Source of the DNA: a virus
Lineage: Duplodnaviria > Caudoviricetes
Reading direction: 5' to 3' (one strand)
IMG/VR virus record: IMGVR_UViG_3300032221_000187
Coordinates: 1-45,036 of that record
Length of the DNA stretch: 45,036 nt
The number at the start of each line of letters is the position of its first letter. The stretch's first letter is position 1. Positions 1 to 45,036 of this stretch are shown piece after piece. The position numbers were made by a program, and so were the translations under genes. The notes below the pieces were generated by a model. It was not told where the DNA came from. It saw only the letters and a list, made by a program, of their open reading frames with translations, and made no database searches.

Positions 1-1058
1 AGCAGCATAGAGCCCTGAACATTACCCTGGAACTCGAGACAGGTAATCATACCTGAACGGTTCATCATCGGGTTTTCACGGTTCTCATGAACCGCACGCT
101 CACTGTCCGACTGATCCCAGTTATCGACCAACCCACCGTTGCCATAGGCTTCCAGAACGGCGCGCACTTCCTCGACATTATACCCAGGAAGGTCAAGCAG
201 GTCATTCAGTTCCGCGCGCGTAACGCGAGACCGTTCAATGATGTTAGCGTCCTCGATCTCCGAAACGCCGGGCGTCCAATAAATATCAAATGGCGAAATA
301 CGCTGCCAAAACAGTTTTGGTTTGTTGGTTGTATTCGCGCCACCGTTATCCCATTGCACCTCTGGCACAATACGGACAACCGGGCCCTTGATTACCGCGT
401 AAGGAAACAGTGGGAGGTCTGTAATAAACTCGGCCAGCGCTTTATAGAAGTTTCCTTCCATAAGGATTTCATCGAGCTTATCCTCCGCGATGTGAGCCTT
501 TTCAGTAGCGCGTTTCTTTGCAGCTTGACGCGCGGCTTCAGTAAGCTGCGCCATGCGGTCTCGAATAGCTTCTGGCGGGATGGGTTGGCCCATCATCTGC
601 GCATTTTGAAGCTCGGTGCCAATTAACGTCTGAATAGATTGATGTACTTCAGGTGGGATCTCTGGGTCGGGGTTAGCCGCCAGCGCCCAGGAACGATCCG
701 TTCCCAGATAAACATCTCGTAAAAGTGAAGACGCCCCACGCGCTTTAACGGCGGTGAGGCGGGCGTAAATGGCAGAGCCACCAAACTTACGAATTTCTGC
801 AAGTTGTTCTGGAGAATATTGGCCAGAGAAAGTCCTCAGACTATCCATGAGCCGGTGTGTCCACCCAGACTGCGCATTATTTCTATGATTGCGCATGATT
901 TCATACTGCGTACGTATGAAACCCGCCAACTCTGAATAGTCGGGAGCTTGCTGCTCGGCAGCAGCCATTGCCTCTGCGTCTGCTTGGTCAGCAGCATCGA
1001 GAGTTGAGTTGTTGACTACGCGTAAAAGCGAGCCGTTCCCGAGTATAGGTTGCGCCAT
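1..1058 (-). CDS. Portal protein, N-terminal part (runs off window edge; not in ORF track)
   Basis: Open frame from ATG at 1058 to the edge: MAQPILGNGSLLRVV...FSGQYSPEQLAEIRKFGGSAIYARLTAVKARGA...FPYAVIKGPVV...WQRISPFDIYWTPG...IIERSRVTRAEL. The GPV and (R)ISPFDIY motifs resemble podovirus portals. Divergent from the terminase genes. Confidence 0.7.
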   Translation of the reverse strand, partial: MAQPILGNGSLLRVVNNSTLDAADQADAEAMAAAEQQAPDYSELAGFIRTQYEIMRNHRNNAQSGWTHRLMDSLRTFSGQYSPEQLAEIRKFGGSAIYARLTAVKARGASSLLRDVYLGTDRSWALAANPDPEIPPEVHQSIQTLIGTELQNAQMMGQPIPPEAIRDRMAQLTEAARQAAKKRATEKAHIAEDKLDEILMEGNFYKALAEFITDLPLFPYAVIKGPVVRIVPEVQWDNGGANTTNKPKLFWQRISPFDIYWTPGVSEIEDANIIERSRVTRAELNDLLDLPGYNVEEVRAVLEAYGNGGLVDNWDQSDSERAVHENRENPMMNRSGMITCLEFQGNVQGSML

Positions 1059-1075
1059 ACTGGCAGTTTATATAT

Positions 1076-1093
1076 GTTACCTGCGCGGGTAAC
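1076..1093. promoter_or_regulatory. 18-bp palindromic operator-like site GTTACCTGCGCGGGTAAC
   Basis: Member of the recurring GTTASCT-N4-RGSTAAC family. Lies between the divergent portal and small terminase starts. Confidence 0.7.
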
Positions 1094-1117
1094 AAGCCCT
1101 AAATCAGCGGATTACAG

Positions 1118-1591
1118 ATGACAGAACCAGCTTTCTTCTCGTTCGAAGACGACAAGATCAGATCCTTCGCCATGCACATGGCTCAAGAAATTATGAATTT
1201 CGACGGCATCTGCAAGGTTTGCAACATAACCGAAGCAGAAGGAAATGTTTTAAAAACTAATCCTACTTATCTGAAATATTACGAAAAAGAGTTGATGCGT
1301 TTCAATTCTCCAGAAACCGCATCGGATAAACTTAGACGCCATATGGACGAGCTCGCGCTGTTCATCATGCCCGCCATTGTGACGATGGTTCACGACCCCG
1401 ACACCTCTGATACCGCAAAAGCAAACCTTGTTGGTACCGTGTTGAAACATAGCAGCGTGGGCGGAACGGGCGCTGGAAACAGAGGCGGCAGCGAAGGCAG
1501 CGGCGTGGTTATCAACATAAAAATCGCTGACCAGACCTTCAGTAAAGAAGCTGTCGTTATTGAAGCTGAGAAGCTAGAGGCCGTAGTTTAA
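1118..1591 (+). CDS. Probable terminase small subunit
   Basis: 157 aa, stop overlaps the TerL start (TAATG). Helical body, Gly-rich linker, C-terminal beta strand (VVINIKI). Positional inference. Confidence 0.55.
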   Translation: MTEPAFFSFEDDKIRSFAMHMAQEIMNFDGICKVCNITEAEGNVLKTNPTYLKYYEKELMRFNSPETASDKLRRHMDELALFIMPAIVTMVHDPDTSDTAKANLVGTVLKHSSVGGTGAGNRGGSEGSGVVINIKIADQTFSKEAVVIEAEKLEAVV

Positions 1592-3048
1592 TGGGTGAAA
1601 TTTCCTACGAAGCAGCCCCAACCGTCGCACGGTTCATGCAGTCTAACAGCTTCGGTCGAATTATTGCTGGGCCGGTCGGTTCAAGTAAATCCACTGGGTG
1701 CATTTTTGAACTTCTCCGCAGAGCGTGTGAGCAAGAACCGGCTGAAGATGGGCTTCGGTACACTCGTTTTGCCGTCGTTCGTACAACTCTAAAGCAGCTG
1801 CGGGACACTATTATTTCCGACATCTTGTCTTGGTTAGGAGAAATATCGGATTACCGTGTCAGTGAGAGTAAAATCTACTGGCGGTTTGGAGATGTGCGCA
1901 GCGAAATCATGTTCCTGCCGCTTGAAAATCCAGAAGATCAAAAACGGCTTTTGTCTCTACAGCTTACAGGTGCCATGCTCAACGAAGGTATTGAAACACC
2001 TGTTGACCTCATTGCTCCTCTTGCTGGCCGTCTTGGTCGTTATCCGTCAGGCGCTCTTGGGGTGCCAACGTGGTTCGGGTGGATAAGTGACACCAACATG
2101 CCGTGTGAGGGATCTGATTGGGCGAAGCTCCTGACTGACCCGCCTCCCGGCATTGACGTCTTTATTCAACCCGGCGGTATGGACGAGAATGCAGAAAATC
2201 TGGAGCATTTAGTCCAGACCCCAGAAACAAAAAAATTATCTATTCGTGACCCAGAAGGGCTCGCTATTCGCCGCGCGCAAGGGCGTAAGTACTACGAACG
2301 CTTTATCGGTATGAACAGCGAGGCTTGGTGCACTAGGTACGTGCACGCTTTGATGGGGCCTGACCCAAGCGGCACCGCAGTTTTTGGATCGACTTTTAAG
2401 GCAAGCTACCACGCTGTTGATGATTTAGAACCGACACCGGGGCGTATGCTGATTGTTGGTCAGGATTTCGGGCGCGACCCCTGCGCCGTAATCTGTCAGG
2501 TCAACGCCAAGGGACAACTTCTTGTCCTTGAAGAAATCATGGCCGAGGATATGGGCCTTGAGTTGATGATTAAAACAAGGCTGCGCCCAACGCTGATGCA
2601 AGAGCGCTACTTCGGGTGCCCCACCATAGTTATTGGAGACCCAGCTGGTGTTGCCAAATCAACAATGTTCGAGATTACATCGTTTGACATGCTGCGTAAC
2701 GAAGGCTTCGCCGCAATGAAGGCCGTCACCAATGACATTGGGCGACGCATCGAAGCGGTTGAGAAGTTTTTACTGGGCTCAATCCAGGGCGAGGCTCTGT
2801 TTCAGATAGATAAATCTCGCTGTCCGAATTTACTGCGCGCTCTGAATGGGGGCTACCGTTATGCGTTTAATAAGGCCGGACAACGAAAACCAACCCCAGA
2901 AAAGGACGACGCCTCCCACATCAGTGACGCGTTACAGTACGCGGCTCTCGCGTCCGACCATAATATGCGTGGGTACCTCGAGGGGCGTATCCTCAGACGG
3001 GCTCCCAAGCGTGAGAAAGTTCATTTCAGCAGTCTGGCCTGGACATAA
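1591..3048 (+). CDS. terL: Terminase large subunit
   Basis: Walker A-like GPVGSSKS, Walker B-like AMLNE, motif III DTN, RNase H-like nuclease GQDFG...GDPAG...SHISDALQY. Confidence 0.9.
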   Translation: MGEISYEAAPTVARFMQSNSFGRIIAGPVGSSKSTGCIFELLRRACEQEPAEDGLRYTRFAVVRTTLKQLRDTIISDILSWLGEISDYRVSESKIYWRFGDVRSEIMFLPLENPEDQKRLLSLQLTGAMLNEGIETPVDLIAPLAGRLGRYPSGALGVPTWFGWISDTNMPCEGSDWAKLLTDPPPGIDVFIQPGGMDENAENLEHLVQTPETKKLSIRDPEGLAIRRAQGRKYYERFIGMNSEAWCTRYVHALMGPDPSGTAVFGSTFKASYHAVDDLEPTPGRMLIVGQDFGRDPCAVICQVNAKGQLLVLEEIMAEDMGLELMIKTRLRPTLMQERYFGCPTIVIGDPAGVAKSTMFEITSFDMLRNEGFAAMKAVTNDIGRRIEAVEKFLLGSIQGEALFQIDKSRCPNLLRALNGGYRYAFNKAGQRKPTPEKDDASHISDALQYAALASDHNMRGYLEGRILRRAPKREKVHFSSLAWT

Positions 3049-3252
3049 TTAGCGCGGATTATCTTTAATATCCTCAACCTTATCGGCCAACCAATCAACT
3101 TCGCTGGGTGTGAGGGGGTTACCGTGATCCCCTTCAGCCATTGAAACAATAGACATCGGCAGCGTATTCATGTCGGCGTGATAATAGCGCAGCGCCGCGT
3201 AGAGCGTATCAAGCTCACGCTCGGTAAAATCATCGCTCATTACGCTCTCCAT
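3049..3252 (-). CDS. Hypothetical protein
   Basis: 67-aa ORF converging on the TerL stop and overlapping the upstream minus-strand gene. Confidence 0.55.
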   Translation of the reverse strand: MESVMSDDFTERELDTLYAALRYYHADMNTLPMSIVSMAEGDHGNPLTPSEVDWLADKVEDIKDNPR

Positions 3253-3667
3253 CTATCTTATATTTACCCGACAAAACCTGCTGGTAGGCGTGAATGACGG
3301 TCGAGTGATCTCGCTTGATGATTTTCGCAATCTGGGAAAACGACGCGTTTGTTTCAGTGCGCGCCCGCCAGATAAACTCTCTGCGCGTCGTGCAATGCGC
3401 AAACACCCGACTTGTCCCAACGACATCATCGGGGTGGTGGTTATGCTTCTTACAGACTTCGTAGAGAATTCTTTTCAGCGACGCTGGCGCAGAAATTTTA
3501 CCAAGTTGTTCGTGTGTCGGGTCAAGCACCTCTTCCTCTTTGGGAGGGGCCATGTACCGGCGCATTGTCCTTAAAGATTTCCGATCACCTCTGCGCCGCA
3601 CGCCCGAAATGTAGTCCCGATCTTTACTTGTTAATTCTTTTCCTGCGTACGGAAACAGCCACGTCAT
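3230..3667 (-). CDS. DnaA C-terminal (domain IV)-like HTH DNA-binding protein
   Basis: ILYEVCKKHN...DVVGTSR...RREFIWRAR...SFSQIAKIIKRDHSTVIHA matches the Bac_DnaA_C signature (S..IG..F.RDHTTV.HA). No AAA+ domain. Confidence 0.8.
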   Translation of the reverse strand: MTWLFPYAGKELTSKDRDYISGVRRRGDRKSLRTMRRYMAPPKEEEVLDPTHEQLGKISAPASLKRILYEVCKKHNHHPDDVVGTSRVFAHCTTRREFIWRARTETNASFSQIAKIIKRDHSTVIHAYQQVLSGKYKIDGERNER

Positions 3668-3670
3668 ATC

Positions 3671-3799
3671 TCAACCCTTGTACAACAGTGTTAGCCCAAC
3701 CAAAATCAGCCACACGGTTCCTAAAATCATAATCAGCGCGCCCGCGAGGAGCACAACGCACTCTGTAAAAAAGCGCACAATTTCTAACGCCCGCCTCAT
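3671..3799 (-). CDS. Small membrane protein (42 aa, below ORF-track cutoff)
   Basis: MRRALEIVRFFTECVVLLAGALIMILGTVWLILVGLTLLYKG. Fills the gap exactly with an ATGA overlap to the upstream gene. Confidence 0.5.
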   Translation of the reverse strand: MRRALEIVRFFTECVVLLAGALIMILGTVWLILVGLTLLYKG

Positions 3800-4092
3800 G
3801 CTTCTTTCGCCGTGGCGTGTTTCAACTTCAGCGCCCAGGCTTTGAGCAGCCAGCTAAAATCTGGATTTGTCCGCCAGACTTCGGCGGGACGGTTTCGCCG
3901 TGTCATCCGCGTTTTGTTCGCCGAAATAATCCACCCCAGCTGTTTCATCTCCGTCATCCGCCCCGAAATACAGTTCGGCACGGTGACAAAGTGCACGGCC
4001 AATTCGTCGGTGGTGACGCCATGTTTGCCGCGCTTATGCGCATAGGTAAAAATCTCGCGGCGAAAACCTTCGCGTCGCTGGGTATCATTCAT
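3796..4092 (-). CDS. Winged-helix DNA-binding protein
   Basis: GVTTDELAVHF...ISGRMTEMKQLGWI...RMTRRNRPAEVW is an HTH plus wing pattern. A palindromic operator lies 30 bp upstream. Confidence 0.65.
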   Translation of the reverse strand: MNDTQRREGFRREIFTYAHKRGKHGVTTDELAVHFVTVPNCISGRMTEMKQLGWIISANKTRMTRRNRPAEVWRTNPDFSWLLKAWALKLKHATAKEA

Positions 4093-4121
4093 ATTGTTAC
4101 TCGCAATACTGTTGTATCGGA

Positions 4122-4139
4122 GTTACCTACACAGGTAAC
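4122..4139. promoter_or_regulatory. Operator-like palindrome GTTACCTACACAGGTAAC
   Basis: Perfect 7-bp arms. Intergenic between the integrase end and the wHTH start. Confidence 0.75.
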
Positions 4140-4153
4140 TTGGCGACGTCAAG

Positions 4154-5236
4154 TCATAACGCGCGATAATACTCCGCCAAAAAGTTCAACGCATCGCGGT
4201 GCTCGGAGCGGTAACTGGCGGTGTTGTAAATTGAATTTAATTGAGAAAATGCGTGTGTATGCCCAAGGACAACTTCAATAATGTGTGGGGGCGTTTTGGC
4301 GCGACCAAGGATCGTCGCCGCCGTTCTGCGCAAATCATGCCGCGTCCAGTTCGTGACGCCAGAGCGCGCGTCGAGCTTGGCTTGATACTGCGTCCAGTAT
4401 TTATACCACGGTAACCCGGTCGCACGGTGCCGCCGGATGACCTCCACAGCGTCGTCAGAGAGCGGCACAACAAGCGTCTCCCCATTCTTGCGACGGTGTC
4501 CCGGTATCGTCCACAGGCGGGCAGGGAGATCAAACTCCGCATCTGTTGATCCGCACACCTCGTTTAACCGTGTCACGGTCAGTAGCAGCAGCCGGATTGC
4601 GTCATCGTAGGGCGTACTCTCAAGGTGGGCGAAAACTTTTCTGAGCTCGTCATCGCTGAGTGTCCGATCCCGCGCCGGATTATGCGCCCCACGCGGCTGC
4701 TCCAACTCCTGCGCATCCAGATTTACCAGCTGACGTTTGCTGGCCCACTTCAGGACGGGTCTAAAATAACGCACCGCCGCCCCAGCGTTGGTGTGCGACG
4801 GGTGCCGATCAACGATGTGCTGCAAGTCTGTAACCGTGACACGGTGTAACGGTGCGACCTTGAGAGGCGCAAATATATGCTCGATTGTTTTACGACACCG
4901 CGCCCACGACTTCGGCACCGCGCCAGCTTCTTCATACGTGTTTAGGAGACTCAGGAGCGTGGTCTCACGGTCTGGAGCATATGGGGTAGTACGGATGGCC
5001 CTGGCGCGCTCACGGGCTTCGCTAAGGCTGATTTGAGGGTACGGGCCTATATCCACCCGCTGACGCTTGCGGGCGGGCCCCAGCGCCGCTACCAATGACC
5101 AACGCGCCGATGTCGTGGCTGCACGGAACTCCAAACCCGGCGCAGCCCCGTCACGGATATACACGCGTCGCTGTCGGGCCTCCTTCACAGCCTGACGCAA
5201 CTGCGCGTCTGTCAGGGGCGGAATTATCTTGGGCAA
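4154..5236 (-). CDS. int: Tyrosine integrase with N-terminal arm-binding domain (P4-like)
   Basis: Arm domain RDGAAPGLEFR...IGPYPQISLSEARERA. Catalytic R (LTVTRLNE), K (RKNG), HDLR, LGH and Y (IYN). TTG start with GGGAGG Shine-Dalgarno. Confidence 0.92.
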   Translation of the reverse strand: MPKIIPPLTDAQLRQAVKEARQRRVYIRDGAAPGLEFRAATTSARWSLVAALGPARKRQRVDIGPYPQISLSEARERARAIRTTPYAPDRETTLLSLLNTYEEAGAVPKSWARCRKTIEHIFAPLKVAPLHRVTVTDLQHIVDRHPSHTNAGAAVRYFRPVLKWASKRQLVNLDAQELEQPRGAHNPARDRTLSDDELRKVFAHLESTPYDDAIRLLLLTVTRLNEVCGSTDAEFDLPARLWTIPGHRRKNGETLVVPLSDDAVEVIRRHRATGLPWYKYWTQYQAKLDARSGVTNWTRHDLRRTAATILGRAKTPPHIIEVVLGHTHAFSQLNSIYNTASYRSEHRDALNFLAEYYRAL

Positions 5237-5387
5237 CCGTGTACCTCCCGTGGACTATAACATCGTCGCTGGCTAGTAGAGCACACGGGCAAGTTTGTTA
5301 CAATACTGTTACACTTCATTGTTTTTTCTGGGATTTTTTTCCCAGTTCGACGCCCCCCAGGGGGCTTACCGCTTCCAGGGAGGAAGT

Positions 5388-5405
5388 GTTACTCCCGCAG
5401 GTAAC
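5388..5405. promoter_or_regulatory. Operator-like site GTTACTCCCGCAGGTAAC upstream of integrase
   Basis: One perfect and one partial half-site of the 18-bp family. Intergenic. Confidence 0.55.
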
Positions 5406-5432
5406 TTTTTGTTTTCGTTAATTTTATTATAA

Positions 5433-6065
5433 TTACGCCAGAGCCTGGGGTGTTCCTGGGGTGTTTAACGCAATCAAGCCGGGGTGCTTATTAACCTTAC
5501 CCCCGGGCCCAATGGTTCTTAGAATTTCTACGGTCACTTTTGTGAAACCCTTTTTCCTATACTTGGCCAGCCGCATTGCTAGGCTGTCTAACTCAACGCC
5601 AAGTAGATCCGCAGCTTCTCGATATGTGACCGTGTCACCGTTGTAAGTTATTTCGGTAGCTCTGACGGCTTTACTCGGGGGTTCTACTGACGCGGATATT
5701 TTTTCTGTGTTCAGCACGGTATATTTGACGCCAGCATTAGCAATCATTCGCTCGATATATTGCCGCTCTTTAGCCAAGCGTTCGCCCTTGGTAGCGTCAG
5801 GCATTTCTTCAACAACACTGAACTCCCAATCGGCCAGATCCGTTTGGGGGAGCGTTTCACGCAGTGTTTTAGATTTGGCGGGTGCTGACCCGGTAATGGC
5901 TGGACGCCATGAATGAAACCGGCCTTGGAGATTTGCAGTTTCTCCCAAATACAAAAATCCAGCTTTTGAATTTTTTAGGAGATAGATGCCACCACATAAT
6001 GGGGGGAGGGTAAATTTGTATGTGCTCATGGGAGTAATATATTGGAAGGGGGGTGTATTAGTCAA
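5433..6065 (-). CDS. GIY-YIG endonuclease (free-standing homing-endonuclease type) with C-terminal HTH
   Basis: GIY-x10-YLG, downstream R (QGRF), E (AKERQYI) and N (VLN). C-terminal ITYNGDTVTYREAADLLGV DNA-binding module. Start uncertain. Confidence 0.8.
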   Translation of the reverse strand: MTNTPPFQYITPMSTYKFTLPPLCGGIYLLKNSKAGFLYLGETANLQGRFHSWRPAITGSAPAKSKTLRETLPQTDLADWEFSVVEEMPDATKGERLAKERQYIERMIANAGVKYTVLNTEKISASVEPPSKAVRATEITYNGDTVTYREAADLLGVELDSLAMRLAKYRKKGFTKVTVEILRTIGPGGKVNKHPGLIALNTPGTPQALA

Positions 6066-6069
6066 TAAA

Positions 6070-6087
6070 ATTATCTACGCAGGTAAC
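6070..6087. promoter_or_regulatory. Operator-like site ATTATCTACGCAGGTAAC
   Basis: Near-consensus copy just upstream of the GIY-YIG gene, followed by further GTTAC half-sites. Confidence 0.5.
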
Positions 6088-6154
6088 CGTGTTACCGTTC
6101 TGTTACAGACTGAAAATTTACAAAATATATTAGAACCACGTGAAACGTATTTAG

Positions 6155-6275
6155 GGCTGGGCCCCCGGGTCGCCAGTAGGGGCGGGGGTGCACGTGCACA
6201 CGCGCGCACGCGCTACGCACACACGCGGTAAAAACTACACGCGCACGATTAAATACTCACACATGCACACGTTGG
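6155..6275. other. GC-rich/CACGCG low-complexity tract at the transcription divergence point; candidate genome end or packaging site
   Basis: GGGCCCCCGGG...GGGGCGGGGGTGCACGTGCACACGCGCGCACGCG...CACACACGCG. Genes run leftward on one side and rightward on the other. Function inferred only. Confidence 0.35.
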
Positions 6276-6354
6276 CAGCGAAGCTGCCCAAATCCTCGAA
6301 ACTTGGGCATCGGATCGACGGTCGGTCTGGTCACACCAAACAAGAGGTATCATC

Positions 6355-6525
6355 ATGTTACATTTTCAAAAAGCGTTCCTTGAGGACTTGTTCTTGGACG
6401 GTCTGAACATGGATAGCGCCTTAGCCGAAATCGGCGCAGAAAATGGTGAACAGTGGCACGATGCGGTGTTCACATGGTCAAGATGGCAGCGCGAATTAGA
6501 CAACTGGGGTTTCTATTCATACTGA
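6355..6525 (+). CDS. Small acidic early protein (56 aa)
   Basis: MLHFQKAFLEDLFLDGLNMDSALAEIGAENGEQWHDAVFTWSRWQRELDNWGFYSY with GAGGT Shine-Dalgarno. Confidence 0.55.
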   Translation: MLHFQKAFLEDLFLDGLNMDSALAEIGAENGEQWHDAVFTWSRWQRELDNWGFYSY

Positions 6526-6539
6526 GAATTTATAGGGCG

Positions 6540-6557
6540 GTTACCTGTCGGGTTAAC
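6540..6557. promoter_or_regulatory. Operator-like site GTTACCTGTCGGGTTAAC
   Basis: 18-bp family member. Intergenic, flanked by GGCG/CGCC. Confidence 0.6.
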
Positions 6558-6669
6558 CGCCTCAATAAATCCTCGAAACTTGGACGAAGACAATGGTTGA
6601 GCTTGCACAATTAATCACTGGTTCAATCACTGTCGGTTTCATATGGCTTTTACTGTCGGGAGAATAATC

Positions 6670-7035
6670 ATGTCCTACCATTTGGCGGTGCTCGCTCATC
6701 TTGAGCGGCGTATGAAATATGCTGCTATGCAGCCAAAGATTAATCATGTCCCAGGTCAGGGTCTATGGCCTCGAGAGGACATGCGGATAACTTGTAAAAA
6801 TTACAACCCTAAACCTCTGACGGTTAAACGTGACACGGTTAAACGGTCGCAAGTTATCGCCAAGGTTAAATCCTCGGCCATTGTATCGTCAGCAAAGTTC
6901 AAGCGACCTTTGCGGGTTGAGATTGTCAAACGGGAACACGTTTTCAACGACGCTGAGAAGGCGTCGGTTAACGCAACCTATGTCGCAATGATGGATAGTT
7001 TACAGTCAGCACAGAAAAAGAGGTTATGGCTATGA
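6670..7035 (+). CDS. Hypothetical basic early protein
   Basis: ORF 6643..7035. ATG at 6670 preferred (GGAG upstream). Confidence 0.5.
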   Translation: MSYHLAVLAHLERRMKYAAMQPKINHVPGQGLWPREDMRITCKNYNPKPLTVKRDTVKRSQVIAKVKSSAIVSSAKFKRPLRVEIVKREHVFNDAEKASVNATYVAMMDSLQSAQKKRLWL

Positions 7036-7244
7036 ACACATGGAATGCACATGTCTTTAGACCGTCCGACCGTGACGTGAAATTTATACAAAAACCTCAC
7101 GGCATATTTGGCAGGTATAACCAACCGCCCGTTGGATGGTCTGACCGTGACACGGTAGACCGTATGCTCAAAACCCGTGGCCTCACATTGGAGGACGCAT
7201 GGTCTATGACTTCACAAAAATCCTCGGCGTTTACCACGAGGTGA
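7032..7244 (+). CDS. Hypothetical protein
   Basis: ATGA overlap with the previous gene, GAGG upstream. Confidence 0.5.
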   Translation: MNTWNAHVFRPSDRDVKFIQKPHGIFGRYNQPPVGWSDRDTVDRMLKTRGLTLEDAWSMTSQKSSAFTTR

Positions 7245-7394
7245 TTGCCGATAACATCGGGTGGTGGCTGGCGCTCTATGTGTAGCGTCGTCATCACCCA
7301 ACCTTAAACCTACTATGTCGCGTTTGACGGTGGCACGTGTCACGGTCTGACGGTGGCTATCGGGAGGCGACGCAGCCCCGTATCGCTCACTGTT

Positions 7395-7860
7395 TGTAAG
7401 TGCTTGTTTTTGTTATATCTTAATACATTCTTTTTACAATATATATATATATCAATAACTTATAACTATAATGTATAATGTATATCGTATATTAACATAC
7501 ACACCCCACGCGCGACCCCCCTCACCCGTGTGACCTTGGGCGCGTGTCACGGTCACACCATTAAACCCTCCAAGGGTAGGGTGTGTGTATTTTTTTCCAA
7601 ATACATTATACATTATGCTATATTCTTTATTAAATTCAAACACTTAAAATGTATCTGTGACAGTTTTATGACAAAAAACATTATCCAATATTATCACCCA
7701 AAACACTGGCTTTCGGTGCGCTTTATAGACGGTTTACAATTATATATATGTCAACCGCATATTGCGTATCAATTTCGTAACATGTGAAAAATGACCTCAT
7801 TACTTATGCTCATTAGCGAGCATAACTTAACGCAACTATATCATAACACCTGAAAAGTGA
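7395..7860. other. Strongly AT-rich non-coding region; candidate replication origin/early promoter region
   Basis: TA runs (7439-7452) and A/T tracts interrupted by a GC island at 7500-7590. Flanked by clustered ACGGT motifs. Confidence 0.4.
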
Positions 7861-7884
7861 CCTTTAAACAAAATGGAGGGCGTC

Positions 7885-8034
7885 ATGCTGATACCGATAG
7901 TGGGTGGATTGTGGGCTGTGACCATGCTGATTGAGCTATGGCGCATTGATAATGGCGGCTACGTCATGCTCGGCGCGCTAGTTTTATTCGTCGCCTACCT
8001 GCTTTTCACCCCTGCCACTAGGGAGCGCAGCTAA
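7885..8034 (+). CDS. Small two-helix membrane protein (49 aa)
   Basis: MLIPIVGGLWAVTMLIELWRIDNGGYVMLGALVLFVAYLLFTPATRERS. GGAGG Shine-Dalgarno and TAATG coupling to the next gene. Confidence 0.55.
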   Translation: MLIPIVGGLWAVTMLIELWRIDNGGYVMLGALVLFVAYLLFTPATRERS

Positions 8035-8234
8035 TGGATGAGGACTTTGAACTACGTTCTATAAATCACCACCTTTACCGGCTGTATTATGTGTGGGTCG
8101 CTGACCAAGGGTTAGATGAGGACATCCACGTCGAGGACTTAATAAATCTGCCAACGCTGACCAGCGCGCAAAAGGCGTGGCTAGTGTCATGGCTGAAAGC
8201 AGATGAGGCGATCACCCGTCTAGGGTGTGTATAA
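8034..8234 (+). CDS. Hypothetical protein
   Basis: 66-aa ORF with GGAG upstream. Confidence 0.55.
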   Translation: MDEDFELRSINHHLYRLYYVWVADQGLDEDIHVEDLINLPTLTSAQKAWLVSWLKADEAITRLGCV

Positions 8235-8253
8235 ATCCTCACAACTTATGAGT

Positions 8254-8271
8254 GTTACCTGCCAAGCTAAC
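8254..8271. promoter_or_regulatory. Operator-like site GTTACCTGCCAAGCTAAC
   Basis: Consensus copy directly before an AAGGAG ribosome-binding site. Confidence 0.7.
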
Positions 8272-8283
8272 CAAGGAGTAGTC

Positions 8284-8391
8284 ATGTCGAGAGCACAAGC
8301 GCATACCATTATATTTGTATACGACGCCTTCTTTGCTTTCCTATTGGGGACAGCAATCATGTGGGTGGCATGTGAATGGGGGTGGCTATGA
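8284..8391 (+). CDS. Small hydrophobic peptide (35 aa)
   Basis: MSRAQAHTIIFVYDAFFAFLLGTAIMWVACEWGWL. AAGGAG Shine-Dalgarno and ATGA overlap with the next ORF. Confidence 0.45.
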   Translation: MSRAQAHTIIFVYDAFFAFLLGTAIMWVACEWGWL

Positions 8392-8627
8392 CAATGTTAC
8401 AGCTAATCTGCCAGCAATGCGTGGCGCGTATCGCTAACCTTAAGGTCAAGGGCAAAAAGACCCGTGACACATTATCCTTTGAGTTCATGGTCGGGGCGGC
8501 GACGGGGTTAGTGCAATCTAATCATCCCGAAGCGCAGCATGTCGTCAATGTAGTGGCGGCGATTATTTCGGTGCGTGGCTATCCTGAGATTGAGCGTATT
8601 GCGACCATGCAAGACGTAGCAGCGTAA
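8388..8627 (+). CDS. Hypothetical protein
   Basis: ORF 8376..8627, start at 8388 preferred from the ATGA overlap. Confidence 0.55.
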   Translation: MTMLQLICQQCVARIANLKVKGKKTRDTLSFEFMVGAATGLVQSNHPEAQHVVNVVAAIISVRGYPEIERIATMQDVAA

Positions 8628-8646
8628 CATACTAAGCCGCGTGTCG

Positions 8647-8664
8647 GTTACCTATGCAGCTAAC
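8647..8664. promoter_or_regulatory. Operator-like site GTTACCTATGCAGCTAAC
   Basis: Consensus copy 15 bp upstream of the 550-aa gene start. Confidence 0.7.
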
Positions 8665-8678
8665 TTAAGAGGCTAATC

Positions 8679-10331
8679 ATGTTTCAGCTTGTCAATTTGA
8701 CTACGGGTGAGTTCCTCACTCGTAAAAACGGTCACACGTTTACACTCGACGATGGCCGCAAGGCATCCCGAGCAGCGCGCCTCTTAACCAAACCGGGGGG
8801 CGTCAAGTATCAGCCGCGTAAAGTAGCGCCTGTCGTTGACCTCTCATGGCGTCAGCGTGAGCAGGATCGCTTTAATAGTGGTGAGTATCTGCCACTGTGT
8901 GCTGACTTGGCGTTCCATGCCAAGCTGGCTAAACCGTTGCACTATGCACATACGGCCAAGCGCAAGCCCACACTTATTGCCTACACTAAAGATGATGAGC
9001 GTGGCGCAGCCGATAAACAGTCAGTGATGACGATTGAAGCCTATATTGAACTGATAGCGCAAGAACACTGGTCGACGCAGTTAAAGACTGCGCTTGCTAA
9101 AAGACAGCTAGAATATGCAACCGCAGCATACAAGCCATTCTTGTTGGCGACGGATGCTGACGATATTGTTAGTGTATATACTAACTACGATGAGGACAGT
9201 GAGAGTGTATCTAAATCATGTATGCGCTTCGAGGAAGATGACAGCACATGGTCAAAAGTTGACGGTAAACGGTATCACCCTTGCCGTGTGTATGCTGCTG
9301 GCGATCTCGCTGTTGCTTATCTGACAAATGATGACGGTTACACGGTTGCACGTGCCCTTGTCTGGCCCGAGCGTAAACTATTCAGCCGTGTCTATGATAG
9401 CTCTGGCAGGTTAACGCCATTACTTAAACATGCAGGTTATACGCCGAGTTATTACCACGACAGTAGCAACACGTCATTCAGAGGCGCGAAGTTACTCAAA
9501 ATAATTACTGACGACGACAAAATTGTTGCGCCTTATCTCGATGAGGTGGGCTACGTAGATATACTCGACGACGGCCTTGTTATTGGTGGTCAATATCCTG
9601 CGCGTAGCACTGATGGTGTGCTTGAGCGTGACAACATTACATCTGACCACGATTGGATATGTGAGCACTGTGAGGAGGGCTTTTCTGAGGGTGACTATTC
9701 ATACGAGGTCTATACCCGTGGCAATCAAACACGGTCGCAGACATGGTGTGAACATTGCCGTATGGATAGTGCGTTCTACTGCGAAGGCACTACTGAATAT
9801 TACAGCGACGCACATGTCGAGTGCCGCACTATAGATAACATGTCGTATTGCGGCGCATATGCCGACGAACATGCGCAATACTGTGACCTCAACGAGGAAT
9901 ATACTTTTGAGGAAACCGAAGAAGTTATCATCAAGGTCGATGATGACGGCGAAGAGCATACAGAAAGTTGGAGCGAGGGCGCACGTGAAGAGTATGCCTA
10001 CCTCGGGTGGGATAGCCGTTGGTATCACAAGGATATTGAGTGCGTCACAGTCATTAGTGAGCGGTATCTTCCACTTACACGGTCACGCACAACTCGTAGT
10101 CCAGATGGCGTGTATCCCTATTACACCAGCTTTGTGGAGATTGCTTGGTATTACGACCGCAAGCAAAAGATACCACAATACATGATCGATAATGGCAGCG
10201 CACGTGTCGTCGAGGCTGATGGCGTCAGTTACCTGTCGGGCTATCGTGATTACTATCCAGTGTGGCGTCCGCGCTTGGACGTTGGCCCACTGGTTAACAT
10301 AATGGAGGAACCCTACTATGTCGCTGCTTAA
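8679..10331 (+). CDS. Large hypothetical early protein with acidic Cys-rich (CxxC) C-terminal repeats
   Basis: 550 aa. Core SCM...ARALVW...RVY...PYLD, then CEHC...CEHC...YCE and acidic segments. Confidence 0.7.
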   Translation: MFQLVNLTTGEFLTRKNGHTFTLDDGRKASRAARLLTKPGGVKYQPRKVAPVVDLSWRQREQDRFNSGEYLPLCADLAFHAKLAKPLHYAHTAKRKPTLIAYTKDDERGAADKQSVMTIEAYIELIAQEHWSTQLKTALAKRQLEYATAAYKPFLLATDADDIVSVYTNYDEDSESVSKSCMRFEEDDSTWSKVDGKRYHPCRVYAAGDLAVAYLTNDDGYTVARALVWPERKLFSRVYDSSGRLTPLLKHAGYTPSYYHDSSNTSFRGAKLLKIITDDDKIVAPYLDEVGYVDILDDGLVIGGQYPARSTDGVLERDNITSDHDWICEHCEEGFSEGDYSYEVYTRGNQTRSQTWCEHCRMDSAFYCEGTTEYYSDAHVECRTIDNMSYCGAYADEHAQYCDLNEEYTFEETEEVIIKVDDDGEEHTESWSEGAREEYAYLGWDSRWYHKDIECVTVISERYLPLTRSRTTRSPDGVYPYYTSFVEIAWYYDRKQKIPQYMIDNGSARVVEADGVSYLSGYRDYYPVWRPRLDVGPLVNIMEEPYYVAA

Positions 10332-11301
10332 GTTTCAGCCCAAACATGCAGCGCGTGAACTGCATGAAATTCTCACGGTCAAACGGCCACACGGTAGCGC
10401 GTCGGAACATAAGTTCATCAAGCGTTACATTGATACATTGCCCGGCGTCACCGCTGATGGCTATGGCAACCGTCGTGTTGTTGTAGGTGGCGCAAAAGCT
10501 CCTGCAATAATGTGGTCGTGTCACACTGACACTGTGCATAACTCACACGGCACACAGACCATCATACGTGATGGCGACATGATACGGTTACACGGTAAGG
10601 AGCGCGCAAATTGTTTAGGCGCTGATGATGGCACTGGCGTGTGGCTCATGCGTCAAATGATTATGCGTGGCATACCCGGCCATTATGTGTTTCACCGTGG
10701 TGAAGAATGTGGTGGGCTTGGTTCAAGCTGGATTGCGTCGCATGACATACAATTCCTTACGCAGTTTCAATGCGCCATTGCCCTTGATCGCAAGGGTTAT
10801 AGCAGCGTCATAACGCATCAAGGGTCACGATGTGCAAGTGACTTATTTGCACAATCATTAGCAGATCAGTTGCCGACGAGCTTCAAGCCTGACGCGACGG
10901 GTGTGTTCACTGATACTGCAAACTATATCGACTTTATTCCTGAGTGCACGAACCTATCGGTTGGATATGGCGCGCAGCATTGCAAGAATGAGGCGCAGAA
11001 TGTTCCGTTCGCTATGAAATTACTTGAGGCGTTGTGCGATTTAAATCCTCGGGACTTGTCTATCGTTCGTGACCCTAAAGAGATTGATATTGGTTATTGG
11101 GGCACACGTTATACTGATTACTACAAGGATGATTGGTATGGCTCGGAATTTTGGGATGAAGTCAAGGCGCGTGGTTCGAGCAACTACGACAAACTCTTCG
11201 ATATTGTCAAAGATAATCCCAGCGTCATTGCGGATTATCTCGACCATATGGGCGTGGATGCTGACTTGTTCGAGGAACACCTCGGCATCTACGACAACTA
11301 A
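10318..11301 (+). CDS. Zn-dependent peptidase/amidohydrolase, M20/M28 family
   Basis: HTDTV, LGADDGTG, GEECGGLGS, LDRKG, TD and distal H (GYGAQH) metal-ligand motifs. Confidence 0.8.
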   Translation: MSLLKFQPKHAARELHEILTVKRPHGSASEHKFIKRYIDTLPGVTADGYGNRRVVVGGAKAPAIMWSCHTDTVHNSHGTQTIIRDGDMIRLHGKERANCLGADDGTGVWLMRQMIMRGIPGHYVFHRGEECGGLGSSWIASHDIQFLTQFQCAIALDRKGYSSVITHQGSRCASDLFAQSLADQLPTSFKPDATGVFTDTANYIDFIPECTNLSVGYGAQHCKNEAQNVPFAMKLLEALCDLNPRDLSIVRDPKEIDIGYWGTRYTDYYKDDWYGSEFWDEVKARGSSNYDKLFDIVKDNPSVIADYLDHMGVDADLFEEHLGIYDN

Positions 11302-11331
11302 GCCGCATATCAACGACTACTGGAGGTGGTG

Positions 11332-11532
11332 ATGCCAACATATAAAATCGTGAGAATGTATTTAGCAGCAGAACATGACATTGAAGTAATCGAGACGGGA
11401 CTAACACTACACGAAGCAAAGCAGCATTGCTGTGACAGAGAAACATCGTCACGAACCTGCACATTACCTGACCTTATTAAGTTAACCGCAGAGCGTGGCC
11501 CGTGGTTCGATGGGTTTGAGGAGGAACGCTGA
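11332..11532 (+). CDS. Hypothetical protein
   Basis: GGAGGT Shine-Dalgarno; TGLTLHEAKQHC...WFDGFEE. Confidence 0.6.
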   Translation: MPTYKIVRMYLAAEHDIEVIETGLTLHEAKQHCCDRETSSRTCTLPDLIKLTAERGPWFDGFEEER

Positions 11533-11948
11533 TGGCTAATTATTACACAGAATTTTCCGTCGAGCTTGATGTGCTCACTAAAGAAAATGTCGAGCGAGTT
11601 TATAAAATGTGGAGTGAACCCGCTAACCAAGACATGGAAGAGATATGTTGTGGATTTGACTTAAAGCCGGATAGCTCAACGAAGCTCTGGATCAATAGTG
11701 GCGACGAAGGCGGCGATGTCGACAGCCTTTGTTCGTTCATTAAACTGATTTGTTCTGAAATATTACTAACAGGAATATGGGGGTTTGAGTGGGCCAACAC
11801 ATGCTCGGGAAAACGCCTCGATGCGTTTGGCGGCGGCGCTGTGTTGTTTAACCTAAAGACCGGCGACCAGATTGACCATGTCAATACAAGTCAATGGCTG
11901 GCAAACGCCATGTATCATGCAAACGAGTTTAATGAGGTGACACCGTGA
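11532..11948 (+). CDS. Hypothetical protein
   Basis: 138 aa, translationally coupled; WGFEWANTCS...DAFGGGA. Confidence 0.65.
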   Translation: MANYYTEFSVELDVLTKENVERVYKMWSEPANQDMEEICCGFDLKPDSSTKLWINSGDEGGDVDSLCSFIKLICSEILLTGIWGFEWANTCSGKRLDAFGGGAVLFNLKTGDQIDHVNTSQWLANAMYHANEFNEVTP

Positions 11949-12199
11949 CACTATGCTTTGGAGGATGTCGTAACGCTAACGAGTTCTATGTCGATTACGA
12001 CGTAAACACCAAAGACTTTAACCGATACTACGTGCTCTCTTTTGATAGAGAGAAACGCTGGTGGTATGCCTTTGAGCGCGTAGCCAAGAGTGATGACGCT
12101 TGGTTTGATACGGAAGAAATAAATCTAACAAAAGAACAACTAGCCGCAATGCTAGAGGTAATGCCAGTAAGCGCGTTACCTGTGGAGGTATTTATATGA
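11945..12199 (+). CDS. Hypothetical protein
   Basis: GTGA overlap and GAGGT Shine-Dalgarno. Confidence 0.55.
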   Translation: MTLCFGGCRNANEFYVDYDVNTKDFNRYYVLSFDREKRWWYAFERVAKSDDAWFDTEEINLTKEQLAAMLEVMPVSALPVEVFI

Positions 12200-12558
12200 G
12201 CACAGATATAGAAATACGCATACACATTGAACGCAAGATAGTACGCGCCGTTGTCACGGAAGCAATAGCTAACGGTTACACGGTCACACATAATGACGGC
12301 GTAAACAATACAGTAACAGTAAGCGCGCCGTTAGATATTGGCCTGCTTATGGATCAGCTACATGCAACGGATGAGGAGTATCTGATTATCAATCACGCCG
12401 ATGGCAAGCGCGCCGGGTCTGTCATGCTTGTTTATGGCAACGATGGATATGACGTGATCGCAGATCACACGGCGTCACCGCTTATGGATAAGATCATTAA
12501 ACCTGCCGACATCATGGCGCGTAAGATGGAGGTCGATAGTTACGTGGGGGGAAAATGA
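12196..12558 (+). CDS. Hypothetical protein
   Basis: GGAGGT Shine-Dalgarno; LVYGNDGYDVIADH motif. Confidence 0.65.
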   Translation: MSTDIEIRIHIERKIVRAVVTEAIANGYTVTHNDGVNNTVTVSAPLDIGLLMDQLHATDEEYLIINHADGKRAGSVMLVYGNDGYDVIADHTASPLMDKIIKPADIMARKMEVDSYVGGK

Positions 12559-12791
12559 AAGCAGTTACCTTAGCAACTACTATGTCGCTTTTGACGGTGA
12601 CAAGTGCCCACGCGGTAAGCGCCGCAACATGTCGGGCGAGTATGATTGAAGATTGTTACACAGAGATTGAGCAGGTGTGTCGAGGTAAGCCGCCGCTCAT
12701 TATGGATAAGTCCTACTTCAACGGATCACTGTTTATACCTGAGTTGCCTACTGGTTGGTATCAGTGGGTGAAGATTATTTACAACTGCTAG
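12555..12791 (+). CDS. Small exported protein (signal peptide)
   Basis: MKAVTLATTMSLLTVTSAHA followed by a domain with 4 Cys. Confidence 0.55.
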   Translation: MKAVTLATTMSLLTVTSAHAVSAATCRASMIEDCYTEIEQVCRGKPPLIMDKSYFNGSLFIPELPTGWYQWVKIIYNC

Positions 12792-12799
12792 GAGCACAC

Positions 12800-13126
12800 A
12801 TGAAGAAAGTAGTTCTATTCACACTAGCTATGATGGGGAGTGCAAACGCTGTCGAATTTACAAAAGAACAATATAAACATCTGGCCTACATCAACGCGGC
12901 GGAAGTTTATGTCGTGGGTAATAGATGCCCAGGGCTTTACGTAGATTACAATTTAATTCGTGAGCGTAACGCACTGATGACGCCTGAACAGATGAAGCAC
13001 CTGACGACGGTTATATCATCTGACGCGCTGCCGATGTTCTTTAGGGTTGAGGCGAAGGATGGGATCGAGACAGTGTGTAGCATCATCCGTAAAAACAGAA
13101 ACTCAAAGACAATTAAGGGGGACTGA
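12800..13126 (+). CDS. Exported protein (signal peptide)
   Basis: AGGAG Shine-Dalgarno, MKKVVLFTLAMMGSANA, two Cys. Confidence 0.6.
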   Translation: MKKVVLFTLAMMGSANAVEFTKEQYKHLAYINAAEVYVVGNRCPGLYVDYNLIRERNALMTPEQMKHLTTVISSDALPMFFRVEAKDGIETVCSIIRKNRNSKTIKGD

Positions 13127-13380
13127 TGAGCACGCCCTCACACGCTTGGTTAGATGTTTTAATTTGGGTTGTTTGTCTTGGGTTATTTTTTGCTGTCGTT
13201 TATGCGGCGGCTAAAAGCAAAACACCGGGCAGCAGTCTCGCTGAAATCTTATTACTGACAAGCGGGCTTGAAGGGTTAATTGTCTGGGGTATCTGGCAAT
13301 TATTAAAGAAAGCAGACCGATGGCGTGGTGAACTAAACGACGCCGACACAAACAATGAGGAAAGTAATGACAAACGATGA
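13126..13380 (+). CDS. Two-TM membrane protein
   Basis: Two hydrophobic segments and a charged C-terminal tail. Confidence 0.55.
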   Translation: MSTPSHAWLDVLIWVVCLGLFFAVVYAAAKSKTPGSSLAEILLLTSGLEGLIVWGIWQLLKKADRWRGELNDADTNNEESNDKR

Positions 13381-13693
13381 AGCAGTAAATCTCGCGGTTA
13401 TGACAGCCAACATATGGGCCGACACTGACTGCATCGGGCACATGAGTTCACATGAACTTGCTACGCAGCTTATACGGTTACGTAGATTAGCAGCGACGGG
13501 TCGCGCCCTTGAGGTCAAAATCTGTAATGAACCAGTGGATGAGAACGAAGTCGAAGGTAAGCGTGCTCAATATAGATTGCGCGCTCAGAAAATAGCCAAA
13601 AAGCTACAGATCGACATCAAGATCCAGCATGACCCACGGGGTGCATACTTACAGTTGAGTGTGCCCGCCACTGGTGTGGAGTTCAGGATATGA
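13367..13693 (+). CDS. Hypothetical protein
   Basis: ORF 13355..13693; CNEP and HDPRGA motifs. Confidence 0.6.
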   Translation: MTNDEAVNLAVMTANIWADTDCIGHMSSHELATQLIRLRRLAATGRALEVKICNEPVDENEVEGKRAQYRLRAQKIAKKLQIDIKIQHDPRGAYLQLSVPATGVEFRI

Positions 13694-13926
13694 CAGTAAA
13701 AATCCTCGTAGCTTGGATAGCACTAATGACCCCGGCGATAGCGACGGAGTCTTTCAATACATACAAGTCTGGAGACGATAGCTATTCTACCTATGGGTCA
13801 AACGGTCAGGGGTATCAGACCTACGGGACGGGTAACGGGAACTATTCAACATACGGCAGCGACGGCACCAACTGCCAGACGTATTCAGATGGTAACGGTG
13901 GCGCATCTACATATTGCAACAGATAG
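13690..13926 (+). CDS. Small exported Gly/Ser/Thr/Tyr-repeat protein
   Basis: Signal peptide then repeated Y[SQ]TYG[ST][ND]G units. Confidence 0.6.
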   Translation: MTVKILVAWIALMTPAIATESFNTYKSGDDSYSTYGSNGQGYQTYGTGNGNYSTYGSDGTNCQTYSDGNGGASTYCNR

Positions 13927-13935
13927 GGGATTAAA

Positions 13936-14307
13936 ATGGACGCACAGACATTAACTAACGAACTCGCACACTTTACTGGCTCGGAGCAATTTTATCGTTA
14001 CCTGTTCGGGGTAACTTTGACAGAGGGCGCGAAGCATCTAGCAGAGAAGGCCAATGCCTTTTGGCTCATGGATATTATCGCCAGCTACCAGCATGAGCGT
14101 GAGTTTAAGAAGCACGCTGACTTCCAGACGTGGACGCTCAAGCTCGAGGCAGTGGGTGACGGTGAGCAGCCATCGGCCACGGTCACAGCGACGGACGGTG
14201 ACGGTAATGTATTAGCCGAGCAGCACATTGCGATGACGGACTTTCCTCTAAATGAAATCACGTTGTGGTTTGAGGGTGGAACTATTCTCTTACCGAGTGA
14301 GCACTGA
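13936..14307 (+). CDS. Conserved hypothetical protein (DUF6876-like)
   Basis: LAHFTGSEQFYR...TEGAKHLAE...FWLMDIIASYQ...TDFPL...ILLPSEH. Family recognised from memory. Confidence 0.6.
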   Translation: MDAQTLTNELAHFTGSEQFYRYLFGVTLTEGAKHLAEKANAFWLMDIIASYQHEREFKKHADFQTWTLKLEAVGDGEQPSATVTATDGDGNVLAEQHIAMTDFPLNEITLWFEGGTILLPSEH

Positions 14308-14308
14308 C

Positions 14309-14539
14309 ATGACAGTTACTAAGCCGCATTTGTTTCGCAAAGTTGGCGACAACATCATGACCGACCCTAAAGCCGTGGCGATGTATTACGCGGAAGACAA
14401 TCTGCTTGTCGTCTTAGATTGGTGGTGGGATGCGCAGCCCTCGCACATACAGAGTGTTGTGTGGAAATCGGCTGAACCTGTCATGTATCGGGCAGACTTT
14501 TATGGGACTACAGCGCCAGAATTTCGCTGGCGAGGTTAG
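14309..14539 (+). CDS. Hypothetical protein
   Basis: ORF 14252..14539, start at 14309 or later. Confidence 0.45.
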   Translation: MTVTKPHLFRKVGDNIMTDPKAVAMYYAEDNLLVVLDWWWDAQPSHIQSVVWKSAEPVMYRADFYGTTAPEFRWRG

Positions 14540-14552
14540 CTGCAAAGGTAAC
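14535..14552. promoter_or_regulatory. Operator-like site GTTAGCTGCAAAGGTAAC upstream of the RAMP operon
   Basis: Consensus copy of the 18-bp palindrome family. Confidence 0.7.
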
Positions 14553-14564
14553 GTGAGGCGCGGC

Positions 14565-14601
14565 CAGCACATTACGGTGTGCTGTGCGGGCAATCACGCC
14601 C
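14565..14601 (+). promoter_or_regulatory. Leader double hairpin structurally matching the array repeat
   Basis: CAGCAC-ATTACGGT-GTGCTG, 3 nt, GGGC-AATCAC-GCCC. Same ATTACGGT cap and 3-nt linker as the array repeat. Confidence 0.6.
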
Positions 14602-14619
14602 ATGTAGTAGAGGACTTTT

Positions 14620-15267
14620 ATGGCTATTCATTCACTGGATTTTCGATTGGTAGGAACATCACCGCTTCTTCTTAATAACCCGCAGACGGTTGACGCATTA
14701 TCAGCCGCGTCGATTGCGATTAAGGAGTTGAGCGGTAAGCGTAAGCGCACTGAAACCGAAGACATGGAACTTCGTAAGAAGAAATTCATGGCGGGTTTGT
14801 ATCTGACAAGTGATGGTGCGCCATATATCCCCGCTTACAACATCCAGCGTTCCGCCCAGGAAGCTGGCCGCTTATCTAAGCAGGGTAAGATTTGGGATCG
14901 TGGTGTATGGCTCACTGAGCATCAGTGTTTGCTAGATTACAAAGGCCCAAAGACAGCCGAGGGTTTGTGGGAGGACAAACGGTTTGTCGATAATCGTGAC
15001 GGTAAAGTTGGTAACGGCGCACGTATTGTCGTGACCCGCCCAATCTTTCACCAGTGGTCAGCCGACGTTAGCTTTAATTTTGAAGACGAGATTGCAAACC
15101 CAGGCGACATTGTCGCTCACTTGTTCCACGCCGGTAAGATGATTGGCGTTGGCACATATCGTCAGCGATTTGGTCGCTTTGATATTGAGGTATTGGGTGG
15201 CTCGGTTGACGTATCCAAATACACAAAAAACTTAGGCATTATTAATCACGTTAAGAAAGCTGCATAA
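14620..15267 (+). CDS. Stand-alone Cas7/RAMP-like RNA-binding protein (putative effector of the adjacent pentamer array)
   Basis: RAMP hallmarks in order: beta1 FRLVGTSPLLL; YIPAYNIQRSAQEA (compare Cas7 .IPGSSLKG.LR); hairpin ending VTRPIF; WSADVSFNF; C-terminal Gly-rich loop AGKMIGVGTYRQRFGRFDI. No other cas genes nearby. Confidence 0.75.
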   Translation: MAIHSLDFRLVGTSPLLLNNPQTVDALSAASIAIKELSGKRKRTETEDMELRKKKFMAGLYLTSDGAPYIPAYNIQRSAQEAGRLSKQGKIWDRGVWLTEHQCLLDYKGPKTAEGLWEDKRFVDNRDGKVGNGARIVVTRPIFHQWSADVSFNFEDEIANPGDIVAHLFHAGKMIGVGTYRQRFGRFDIEVLGGSVDVSKYTKNLGIINHVKKAA

Positions 15268-15268
15268 C

Positions 15269-15817
15269 ATGACAGACATTACAGATATGATTGACGACGA
15301 ATGGCCCTCAAACAATCCACCTGACCCGGTGGATGTTGACCATATACAGGTAGCGGTCGATAAGTTTCTTGCCAGCAATTTTGCTGACGGGCAGCTTATC
15401 ACGCACGCTTGGCTGCATGAGGCGCTCGGTATCCCCGAAGCGCCTGGCAGTATGCCGAAAGAACAGGCGCAGCCCTTGCAGTTCAGATATATGTCTGCGG
15501 TGGGTAAAGTTAGGGACATCTTGTTAGAGGAGCACTCCATCGCGCTGCGCAGCGTGCATGGTGACGGTTATTCTATTGTCCCGCCTGCCGAGCAGCCTGC
15601 ATGGGCCAAGAGGGGGCTGAACAAGGATTTGAACAAAGCGTTCATTCTCGCGTCAAGCCGCGCCACGTTTGTAAGGACTGACGGACTTACTGACGCACAA
15701 AAGAATGAGATGACGGCTGTTCAGGCTGGCATCAGTACCATGAAGTCCCACCTCTCTGCGGCTAGGGCCAAGGAGAAACGTGGTAACTTTTGGGATGTGA
15801 ATTCATCCGCTCAATAG
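15269..15817 (+). CDS. Accessory protein of the RAMP/array locus, wHTH-like N-domain plus helical C-domain
   Basis: Starts 1 nt after the RAMP stop and ends 8 nt before the array. ITHAWLHEALG...VGKVRDILLEEHSIALRSVHGDGYSIV resembles a helix plus wing. Confidence 0.6.
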   Translation: MTDITDMIDDEWPSNNPPDPVDVDHIQVAVDKFLASNFADGQLITHAWLHEALGIPEAPGSMPKEQAQPLQFRYMSAVGKVRDILLEEHSIALRSVHGDGYSIVPPAEQPAWAKRGLNKDLNKAFILASSRATFVRTDGLTDAQKNEMTAVQAGISTMKSHLSAARAKEKRGNFWDVNSSAQ

Positions 15818-15825
15818 AGGGTGTT

Positions 15826-16286
15826 TGCGTAGCGAAGCGCAGCGTAGCAAGGTTAAGCGAAGTCTAGCAAAGCTAAGCATAGCGCAGCAAAGAAGTCTTA
15901 CGACCTCTGCCGATTACGGTCGGCAGTAGCCGTTAGATGATAACGGAATTAGCCAAGTATAGCTAAGCGGAGCCTGGTTTAGCATAGCGTAGCCTTGTTT
16001 AGCAAAGCTAAGCATAGCGCAGCAAAGAAGTCTTACGACCTCTGCCGATTACGGTCGGCAGTAGCCGTTAGATGATAACGGAAACAGTATAGTATAGTGA
16101 TGTTTTGCGAAGCGCAGCGCAGCAAGGTCAAGCGAAGTTTAGCCGAGTTGAGCATAGCAAAGAAGTCTTACGACCTCTGCCGATTACGGTCGGCAGCAGC
16201 CGTTAGATGATAACGGATGGAGCCAAGCATAAGCCGAGCCTAGCATAGCAAAGCGGAGCATTGCCCTGCCCAGTAAAGCACAGCAG
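15826..16286 (+). ncRNA. Putative guide-RNA array: four (DGY-NN)n pentamer tracts separated by three 57-nt structured repeats
   Basis: Tracts 15826-15890 (13 units), 15951-16025 (15), 16086-16160 (15), 16221-16286 (13 plus one extra A). All 56 constant triplets are DGY: 39 AGC, 8 AGT, 4 TGC, 3 GGT, 2 TGT. Strand assumed from the operon. Confidence 0.8.
15891..16217 (+). repeat. 57-bp direct repeat x3 (15891-15947, 16026-16082, 16161-16217), period 135 bp
   Basis: AGAAGTCTTACGACCTCTGCCGATTACGGTCGGCAG(T/C)AGCCGTTAGATGATAACGGA, one substitution at 16197. Hairpins CTGCCGAT-TACG-GTCGGCAG and CCGTTA-GATGA-TAACGG. Confidence 0.95.
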
Positions 16287-16403
16287 AGGATTACTCAAAT
16301 GGAGTTCAAATGCAAAATTATAGATCAATGTATCGCCGCCGCACATTTCGACAGCAGCTAATGCTACGTGTATCTTATGATACACTTCGACGACTTATCA
16401 GTT

Positions 16404-16496
16404 AGCCTGACGGGCACTTCACCCCCAGCGGGAGATGCAGCAACCGGGGAGCGTGCGAGGCGCTACAAGGGTAAAGTTCGGGTATTCCGTCAGGCT
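16404..16496 (+). ncRNA. Candidate structured RNA
   Basis: Perfect 10-bp closing stem AGCCTGACGG/CCGTCAGGCT, inner stem ACTT-C-ACCC/GGGT-A-AAGT, hairpin AGCGT-GCGAG-GCGCT. Intergenic. Confidence 0.4.
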
Positions 16497-16572
16497 TATG
16501 GTTAGACATGGCCCGTGAAACTTACCAAACTGCATCAACTATCTTTCACTACTAAGCCAGGATGTAAACCTT

Positions 16573-16776
16573 ATGGATGGCCTAAATCGCACGGTGTCAC
16601 TCTCAGAAGCAGACGCCGTGACTATTGTAACCGCGTTATCAGTATTAGTAAGCGTATCAGAGTCTATCATAGCAGAAACAAATGATTACCCGCCGGAAGT
16701 CGTAAATGACTCACAACGTGGGAAAATCCTTCTACAAAGTTTCTGTGAAAAGTTTGGAATTGAATGTGAACATTGA
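16573..16776 (+). CDS. Hypothetical protein
   Basis: 67-aa ORF in operon orientation. Confidence 0.5.
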   Translation: MDGLNRTVSLSEADAVTIVTALSVLVSVSESIIAETNDYPPEVVNDSQRGKILLQSFCEKFGIECEH

Positions 16777-16805
16777 CTGATAGGTAAAACACGCAGGTTG
16801 ACCAA

Positions 16806-16823
16806 CTTAGCCATAAAGGTAAC
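16806..16823. promoter_or_regulatory. Operator-like site CTTAGCCATAAAGGTAAC
   Basis: Near-consensus and intergenic. Confidence 0.5.
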
Positions 16824-16846
16824 ATCTCCGTATCAGGAGAGTTACA

Positions 16847-17299
16847 ATGCTAGATTTAACCGCACTTAATAGCCCTAAAGCGTTCGGCCAGGTGGTCGGC
16901 ATGACGGATAGGGCAATGGCCCGCTTGGGATTATGGGCGTGCCAGCAAGCAGCCGATGGCTCTCAAGGCTTTGACGACGCTGTAGATATACTACAGGACT
17001 TCAACGAAGCCCGCCGCAAATCATCCGGCGACCCGCGTATTCAGATCGTTCCTCATAAAGTGCAGGTCTCTAAACTGGGGAGATTGTTACTCGCCGGGGA
17101 AACCTTTGGGGATGCCGCAGTCTCTATGCTAGAGGCTTTCTCTGAGCTTCATATGAAGAAGTTCATTCTTATGCCTTACGGCACTGGCGTCACCTATAAT
17201 GGTGAATATAATGGCATGGTCGAGGTCGCCCGCGAGGCCCTGCGCCGTGGCAAAGTTATTACCAGAAAAGAAATTACGGAATTAGTCACAGTTCAATAA
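16847..17299 (+). CDS. Hypothetical protein
   Basis: 150 aa with AGGAG Shine-Dalgarno. Confidence 0.65.
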   Translation: MLDLTALNSPKAFGQVVGMTDRAMARLGLWACQQAADGSQGFDDAVDILQDFNEARRKSSGDPRIQIVPHKVQVSKLGRLLLAGETFGDAAVSMLEAFSELHMKKFILMPYGTGVTYNGEYNGMVEVAREALRRGKVITRKEITELVTVQ

Positions 17300-17348
17300 C
17301 ACTTTGTTATTTACAAGTGACAAAAGTGTTGCTATCTGTCCCCCATTA

Positions 17349-17366
17349 GTTAGCTGGACAGGTAAC
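17349..17366. promoter_or_regulatory. Operator-like site GTTAGCTGGACAGGTAAC
   Basis: Consensus copy 5 bp before the start codon at 17372. Preceded by the inverted repeat AACACTTTGT...ACAAAAGTGTT. Confidence 0.7.
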
Positions 17367-17371
17367 AATCA

Positions 17372-17830
17372 ATGCAACATGATCCAAAAGATATATTAAA
17401 AATAGCATCAGAAACAATTACTGAACGCGGCGTAGCATACGGCGGGTTTGAGCAGTCATTCACACTTGCTGCACAAATGGCGTCATTAAGACTATTACGC
17501 GAAGTTCATCCATATGAAATCATTGTTGGTTTGATCGCCGTCAAAAACGCGCGGTCAGCATATAATGCCGACCACTTTGACAGTCATCTCGATGCCATTA
17601 ACTACGAAGCATTTCTGCCGATGTTTGCAGATGACTACGCTGCAAAAGTAAAAGGTCAGCCAGTTGGTGAACGCGTTGCACCGGCACCGCCTGTCCCGAT
17701 TGCGCCAATGGCCCCACAAAATAAACCAGCGTTCAAGATACCGAAGCCACCAAGAGAGGCAATGCTGGCCGATAGGTTAGCGCAAGCTGCGTCGGGAATT
17801 GAGGAACAAATGCACCTCCTTGAAGAATAA
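17372..17830 (+). CDS. DUF6378-like protein (all-alpha NTP-pyrophosphatase-like) with Pro-rich tail
   Basis: ASETITERGVAYG...KNARS...DSHLDAINY pattern. Confidence 0.6.
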   Translation: MQHDPKDILKIASETITERGVAYGGFEQSFTLAAQMASLRLLREVHPYEIIVGLIAVKNARSAYNADHFDSHLDAINYEAFLPMFADDYAAKVKGQPVGERVAPAPPVPIAPMAPQNKPAFKIPKPPREAMLADRLAQAASGIEEQMHLLEE

Positions 17831-17860
17831 GATTACCCGGCGTGCTCCATCGCGCCGTGT

Positions 17861-17906
17861 AAGCCCCTCGCGTCTAGGTCTCCAGTTGGCGCGGGGGGTT
17901 TTTATT
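17861..17906 (+). terminator. Rho-independent terminator
   Basis: GC-rich stem CCCCTCGCGTC/GGCGCGGGGGG followed by TTTTTATT. Confidence 0.65.
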
Positions 17907-17917
17907 AGGAGACACCA

Positions 17918-18088
17918 ATGAAAATAGCGTTCTGTTTATTCCTAATGGGTGTGTGTTTTGCGTGTTTAGTTGAGGGTTTGTGGACGGATCTGTGGCGTAA
18001 GCTCGACGCACACTGGCCACAACACCACGGTCACACGGTCACACGGGTTGACCCTTGGTTCGATGATTTCCTTAATCCGAGGATATAA
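17918..18088 (+). CDS. Small membrane-anchored protein (56 aa)
   Basis: AGGAG Shine-Dalgarno; MKIAFCLFLMGVCFACLVEGLW... ends 1 nt before the polymerase ATG. Confidence 0.5.
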   Translation: MKIAFCLFLMGVCFACLVEGLWTDLWRKLDAHWPQHHGHTVTRVDPWFDDFLNPRI

Positions 18089-18089
18089 T

Positions 18090-19952
18090 ATGCGGCTGAT
18101 ATTCCTTGACTTTGAAAGTTTTTTTTCAAAGGATTACTCGTTAAGCAAGATGACGGTTCCTGAATATATCTTAAGCCCACACTGGCAGACGCTTGGCTGC
18201 GCTGTGATTGACGGTATTGATGGCGAGCCACAATGGTTTGAAGGTGACACGGTTGCAGATTGGCTGCGTTCTATTGACGTGACGGAAGCTGCGATCTGTG
18301 CACACAACACACAATTCGACGGCAGCATCCTGTCGTTACGGTATGAAATATACCCACGCTTTTATTTAGATACGTTGTCTATGTCACGGGCGCAGCTGTC
18401 GCACTTGATACCCGGCGGCAAAGTTGCGTTGGCGTCAGTTGCTAAACACTTAGGCTTACCTGAAAAAGGTGGCGCGTTAGGTAAAGTAGTTGGCCTTGAT
18501 CTACAGGGCATAAAGGATGCTGGATTATACGACGAACTCGTGAGCTACGCGCTGCACGATGTTGATCTCTGTCGTCAGATATTCAAGCACCTGACACCCG
18601 GTTTTCCTACTCAGGAGTTGAAGGTAATTGACGGCTTGGTTCGCATGGTCACGCAGCCTAGCTTCGTTATTAACCGTCAACTCCTAGCCAATCATCTTGC
18701 ACGTCTGCGTTCGCAGAAAGAAACATTACTTGAGCGTGTCGGTCTTACGAAACTTGAACTGATGTCGGATGATAAGTTCGCCACGGCGTTAAGTAATCTT
18801 GGCGTTATGCCGCCGCGTAAGATCAGCCCGACAACGGGGCGTGAGGCTTGGGCCTTTGCAAAGACAGACAAAGATTTGCAGGCATTGCAGAGCCATGAAG
18901 ATGAAGACGTGCAGGCGCTCATCGCCGCGCGGCTTGGGTTCAAGTCAACCATTGAAGAGACACGAACCGAAAGGTTCATTGCTATTCATGACGCGACACA
19001 GCAAGCCAAGGGTAAGTCTTTCATGCCGGTCGCGTTGAAATATTCCGGCGCACACACACACCGCCTGTCAGGTGATTGGTCTCTTAATCTTCAGAATTTA
19101 CCATCGCGCGGCAACACGACACTTCGTGACGCGTTGGAGGCACCGGACGGTCACACGGTGGTAACGTGCGATGCCTCGCAAGTTGAGGCGCGATTGACGG
19201 CGTGGCTCTCTAAGCAATACTCGCTGGTCGATCAGTTCGGTAATAACGAAGATGTGTATAGCTCATTTGCGTCACGCATTTATGGGTATCCTGTCACTAA
19301 GAAAAACAAGGTCGAACGGTTTCTCGGTAAGACCTGTATCTTGGGGCTAGGTTTTAATATGGGTCACGCCAAGTTCCGTGAGACGGTGCGCGTTCAAGCT
19401 GCGGCGATGGGTATTGATATGCCGATGGATGAGGCAGAGGCGCAACGTATTGTGAACCTCTATCGCTCGACTTATGCTGCGATTTCGCAGACATGGCGTA
19501 CATTGAACGACATGCTGGCTCGCATGATTGATGGTCGTATAGGTGGCTTTGAGTTGGGCCCGTGCCGGTTTGAGAAAGACGCGATCCTGTTACCGACGGG
19601 GCTAAAGATTAATTACCATAACCTACGCCGTGAGGATGGTAACTTTGTCTATGACTACGGGTCAGGCGTACGCAAGGCGTATGGGGGCAAGGTGCTAGAG
19701 AACTGTGTCCAGGCGCTCGATAGAGTGCTCGTCATCGACGCAACGATGCGGGTTAACCAACGCTTCCGCCATATTGGGCTCCATGCAGCACATAATGTCC
19801 ATGACGAGGCTGTATGGGTTGTCCCTGACAGATACGCCGAAGAAGTTCGGGACGCCGCCCTGGAGGAATTTAAACGCCGCCCACTATGGGGTCTCGACCT
19901 CCCGCTCGATGCAGAAGCAGCGATGGGTAAAACTTTTGGGGCTTGCAAATAG
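18090..19952 (+). CDS. polA: Family A DNA polymerase with 3'-5' exonuclease
   Basis: Exo I DFES, Exo II AHNTQFD, Exo III YALHD; NLQNLP; motif A DASQVEAR, motif B RFLGKTCILGLGF, motif C VHDE. Start moved to ATG 18090 (GAGG upstream). Confidence 0.95.
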   Translation: MRLIFLDFESFFSKDYSLSKMTVPEYILSPHWQTLGCAVIDGIDGEPQWFEGDTVADWLRSIDVTEAAICAHNTQFDGSILSLRYEIYPRFYLDTLSMSRAQLSHLIPGGKVALASVAKHLGLPEKGGALGKVVGLDLQGIKDAGLYDELVSYALHDVDLCRQIFKHLTPGFPTQELKVIDGLVRMVTQPSFVINRQLLANHLARLRSQKETLLERVGLTKLELMSDDKFATALSNLGVMPPRKISPTTGREAWAFAKTDKDLQALQSHEDEDVQALIAARLGFKSTIEETRTERFIAIHDATQQAKGKSFMPVALKYSGAHTHRLSGDWSLNLQNLPSRGNTTLRDALEAPDGHTVVTCDASQVEARLTAWLSKQYSLVDQFGNNEDVYSSFASRIYGYPVTKKNKVERFLGKTCILGLGFNMGHAKFRETVRVQAAAMGIDMPMDEAEAQRIVNLYRSTYAAISQTWRTLNDMLARMIDGRIGGFELGPCRFEKDAILLPTGLKINYHNLRREDGNFVYDYGSGVRKAYGGKVLENCVQALDRVLVIDATMRVNQRFRHIGLHAAHNVHDEAVWVVPDRYAEEVRDAALEEFKRRPLWGLDLPLDAEAAMGKTFGACK

Positions 19953-19969
19953 TTACCTGTCGGGCTATT
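19952..19969. promoter_or_regulatory. Operator-like site GTTACCTGTCGGGCTATT
   Basis: Near-consensus, upstream of the wHTH gene at 20001. An almost identical copy is at 10228-10245. Confidence 0.55.
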
Positions 19970-20000
19970 TTGAAACAGAACTGTAACGAATAGGGTTGCG

Positions 20001-20297
20001 ATGTCGTTGGTACTAGATGCCGTTACTATTGGCGCTGCGCTTGAACTTCCTACTTCATTGGCGCGGGTTACAATGATGCTCTTAGCGGAGCCGAAAGTAA
20101 CACCGCAAGAAGTAGAGAAGAAGCAACAATTCACGGACGGTTGCGGTCGTGTGTATATGTCACGGCTACGGCAGGCGCTGAGTGAAAAGCACGACGTTGA
20201 GCTCCGTTCGTCTCGTGGCTTTGGATATTATTTAAAGCGTGAAGATAAAGAATATCTGACTTCCGTAATTAACGAGTTCCATAAACAATTTACGTAG
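20001..20297 (+). CDS. OmpR/PhoB-type winged-helix DNA-binding protein (no receiver domain)
   Basis: RVYMSRLRQAL...VELRSSRGFGYYL matches the Trans_reg_C recognition helix and wing. Confidence 0.75.
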   Translation: MSLVLDAVTIGAALELPTSLARVTMMLLAEPKVTPQEVEKKQQFTDGCGRVYMSRLRQALSEKHDVELRSSRGFGYYLKREDKEYLTSVINEFHKQFT

Positions 20298-20327
20298 GCA
20301 ACTTTCCTCCCGCTTACGTAAATTACT

Positions 20328-20367
20328 GCCCGGGGGTTTACCCCTAGCAAACTCCCGGGCGCTTTTA
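20328..20367 (+). terminator. Hairpin/terminator-like element
   Basis: GCCCGGGGGTTT/AAACTCCCGGGC stem then GCTTTT. Preceded by the inverted repeat AATTTACGTA...TACGTAAATT. Confidence 0.5.
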
Positions 20368-20378
20368 ATAGGTGAAAG

Positions 20379-21089
20379 ATGTCAAGATTTGCAGCGAAGC
20401 CTACGGCGGCGCGTTCTCCAACTGTCTCTAATTTCAACTTTACATACAGTAAACTTGGCACTTTCGAGAATTGTCCAAAGAAGTATTACCATCTCTACGT
20501 AGCCAAAGATGTAAAAGAACCTGACAGCCCACACCTCCGATTAGGTAATGAAGTTCACGCTGCACTAGCCTTGGCGGCGCAGACAAGATCACCGCTTCCA
20601 AATGATCTTGCAAAGTACCAGCATCACGTTGACCGCACGCTCAAGGGAGTAGGTGAGGGGTGTTCACTGCTCATCGAACAGAAGCTGGCGATGAATAAGA
20701 ATTTCCAGCCGGTTCCGTTCTTTGATGACGAGGTATGGTTCCGAGGTATCGTTGACGTAGCGAAAGTCGCTGGCGATGTCGCTGTTGTCTTCGATTATAA
20801 AACGGGAAAACCTAAAGAGGACATGGTGCAGCTGGCGTTGTTTGCGGCGCTTGTCTTTAGTCACCACCCAGCAGTTCAAAAGATAACCACTGCGTTCGTC
20901 TGGTTAGCTGATGACTTTTTAACAACAGAAGATTTTCGACGCGATGAACTTCCTGACCTCTGGTCTGCGTTGCTCCCTCGCGCTGATGCTTTGGAGAACT
21001 CGCACGTAACAATGGAGTTTCCTCCAGTAGAAAATGCTCTGTGTAAATATTGTCCTGTCACAAAATGCGCGTTCAATAAGCGAGGCTGA
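20379..21089 (+). CDS. PD-(D/E)XK exonuclease (RecB/Cas4-like phage nuclease)
   Basis: YSKLGTFENCP, GNEVH, IEQKL, RGIVD, DYKTG, QLALF and C-terminal CKYCPVTKC (1+3 Cys). Confidence 0.88.
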   Translation: MSRFAAKPTAARSPTVSNFNFTYSKLGTFENCPKKYYHLYVAKDVKEPDSPHLRLGNEVHAALALAAQTRSPLPNDLAKYQHHVDRTLKGVGEGCSLLIEQKLAMNKNFQPVPFFDDEVWFRGIVDVAKVAGDVAVVFDYKTGKPKEDMVQLALFAALVFSHHPAVQKITTAFVWLADDFLTTEDFRRDELPDLWSALLPRADALENSHVTMEFPPVENALCKYCPVTKCAFNKRG

Positions 21090-21090
21090 T

Positions 21091-21411
21091 GTGACGCCGG
21101 AAGGAAAAGTAAAACAAAAGGTGCGTGAAGTTTTAAAGGCGCACCCTGACGTTTGGTATTTCATGCCGGTGCTTAACGGGATGGGACAACCGACATTAGA
21201 TTTTCTCTGCGCTGTACGCGTCAAAGATACTGCCGCAATGTTTGCGATAGAGACAAAGTCACCGGGCAATAAGCCAACTGAGAGGCAGAAAGTTACGATA
21301 GAAAAAATGGAAGCCGTCGGTGTTAAAGTATTCGTCATCGACGGTGACACGGTCGAACTTGAAACATGGTTACACCAACTGGAGCACTATAGAAATGGAA
21401 ACCGCTGCTAA
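21091..21411 (+). CDS. VRR-NUC domain nuclease
   Basis: TPEGKVK...LDFL...AIETKSPGNKPTERQ; GTG start at 21091. Confidence 0.85.
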   Translation: MTPEGKVKQKVREVLKAHPDVWYFMPVLNGMGQPTLDFLCAVRVKDTAAMFAIETKSPGNKPTERQKVTIEKMEAVGVKVFVIDGDTVELETWLHQLEHYRNGNRC

Positions 21412-22912
21412 CCTCCTCATGCCATATGATGCCCGCGTGGCGGGATTATTTCCCGACGCGGCTATCGTTGGCGACGAGATGCAGCTGCCCCATACCTATT
21501 CGGTGACACGGTTACTTCGTAATATGAATTACGATGTTCCGGCTCCAGTGCTCACACAATATGATTGGAACGGATTATCTCCATACGAGGTGCAAAAGAA
21601 AACGGTAGCCATGATGACTACCAACCGACGCGCCTATGTATTGAACGGACTTGGTACAGGTAAAACGCTGTGTGCGTTGTGGGCGTTTGATTTCCTACGC
21701 AGAACCGGCGAAGCCAATAAGATGCTGGTCGTAGGCCCGCTATCAACTATGTCGTTTACGTGGGAGTCCGAAGTATTCCGGTTCATGTCGCACTATAAGA
21801 CAGTGGTGCTCCACGGCACCAAGGCCAAGCGACTAGCTGCCCTAGAGAGTGACGCAGACATCTATATCATTAATCACGACGGCGTTAGCACAATCTATGA
21901 CGAGCTAATGGCCCGTGATGATATTGATGTAATTGTTCTCGACGAGTTGAGCGTCTACCGCAACGGTAGCTCGCAGCGCAATAAGCTCATGCGTAAGGTA
22001 ACTCGTAATCGTAAATGGGTTTACGGTCTCACGGGTTCACCAATGCCCCGCTGCGTGACAGACGTTTGGGGTCTGACACAAGTAATAGATCCATCCAGGG
22101 CACCTAAATATTTTAAACAGTGCCAACAAGAATTAATGTACCAAGTCAGCACATATCGCTACCTCCCTAAAGAGGGGGCCGTCAATAAAGCCTTCGATAT
22201 GTTGCAGCCCTCGGTGCGTTACTCACTCGATGACATCGTCGAGTTACCTGACGTTGTGTATCGCTATGTTGAAGTTCCACTTGGTGCAAACCAGAAGAAA
22301 CTTTACAAAGAAATGCACGGTAAAGCAGTAGCGATGGCGGAAGACGGCGAGATTAACGCCGCTAACGCTGCGGCAGTAATGAGCAAGTTGCTGCAAATAT
22401 CTACGGGCTGGGTTTATAATTCAAATAAAGACGTGTTCACGCTCGATAATGAATTGCGCGTGCAAACTATGGTTGAGATGGTAAGCGACGCAGATCACAA
22501 GGTTTTAGTGTTCGCGCCATTTAAATCTGCTTTATCTGGATTAGGTAAGGCGCTTGAAGATGCGGACATAGAATATGCCACGGTGTCAGGTGACACGTCG
22601 GCAAGTGACCGCAACGAAATCTTCAGCGCTTTTCAAGACACCGATAAATATAAAGTCCTCGTCGCTCATCCAGCGTGTCTCGCACACGGTATTACATTGA
22701 CAGCGGCAACGACGATTATCTGGTTCGGCCCCGTACTAGATTTAGAAGTTTTCTTTCAGGCTAACGGTCGCATCACACGCTTGGGCCAAAAGCACAAGCA
22801 GTTAGTGCTGATGTTTGGTGGCACCCCGATTGAAAAGAAAGTTTACGACATGCTCGGTAGGAAGGAGTCAACACAACGTGAATTCCTCGATCTTATCGCA
22901 GAGGCTTCATAG
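21395..22912 (+). CDS. SNF2-family (SF2) helicase
   Basis: GLGTGKT, LDELS, LTGSP, SKLLQ, AHGITL, QANGRITRLGQ; start 21395 with GGAG. Confidence 0.92.
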   Translation: METAANLLMPYDARVAGLFPDAAIVGDEMQLPHTYSVTRLLRNMNYDVPAPVLTQYDWNGLSPYEVQKKTVAMMTTNRRAYVLNGLGTGKTLCALWAFDFLRRTGEANKMLVVGPLSTMSFTWESEVFRFMSHYKTVVLHGTKAKRLAALESDADIYIINHDGVSTIYDELMARDDIDVIVLDELSVYRNGSSQRNKLMRKVTRNRKWVYGLTGSPMPRCVTDVWGLTQVIDPSRAPKYFKQCQQELMYQVSTYRYLPKEGAVNKAFDMLQPSVRYSLDDIVELPDVVYRYVEVPLGANQKKLYKEMHGKAVAMAEDGEINAANAAAVMSKLLQISTGWVYNSNKDVFTLDNELRVQTMVEMVSDADHKVLVFAPFKSALSGLGKALEDADIEYATVSGDTSASDRNEIFSAFQDTDKYKVLVAHPACLAHGITLTAATTIIWFGPVLDLEVFFQANGRITRLGQKHKQLVLMFGGTPIEKKVYDMLGRKESTQREFLDLIAEAS

Positions 22913-22921
22913 GAGGAAAGT

Positions 22922-23347
22922 ATGACACAAGCAGTAGAGACTACAGACACACCGTATAATTTTAATGAGCGTGCAGAACAGTTTCATATCTTCAAAGCCA
23001 AGAAAAAAGCTATCGAAGATAGGCACAAGGAAGAGCTTAAAGACGTTAACGAGGCGATTGAGTTAATCAAGCTCTCTCTACTCGACCACCTCAATAAGTT
23101 CGGCCTCGATAATGTTAAGACGCCGCACGGCACTATCCACAAAGTGCGTCGTCGTTCTGCACCTATTGAAGACGCGACTGCATTTCTGGAGTTCGTTCGC
23201 AAAAGCGATGCGTGGGAATTTCTGGATCTCAAGTGCAATCTTACAGCTGCGGCAGATTACATTGACGAACACGGTGACGCCCCTCCAGGCGTGACGTTCA
23301 AAGTTCACACAGACATCGGCGTATTAGCGCCAACAAAGAAAGGTTAA
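22922..23347 (+). CDS. Conserved replication-module coiled-coil protein
   Basis: N-terminal coiled coil, VKTPHGT, PPGV C-terminus; AGGAGG Shine-Dalgarno. Confidence 0.65.
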   Translation: MTQAVETTDTPYNFNERAEQFHIFKAKKKAIEDRHKEELKDVNEAIELIKLSLLDHLNKFGLDNVKTPHGTIHKVRRRSAPIEDATAFLEFVRKSDAWEFLDLKCNLTAAADYIDEHGDAPPGVTFKVHTDIGVLAPTKKG

Positions 23348-23350
23348 GTT

Positions 23351-24310
23351 ATGAGCGATCTAATTGCATTTCCCGACAGCTTCGGTGCCGTTGCGCACCG
23401 CGACGCGGGTTCCTTCCAAGACGACTTAGCAGCTGGGTTGTCCAGCAGCTTTGGTGTCCTATCCATACAGGGCAAGGTGTTTCGTATCCGCTACGGCGGC
23501 AACGAGACACCATTAGTTGACGCGCGTAAAAATCCATTACCACAGCTTGACGTTGTTATTGTCGGCGCATCCCCCCATGTGTCGCGTACATACTACGAGG
23601 GTGGCTTTGAGGCTAACGCTGGCCGCGCGCCGACTTGCTCGTCATCAGACGGCAAAGTGCCTGACGCCCGTGTCGAAAACCCACCGGCTCGGTCATGTCT
23701 GGCGTGCCCGTACGCCGTTCGTGACCAAGTTACGCCAACTAACGCTAAAGTCTCCAAGTGCGCCAATAACAAGCGCATCGCCATTGTCCCCCTTGGCGAT
23801 CTGGAGAACGAACAGTTCGGTGGGCCTATGCTGCTGCGCATCCCCGGCGGTTCACTAAAGAGCCTGACCAATTATGCGCAGGCCCTGAAGTCAAAACGCT
23901 TTCATAGCTACGAAGTGGCTACGACATTGCAGTTTGATTTCGCAGTTGCACATCCACGACTTGTGTTTTCTCCACTGCGTCCGCTTACACCCGACGAGCA
24001 GCATGTCATCAACGATATGCGCGCTGGTGGCCAGTTGAACTCAGTGTTGGCGACATCTGACATGGAGCATGGGGAGGGTTCGCAACGTCAACCTGTTAAC
24101 GCTGATGTTGCAGCGCAGAACGCAATGGATGCTTTTCCAGTAAAAATGGAGCACGCACAACCTGCGTCACCTGTCAAGGTAACTCCGAAAAATAAAGTTA
24201 CACGTCCTGTGAAATCTCAGATTGCTGAGGCAGTGAATGATCCTGTAACAATCACGCCGCCGCAATCATTCGAAGCCGACTTAGACGCGAAACTAAAAGG
24301 TCTGATGTAG
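23351..24310 (+). CDS. Putative ssDNA-binding/annealing protein with Cys cluster
   Basis: LSIQGKVF...YYEG...PTCSSSDG...CLACP...KC...LRIPGGSLK core plus low-complexity tail; located between helicase and primase. Function inferred. Confidence 0.55.
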   Translation: MSDLIAFPDSFGAVAHRDAGSFQDDLAAGLSSSFGVLSIQGKVFRIRYGGNETPLVDARKNPLPQLDVVIVGASPHVSRTYYEGGFEANAGRAPTCSSSDGKVPDARVENPPARSCLACPYAVRDQVTPTNAKVSKCANNKRIAIVPLGDLENEQFGGPMLLRIPGGSLKSLTNYAQALKSKRFHSYEVATTLQFDFAVAHPRLVFSPLRPLTPDEQHVINDMRAGGQLNSVLATSDMEHGEGSQRQPVNADVAAQNAMDAFPVKMEHAQPASPVKVTPKNKVTRPVKSQIAEAVNDPVTITPPQSFEADLDAKLKGLM

Positions 24311-24318
24311 TAGCTACT

Positions 24319-24349
24319 GCGGGAGGTTAACGCCTCCCGCTTATTTTTT
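24319..24349 (+). terminator. Rho-independent terminator
   Basis: GCGGGAGG-TTAACG-CCTCCCGC then TTATTTTTT. Confidence 0.8.
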
Positions 24350-24362
24350 GCTGGGGGGATTA

Positions 24363-27275
24363 ATGTTCACCGACGCTCGACGCTTTTTCGCGCGCATACG
24401 ACACTGGGACACACCTGACTTCACTGGTATCCACTACACGGTGCCAGGACGTAATGGGGGCAAGGCTTTTTGGAGAGGTAAGCCTGTCCAATCCATAGAA
24501 GAAGCAGTTAGACAACTTGCATGGATAACTAAACAGACCAACACACGCGACGTATATGTCGCACTTGGAACGCAGCGCGAAACGCAGACGATGACGAAAG
24601 ATGGTCGTCCGTTTCAGGTCGCATGGCGTGCTAAAGAGAATACAGTTTCTTTCAAAACTTTGTTCGTTGACATCGACGTTAAAGACGGCGCGTACCCAGA
24701 CCGCAAAGCAGCAGTCGAGGCGCTTGGCGCGTTTGTAAAGTCAGCAAATATTCCAACATTTAACATGGTAGTCGCAAGCGGTACCGGCGGATTACATGTC
24801 TACTGGGTTTTAGACCGCGATGTGCCCGCCGCTGAATGGCACTGGATGGGCCTTGCGCTTGCAAACGCTGGTCTTCAGTTCGGTCTAAAGTTTGATAGTC
24901 AGTGCAGCTATGATTACACGCGCGTCCTTAGAGTTCCTGACACACAGAACTTTAAGATGGGCGACCCATTACCCGTGCAGTTATTACTCTGCGACGATAA
25001 AGATATTTCTGTTGAGCTTATGGCGGAACGGCTAGAGCCTTTTCGTTCATTAAAGCTAACTCCCGTAGAGACTAATTCAGACTACGAAGACGAACTATTA
25101 ATGGGCCTAGAGCCACGGGCTCAGATGCGCGACATCGCCGAGGTGTCGAAGCAATGCGGTTGGGTTCGCAATAGTCTGGACACGGGTGGACGGGACAATA
25201 ATAACGCGCTGCGCCTGTATGCGTATGGGTTAGCGCAGTTCTGCCACGACGCTAAAGACGTAGCTTGGCGCATGGTTCATCAGCGGGCAACGCTTGATGA
25301 CGATGAGTTCGAGACAACTTATGAGCGCGTCGCTGAAACGCACCTCACAAATCCTCGGGGCTTCCCCCGCTGCAATACAATCGAGATGGCGGGCGCGATG
25401 GAGTGCCGGGACTGTCCGCTACGTGGAACGATTGCGTCACCGTTATCAAAAGTAAGAGCGGCGGAAGCGCCAGTTGTTATTGATAACTGGACACCGTGCC
25501 CCACGGGATACACGCTCGATAACGACGGCTTTTACTGGCAACCAGAGGTGGACGAGAACGGAGCGCCGGAACCAAACCCACGACCAATATTTCCCAAGCC
25601 CATCCATCAGCCTTGGCTGGCAGAGGTGGACGGAGATTGGTGCCTGCAATTCATCACGACAAAAGCAGGTACTGAACCGCTCTATGCGACAATCAATCTT
25701 GGCGACACAAGCTCCAAGGATAGCTTGGGTAAGGCGCTGCGCAAGCGGGCGCTTATCTCTGTCCCCGTAACGGACAAGGTGTTTCAGTTCATGACAAGTT
25801 TCATCGACCTCTTACAGTCCGCGAAGCAGGGCATCGTGGATACGAAGCCGTTCGGCTGGCAGAAGGGACTAGACGCCGGGTTCGCCTTCGGGGCGAAGAA
25901 CTACACTCCTGAAGGTATCAAACCGGCACCGTTCCCCGGTGACGGCTTGGAGTGCTACGGCGTGCAAGGTTCACCTGACCCTTGGATGGCTGCGGCCAAG
26001 TGCGTGACGAGCCAAGGCCGCCCATCACTCGATGTCATCCTAGCCTCTGCGTTTGCAGCCCCATTGGTAAACCTATGCGGCGGCGACGTTGAGGGTTTCG
26101 TCATTGGTGCTGTGTCAGGGGCCAGTGGTGTCGGCAAGACAACGACGCTTAACATTGCCCAAGCCGTATGGGCTTCTCCACAATCCGCGAAGATGGGCCT
26201 GACTGACACGGTCAATTCGACCTTTGGTAAGGCTGGTAATTTACGCCACCTCCCGCTCTATTGGGACGAGATCAAAGGTGACCGCGAGACAAAGAACTTT
26301 ATTCAACTGCTATTCCAGTTGACAGGTGGCAAGGAAAAGAACCGCATGACCCGTGCGGCTACGGTTCGTGAGGCCAAGACATGGTCAACGATCCTAGTCT
26401 ACGGCACCAATAGCAGCTTATCGAATGCGCTGGTCAGTCAGACAGCTGACACGGTCGCGGGTAACATGCGCCTATTTGAATTCAATGTCCCTGCGATAAC
26501 TGATGCTACGCGTCAGAGGGATATTAGTACCCACGTTGGTGCGCTCAACGATAACTACGGCCATGCGGGTGCTGCGTTCTCTGAATACATAGGCTCGTGC
26601 CAGCGAGAGCTACGCGAGCGGCTTGCCGTCATGCGAGAAGAGTGGGCGCAAGAAGTAGACGCTGATGACAGTGAACGCTTCTGGGTAGCGGCCTGCGCGA
26701 CCATTTTACTTGGGGCCGAACTGGCAAATAAAATCGGACTGACTGAATTTGATGTCACTGCGCTTCGTGCGTTCTTAAAGCGCGAGCACAAGCGCATGAA
26801 GACTGAGCTTGGGGAGACGCAAAACAATCTGTCTAACCCTGTGAACGTGCAGGCGCTGTTTAGTGAATACTTAGCATCGCAGGCGGCACGGTTCACTTTA
26901 TTCACGAACAAGATACCGGAAGGTAGCGGCGCTCCACGTAAGGGGGCAATCAAAGTAATTGGTGAGGGTACGTCGCGTATAAATAAAATAGAAACCGTTC
27001 ACGTACATATCGGTATGGAGAACCGGTTGATCCGCCTGTCACGATCCTCACTGACAACATGGTCGCATAATAGAGGGCTAGATATAGAGAGTTTTATTGA
27101 CGCCCTAAAGTTACACCTTGGTGCAAAGGTGGCACCGTCATGCCGTATTGGTGCTGGTACGGAATACACGAACGGTGCGCGCCCTGGCATTGAAATTCAT
27201 ACAAGGGGTACACCGTTAGACGCCTACATAGACGAACTTGACGCTTTGCAGGCGAGTGCGCCGGAGGCGGTTTAA
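24363..27275 (+). CDS. Primase-helicase (AEP/RepB-like primase, Cys cluster, DUF927, P-loop helicase)
   Basis: FVDIDVK, SGTGGLHVYW, RVLRVP; C..CRDCP; FGWQ; Walker A GASGVGKTT, Walker B YWDE, GKEKNR, NYGHAG. Confidence 0.88.
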   Translation: MFTDARRFFARIRHWDTPDFTGIHYTVPGRNGGKAFWRGKPVQSIEEAVRQLAWITKQTNTRDVYVALGTQRETQTMTKDGRPFQVAWRAKENTVSFKTLFVDIDVKDGAYPDRKAAVEALGAFVKSANIPTFNMVVASGTGGLHVYWVLDRDVPAAEWHWMGLALANAGLQFGLKFDSQCSYDYTRVLRVPDTQNFKMGDPLPVQLLLCDDKDISVELMAERLEPFRSLKLTPVETNSDYEDELLMGLEPRAQMRDIAEVSKQCGWVRNSLDTGGRDNNNALRLYAYGLAQFCHDAKDVAWRMVHQRATLDDDEFETTYERVAETHLTNPRGFPRCNTIEMAGAMECRDCPLRGTIASPLSKVRAAEAPVVIDNWTPCPTGYTLDNDGFYWQPEVDENGAPEPNPRPIFPKPIHQPWLAEVDGDWCLQFITTKAGTEPLYATINLGDTSSKDSLGKALRKRALISVPVTDKVFQFMTSFIDLLQSAKQGIVDTKPFGWQKGLDAGFAFGAKNYTPEGIKPAPFPGDGLECYGVQGSPDPWMAAAKCVTSQGRPSLDVILASAFAAPLVNLCGGDVEGFVIGAVSGASGVGKTTTLNIAQAVWASPQSAKMGLTDTVNSTFGKAGNLRHLPLYWDEIKGDRETKNFIQLLFQLTGGKEKNRMTRAATVREAKTWSTILVYGTNSSLSNALVSQTADTVAGNMRLFEFNVPAITDATRQRDISTHVGALNDNYGHAGAAFSEYIGSCQRELRERLAVMREEWAQEVDADDSERFWVAACATILLGAELANKIGLTEFDVTALRAFLKREHKRMKTELGETQNNLSNPVNVQALFSEYLASQAARFTLFTNKIPEGSGAPRKGAIKVIGEGTSRINKIETVHVHIGMENRLIRLSRSSLTTWSHNRGLDIESFIDALKLHLGAKVAPSCRIGAGTEYTNGARPGIEIHTRGTPLDAYIDELDALQASAPEAV

Positions 27276-27550
27276 GTATTAGAGATCATTCCCGCCTTCT
27301 TGTTGCGTGGGAATGATCTATTTTCACGTTGAGACGTTATTCGTACATTCTTCAACGTGTTAGAGCCGCCTTTGACAAGGGGCTTTTTATGATCGACTTC
27401 TTTCTTGGAGCCTTCTTCTATGAGGCCAGCCTTGATAGCAGCACGACGTAGCCGATGGCGTTGGGCGTTACCGGAGTCCGACCCGGTTCCGTTTTCCCCG
27501 CGCTTTTTCTGCAACTCGTACTCGCGTTTATAATCGCGTTTGTAAACCAT
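27272..27550 (-). CDS. Small HNH protein
   Basis: EVDHKKPLVKGGSN...NVRITSQRENR; ATG at 27550 coupled to the upstream stop. Confidence 0.75.
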   Translation of the reverse strand: MVYKRDYKREYELQKKRGENGTGSDSGNAQRHRLRRAAIKAGLIEEGSKKEVDHKKPLVKGGSNTLKNVRITSQRENRSFPRNKKAGMISNT

Positions 27551-30500
27551 CAGTGCGCTCCAAATAATTGTTGGTTGCGTTTCAAAATCCATTTCTCATT
27601 AGGGTGCGGTGCTTGCCCCAGATGCGCGTCACGCTGCTTCTTCGTGTGCATCGCACGATAATCGTTAAGCTGCGACCGTGTAAGGCGCGCTTCATGCGGG
27701 CGGTCTTTATTCCACCGCTCAATTTCTCCCCACAAACGAGCCCGTTCATTACCGTCCTTGGCAGTGGCCCACTTCGTTTCAAACGAAGACCGCTCGGCCT
27801 GCTGCGCACGGGTCTCTTTGTAGTTGAGGTTTCTTTCTTCAGCCTCTCGCGCAACGCGTGTCGGTCTAAAACCAAGGCCCGTGGCTACAGCTTCTGTAGG
27901 CGACAACGTCTTATCAGACTTGTTGTAACCACGAGATGTCTTGTCTGCCTCCATGTACCCGCTGACACCCTTACGCACATCAGCGACGGCTTTGATCGGG
28001 ATAGCGTCGAGCGCATGGGTTCCGGCCTCACTCCAAGAAGAACTATCACGGAGCCCAGCAAGCGCACGGGCGCTTTCGCCCAATGTGGAGCTGAACGCTC
28101 CACCCATTATCTTACCAATCCATTCGTCGATGCTGCTCTGCTTTGATGACTTAGGAACGTCAGGGAAAAGCATCTGCTGCATACCCAGACGCCCACTGAG
28201 GTCAATACCAGCTGCGCGAGACGCACCATGAAGGATGACATCTACCGCCTCCGGCGACATACCCGCACCCTTTGTCAGCCAACCACGAACGGTGCCATCG
28301 ACCCACTGATCCCAATCGTCGTTGCTGCCAGCAATTCCCATTGCTGCATTGTAAATGACCTTAAACGGTTCCACGGGTAAACCGGCAGCGCCTGCTGCGA
28401 TTGCCTGAATAACGAGCAAACCACCCAAGGCGCTGATAGCTTCAGGGTTGCCCTTGATAGCTTCGCCCATTTGAGAGCCAAGCAGCGTGTAAACTTTAGC
28501 GCCATACTTTTTAAACTGAAGCGCCGCGCCAAAGCTGTTATTGCTGAACAGCGGGCTAGAGTTCGTACGAGAGTAGTTACCCATCGTTTCGGTCACGACA
28601 TCGTGCGCGTAGTCGAGAGCTTCCTTATGCGCATTAGCTGCGTCACCAAGTCTGGCTTTTTCTAACTTATAGGCTGCAACGCCAACCAGTGCGCGGTTGA
28701 TAGTCTCGATGCCCAGCGTCATCTGCCGAGACATGCGGTCCATTGTGTCAAGCGTGCGCTCCGCAAAGTTTCCTTCGCGGGTTGTTTCTTGCTTGAAGAT
28801 ATACTCGGCCTCTGGAGACATAAGCCCGGTATCAACCATGTGGTCGATAACAGCGGCTAGGTTCTTGCCATCCTCGGCCTTTAGAAGATTATTTCTAATG
28901 GTAGCGATGTGATCCGTTGGCGTAGCATTAATATCTACCGCCTTGAACGTATCCTTAAACGCCCGACGGATAACTCCACCGCCGCCTAACGTACCGCCGA
29001 TACCACCACCACCGCCAATGTCACGCAGCGTCGAGGCCATTGTCGCGTAAGACTGAACATGGCCGTGTTTGCCACCGATTGTCGTGCCGCCAAGTATCCA
29101 GGGCTCTGTCGCGTTTACGGCGTGGAAACTGACGCCAAATAATTTATCAAGCGCCGTCACTTGGAGCATACGGCGAACAATCGGGTTTGTTGCTGCGCTG
29201 CTCGTACTTTGAAGCAACCGTGACTTCAGTTCGTCGTAGAGTTCTTTGCGCTCGGTGTTACCCGTAAAGTCTTTGATGTCATCCAAGCGCTGGCTTACTT
29301 TATCCAATGCCTCTTGGACGGCTGGCATATGCTCCGCTGTCGCCATGTCACGGCTGGCACGGTCAAAATAACTAGCGATAGCGCGGGTGTAATCCTCATC
29401 CGCACCGCGTATTTTCTCCGCATGGAGTAAATTCTGACGGATGCTTGTCTTGCTTGCGCGCATCCGTGCAACGGTTTCACCGATTGTTTTAAGGATGGCT
29501 TCCTGTTCATCCTGGGGCTTACGCTGAAACTCCGCTTGCTTACGCAAACGGTCGCGCAGCGCGTCCATACGAGGAATAAGCGGAGCGGACTCCGGGGATA
29601 TAAAATCTGGATGCGTGTTAGCGAACGGCTCACTAACCTCAGAGTACATTGGGCGACCATTAATGGTCTCACCCTTTAATTTATTCTGGAGCGTAAAGCC
29701 CTCTGTCGAGCCATAGACCTTACCAGAATATTTAGTCTTGAGCGGAACACGGTAAACCTCGGGGCTCTCGCGGTCTAGCTCTAATGGCTTCGCAGCGTCA
29801 TCGACATTGAACTTACCCATCTCGACCGAGCCGATGTCGTGGCCGTGGTCTTTAACGGCGCTGTCGATAAACTTCTCGACGCGAGACTTAAACGCAGTCT
29901 GAGTTTCACCTTCATTGCGGGTGAACTCTACGTAGCCGTCCTTGTCGAGGCGACCGCCCTCACCGACATCATAAATAGCTCGCTTGGCTGAGACCCAGTG
30001 CGTGCCCTCGCGCTGGAGCGGAGCATAAGTGCCAGCTTCTTTTTTGAATTTATCCCGAATGGCTCCGAGCCATTGCAAACTCTCGTCACTCTCAGAATTA
30101 ATGACGCCATCCCAATCATCGGGAAGATCAAGAGCCTTCTTATCCCGATCTGTCAGTGCGCCGCCGGGAGCTTTATCATCTTCGTAGAAGCGTCGAGCAA
30201 GACCCTCTAGGTCACCAAACTTTACGCCGGAAAGACGCAACGCCTCATGTAGTTTCGATACAGCAGTTTCAGTGTGATACTTGTTAACAGTATCCCTGAC
30301 GCGCTTCATCCCGTTCCAAAGCTGCTCGTTATCTTTAAATTTAGCGAGGCGTTCTTTATTTTTTTCAAGCCAAGCGACACCGGCACGGTTTTCAATGCCC
30401 GTATCAAACTGCTCACGACCGCGCTCGATGTCCACGCCAAAGTGGCGCGCATCATACATGAGATCCGCAGCGTCCTTGAACGCTTCACCGTGAACGCGCT

Positions 30501-33500
30501 GGAGTTCTACACCGAGCTTCAGGGCTTTCTCACCGCCAAGCTGACGCATATATTCTAGCTGCTTACCGTGAATTGCTTCTCGCGCCGTAGCCGCATCTCT
30601 TGCAATACGACCGTCAGCGCCCATACGTTTATCAAGACTTTTAGCTACGTCATGTGTAGCCAAGAATTTACGCTTGGCCGCGCCGAGATACTCCCCGATT
30701 TTACTCCGGCGCAACCACCCATCATTAACTGGCGGGGGCGGGTCGATCTTTCTTGGTGCCGCTGGCGCGCGTGGTGGTTTTGGCGGCATACCTGTGCCGC
30801 CGCCCTGCATCTGCACAGCGCGTTCAGACAAACCAAGCGCAGCTTCAAGCGCCGTCATAGACTTTGATGGCAGGCCAAAGGCACGGCGCAGCCGATCCAT
30901 AATAGCCCCATACACGGTAGCACGGTGCCAATCTCTGAGCCCTATGCGTTTAGCAACGTCAGGCGGCAGCGTGACGCTTTTAAGCGCCGTACGGAACTCC
31001 GGGTTACCGTGAAACTCTGCAATAAATTCCAGAGCGTTCTTTAGGCCATAGTGCTGCTGTCTTGGGGTAAACTCTTTCGGCTTACCTCTCACTAACTTGG
31101 TAATGCTGGGGAGTTCTTTTGCAACAAAAGTCCGTACAGCGTCGATGTCTCTCTGAAGACGGGGATTATTTTTAATAGCTTCTACCGTGGCGGCGTGAGC
31201 TACTTCATGTAAAACTACATGGGGCGTCAGCATAGCGCCGGGATGAATAAAAACCTCACCCGTTGGACGATGGAAAAATCCATTCATCACACCGTCGGGG
31301 TGTGTATCCTTTAAAAATTTTGTATTTCTCTCTGTGGCAGCGAGGATATGTATTTTAGTGTCGCCAGCAACATCAAGCATTCGCTTGGTCACCAGCGGCA
31401 TAAACACACGGTCTAGCGGGTTCGCGGCGCGCAGGCGTGAAAATAGCGTCTTTGGATTGATAACATCTCTGGCGGTTACCGTCCGCGATACATCTAAATC
31501 TTTACCAAAAACATTTTTGACCGTGTGACCGGCAGCGGCAGCGTCAATCTTCTCAGCCGTCTTAGGTGTAAGCGTAGCATTTTTATCGACATGCGCCAGG
31601 AACTCATTCTCTGACAGGTCGTCGACCATGTCACCGCGAGGGCGTTTCTTTTCAGCCTTTGCTTCGGTGACGCCGAGGCGCTCGGCTTCTTTAGAAGCCT
31701 TGACCGCTTCGTTGCGCGCTGCTTGCTGCTTCTCGAACTCTGGGTTCAAATATTTAGCGGCGGCTTCTTTTTTCAGACGAGCAATACGTTCGGCTGGAGT
31801 TTCCTCTCCAGCTGGCTCCTCAACCTTGGGCTCAGGCTTTGGCTCTGGTTTAGGTTCTGGTTTAGGTTCTGGCTTGGGCTCTGGTTTAGGTTCTGGCTTG
31901 GGCTCTGGTTTAGTAGCAGCCTCAGAAACCGGCTTAGTAGGGCGAGGTCTAACGGGAGCAGGAGGCTCCTCGGTCACGGCACCACGACGCTCAAGTTCCT
32001 GCTTGAGCATAAGAGCTTCTTCTGGGTTCAGATTAGTGTCGGCAAGATTATCTAGTCCACCCTCGGAAGCGTGCTTACTTGCTGCGTAATTATTTCCTTC
32101 ACTAATGCGGTCCGCCTGAACCTCGGAGTTCATCTTTGTGAGGTCGCCACCGTGCAATCTGTTGTGGCGGTCGAGGAAGTTCATCACCCCCTCGTCGTTG
32201 ATCTTATTTACCGGGCGGCGGGCAATGCGGCGGGCTTCAGCGATAAGCTGCATCGCTGCATTAGGCGACATGTCGTCACCGATGTTTTCGGCAAGGCTCT
32301 CAGGAATAAACGCGTGCTTTTTGAAATCGCCCTTATTCTTGGCGGTGTTGGTTTGATGCTTCGCGTAGGCTTCAGCAATTTTTTTATCTTTGTTTAGCTC
32401 GGCGTTATGCGCCGCAAGCCGAGAATTAACCTCGTCCAGCATCGCGCCTAATTTTTTGTGAAGGTTTTTAACGCCTTCTTTATTTGTAACGGCAGCGGTG
32501 ATGTCTGCGTCTGTTAGTTTATGCTTGGCGACGATTTCAGCTGCGATGTTGTTGCTGGCCTTGCGCGCGGCAATTTCAGCCTTGTCACGGTTACCCGGTT
32601 TTCTGGCCTCAACGCTGCGTGATATTTTAGTCGGACGATCCCGAGTGCCGTAGTCTGGATGATCCACCGGCTTACCATCACGGATAAGCTCAGAAGTCCC
32701 CATGCGAGACTGATTGTGCTTCTGACGCGTATAAGCTGCTTCTTTACCAACAGCTTCAGCTACCTGCGTCAGGGCTTGGTCTGACGGAACTTTGTCCTCA
32801 ACATTGATCTCGTTGATGCCATCCCAGAAACCGGCTGGTTCTTGCGTATCATTTATGTTGTGTGGAGTGCGCTCAAATGGCTGACCCTGACGAACGGCGT
32901 CGCGCTCGCGGAGTGCGGCACCTGTGGGTGGCACATCCGCTTCTGGCAGAACGCCACGGCGGGCTTCGTCAGCATATTTTACTCGGTTAAGCGTATCTTC
33001 TAGCTTTACAGGTTTACCTGTCGGGGTAACCGGGTCGGCCTGACGATCTGCCAGCACCTGCTCAATCGGTTCGATGCGGACGGTCTGCTCTGGAGCTTTG
33101 ACAGCTTCCATAGCCGCTTTTTGATCTGGGAGCGTATCCGCAGTACCTGCTGATGCCTCAACTTCAGTTCCTTCGGGTGTGCGCGTGACAGCCGCACCGA
33201 CAGGTTCACCCTGTGCAGCGGCAGCGGCTACGTCCGCTTTTGACGCAACAGCGTGCGCCGGGTTCATCAAACCAGAAATTGAACCGTCTTTATGCGCCTC
33301 GCGGATGGCTTTGGTTGTAAGCCCTGCGTCTTTGGCGACATCATAGGTCATGCTACCTTTGCCGCGCCCAAGACTAACAACAACGCGCTTGGAGCCTTCA
33401 GCTACGGGAGGAATTTCTGTCCCTGGCGGGTAGCCGATAACAGGCTTGCGGCCTTCGGTCTGCGCCTCTTGTTGCGCAGCAACCGTCTCTGGCTTTTCAG

Positions 33501-34893
33501 GAATATTCTGGCCAGCGTCGATAGGGCCAGCTTCTGGTGCAGGAGCCGCTGTGGGGGCGGGAGGTAACTCAGCCCATGACGTAATTGGCGGCAATCTCTT
33601 TTCACCAGTTACGGGATTGCCTCCCATAACAGGCTGACCGCCAGATTGTGGCGGTGGTGGCGGATTAGCCCCTGCGGTAACAGGGTTGTTGACCGCGTCA
33701 GTTATTTGGCTCTTACCGGCTGGTGGTGGCGGATTAGCCCCTGCGGTAACTGTGCGTTCGGTAGGCTGAATAGCCTGCGGATTAGAAGCGTTAAGCGCCG
33801 CCGTCTGTGCAGGATCGACACCCGTAGTATTTACTACAGGAGCCGCCGCTGGCTTACCACCAAGATACTTACGGCCCGCGCCAATCGCGTGGGGAGCGCC
33901 AGCAAAGACGCCACCTCCAAAGCCTGAATTTACGCCAGCGGTAGCAAGCTGGCCCATATCTGGCGTGAACGAAGCGGTGCCGGTCGCGTCCTTTTGAACA
34001 GCTTGAGATTTCTGAGAGGCGTAATCAGAAGCAACGCCACCGACAGCGTTAGCGGCAGCGTTCTCACCAATCTCGCGCAGGGCAGACTTCTCTGCTTCAG
34101 TTGCGGCTTTCTCACCGACCTTCTCGACAGCGCCAGTAAGTGCGCCCGTGCCTGACTTAATCGCGCTACCCGTGACCTTACCAATGACTGCGCCAAGCGC
34201 ACCTTCGGTAAGAAGCTGCGGCGTTGTGTAGAGTTCATTACGAAACTGCACGCGAGCAGCGTAAGGGTCGGGTGTAGCCTTTAATATTTCAGCAAAACGA
34301 GGACTAGCAGCAGCGAGCTCCGCGTCCGTCATCTCGTTTGTCTTACCAACTGCGGCTTGCAGTGAACCAGATACTTGGTCAGCCGCACCCATTGGGATAG
34401 CCAATTCTGGCGCGAGAACATACGGCGCAACGCCGGGAGCCATCTGCGCTGTCTTGATAACAGCAGTATCAATCGGGTTATTCCAAGCCTGCGTCAAAAC
34501 GCCCGACTGACCTTCACCGGGTATGAGCGCAGCGTCGGCAATAGCTCTGCCGCCTTCAGTCAGGTGAGTTCGCGCAGCGTCAGCGTTGCGTTGCGAGTTT
34601 ACCGCCATGTGACGGAATGTGTCCGACGCGCCTTCCCAACCAATGGCGTCAGCGCCACGCTGGCCTAATGTAGCTATACGAGCGCCAACATCACCGGCAC
34701 CGGCAAGTCCTGCGTATCCATAATCACTAAACGACGCGCCATCCGTGGACGCCGGTTTAACGGTCTCACCATGAGCCTGCGAATATAGATCATCGTAATT
34801 TAACGATGTAGTCGTATCCGCTGCGGGCGCGTCGGGTGCCGCCGTGCTACCGCTGAACGCCTGCTGGTAAAGATCGTCGTAATTGTCAGACAC
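27550..34893 (-). CDS. Giant internal virion/DNA-ejection (polyvalent-like) protein
   Basis: 2447 aa, last large gene of the virion operon. Ala/Gly/Pro-rich N-half, (PEPK)7, zincin-like HEVAH...EFIAE, helical and hydrophobic C-terminal region. Confidence 0.75.
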   Translation of the reverse strand: MSDNYDDLYQQAFSGSTAAPDAPAADTTTSLNYDDLYSQAHGETVKPASTDGASFSDYGYAGLAGAGDVGARIATLGQRGADAIGWEGASDTFRHMAVNSQRNADAARTHLTEGGRAIADAALIPGEGQSGVLTQAWNNPIDTAVIKTAQMAPGVAPYVLAPELAIPMGAADQVSGSLQAAVGKTNEMTDAELAAASPRFAEILKATPDPYAARVQFRNELYTTPQLLTEGALGAVIGKVTGSAIKSGTGALTGAVEKVGEKAATEAEKSALREIGENAAANAVGGVASDYASQKSQAVQKDATGTASFTPDMGQLATAGVNSGFGGGVFAGAPHAIGAGRKYLGGKPAAAPVVNTTGVDPAQTAALNASNPQAIQPTERTVTAGANPPPPAGKSQITDAVNNPVTAGANPPPPPQSGGQPVMGGNPVTGEKRLPPITSWAELPPAPTAAPAPEAGPIDAGQNIPEKPETVAAQQEAQTEGRKPVIGYPPGTEIPPVAEGSKRVVVSLGRGKGSMTYDVAKDAGLTTKAIREAHKDGSISGLMNPAHAVASKADVAAAAAQGEPVGAAVTRTPEGTEVEASAGTADTLPDQKAAMEAVKAPEQTVRIEPIEQVLADRQADPVTPTGKPVKLEDTLNRVKYADEARRGVLPEADVPPTGAALRERDAVRQGQPFERTPHNINDTQEPAGFWDGINEINVEDKVPSDQALTQVAEAVGKEAAYTRQKHNQSRMGTSELIRDGKPVDHPDYGTRDRPTKISRSVEARKPGNRDKAEIAARKASNNIAAEIVAKHKLTDADITAAVTNKEGVKNLHKKLGAMLDEVNSRLAAHNAELNKDKKIAEAYAKHQTNTAKNKGDFKKHAFIPESLAENIGDDMSPNAAMQLIAEARRIARRPVNKINDEGVMNFLDRHNRLHGGDLTKMNSEVQADRISEGNNYAASKHASEGGLDNLADTNLNPEEALMLKQELERRGAVTEEPPAPVRPRPTKPVSEAATKPEPKPEPKPEPKPEPKPEPKPEPKPEPKVEEPAGEETPAERIARLKKEAAAKYLNPEFEKQQAARNEAVKASKEAERLGVTEAKAEKKRPRGDMVDDLSENEFLAHVDKNATLTPKTAEKIDAAAAGHTVKNVFGKDLDVSRTVTARDVINPKTLFSRLRAANPLDRVFMPLVTKRMLDVAGDTKIHILAATERNTKFLKDTHPDGVMNGFFHRPTGEVFIHPGAMLTPHVVLHEVAHAATVEAIKNNPRLQRDIDAVRTFVAKELPSITKLVRGKPKEFTPRQQHYGLKNALEFIAEFHGNPEFRTALKSVTLPPDVAKRIGLRDWHRATVYGAIMDRLRRAFGLPSKSMTALEAALGLSERAVQMQGGGTGMPPKPPRAPAAPRKIDPPPPVNDGWLRRSKIGEYLGAAKRKFLATHDVAKSLDKRMGADGRIARDAATAREAIHGKQLEYMRQLGGEKALKLGVELQRVHGEAFKDAADLMYDARHFGVDIERGREQFDTGIENRAGVAWLEKNKERLAKFKDNEQLWNGMKRVRDTVNKYHTETAVSKLHEALRLSGVKFGDLEGLARRFYEDDKAPGGALTDRDKKALDLPDDWDGVINSESDESLQWLGAIRDKFKKEAGTYAPLQREGTHWVSAKRAIYDVGEGGRLDKDGYVEFTRNEGETQTAFKSRVEKFIDSAVKDHGHDIGSVEMGKFNVDDAAKPLELDRESPEVYRVPLKTKYSGKVYGSTEGFTLQNKLKGETINGRPMYSEVSEPFANTHPDFISPESAPLIPRMDALRDRLRKQAEFQRKPQDEQEAILKTIGETVARMRASKTSIRQNLLHAEKIRGADEDYTRAIASYFDRASRDMATAEHMPAVQEALDKVSQRLDDIKDFTGNTERKELYDELKSRLLQSTSSAATNPIVRRMLQVTALDKLFGVSFHAVNATEPWILGGTTIGGKHGHVQSYATMASTLRDIGGGGGIGGTLGGGGVIRRAFKDTFKAVDINATPTDHIATIRNNLLKAEDGKNLAAVIDHMVDTGLMSPEAEYIFKQETTREGNFAERTLDTMDRMSRQMTLGIETINRALVGVAAYKLEKARLGDAANAHKEALDYAHDVVTETMGNYSRTNSSPLFSNNSFGAALQFKKYGAKVYTLLGSQMGEAIKGNPEAISALGGLLVIQAIAAGAAGLPVEPFKVIYNAAMGIAGSNDDWDQWVDGTVRGWLTKGAGMSPEAVDVILHGASRAAGIDLSGRLGMQQMLFPDVPKSSKQSSIDEWIGKIMGGAFSSTLGESARALAGLRDSSSWSEAGTHALDAIPIKAVADVRKGVSGYMEADKTSRGYNKSDKTLSPTEAVATGLGFRPTRVAREAEERNLNYKETRAQQAERSSFETKWATAKDGNERARLWGEIERWNKDRPHEARLTRSQLNDYRAMHTKKQRDAHLGQAPHPNEKWILKRNQQLFGAH
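31825..31911 (-). repeat. 12-bp coding tandem repeat, K(PEPK)7
   Basis: Degenerate 12-mers with synonymous variation. Confidence 0.9.
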
Positions 34894-37800
34894 TTATTGT
34901 CTCCCCCAAGTACCTGTAGCGGGTGCTGGAGTTGCGGCTGGTATAGGTGAGTTACCTGTAGGCGCGCTCGGTAAAATTATTTCCCTGCCATCTGGTAACT
35001 TATAAACGGTCTTACCGTCTTTCTGAACTGATGTGCCTTTATTAGCAAGTACAGCGGTGGCGCTTTTTACAGCATCAGCCGGTGCCATGCCTGGATTATT
35101 GTGAAGAATATTCGTTGCCGTTGTTGAAATATTAGACACCCGTGGGTCGGCGGGGTCTAAGTCGGGGAACATATTTGTCACCGCGCCATTGACGGCTTTA
35201 TCATAACCGCCAGTGGATACCTTGTTATTATCTTGGTGATCGAAGGTACGTTTCTGTTGGTCTTGTTGGAACTGCTGACCATCTTCGCGGCTTGTATCTT
35301 GATGCGTAAAGCCAGCCTGTTGGCGACCAGAATTCATGATATTTGTGTATTGCGTCGTCCATGCAGCGCGTTCTTCAGCAACACCCTTACGAACTTGGTC
35401 TTGGTGCTCTTTCGACATCTGCGAGAAATTACCCGGCAGCGTCGGCATTGGGCCAAGATAATTAATCGCCCTCTTATGCAGCGCATACTCAGGCGAATTA
35501 TCTTCCGGCGGTGTAATCGCTGTAGGCTGACGCTGCTGGTATTGTTCATACGCGGGATCTGGCTGCGAAATATTGAGCTTGGTGCCACCTTGTGCAGCTG
35601 ATGTCAGCGACTGCCAGTATGCAGATCCGTCCTTCAAACCAAGTGCAGCGCCGAGTAGCTGTTGCTCAGTCACACGAACTTTCTGGATAACTTCGCCACT
35701 AGCGTCTTTGTGCGTGACAATAGCGCCGCCATCTTCCGTTGGCTTGGCGCTGACGTTGGTGCCGTCAGGGATATTCTGCTGCGCTTTAGTCAGTGCGGTC
35801 ACAGCGCCTTCCGTGTCACCCTTTTTCAAGAGCTCCACGGCTTGGTCGCCATAGCGCGATACAAGCATTTGCTGATGGAAAATAATCGACCGTGCGACTT
35901 CTTGTGCGCCCTTTGTGTCACCTTGCGCTAAGAGATGCTCGTAACCGGCAACAAGGCCAGCCGTCGTGCGTATACCTTCCGTGAGCTTATAGTTTGGATC
36001 GACAGCGTTGCTGAGTGCAGCAACCTGTTCAGGTGTCGCTGCTTCTTTCTCAGGGCCGAGACCGAGCATGTTCCCAAACGCCGTAATGAGATCATCGCCG
36101 CCGCTACCGTCTGTCGGTACCGCTTGACCTTGCTGCGCATTGCGACGCGTGCCTGCGGCGTGGATGCCGTAGTCTTGCTCCACACCGTTGATGGCGTTCG
36201 TGAGCGCACCGGCAAGCATTTCTTTGAAATTCTTAGGCTGCTTTGTTTTGGCAGCGATGCGTCTATGTTCAGCGTATTTTTCTAAATCAGCTTGGCGCTT
36301 GGCTTCCTGACTGCTTGGACCAACAATAGGCGCTTCGTCAAACCCGCCTTCTGGAATGGCTGGCGTGACCGAAGCTGGAGGTGCTTCCTGCGGGGCGGTG
36401 GGCTCGGCTCTCGCTACCTGCGTCGGTGCCGCTTCCTCCGATGGTGCCTGCGGTGCGTCTCCTCCCGAGAGGAAATTACTGAAGGGGTCGTCGTCGACGG
36501 GGCCACCAAGAGCGTAGCCGGGGGAGATTGCAAGCCGCGCTGAGTACCCACCACCGGGGTTTGTATTACGGGAGCCAGTTGCTGGGCTAACGCCGGGTTG
36601 CGCCGATGCGACACGGTCGGGGCGACCTGTGTTTTCTTTAGTAACAAGTCCGCCTTTAGCAAACCCGGGTACCGGGCCACCGTTGGCGAAGCCTCCAAAG
36701 AAGCTGCCCAACGCACTACCAATAGCGTCGAAACCGCCGCCAAAATCAGAATTACCGCCAGCATTACTTTGTGCAGAAGTTGCTCCAGCGGCGTCAGTTC
36801 CACTTGTATCATTTAGATTATCTGGGTTGCTGAACAGCGACGACAGCCAATCCATAGAACCGGCGTCTTGCTGTGCGGGTTGTTGCGGGGTAGCAGCCGT
36901 GGGTGGAGGCGGGTTAGCTGCGGCGGTATCTGGGACAGCCTTCGGTGTCTCAGGAGGCATAGGCGGGCCTTGCTCATGCGGCATAGGCGGGCCCATGTTT
37001 GGATGAAACGACATCGGATCTTGAACGTCTTTTGCAGCAATATACAACTTGTCGTCGTTAGGGGCCGTACGTAATACGTCTGGCGTCTCATCTGGATAAA
37101 TCGTCGGGATGCCGTCGCCGTTTGGATCTGTGGGCGTACTGGCAGCGCCAGCTGCTGGGCCACCATCTACGCGAGGTATCGCGGTATCTTGCTGGGCAGC
37201 AGGATTATCTTTTGTGGCGTTCTGCCAACTTAATTGCTGCTGCTCAAACTGACTTGCGCGGCCTGCATCCTGCGGCATACCAAGCACAGCTGTTCCTTGC
37301 GGTAACGAATGACCATCACGACGATGGCCCATTGCACCCGTCTCGCTGCGCATACGATTTTCCCAATGGCCGGGATCAGTCCACTGTCCACCCGTGTAAG
37401 GAGTAGACGGAATATCCCCGCCATAGACGCCCGGCTTAACGGGCTGTGGCGTTCCTTGGTTCAGCGCAGGATTTGGGCCAAAACTTTCAGGACGCGTTGG
37501 CGGCGTTGGCGCATCGACGCGGGGATTTGGTATGCTGGCAGCGCCAGCTGTTGGGCCACGGTCAATAGATGGGATGGCCTCGGGACGAGACGGCGGCAAC
37601 GGCACACCGCTCGTATCTGGTTTGGCTGGGTTATTACGCGCGTTCTCGGCTTTACCGGGATCATTCCAGCGCGTATCATCCGTACGGATATTGTTTTTAC
37701 CCTTTGCCATATCATCACCGTTCCATGTATCTACGAAGCTGCGTGCATTGGCAGGCAACCCAGCGGTATTCTCTCTAATTGAAGCAGCCGATGGGATAGC

Positions 37801-39066
37801 TTCTCTATTTATTTTGAGTTCTTTGTTCGCTAAATCAGCCGTAATAACTTGGTGCCCAGAGCCATCAGCGGATGGCATAGAAACTTTACCGGCACCATCA
37901 GTGTAGGCCGTCTTCGCGTCAGGAAACGCTGTGACGCTCGCACCATTTTTATCGACATGGAGGTACGCTTTGCCGTTCTCTTTAAGAACCTGCATCACGT
38001 CCTGTTTAAACTGCGGCCACTTATCACCAGCGACAGAGATACAGCCCTGCGTAATTAATCTATCGTTTGTCGCGGAATGAAATTCAATGCCACGGCGGTA
38101 ATCGCCAATATTTTTATCATAGATAGCGTTGTGGTTAATACCGATTGCGCCATGCGCCTGACCCCAAGCACCCATTTCATTAGGTGTGATCGGATAATGC
38201 CCTTCTGGGATAGCGCCGCGACCTGCGCCACCAGAACCAAACTCATACGTGTGACCGTTTACGGCGATGTTTGATCTTATTTGTCCCGGTGCCGCTTCCC
38301 CAACAGGCGCAGACGGTGTCGCTGATGCGAAGCTATTATTGGAGTAAGAACTCCATAGACTGTCGCCGTTCTTCTGGCGAAGTTCAACTTGATGATCTGC
38401 GTTGGCTGGAACTTCGTAGGATCGCGTCCAGATGCTATTCCCGTCCTGAACCGTGCGACCTTGCAGCAACCCTTCGAGCACATGCTTATGGGTCGTGTCC
38501 AACTCATGACCCAGATACTTAACTTGTGTTTCTAACGGAATTTTATTGATGTCGTTGGTGCCAGCAAACTTATAGAGGCCGTCAAGGCGCTCTTTATGCC
38601 ACTGCGCGATACCACCCGATGGTGAACCGTTATCATTAGGATTATACGCGGCAGGATTTAACCGTGACCCGCTTTCACCCATTAGCGAACCAACCGCACC
38701 CGCCGCCACTTCAGGGCGAACGCCACGATTGATTAGCTCGTCCATAATCATTTTATGCGCTTGCGTAGCGCCGCCGCCTGTAGAACCACCCGCCGAAGGA
38801 GCGGCAGGGTTTATTACCGCTTTACTCGGATCAAATCCGTCACGCCCGGCTTGAATTGCTTTTTCTAACGCCGATGTCGTGTCACTCTTGCCTTTACCAG
38901 AACTGCCACCAGACTTTTTACCGCCACCGGCACCGCCATCTTTACCACCGCCACCGGCACCGTCTTCATGACTTTGCCGAGCGCGTGCAGCCGCCTCCGC
39001 TGCACCCTTTGCGGTTAGTTCAATATAGGATTGGCCTTGATCTTCAGCGTTGCGTGGTAGCGCCAT
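34894..39066 (-). CDS. Internal virion protein with phage-tail-lysozyme domain and YkuD/Tlde1-like domain
   Basis: AAGAVGSLMGESG...GIAQW...RL...QVKYLGHEL...YEVP (Phage_lysozyme2-like). GAIPEGHY...RRGIEFH...TQGCISV (His/Cys L,D-transpeptidase-fold motif). FAxGG repeats. Confidence 0.75.
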   Translation of the reverse strand: MALPRNAEDQGQSYIELTAKGAAEAAARARQSHEDGAGGGGKDGGAGGGKKSGGSSGKGKSDTTSALEKAIQAGRDGFDPSKAVINPAAPSAGGSTGGGATQAHKMIMDELINRGVRPEVAAGAVGSLMGESGSRLNPAAYNPNDNGSPSGGIAQWHKERLDGLYKFAGTNDINKIPLETQVKYLGHELDTTHKHVLEGLLQGRTVQDGNSIWTRSYEVPANADHQVELRQKNGDSLWSSYSNNSFASATPSAPVGEAAPGQIRSNIAVNGHTYEFGSGGAGRGAIPEGHYPITPNEMGAWGQAHGAIGINHNAIYDKNIGDYRRGIEFHSATNDRLITQGCISVAGDKWPQFKQDVMQVLKENGKAYLHVDKNGASVTAFPDAKTAYTDGAGKVSMPSADGSGHQVITADLANKELKINREAIPSAASIRENTAGLPANARSFVDTWNGDDMAKGKNNIRTDDTRWNDPGKAENARNNPAKPDTSGVPLPPSRPEAIPSIDRGPTAGAASIPNPRVDAPTPPTRPESFGPNPALNQGTPQPVKPGVYGGDIPSTPYTGGQWTDPGHWENRMRSETGAMGHRRDGHSLPQGTAVLGMPQDAGRASQFEQQQLSWQNATKDNPAAQQDTAIPRVDGGPAAGAASTPTDPNGDGIPTIYPDETPDVLRTAPNDDKLYIAAKDVQDPMSFHPNMGPPMPHEQGPPMPPETPKAVPDTAAANPPPPTAATPQQPAQQDAGSMDWLSSLFSNPDNLNDTSGTDAAGATSAQSNAGGNSDFGGGFDAIGSALGSFFGGFANGGPVPGFAKGGLVTKENTGRPDRVASAQPGVSPATGSRNTNPGGGYSARLAISPGYALGGPVDDDPFSNFLSGGDAPQAPSEEAAPTQVARAEPTAPQEAPPASVTPAIPEGGFDEAPIVGPSSQEAKRQADLEKYAEHRRIAAKTKQPKNFKEMLAGALTNAINGVEQDYGIHAAGTRRNAQQGQAVPTDGSGGDDLITAFGNMLGLGPEKEAATPEQVAALSNAVDPNYKLTEGIRTTAGLVAGYEHLLAQGDTKGAQEVARSIIFHQQMLVSRYGDQAVELLKKGDTEGAVTALTKAQQNIPDGTNVSAKPTEDGGAIVTHKDASGEVIQKVRVTEQQLLGAALGLKDGSAYWQSLTSAAQGGTKLNISQPDPAYEQYQQRQPTAITPPEDNSPEYALHKRAINYLGPMPTLPGNFSQMSKEHQDQVRKGVAEERAAWTTQYTNIMNSGRQQAGFTHQDTSREDGQQFQQDQQKRTFDHQDNNKVSTGGYDKAVNGAVTNMFPDLDPADPRVSNISTTATNILHNNPGMAPADAVKSATAVLANKGTSVQKDGKTVYKLPDGREIILPSAPTGNSPIPAATPAPATGTWGRQ

Positions 39067-39074
39067 TACTCACC

Positions 39075-40232
39075 TCAAGCAGGAATGGCGCTACGGCCTG
39101 ACTTCGATACAAATTGCGGAGGGCCGGGGAGCGGCGGCTGCATTGACGGTCTTGTCTCCGTCGTTGCTTCAACTTGTGCGCGCTCTTGTTTGGCCTTGTC
39201 GATCATTGAATAAACTTGCTTCTCACCGAGCCACTTAACCGCGTCGGCGGGGATTACGAATTCACCCGGACTTAATCGAGCATTAACGTCATCGGGGATA
39301 GCGCCCTTAGATGGGCTGGCTTCGTGTGGGACATGCCCGCCTTCTTGCGCCATACCGGCACCAGCAATAGGTGCATCGCTTGGGGGCATACCGTCTTCAG
39401 GAATAGCGCCACCTTCATTGAGCGACATAATAGACCCAAGCATACCCTGTATGCCCTGCATACCGGCAGACGCAGACTGTGTGTTTGCCTGCTGCTGCTT
39501 AATGGCGTTGTTGGTATAGTTATTAAATGCTGTAATTGCGTTGCCCTGTGCTTGGTTGCCAGCGTTAAACCATGCCACAGGCGCAGTCATTGCGTTTGAA
39601 CTGGTCTGGAAGAAGTTCGTCAGGCCACCAACGCCCGCAGCGCCAGCCGAAGAACCAACACCCGTCGTCTGATTAATATTATTTTGAAACCCTCGACCTG
39701 TATTCACAACGCCCGATTTAAGCGCCATGCCCTGCATTTGAGTATCGTCAATGGCTTTTGTGCCAGCCGCTGCCTGCGCCGATGCCTGTTGCGTACGCGA
39801 GGCTAAGTCGAGCGCACCATACCGTGTGCTGCTCGGGTCAATACCGAAACTTTCTAATTGCTGAGAAGCAGCCTGCCGGGCTTGCTCAAATTGGCTGGCG
39901 ACCATCGCCTGCGCTTTACCAGCATTGGCCTGTTGGCGCTCTGGCGTATCCCAAGTGGACGCCTCACGGGCGAATGAAGTTTCGATAGGTTTATAAGTAT
40001 CATTATATTGGTCCCACTGAGCGCGAGACATGTCCGATTGAAAATGCTGGTCAGCAACCTGTTGTTTGGTGCTGTCAAGAATATAGGGTTCATACTTGGC
40101 GTAGACTTCTTTGGACCATTTTAATTGTTCCATACCAAGCTGATATTGCTTTTCCGCAGCCATCATAGCTGCGAAGCCCATCATCTCATTGTTGCCGTTC
40201 CCGTTGGAACCACCGCCACCTTTACCGCCCAT
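39075..40232 (-). CDS. Internal virion/DNA pilot (ejection) protein
   Basis: MGGKGGG start, Ala/Gln-rich helices, GIDPSS, DDVNARLSPGEFVIPADAV. Confidence 0.7.
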   Translation of the reverse strand: MGGKGGGGSNGNGNNEMMGFAAMMAAEKQYQLGMEQLKWSKEVYAKYEPYILDSTKQQVADQHFQSDMSRAQWDQYNDTYKPIETSFAREASTWDTPERQQANAGKAQAMVASQFEQARQAASQQLESFGIDPSSTRYGALDLASRTQQASAQAAAGTKAIDDTQMQGMALKSGVVNTGRGFQNNINQTTGVGSSAGAAGVGGLTNFFQTSSNAMTAPVAWFNAGNQAQGNAITAFNNYTNNAIKQQQANTQSASAGMQGIQGMLGSIMSLNEGGAIPEDGMPPSDAPIAGAGMAQEGGHVPHEASPSKGAIPDDVNARLSPGEFVIPADAVKWLGEKQVYSMIDKAKQERAQVEATTETRPSMQPPLPGPPQFVSKSGRSAIPA

Positions 40233-40235
40233 ACC

Positions 40236-40253
40236 ATTAGCTCCGTAGGTAAC
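40236..40253. promoter_or_regulatory. Operator-like site (GTTACCTACGGAGCTAAT on minus strand)
   Basis: Fills almost the entire 21-bp intergenic gap and overlaps the GGAG ribosome-binding site. Confidence 0.6.
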
Positions 40254-40715
40254 TTACGCCGCGTGGGCGGCTGCGTGTTTATCTCTCAAACGGTCATACG
40301 CTCGCTTGTAAGCAGGGCCTAAAAACCGGCAATCTTCGCGGCGAAGCGTAAGCACTTGGGCCGCGCCAGTGGGAAAGTACTCATCTATCACAAATTCAGG
40401 CTTAAAACCAAAATTAAGGTCAAATTGCAGGGCCTCTAAATTATGCACCGAGACGATACCGATTACCCGTTTCACCTTAAGATGGTTAAAACAAAAGTCG
40501 CTCACAGCGTAGAGCCACGCCGGTTTACACCATCCCGTCGCAAAGCCAGCGACATGAGTATGAACAGACGCGCCGTTGTACCCGTCAAACAATGCGCCAC
40601 CTGCCAATGCACCATCTGCATCATGCCAGGAAATACACATAGCAAACGGCGTCAGCTGCGTCTCGGCAGCTTTTGCTATCGCTAGTGCGGCCAGTTTGTC
40701 ATCAAATTGGATCAA
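40254..40715 (-). CDS. GNAT-fold virion assembly protein
   Basis: FCFNHLKVKRVIGIV...NLEALQFDLNFGFKPE (RimJ/L-like). Position between nozzle and ejection genes as in P22/T7-like phages. Confidence 0.7.
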   Translation of the reverse strand: MIQFDDKLAALAIAKAAETQLTPFAMCISWHDADGALAGGALFDGYNGASVHTHVAGFATGWCKPAWLYAVSDFCFNHLKVKRVIGIVSVHNLEALQFDLNFGFKPEFVIDEYFPTGAAQVLTLRREDCRFLGPAYKRAYDRLRDKHAAAHAA

Positions 40716-40921
40716 GGGTGCGCTTTCCTGTAAGCATCAAAATCTGCCTTAAGGGCTTCATACTCTTCTTTGCGGCAAAATATTTGATGATTAAGTGAGC
40801 CCGCGCCGTTGGCAGCAATAATATCCATTGCGTGCATGAGAGCGCGAACAGTAAGTGACAGACTTTCTATAGTCGCAGCAGGCTCTGGGATAGGTGGGAT
40901 ACGCGGTTTGTAATCAGCCAC
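40712..40921 (-). CDS. Small hypothetical virion-operon protein
   Basis: Overlaps both neighbouring genes. Confidence 0.55.
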   Translation of the reverse strand: MADYKPRIPPIPEPAATIESLSLTVRALMHAMDIIAANGAGSLNHQIFCRKEEYEALKADFDAYRKAHP

Positions 40922-43274
40922 GGGCGAGTTCCTTTACAGACGTAGCAAGCTGAATATTTGTTACGATCACCATACCCTCTAATTCAAGTTGCCACTGATC
41001 TGCTTTAAACCCACTTGGTAGCATAACGAGTTCGCCGGACTCTCTGATCTCTCTTGTGAAGACAACGCGATCATCGGCGCGTAACCGCAACAAAAGAAGC
41101 ATGGTGTCAGGATTAAAATAGACGTTTAGATGGTCTTCTTTGTTGGGAAAGGAGCGGTGCGGGACAGGGCCAGGGAAGAACGGGCCATGTTGCATATACT
41201 CGGTTTGAACTTGGAAAAATACTTTACAGGCCATAAAGGCTTGCTTGTAGGGGAACTGAAATACTTTTGACTGCCACAGCCAAGGTCTGAAGAAAATACC
41301 CTCTGGCGGGTCCCAATGCCAAATTTTTCCACCAGACAAAACAAAGTTTTCACCAGTAAATTCGTCTTGGAAAATATGCTGAACGAGCCCGTCAAACTTC
41401 ATACGCGTATAGCTTGTGTTGGCGACAGGCCCACCAATGATGCAACCATTATCCATCTGGTCAGCGTGTGGCACAAACTGCGAATGAAGGCCGTCAAGAT
41501 AGACACCATCGCTAGGCTCACTACTGCCGGAGCCAGGACCAACCGCGCCATCGTAGTAATCTTCATCTGACGGCAACGAACCGTCAGAACCCGGATCAAT
41601 AGATCCGTCATAGACCTCGCCAGCAATTAATACGCCGCGCTGAACGAAGGCCAAATACGCCCCAGGCACGCGCACAGCCATCAATAAATGCGGCTGGAGT
41701 GCAATCCATTCCTGTCGGGTAAATAATTGCTTGGTGATAATTTCCGCCGCGCCCATACCGTATTGTACGAGGACGAGCCCGTTCTGAGCAGCGTAATAGA
41801 CGCCATCCTCTGTGCTCAAAATAGAGCGCCGAGAAATGCAAGGCTCTTTAATTGCAAGCGCCGTCATCGCCATCGTGGATGGATGGATGCCCGTCACGAC
41901 GGTGGGATTGCCCTTGGTGAGCACAACAAGGTTCTGCGCTGCGCGACCAAATCCAACAATCGGAAATGGTACCGCGATTGTATAGACACTTGGAAACGTG
42001 TGTGGGCGGTAAGGCTCAGAGAACCATATCTCGTGGTCGTCACGCCATGCCGCGATGATACCGTTTGGAAGAACAATCGCGCCTTGAAAATCACTCGGCG
42101 GCGTATTCCAGTTTGTTGATGCAAGCTGCGTCGAGCCAGTTATTTTTTCATCTAATGTTGTATCAACAAATACTGTCGTCGTGGTTGGAACCTCGGTAAC
42201 CATATAATAATTGGCACCACCAGCGCCGTCAGCAATGGTTCGGTAAATGCGTTCATGCGTTATGTTGCGACTGTTTGTTATAGACCCGTCGGGGGGATCT
42301 ACTGTTACCGTCCATACGTCATGTGAATAACCAACAACGACAGTGGGCGGGCTCGGCGCGCTCTCCTCACCATACTCGGTAACGTAGGTGGTCACGTAAG
42401 CGCGTGTAACAAGAACGCCGCGCTTACTCTCAATAGAGACCAACGTCCACTGAGAAGCGGTCCAACCGGCGGATACAGCGATATTAGCTTTATAAAATTT
42501 ACCGTTGTAAGCGACGAGGTCGCCAGCAGCGTAACTACTATCAGCGTTCCACGGTGGCGCATACGGAGCGGTTGTATCTTCAGTCCACTTCGTGGCGTCC
42601 CAAGCCTTTGTCGTAGTCGTGTTAGCTCGGAAAAATTGGCCCTTATAAGTGACCATATCTCCAGTAGTGTACGCCTTATCAGAAGAAAAATCTGGCGCTG
42701 TTGGCGGCGTCTCTTGGACTTCTACCCACTTTGATACGTCCCACGCGCCAGCGGCAACTTCTAGTATGGCTTTATAAACTCGACCACCATACGTCACGAA
42801 ATCATCTTTGATGTATGACTTCGTGGAGCTAAATACTGCGGGGGCTTTTGCTGTCGCAACTACTTTAGGTGCTTTGTCAGGTGCCGGGACGCCTAAGAGA
42901 AAGTCAGGCTCACCAGCGACTAACCTGTCGTATGTGTTGTATGTCGGGGGGATAGTTGGGCCGAAGAAATAATAGCGATGATATTTATCATCAACGATAG
43001 GCGACCGAAACACTTGCGTGTATTCGTCGTTTAACTCCAACCACAAGCTACCTTCCATACTATCTACTGGCTGGTATGGGTTAGGTACACGATAGATAGC
43101 GCGAGTATTGCGCACGTCTTCTATGTCGTGAATTGCTTCTGGTTTTCTAAAGCCACGGATGTCGCCGTGTGCAAGCCAAGCGTTCTGCGCGTATGCGGCA
43201 TTTGTCTCAGGGAGAAGCGTATTGGCGCGAAGGGGTATCATCCCCTTAAAATCTTGGAGTAGTATTGCCGCCAC
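40914..43274 (-). CDS. Tail nozzle/stabilisation protein with three inserted CBM5/12-like repeats
   Basis: FKGMIP...LLP...A..AQN start, YVTTYVTEYGEESAPS, IWFSEPYRPH, PCISRRS, WLWQSKVF. Insert of three [FW]...Y..GD.V.Y.G..Y.A modules. Confidence 0.7.
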   Translation of the reverse strand: MAAILLQDFKGMIPLRANTLLPETNAAYAQNAWLAHGDIRGFRKPEAIHDIEDVRNTRAIYRVPNPYQPVDSMEGSLWLELNDEYTQVFRSPIVDDKYHRYYFFGPTIPPTYNTYDRLVAGEPDFLLGVPAPDKAPKVVATAKAPAVFSSTKSYIKDDFVTYGGRVYKAILEVAAGAWDVSKWVEVQETPPTAPDFSSDKAYTTGDMVTYKGQFFRANTTTTKAWDATKWTEDTTAPYAPPWNADSSYAAGDLVAYNGKFYKANIAVSAGWTASQWTLVSIESKRGVLVTRAYVTTYVTEYGEESAPSPPTVVVGYSHDVWTVTVDPPDGSITNSRNITHERIYRTIADGAGGANYYMVTEVPTTTTVFVDTTLDEKITGSTQLASTNWNTPPSDFQGAIVLPNGIIAAWRDDHEIWFSEPYRPHTFPSVYTIAVPFPIVGFGRAAQNLVVLTKGNPTVVTGIHPSTMAMTALAIKEPCISRRSILSTEDGVYYAAQNGLVLVQYGMGAAEIITKQLFTRQEWIALQPHLLMAVRVPGAYLAFVQRGVLIAGEVYDGSIDPGSDGSLPSDEDYYDGAVGPGSGSSEPSDGVYLDGLHSQFVPHADQMDNGCIIGGPVANTSYTRMKFDGLVQHIFQDEFTGENFVLSGGKIWHWDPPEGIFFRPWLWQSKVFQFPYKQAFMACKVFFQVQTEYMQHGPFFPGPVPHRSFPNKEDHLNVYFNPDTMLLLLRLRADDRVVFTREIRESGELVMLPSGFKADQWQLELEGMVIVTNIQLATSVKELARG

Positions 43275-43275
43275 C

Positions 43276-43578
43276 TTACTCTCCCTTATGACCTATAGTC
43301 TTGACCTCTGCCCCATTTACCGCGTCGGAAACAAATTGAATTGCTGAGTTCACCATCACAGTTTCGTTTCTAAAACTTTCAACCGCAGCGCCGACCTGAC
43401 GCGTCTGCTGAGAATTTTCAATTAACAAAACTGGTAACCACGAAATTGAGCAACCCCACTCGTCTACTTCTTTACCTGTCTGCGGGTTTGTTCCGCGCAC
43501 CTGAATAAACCAGCTGCACTGGAGTTGTATGCAGTCCTTTTTAATTAAAGGACAAAACTTGCCGGGCTTTAATTCCAT
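43276..43578 (-). CDS. Conserved tail-fibre-associated Cys-containing protein
   Basis: CPLIKKDCIQLQCSWF...WGCSISWLPVLLIEN...AAVESFRNE. Confidence 0.6.
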   Translation of the reverse strand: MELKPGKFCPLIKKDCIQLQCSWFIQVRGTNPQTGKEVDEWGCSISWLPVLLIENSQQTRQVGAAVESFRNETVMVNSAIQFVSDAVNGAEVKTIGHKGE

Positions 43579-44165
43579 TAGTCTTTAGACGCCAAAATAA
43601 CGTCAACGTACGACACGTCCATATCAAGCTGGAATGAGTGGGTGTGTGGCTGTCCACCACCGACCGCACCCATTGTAATACCAGTTTTAGATGAAAGTGT
43701 TTTCAGGTCGGTATCAATTTGCGGGTTAACCAGCCAACCGTGACCGCCACCGTTCGCGTTATTGCCAGTGTTCAAGATGTTATGCGTATGACCCGGATCT
43801 GTAAGCGGATGGCTATGTGATGGTATCTGGTCAATCGTAAGCGCAGTCGCTCCAATCGTGCCACCGTTCGACGGATTAAACACCGCGTCAAAGTCCAACG
43901 TGCCGCCAGAAGATACGGCCCCAGAGACAACTCTGAGAGCCTTATTGTTGTGCGTAGTTAGCTTTGTCCAACCTACAGGCGCTGATGATTGCTGAAACAA
44001 CATACGCGTACCTGACGGCATACCGCCAAGCGCACCATTTCTCAGGCGACCTGTGCTGTCAGCCCACCAGACAAGACCGTTATACTGGTCAATATACAAC
44101 TCACCATCAGCGAGTTCTGTCGGACGCGCGCCAGTTTTCGTTCTGTTGAGTTGTATAAGAGCCAT
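43578..44165 (-). CDS. Short tail fibre/collar-like protein
   Basis: GTRMLFQQSSAPVGWTK...KALRVVSG...LTIDQIPSHSH...HTH metal-binding fibre motifs. Confidence 0.75.
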   Translation of the reverse strand: MALIQLNRTKTGARPTELADGELYIDQYNGLVWWADSTGRLRNGALGGMPSGTRMLFQQSSAPVGWTKLTTHNNKALRVVSGAVSSGGTLDFDAVFNPSNGGTIGATALTIDQIPSHSHPLTDPGHTHNILNTGNNANGGGHGWLVNPQIDTDLKTLSSKTGITMGAVGGGQPHTHSFQLDMDVSYVDVILASKD

Positions 44166-44167
44166 TA

Positions 44168-44350
44168 TTAATCTCGCTTAGTAGATGCGTAGGCAGCGTT
44201 GGCCTTGGTGCCAGCAGTCTGCTCGGCGTTAAGCGCGGCTTCCGCCGCCGCCACAGCCGCTTTACCCGCAGCTATTTCCATTTCAGTTGCTGACATTGTA
44301 ACAGCGTCAAGTTTAGGTTCCGATCTTGGAGTAGGTTTTGCCTGCGACAT
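44168..44350 (-). CDS. Small Ala-rich protein (paralog of neighbour)
   Basis: Shares AGKAA...AEQTAGT.A.A.A with 44350..44631. Confidence 0.55.
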   Translation of the reverse strand: MSQAKPTPRSEPKLDAVTMSATEMEIAAGKAAVAAAEAALNAEQTAGTKANAAYASTKRD

Positions 44351-44631
44351 TACGAAGCCTTCTGATTAATGGTTCCGTTGTCGAACTTAGGTTCAACTTT
44401 AGCGTGCGCAGTTGCAGCCGCCGTGCCAGCGGTCTGTTCAGCCGTCACTGCCGCAGTAAACGCAGCGGGCGCAGCCTTACCGGCGGTAACTTCACCAGCC
44501 GTAGCCGCAGCAGCTTGAAACAACGGGCCAGTGTCAGGTGCCCACTTTGCGGCAGGTGCCGCCGATGGTGTGGTGCCTGCACCCGTACCCGTTCCGGTAC
44601 CCGTACCCGTGCCTGTTGTTGTTCCAGCCAT
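44350..44631 (-). CDS. Small Ala/Thr/Gly-rich protein
   Basis: AAGGAG Shine-Dalgarno, (TG)n N-terminus. Confidence 0.6.
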   Translation of the reverse strand: MAGTTTGTGTGTGTGTGAGTTPSAAPAAKWAPDTGPLFQAAAATAGEVTAGKAAPAAFTAAVTAEQTAGTAAATAHAKVEPKFDNGTINQKAS

Positions 44632-44654
44632 ATCGTAATTCTCCTTCTGTATGA

Positions 44655-44672
44655 GTTACCTTTTCAGGTAAC
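44655..44672. promoter_or_regulatory. Operator-like palindrome GTTACCTTTTCAGGTAAC
   Basis: Perfect 7-bp arms, intergenic. Confidence 0.75.
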
Positions 44673-44703
44673 ATATTCATTACTCTAGCACTAGCCTATT
44701 TGG

Positions 44704-44901
44704 CTATCGTTCAAAGAACGCCCTACGCGTATGCGGTACAGGCTGACCATTGACGACGTCATGGGTAAAGCCATTTATCCAGCCTTCAACATGTGAGAGG
44801 CCAGGATAGTGCGCGAGGTTAAGGGGTAGTTCTTCCTCGCTACAATCCAGCTGCAAAATAACTTCGCCAGTGTCAGGCTTATAAAGCGTGTAGTGTGGCA
44901 T
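44704..44901 (-). CDS. Small tail-associated protein
   Basis: YTLYKPDTGEV...VVNGQPV; TAATG-coupled to the upstream gene. Confidence 0.55.
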   Translation of the reverse strand: MPHYTLYKPDTGEVILQLDCSEEELPLNLAHYPGLSHVEGWINGFTHDVVNGQPVPHTRRAFFER

Positions 44902-45036
44902 TAGCGCATAGCTCCGTGAACGACGAGCGAGACATTGCCTATCTCGATATTTTGACCAGTTGGGCAGGATGGGCCGAGAAGAAGCGCAAAATCGTGATTG
45001 CCAGCAGGGAGCGTTCTCTCGCAGCTGATAGCGTTC
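44901..45036 (-). CDS. C-terminal end of an upstream (probably tail) gene, partial
   Basis: ...NAISCERTLPAGNHDFALLLGPSCPTGQNIEIGNVSLVVHGAMR-stop, beta-rich, open to the edge. Confidence 0.5.
   Translation of the reverse strand, partial: NAISCERTLPAGNHDFALLLGPSCPTGQNIEIGNVSLVVHGAMR

Follow-up and report, generated by a model that had tools for sequence, protein, structure and literature searches.

Introduction

Repeated RNA structures are processed in class 1 CRISPR systems by Cas6, and in type II CRISPR systems by RNase III together with tracrRNA. VIPR systems of phages consist of vipr, an accessory gene, guides made of 5-nt tandem repeats, and structured junctions; their guide tail has been described, and the processing enzyme is unnamed save for hammerheads in some types (bioRxiv 10.64898/2026.04.26.720920). 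The word RNase is absent from the text and supplement text of that preprint. It is also absent from the accessible part of the VIPR structure preprint, and the accessible part of another VIPR preprint has it once, as RNase A. RNase III goes unmentioned in these texts as far as they were accessible, and figures, journal versions and other supplements may show processing.

The early region of phage T7 offers a second point of reference. Its RNase III sites, such as R1.1, which the accessible part of PMC6121014 places between genes 1 and 1.1, and the small substrate uR1.1 (PMC1540722), are intergenic hairpins with an upper stem, an internal loop and a lower stem. Here we compare with both systems the leader of a vipr gene in a phage record of 45,036 nt, the whole of which is called the window below. 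Like the T7 early sites, the leader is predicted to fold into such an intergenic hairpin, with U·G at the distal box and with G-C and A-U at proximal box positions 1 and 2, and its predicted cut lies 32 nt before the start codon, as compared with about 35 and 33 nt for T7 genes 0.3 and 1 by the same cut caller. Unlike the T7 early sites, it is two base pairs shorter under the loop, carries a UACG cap and is richer in G+C; furthermore, its 3' arm is predicted to refold as a 5' cap hairpin, and the same kind of site also occurs between guides. The locus resembles the type II VIPR systems of SUSP1 and P. fulva in having vipr, one accessory gene, and an array of 5-nt units with structured junctions, and resembles that of SUSP1 in having a junction hairpin in the vipr leader. 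It differs from them in that its units are AGY instead of GGY, no pseudoknot-type tail was seen, no guide lies upstream of vipr, and the guides are predicted to bear a 5' hairpin besides the 3' tail. We propose that the leader is probably a site of the T7 early-region type at which host RNase III processes the transcript, and that sites of the same kind separate the guide RNAs of the array. The kind of signal is known; a role for it in VIPR was not found in the texts searched.

Results and Discussion

A Phage VIPR Locus with AGY Guides

The window is a 45-kb phage record with genes for terminase, integrase, DNA polymerase A, helicase, primase and virion proteins. The locus at the leader is a phage VIPR system composed of Vipr, vap, four AGY/NN guide tracts and three repeats, all on the + strand. 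The vipr gene (14620..15267) encodes a 215-aa RAMP of the VIPR family (phrog_4652). A profile of this protein and five homologues matched PDB 36pp, "SUSP1 Vipr protein", with an E value of 3e-34; by BLASTP, it was 29% identical to SUSP1 Vipr (E 2e-28), and its structure model (pLDDT 84) fits Csm3/Cas7 folds. The accessory gene vap (15269..15817; 182 aa; phrog_5926) has a homologue after vipr in the loci L034 and L044 and in Pseudomonas phage Medea1. Close relatives were also found as proteins (P0003, 73%; P0004, 56%), and a near-identical record (L012/L093) starts within the array.

Guide tract 1 (15831..15890) begins 14 nt past the vap stop and shows the 5-nt AGY/NN period. It is followed by repeat 1 (15895..15946), which consists of the hairpins P1 (15895-15904) and P2 (15907-15926), a linker, and the hairpin P3 (15930-15946). 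The periodic tracts 2 (15951..16025) and 3 (16086..16160) are followed by repeats 2 (16030..16081) and 3 (16165..16216), each again with P1, P2 and P3, and no repeat stands after tract 4 (16222..16286). The three repeats are spaced 135 nt apart, and their predicted cuts, called as described below, are at 15929/15930, 16064/16065 and 16199/16200. Each tract has 9-14 matching units, in most of which two variable bases follow AGC or AGT (trimers AGC 37, AGT 8, GGT 3). The guide unit is thus non-GGY and fits the YNNNG class, a unit class mentioned for VIPR (bioRxiv 10.64898/2026.04.26.720920), and not the canonical GGY. Nine units of guide 3 were searched against viral contigs for a target read by the NN code with a 1-nt skip, and none of the 8 matches extended beyond these units (2-4 of 12 further bases agreed). 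In addition, the best matches of the guides to their own genome were 16/24, 19/30, 20/30 and 15/22, without a shuffled control, and none of them was at the leader.

Structure of the vipr Leader

The leader occupies an 80-nt gap inside a long run of co-oriented genes. Its upper stem, P2 (14565..14584, + strand), has 8 bp when A-U and U·G pairs are counted, a UACG loop, and U·G at the distal-box position. A 3-nt linker (14585..14587, +) leads to the second hairpin, P3 (14588..14601, +; 4 bp), and 18 nt lie between this element and the ATG at 14620, with a Shine-Dalgarno-like GAGGA at 14610..14614 (+). A preliminary description had presented the element as a copy of the hairpins of the array repeat. 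Its coordinates and sequence, the three compensatory pair changes, the linker, the distance to the ATG and the ATTACGGT cap shared with the repeats were all as it had given them. Its 6-bp stems are indeed fully paired with three changed pairs; the true first stem is, however, 8 bp long. Likewise, the loop that it had called UNCG-type is present but closed by U·G, rather than by C-G as in the canonical cUNCGg tetraloop. ATTACGGT occurs four times in the window, in the leader and in the three repeats. When the window minus the array was dinucleotide-shuffled, the cap with six further pairs arose anywhere in 1 of 300 shuffles, and any 8-bp stem on a TACG loop in 35 of 300.

We next consider the fold that includes the flanks. 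The long precursor fold (14552..14598, +), a predicted RNase III substrate, is made of the upper stem, a 2x2 internal loop and a lower stem in which 14552-14562 pairs, with interruptions, with 14587-14598; it has 17 predicted pairs with the lower stem included. This fold is both the minimum free energy and the centroid structure (−28.1 kcal/mol, z −2.59). In the real context, one long hairpin (14552-14598) was favoured over the split fold (−26.7 versus −18.6 kcal/mol). The long hairpin is predicted to be mutually exclusive with P3, whose outer pair has a predicted probability of 0.002 before the RNA is cut. The 3' strand is predicted to be cut at 14587/14588, which leaves 32 nt up to the ATG. 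The first nucleotide of P3 coincides with this cut, and P3 is predicted to form only after it, as the 5'-terminal stem-loop of the cut vipr-vap mRNA. A second cut at 14563/14564 is possible, as judged from the register of uR1.1 (PMC1540722).

A translation switch by unmasking of the ribosome-binding site was also considered. The predicted unpaired probability of the Shine-Dalgarno sequence was 0.35-0.46 after the cut versus 0.50-0.83 before it, so that no gain in accessibility is predicted from the cut, and unmasking is therefore not claimed. A promoter scan gave no consensus promoter near the leader (5 sites in 11.3-17 kb versus 7.4 expected), and no leader variants were found among the DNA contigs compared, only one of which, possibly the source of the window itself, spans the leader. 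Note that the ten bases just upstream of the leader (14539-14548) are identical to the 5' half of the junction tail hairpin of LES phi2, which may be a relic or chance.

Conserved and Variable Positions of the Stem

To see what is fixed in the stem, we aligned the repeats of the window with those of the relatives L034 and L044 (46-47% Vipr identity), which contributed 17 more, giving 19 distinct repeats. The repeats of L034 and L044 have the same layout, namely a small hairpin P1, a stem P2 of 8 bp or more, three bases, and a hairpin P3. In P2, 99.3% of the cells in the alignment were paired and 7 of the 8 pairs showed double changes; the score for pairing and covariation was reached by none of 500 shuffles, in a setting where relatedness inflates such scores. 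The eighth pair was U·G in 18 of the 19 repeats, as it is in the leader and in all three window repeats. The loops differ in sequence and in length (4 to 9 nt), whereas the distance of the U·G from the stem base is constant at 8 bp, the position of the RNase III distal box. Because the loops vary in this way, UACG is not the signal, and the idea that a UNCG loop is what is recognized is not supported.

The P2 of the leader is identical at 16 of 16 positions to a VIPR junction of Medea1, at 12 of 16 to the T7 hairpin preceding gene 1, and at 10 of 16 to the repeat of its own array; over 24 nt, the leader matches the Medea1 junction at 22 positions and the array repeat at 12. By these comparisons, the leader stem is an instance of a widespread motif and not a duplicate of the array repeat. 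Only the first stem matches the repeat (10/16 nt); the second hairpin shares position and no sequence with its counterpart. A covariance model built from the 19 repeats returned the leader as the top non-array match in the window (12.3 bits, E 0.071), with the match confined to the first stem; the next non-array match had 7.2 bits. For the lower stem, pairing over 7 flank types was 49/56 against a permutation mean of 45.4, and 384 of 5040 permutations were as high; its covariation was thus not significant (p about 0.08).

Comparison with RNase III Substrates

Box numbering was inferred from the named variants of uR1.1 (PMC1540722) and the T7 sequence. The cut caller places the 3'-strand cut 11 nt from the start of the G in the U·G pair. 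Applied to T7, it predicted cuts at 890, 3138 and 5887, which we take to agree with the mapped RNase III sites; it missed two of the five T7 early hairpins, because these are without that U·G.

We then compared the window sites with the uR1.1 rules. At distal box position 2, the leader and the window repeats have U·G. The rules further call for U-A at distal position 1 and for 11 bp from cut to loop; the window sites have UACG there and 8 contiguous pairs. The distal U-A is present in all five hairpins of SUSP1 and in all five new junctions described below. Positions 1 and 2 of the proximal box are G-C and A-U in the leader and G-C and U-A in the window repeats, in line with the rules. Six of the 19 aligned repeats, all of them from L034 or L044, have G-C or C-G at proximal position 2, and such a pair at this position is an antideterminant in E. 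coli (PMC1540722). At proximal positions 3 and 4, where A-U followed by A-U or U-A is expected, the leader has C-G and then a mismatch, departures that it shares with the T7 site before gene 1; position 4 is unpaired throughout the clade of the window, L034 and L044. Two helical turns, counting the lower stem, are predicted for the leader but only as a near-equal alternative in the repeats, where the split fold is predicted to lie 1.9 kcal/mol below the long fold. In addition, the four window sites have the tetraloop directly on the U·G, without the two top pairs of uR1.1; in uR1.1, a minimal E. coli substrate without lower stem, deletion of both pairs essentially abolished cleavage (PMC1540722). 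By strict E. coli rules, the leader is not a full member of the RNase III substrates, although it probably acts as one, and these rules may not be those of the host. The pair differences between leader and repeat fit the rules: at proximal position 2, A-U in the leader stands against U-A in the repeat, and the other two changes lie between the boxes. Stable 8-bp stems with U·G number 34 in the window, and 7 of them have both proximal-box features, four of the 7 being the leader and the three repeats.

Occurrence in Other VIPR and Phage Loci

In a test in which position 15 was fixed by a flanking anchor and U·G was not demanded, 17 of the 18 distinct repeats of the clade formed by the window, L034 and L044 had U·G at 15:24, with 0-1 at other positions. 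At the anchored position, U·G was also present in 8 of 9 rows from LES phi2, Medea1 and Achromobacter, in 5 of 6 from two Burkholderiaceae-family loci added once the idea had been formed, and in 8 of the 11 of a third family of junctions. The single misses in the 8/9 and 5/6 sets are a second anchor within an already counted site, and all five U·G rows of the Burkholderiaceae-family loci have the canonical U-A adjoining. By eye, two phiHSIC junctions show the same box. The E. coli phage SUSP1 has one such hairpin ahead of every guide and another in its vipr leader; all five show the canonical UA/UG box and carry A-U at proximal position 2. The guides predicted from them are 105, 121 and 116 nt, and the reported size is "~100 nt" (bioRxiv 10.64898/2026.04.26.720920). 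On the SUSP1 sequence (L082), the predicted 5' ends of guides are at 623, 1888, 2036 and 2179, and the predicted cut of the vipr leader is at 755/756. Since the sites come from few related families, these counts are not independent.

The position of the downstream hairpin was scored as a contiguous stem with 17 start positions permitted. The best downstream hairpin began exactly at the predicted cut at 25 of 28 sites, corresponding to 12 of 15 distinct hairpins; outside the clade of the window, L034 and L044, the figure was 5/8, and in the new junctions 3/5. The head hairpin is absent from the third family (GGAG[CT]).

The leader-like pattern was found in 12 loci, one of which is a VIPR locus (L072). 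In four others the same stem lies 25-35 nt before a Shine-Dalgarno sequence and ATG (L069, L074, L077 and L076); L074 and L077 share one sequence, L077 being shortened, so that these loci represent three distinct phage contexts, in two of which a hairpin begins at the predicted cut. The remaining leader-like loci are without such a context. In 5 fragmentary records with the stem before genes, vipr was not found, and 4 of 4 control records were matched by the same search.

As to whether the leader hairpin recurs in homologous loci, the answer is mixed. SUSP1, wV8 and LES phi2 have a junction hairpin within the vipr leader, with guides upstream of it. In contrast, L034 and L044, the closest relatives with DNA compared, have no hairpin in the leader, and where the window has the hairpin, they carry promoter-like TTGAC...TATAAT/TATA. 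The module is absent from many VIPR loci (the GGA/NN clade L045-L063, actinophages, L056, L079 and L098-L102). A class sample of 400 genomes yielded no new vipr loci, and a family sample yielded 4 new vipr matches, 2 of them weak.

Proposed Processing and Alternative Explanations

We propose the following course of events. Host RNase III would recognize the long leader hairpin by its U·G distal box and cut 3 nt beyond the 8-bp stem, at 14587/14588. The first 14 nt of the downstream RNA would refold into a 5' stem-loop, which would likely slow 5'-end-dependent decay of the vipr-vap message. Like cuts in the three repeats would release guides with a P3 head, an AGY/NN tract, and a tail that would be P1 if both strands are cut or P1-P2 if one strand is cut; for tract 2, the predicted mature RNA is 15930-16040 (111 nt) or 15930-16064 (135 nt), respectively. 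Because the predicted cut falls after the linker, the first hairpin would be the 3' tail, or be excised, and the second hairpin the 5' head, so that the question whether the hairpins are head or tail would be answered by both, divided at the linker. No processing hairpin lies between the vap stop and tract 1 in the window, L034 or L044. Since tract 1 follows vap without such a hairpin, the message itself, ending in tract 1, would on release form the array's first unit, its head and tail being like those of the guides. In L034 and L044, the promoter-like sequence may supply the 5' end in place of the leader site, although this is an after-the-fact reading. The comparison across loci thus supports the earlier suggestion that the leader structure is under selection, is recognized by the factor that also reads the repeats, and defines unit boundaries. 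A more general proposal, which we put forward tentatively and rather doubt as a whole, is that proteobacterial VIPR systems in general have host RNase III as their maturase; a module of tail, stem and head would cut both the guides and the vipr mRNA, the message as first unit could be coated by Vipr and give feedback, and silencing between phages would depend on the host.

An agent encoded by the locus would be a competitor of RNase III. If Vipr or Vap cut or bound at the hairpin base in a Cas6-like manner, the leader copy would couple processing or translation of the mRNA to the level of Vipr; Vipr is a RAMP, the best-fitting sites in this genome are restricted to the VIPR unit, and the E. 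coli length rule is broken here. However, the loop and stem of Cas6 substrates do not vary freely within an array, whereas the loop and most stem pairs vary inside one array here. The stem is also found ahead of genes in phage contigs without detected vipr and is similar to T7 sites, and the contacts of Vipr in the accessible part of the published work are with the GGY tract. We thus regard this explanation as unlikely. The related proposal of the preliminary description, an autoregulatory site read by Vipr, meets the same objection from contigs without detected vipr; moreover, the leader has no guide-type tract, and the best guide-genome match is 20/30. It is also rather improbable that the hairpins stay uncut and serve as stability elements or barriers and that the ends arise by RNase E and exonuclease trimming to Vipr-covered tracts or stable stems; as part of this, there is little likelihood that the leader hairpin merely protects or pauses the message. 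Such a role would suit the preference of the window repeats for the split three-hairpin fold and the U·G beside the tetraloop, which may partly be a stable-cap habit. It would also suit tract 1, which is without a 5'-side hairpin in the window, L034 and L044, so that some end must be made by another route. On the other hand, it explains neither why a wobble pair keeps its distance from the stem base when the loops span 4 to 9 nt, nor why the next hairpin starts at the predicted cut.

Two further explanations appear much less plausible. One holds that the repeat is an undescribed self-cleaving ribozyme and the leader its degenerate copy. The joining bases are invariant in the repeat, and hammerheads occur in other VIPR arrays (bioRxiv 10.64898/2026.04.26.720920, fig. 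S19 legend), but Rfam covariance models gave a single chance match in 14300-16900 (E 3.8), and the invariant flanks are missing from the leader. Furthermore, the flanks are wholly different among junction families, which have the stem geometry alone in common, and a ribozyme is thus very unlikely. The other, for which we see scarcely any chance, regards the leader as what remains, without function, of an upstream guide junction whose guide has been lost. The guides upstream of the leader hairpin in SUSP1, wV8 and LES phi2, and the 10 nt of LES phi2 junction tail at 14539-14548, would agree with this; however, the bases concerned form the lower stem, neither of the two stems is disrupted, and there is no periodic tract upstream of the leader (at most 3 of 4 units). 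For want of such a tract, an upstream guide before the leader was rejected.

The proposed RNase III processing can be set beside that of CRISPR repeats, where similarly one cut of a repeated RNA structure gives the tail of one guide and the head of the next. It would differ from CRISPR in that the duplex forms in cis without tracrRNA, the repeats diverge freely, and the effector mRNA is framed by the same signal. Guide processing in VIPR is unaddressed in the texts searched, and our analysis proposes an enzyme and base-exact ends. If correct, it would provide design rules for multiplex VIPR arrays, and guides of several clades would bear a 5' hairpin in addition to their tail. The type of RNase III site has long been known, which limits the surprise.

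Additional Observations

Several features of VIPR loci were noted in passing. In the loci with AGY guides (window 14620-15267; L034 713-1327; L044 302-919), Vipr has Thr at the position of SUSP1 D177 (G-loop) and Asn at that of H17. In the published structure, as far as its description was accessible, D177 and H17 of SUSP1 Vipr are the two residues reading G1, and the GGY loci with printed motifs retain Asp and His at these positions. The Thr and Asn in the AGY loci are therefore likely to be a specificity switch. Guides 1 and 2 of the window end in five identical units (15866-15890 and 16001-16025), hinting at guide-guide recombination through the repeat. At 16083-16148, a contig from a second run of the same study (depth 3.8) has a diverged 66-nt stretch of equal length; in this one contig, it is a different guide in the guide 3 slot.

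Among actinophages, the VIPR guides of Trine (L038 2570-2880) and LittleE (L084 1220-1470 and 2670-2880) are separated by GGTTCGA loops resembling the T-arm of tRNA, and the vipr leader of LittleE holds a copy of this T-arm-like element, which suggests that these guides may be processed by tRNA-maturing enzymes instead. A VIPR clade with GGA/NN guides (L045-L048, L050-L055, L057, L058 and L063) has junctions of ~24 nt and an array directly after vipr. In phiHSIC (L103 1885-2230), AGC/TGC-type tracts lie between vipr and the next gene together with two canonical distal-box junction hairpins, and the reverse-strand ORF annotated over these tracts is probably spurious.

Elsewhere in the window, a motif resembling CACGGT / GTGACACGG recurs across the early region (4400-18050; families D4, D8, D10 and D14). 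In addition, a 12-nt tandem repeat is present in 8 copies at 31813-31937, within a reverse-strand gene of 2447 aa, where it encodes a linker of the Pro/Glu/Lys type.

Follow-up and report, generated by a model that had tools for sequence, protein, structure and literature searches.

A phage VIPR locus whose guide scaffold begins with adenine, and the Vipr residues that vary with it

How does a guide RNA work when its informative letters come in pairs, each pair set apart from the next by a near-constant trinucleotide, and what becomes of the protein that holds this trinucleotide when its first letter changes? The question is raised by a locus in IMG/VR virus record IMGVR_UViG_3300032221_000187, the whole of which (45,036 nucleotides, 74% complete according to CheckV) is referred to here as the window. 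In published VIPR systems, tracts of 9–16 pentamers combine a fixed trinucleotide with a hypervariable dinucleotide (NN); experiments in vitro and in E. coli have shown that these letters pair with DNA while one base, mostly the wobble base, is skipped, and that the guides repress transcription (10.64898/2026.04.26.720920). The locus described below is a VIPR system with an A-first scaffold. Its guide logic was known, and our addition is the pairing of the AGY scaffold with particular Vipr residues. The reading that we favor, with a probability of about 0.85, is that of a phage VIPR with an A-G-Y scaffold and four guide RNAs, which would be coated by Vipr and would pair with DNA with every third base skipped.

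The array (15824–16286, + strand) consists of four tracts of NN-xGY pentamers with three 59-nt linkers between them, spaced 135 bases apart. Tract T1 (15824–15888) has 13 units, T2 (15949–16023) and T3 (16084–16158) have 15 each, and T4 (16219–16286) has 14 dinucleotides, one extra base near its 5' end and no linker copy behind it; tract lengths of 13–15 units lie inside the published range. On the + strand the repeat reads NN-AGY. In 55 pentamers, a count that leaves out the three terminal AA-AGA units and, in T4, both the final unit and the one holding the extra A, the first scaffold letter is A in 46, T in 6 and G in 3, the second is G without exception (55/55), and the third is C in 42 and T in 13. 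The triplets are AGC (38), AGT (8), TGC (4), GGT (3) and TGT (2), that is, AGY in 46 units and the canonical GGY in only 3 of the 55. The NN positions have entropies of 1.97 and 1.83 bits and use 14 of the 16 dinucleotides. The summed tract score of 54 compares with a mean of 0.04 and a maximum of 7 in 1000 dinucleotide shuffles, and T1–T4 are the sole tracts of this kind on the + strand of the window.

The four strings of variable dinucleotides listed in the first-pass annotation agree with the sequence, the extra A of T4 included, but their extents do not, each tract being one 5' unit longer than listed (TT, TT, AC and GG, respectively). The AA that closes the strings of T1–T3 is identical in all three and is likely part of the constant linker. 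The estimate of 26–30 informative nucleotides per unit was too high, because the tracts are mutually dependent, being partly copies of one another, and unique letters are fewer. Neither this likeness nor the departure from the published GGY scaffold is remarked on in the first-pass annotation. T1 and T2 have 24 identical bases before the linker, and with the linker included their ends (15864–15948 and 15999–16083) are identical at 84 of 85 positions. The middles of T1 and T3 (15834–15868 and 16109–16143) agree at 32 of 35 bases, all three differences being C/T, and T4 begins like T2, with 16 of 20 bases in common. The guides are in part mosaics, which suggests that new ones arise by recombination between units together with C/T changes that would keep G-U pairing. 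As a G in the target could pair with either C or U, the sites covered by T1 and T3 may be the same or sister ones. T4, with its register slip and missing linker, may be inactive. Among the sequencing runs listed as containing the array none is of RNA, and the single DNA run, which may be the source sample, shows no variants. The array is not covered end to end by any one contig, and for the order of T2 and T3 we rely on the original assembly. In two runs of the same study (X2 and X3), short contigs of low depth carry other AGC/TGC pentamer tracts, with less than 90% likeness to positions 15949–16016, and the source habitat may hold further AGY arrays. Promoter and terminator searches gave no excess over shuffles.

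The linkers, or constant tails (15889–15948, 16024–16083 and 16159–16218, all on the + strand), are nearly invariant, the second being identical to the first at 59/59 positions and the third at 58/59. Linker 1 has a predicted fold of −21.4 kcal/mol (z −3.3) with three hairpins, of which the middle one has a UACG loop; the reverse strand folds too (z −4.3), and the sequence 3' of T4 is predicted to fold no better than shuffles. No Rfam family came near threshold for the linker. A hammerhead ribozyme, as in the linkers of VIPR types I and V, was considered and rejected, as it had no Rfam match near threshold and its core motif was not seen by eye either.

The vipr gene (14620–15267, + strand) encodes a 215-aa RAMP (Cas7-like) protein, which phmmer aligned over residues 6–193 with the Vipr of SUSP1 (36pp_D, E 1.4e-21), whose structure, PDB 36pp, is published (10.64898/2026.04.26.720927). 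The protein belongs to phrog_4652 (E 1.8e-45), as do the Viprs of Medea1 and of Ounavirinae phages. A fold model built from 124 aligned relatives reached a pLDDT of 96.7 (33 for a single-sequence model), and among structures released to April 2026 the best folds found by Foldseek were Csm3/Cas7, with E-values of 5e-6 and weaker and TM scores of about 0.4–0.5. By homology and predicted fold, the protein is a single-RRM RAMP with a thumb and a glycine loop. Quick trees, built without the published typed reference set, did not resolve the fork that joins the Vipr of the window to that of the Ounavirinae. Behind vipr lies a vap1-like helper gene (15269–15817, + strand, 182 aa), whose counterpart in Shigella phage Z31, likewise directly behind vipr, is 26% identical (E 8e-14), both being phrog_5926 members, and which also matches the gene that follows vipr in Pseudomonas phage Medea1. 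The Z31 homologue is presumably vap1, judging from its position between vipr and the GGT arrays. The order vipr, helper, array is that of Ounavirinae phages. The locus is minimal, with a vap-like gene and neither a CRISPR array, other cas genes nor a nuclease.

The type II VIPR systems of SUSP1 and of a Pseudomonas fulva prophage resemble this locus in having a Vipr homolog, a vap1-like gene behind it, downstream tracts of 13–15 units, a constant structured piece after each tract (absent behind T4 in the window) and a phage location. The window differs from them in its AGY rather than GGY scaffold, in the replacement of His17 and Asp177 by Asn and Thr, in having no tract upstream of vipr, and in a linker of three predicted hairpins in which no pseudoknot was found. 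Repeats other than GGY are in print, namely NNNGG, YNNNG and NNNNG (10.64898/2026.04.26.720920) and GAC/NN, CAC/NN, WGT/NN and TGH/NN (10.64898/2026.10.21.760802). Like these, the window has a non-GGY fixed trinucleotide beside a Vipr fold; AGY/NN falls within the YNNNG class and overlaps WGT/NN, and it fits the wider VIPR definition, which does not demand GGY (10.64898/2026.04.26.720920). The Cas7/Csm3 backbone of Class 1 CRISPR has the same RAMP fold, thumb and glycine loop included, but the window locus lacks CRISPR repeats and other cas genes, and its guide letters are interleaved with a pentamer scaffold. The change from GGY to AGY was among the substitutions tested in SUSP1, and according to the text perturbing GGY abolished silencing (10.64898/2026.04.26.720920); the locus in the window is a natural version of this perturbation. 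In the available parts of the published VIPR texts, AGY or AGC is named only as an engineered substitution and not as a natural scaffold, with logo figures S17 and S10 that may include AGY, and these parts contain no link between residues and scaffold, for which the figures and data files may hold one.

AGY VIPRs are a recurring class. A scan of 10 of the 64 parts of IMG/VR for seven consecutive AGY-NN units returned 121 loci, most of them plain microsatellites without Vipr; in IMG/VR as a whole the motif occurs in about 840 stretches, again mostly simple repeats. A Vipr gene was present in the fetched DNA at 14 of the 121 (two on the same contig), of which 12 are A-majority and 2 mixed, and when ten whole records were searched, seven contained Vipr, including two that had not been counted before. 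The NN letters at AGY loci beside Vipr differ from unit to unit. In a set assembled by Vipr homology (79 IMG/VR and 12 metagenome loci), the clear tracts near the gene are all G-majority at the first letter; many loci of this set have no called tract, and a few weak six-unit calls are mixed. On quick trees the class requires three to five changes, at least two of which are forced by well-supported branches. The first letter is A in 76 of 77 units at L400 and is mixed A/T/G at L374 and L406.

The organization of AGY arrays varies. In a provirus (L448, reverse strand 291–650), 72 AGY-NN pentamers follow one another without interruption next to a divergent Vipr gene; this array has no linkers, so its processing must differ. 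Two loci (L438 and L454) have staggered AGC arrays, and the divergent Vipr next to them has a long insertion in its glycine loop; at L438 successive tracts overlap by one base. Four related phages (L362, L435, L446 and L447) have 6–9 AGY tracts with 11-nt linkers and some guides in common. At L400 and L407 the tracts end in a constant AA, as in the window, and n tracts come with n−1 structured linkers, whose sequence and predicted fold are unlike those of the window. Three further records (L377, L414 and L459) have AGY tracts with variable NN and no Vipr found on the record; as they are 6–16% complete, solo guides would be indistinguishable from truncation.

What then distinguishes an AGY Vipr? 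In SUSP1, His17 and Asp177 are the residues that read the first scaffold G (10.64898/2026.04.26.720927). In the alignment both readers are replaced in the window Vipr (SUSP1 > window: H17>N19, D177>T179), while residues to which the same structural report assigns contacts with G2, Y3 or DNA are either retained or exchanged conservatively (R138>R140, W178>Y180, R179>R181, K33>K35, R39>R41, K82>R84, G87>G89, K88>K90). Window numbering is used from here on. An unprompted scan of alignment columns ranked positions 138, 179, 55, 183 and 19 first, Arg138 being found in 29 of 30 GGY and in 0 of 10 AGY Viprs. After dereplication at 70%, with mixed, tract-less and fragmentary loci dropped, 42 of 62 rows remained. 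Among these, Arg138 is absent from 11/11 AGY and 2/31 GGY loci and His/Gln19 from 10/11 and 2/31. Asp/Glu179 is absent from 11/11 and 4/31, in a column that is biased because the pattern used to fetch most of the GGY set admitted no residue but Thr or Asp there. Arg138 and Asp/Glu179 are both absent from 11/11 AGY and 0/31 GGY loci, a rule drawn up post hoc. The best tree gives 5 independent scaffold contrasts, of which 2 stand on well-supported branches, so a sign test cannot reach significance. No single residue predicts the scaffold: in the Ounavirinae Vipr, Ser138 goes together with GGT arrays, and one AGY Vipr keeps His19. Thr179 alone was rejected as the cause of AGY, six GGY loci having Thr179.

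In a forward test, five GTDB loci were chosen by protein motif alone (N19/T179 type); one has no tract, and the other four have tracts that are all A-majority, these loci being kin of one AGY lineage. The six nearest relatives of the window Vipr (P0002–P0007) lack both Arg138 and Asp/Glu179 and would by these residues be predicted to have AGY arrays; their DNA was looked for and not found. The replacing residues differ from one AGY Vipr to another (N/S/A/C/D/H at 19, T/G/N/C/S/A at 179), and the set N19/K55/T179 is common to the window, L362, L378 and the five GTDB loci. A side chain at position 138 would plausibly point toward the first base, since the arginine that binds G2 follows two residues later in the same strand. 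The co-occurrence of residues and scaffold suggests that the pocket reading letter 1 (residues 19, 55, 138 and 179) has changed, either to prefer adenine or to require guanine no longer; the odds between an adenine that is actively read and one that is simply tolerated are about even. A stricter proposal is a specificity code at letter 1, in which several lineages would have swapped Arg138, Asp179 and His19 for small polar or hydrophobic residues, turning GGY into AGY and creating orthogonal systems; we hold it to be doubtful. Three other Viprs (L068, L070 and L073) lack the G2-binding arginine, with Phe at 140, and have degenerate upstream pentamer arrays not fitting xGY, possibly a second pairing of residue and scaffold.

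By analogy with SUSP1 and P. fulva, a + strand transcript of the array likely gives rise to four guide RNAs. Cleavage in or close to the linkers would yield units of about 130 nt, and one Vipr per pentamer would hold AGY and expose NN, forming a filament. The exposed NN pairs would then bind DNA with a one-base skip, as they do in these two systems, which likewise suggest that the genes silenced would be those of a competing phage or prophage. Repression is favored over cutting because there is no nuclease in the locus, again by analogy with SUSP1 and P. fulva.

That the dinucleotides form a gapped guide ignoring the wobble position had been proposed at first pass from the sequence, and this rediscovers a code already published. 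The reading coincides with that code, in a locus with Vipr and helper, and is on grounds of this homology very likely right; the skip rule itself would carry over to the window from the homologous systems. The expected targets did not emerge above chance. No convincing full match had been seen by eye in the window at first pass. Skips of 0–3 gave no excess in the window and 85 loci. The comparison with shuffled guides that the first-pass annotation had proposed as a check likewise gave no excess for any skip from 0 to 3 in about 1 Mb of related phage DNA (82 loci, including all of Rhizobium phage RHph_TM3_14A). Exact seeds with a 1-nt skip in IMG/VR returned 6 loci for T3 (16-letter seed), at least 120 for T2 (15-letter seed, 58 of 64 parts), 62 for T4 and 59 for T1, all at chance level. 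The best full-guide scores were 23/32 (T3), 25/32 (T2), 23/28 (T4) and 23/28 (T1), where 0.3–0.6 such sites per guide are expected by chance; those of T4 and T1 exceed the published 80% cut-off only because the seed was forced. A 9-unit match of T3 in L080 and L081 was rejected, as the 5' half is missing and the phages, in which it falls within a recombination-protein-like gene, are unrelated. There were 0 matches to a 22-letter core of T3 in metagenome contigs, to the T1/T3 pattern in GTDB, or, as exact targets in IMG/VR, to the AGY guide common to L435 and L446, and 70 guides of other AGY or mixed loci gave nothing convincing in 2.1 Mb of fetched DNA (skips 0–2). The large collections were scanned with skip 1 only and required an exact core of 15–22 letters, so that a seed mismatch means a missed target, and the host pangenome lay outside the search; these nulls consequently say little against the mechanism.

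Could the array be a decaying or non-coding simple repeat without guide function? The partial copying between units, the out-of-register T4 and the many AGY microsatellites of IMG/VR that have no Vipr would fit this, but near-maximal NN entropy beside an invariant G, structured linkers identical at 58–59 of 59 positions, and an intact vipr and helper directly upstream make it very improbable. Only slightly more credible, and still improbable, is an AGY variant that uses another register or substrate, be it a different skip length or RNA. Such a variant would account for the missing 1-nt-skip target, but in the same 1 Mb or so of related phage DNA the guides read with skips of 0, 2 and 3 scored no higher than their shuffled versions, the thumb, bundle and non-target-strand residues of the SUSP1 Vipr are kept, and the period is still five.

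A much stronger competitor, to which we give somewhat less than even odds, is that Vipr merely lost its readout of letter 1 and that adenine prevails through mutation bias and copying between units. Units do copy from one another, T and G are tolerated at letter 1 in 9 of the 55 units, the mixed A/T/G tracts of L374 and L406 point the same way, and the residues that replace the readers at 19 and 179 vary among AGY Viprs. Drift should, however, fix T or C equally, whereas an A-majority of about 70–100% recurs in several lineages, and the N19/K55/T179 set recurs in the window, L362, L378 and the five GTDB loci.

The significance of an A-first VIPR lies in the few Vipr positions (19, 55, 138 and 179) that change along with the scaffold across unrelated phages, which makes scaffold discrimination by Vipr directly testable. 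This bears on the warfare with decoy guides between phages and satellites, in which satellites use GGY decoy guides against SUSP1 (10.64898/2026.10.15.759431). If the specificity code at letter 1 is real, a scaffold switch would let a phage Vipr ignore GGY decoys of the satellite kind, and engineers would gain pairs of VIPRs that do not cross-react, as orthogonal programmable repressors.

The polymerase, the primase and a virion protein of the window have their nearest cultured relatives in Rhizobium phages of the RHph_TM3_14A group (32–42% identity, similar gene order), a weak hint of a possible alphaproteobacterial host. Among 80 phages that are related through their DNA polymerase, one (L490) also has a Vipr-like gene (E 2.4e-10). 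Elsewhere in the window, a 12-nt tandem repeat (31825–31913) is a coding low-complexity stretch of a 2447-aa virion gene on the minus strand, and short 8-nt tandem repeats, partly alike, occur in the early region (4829–4854, 6191–6227, 9334–9352 and 18026–18046).
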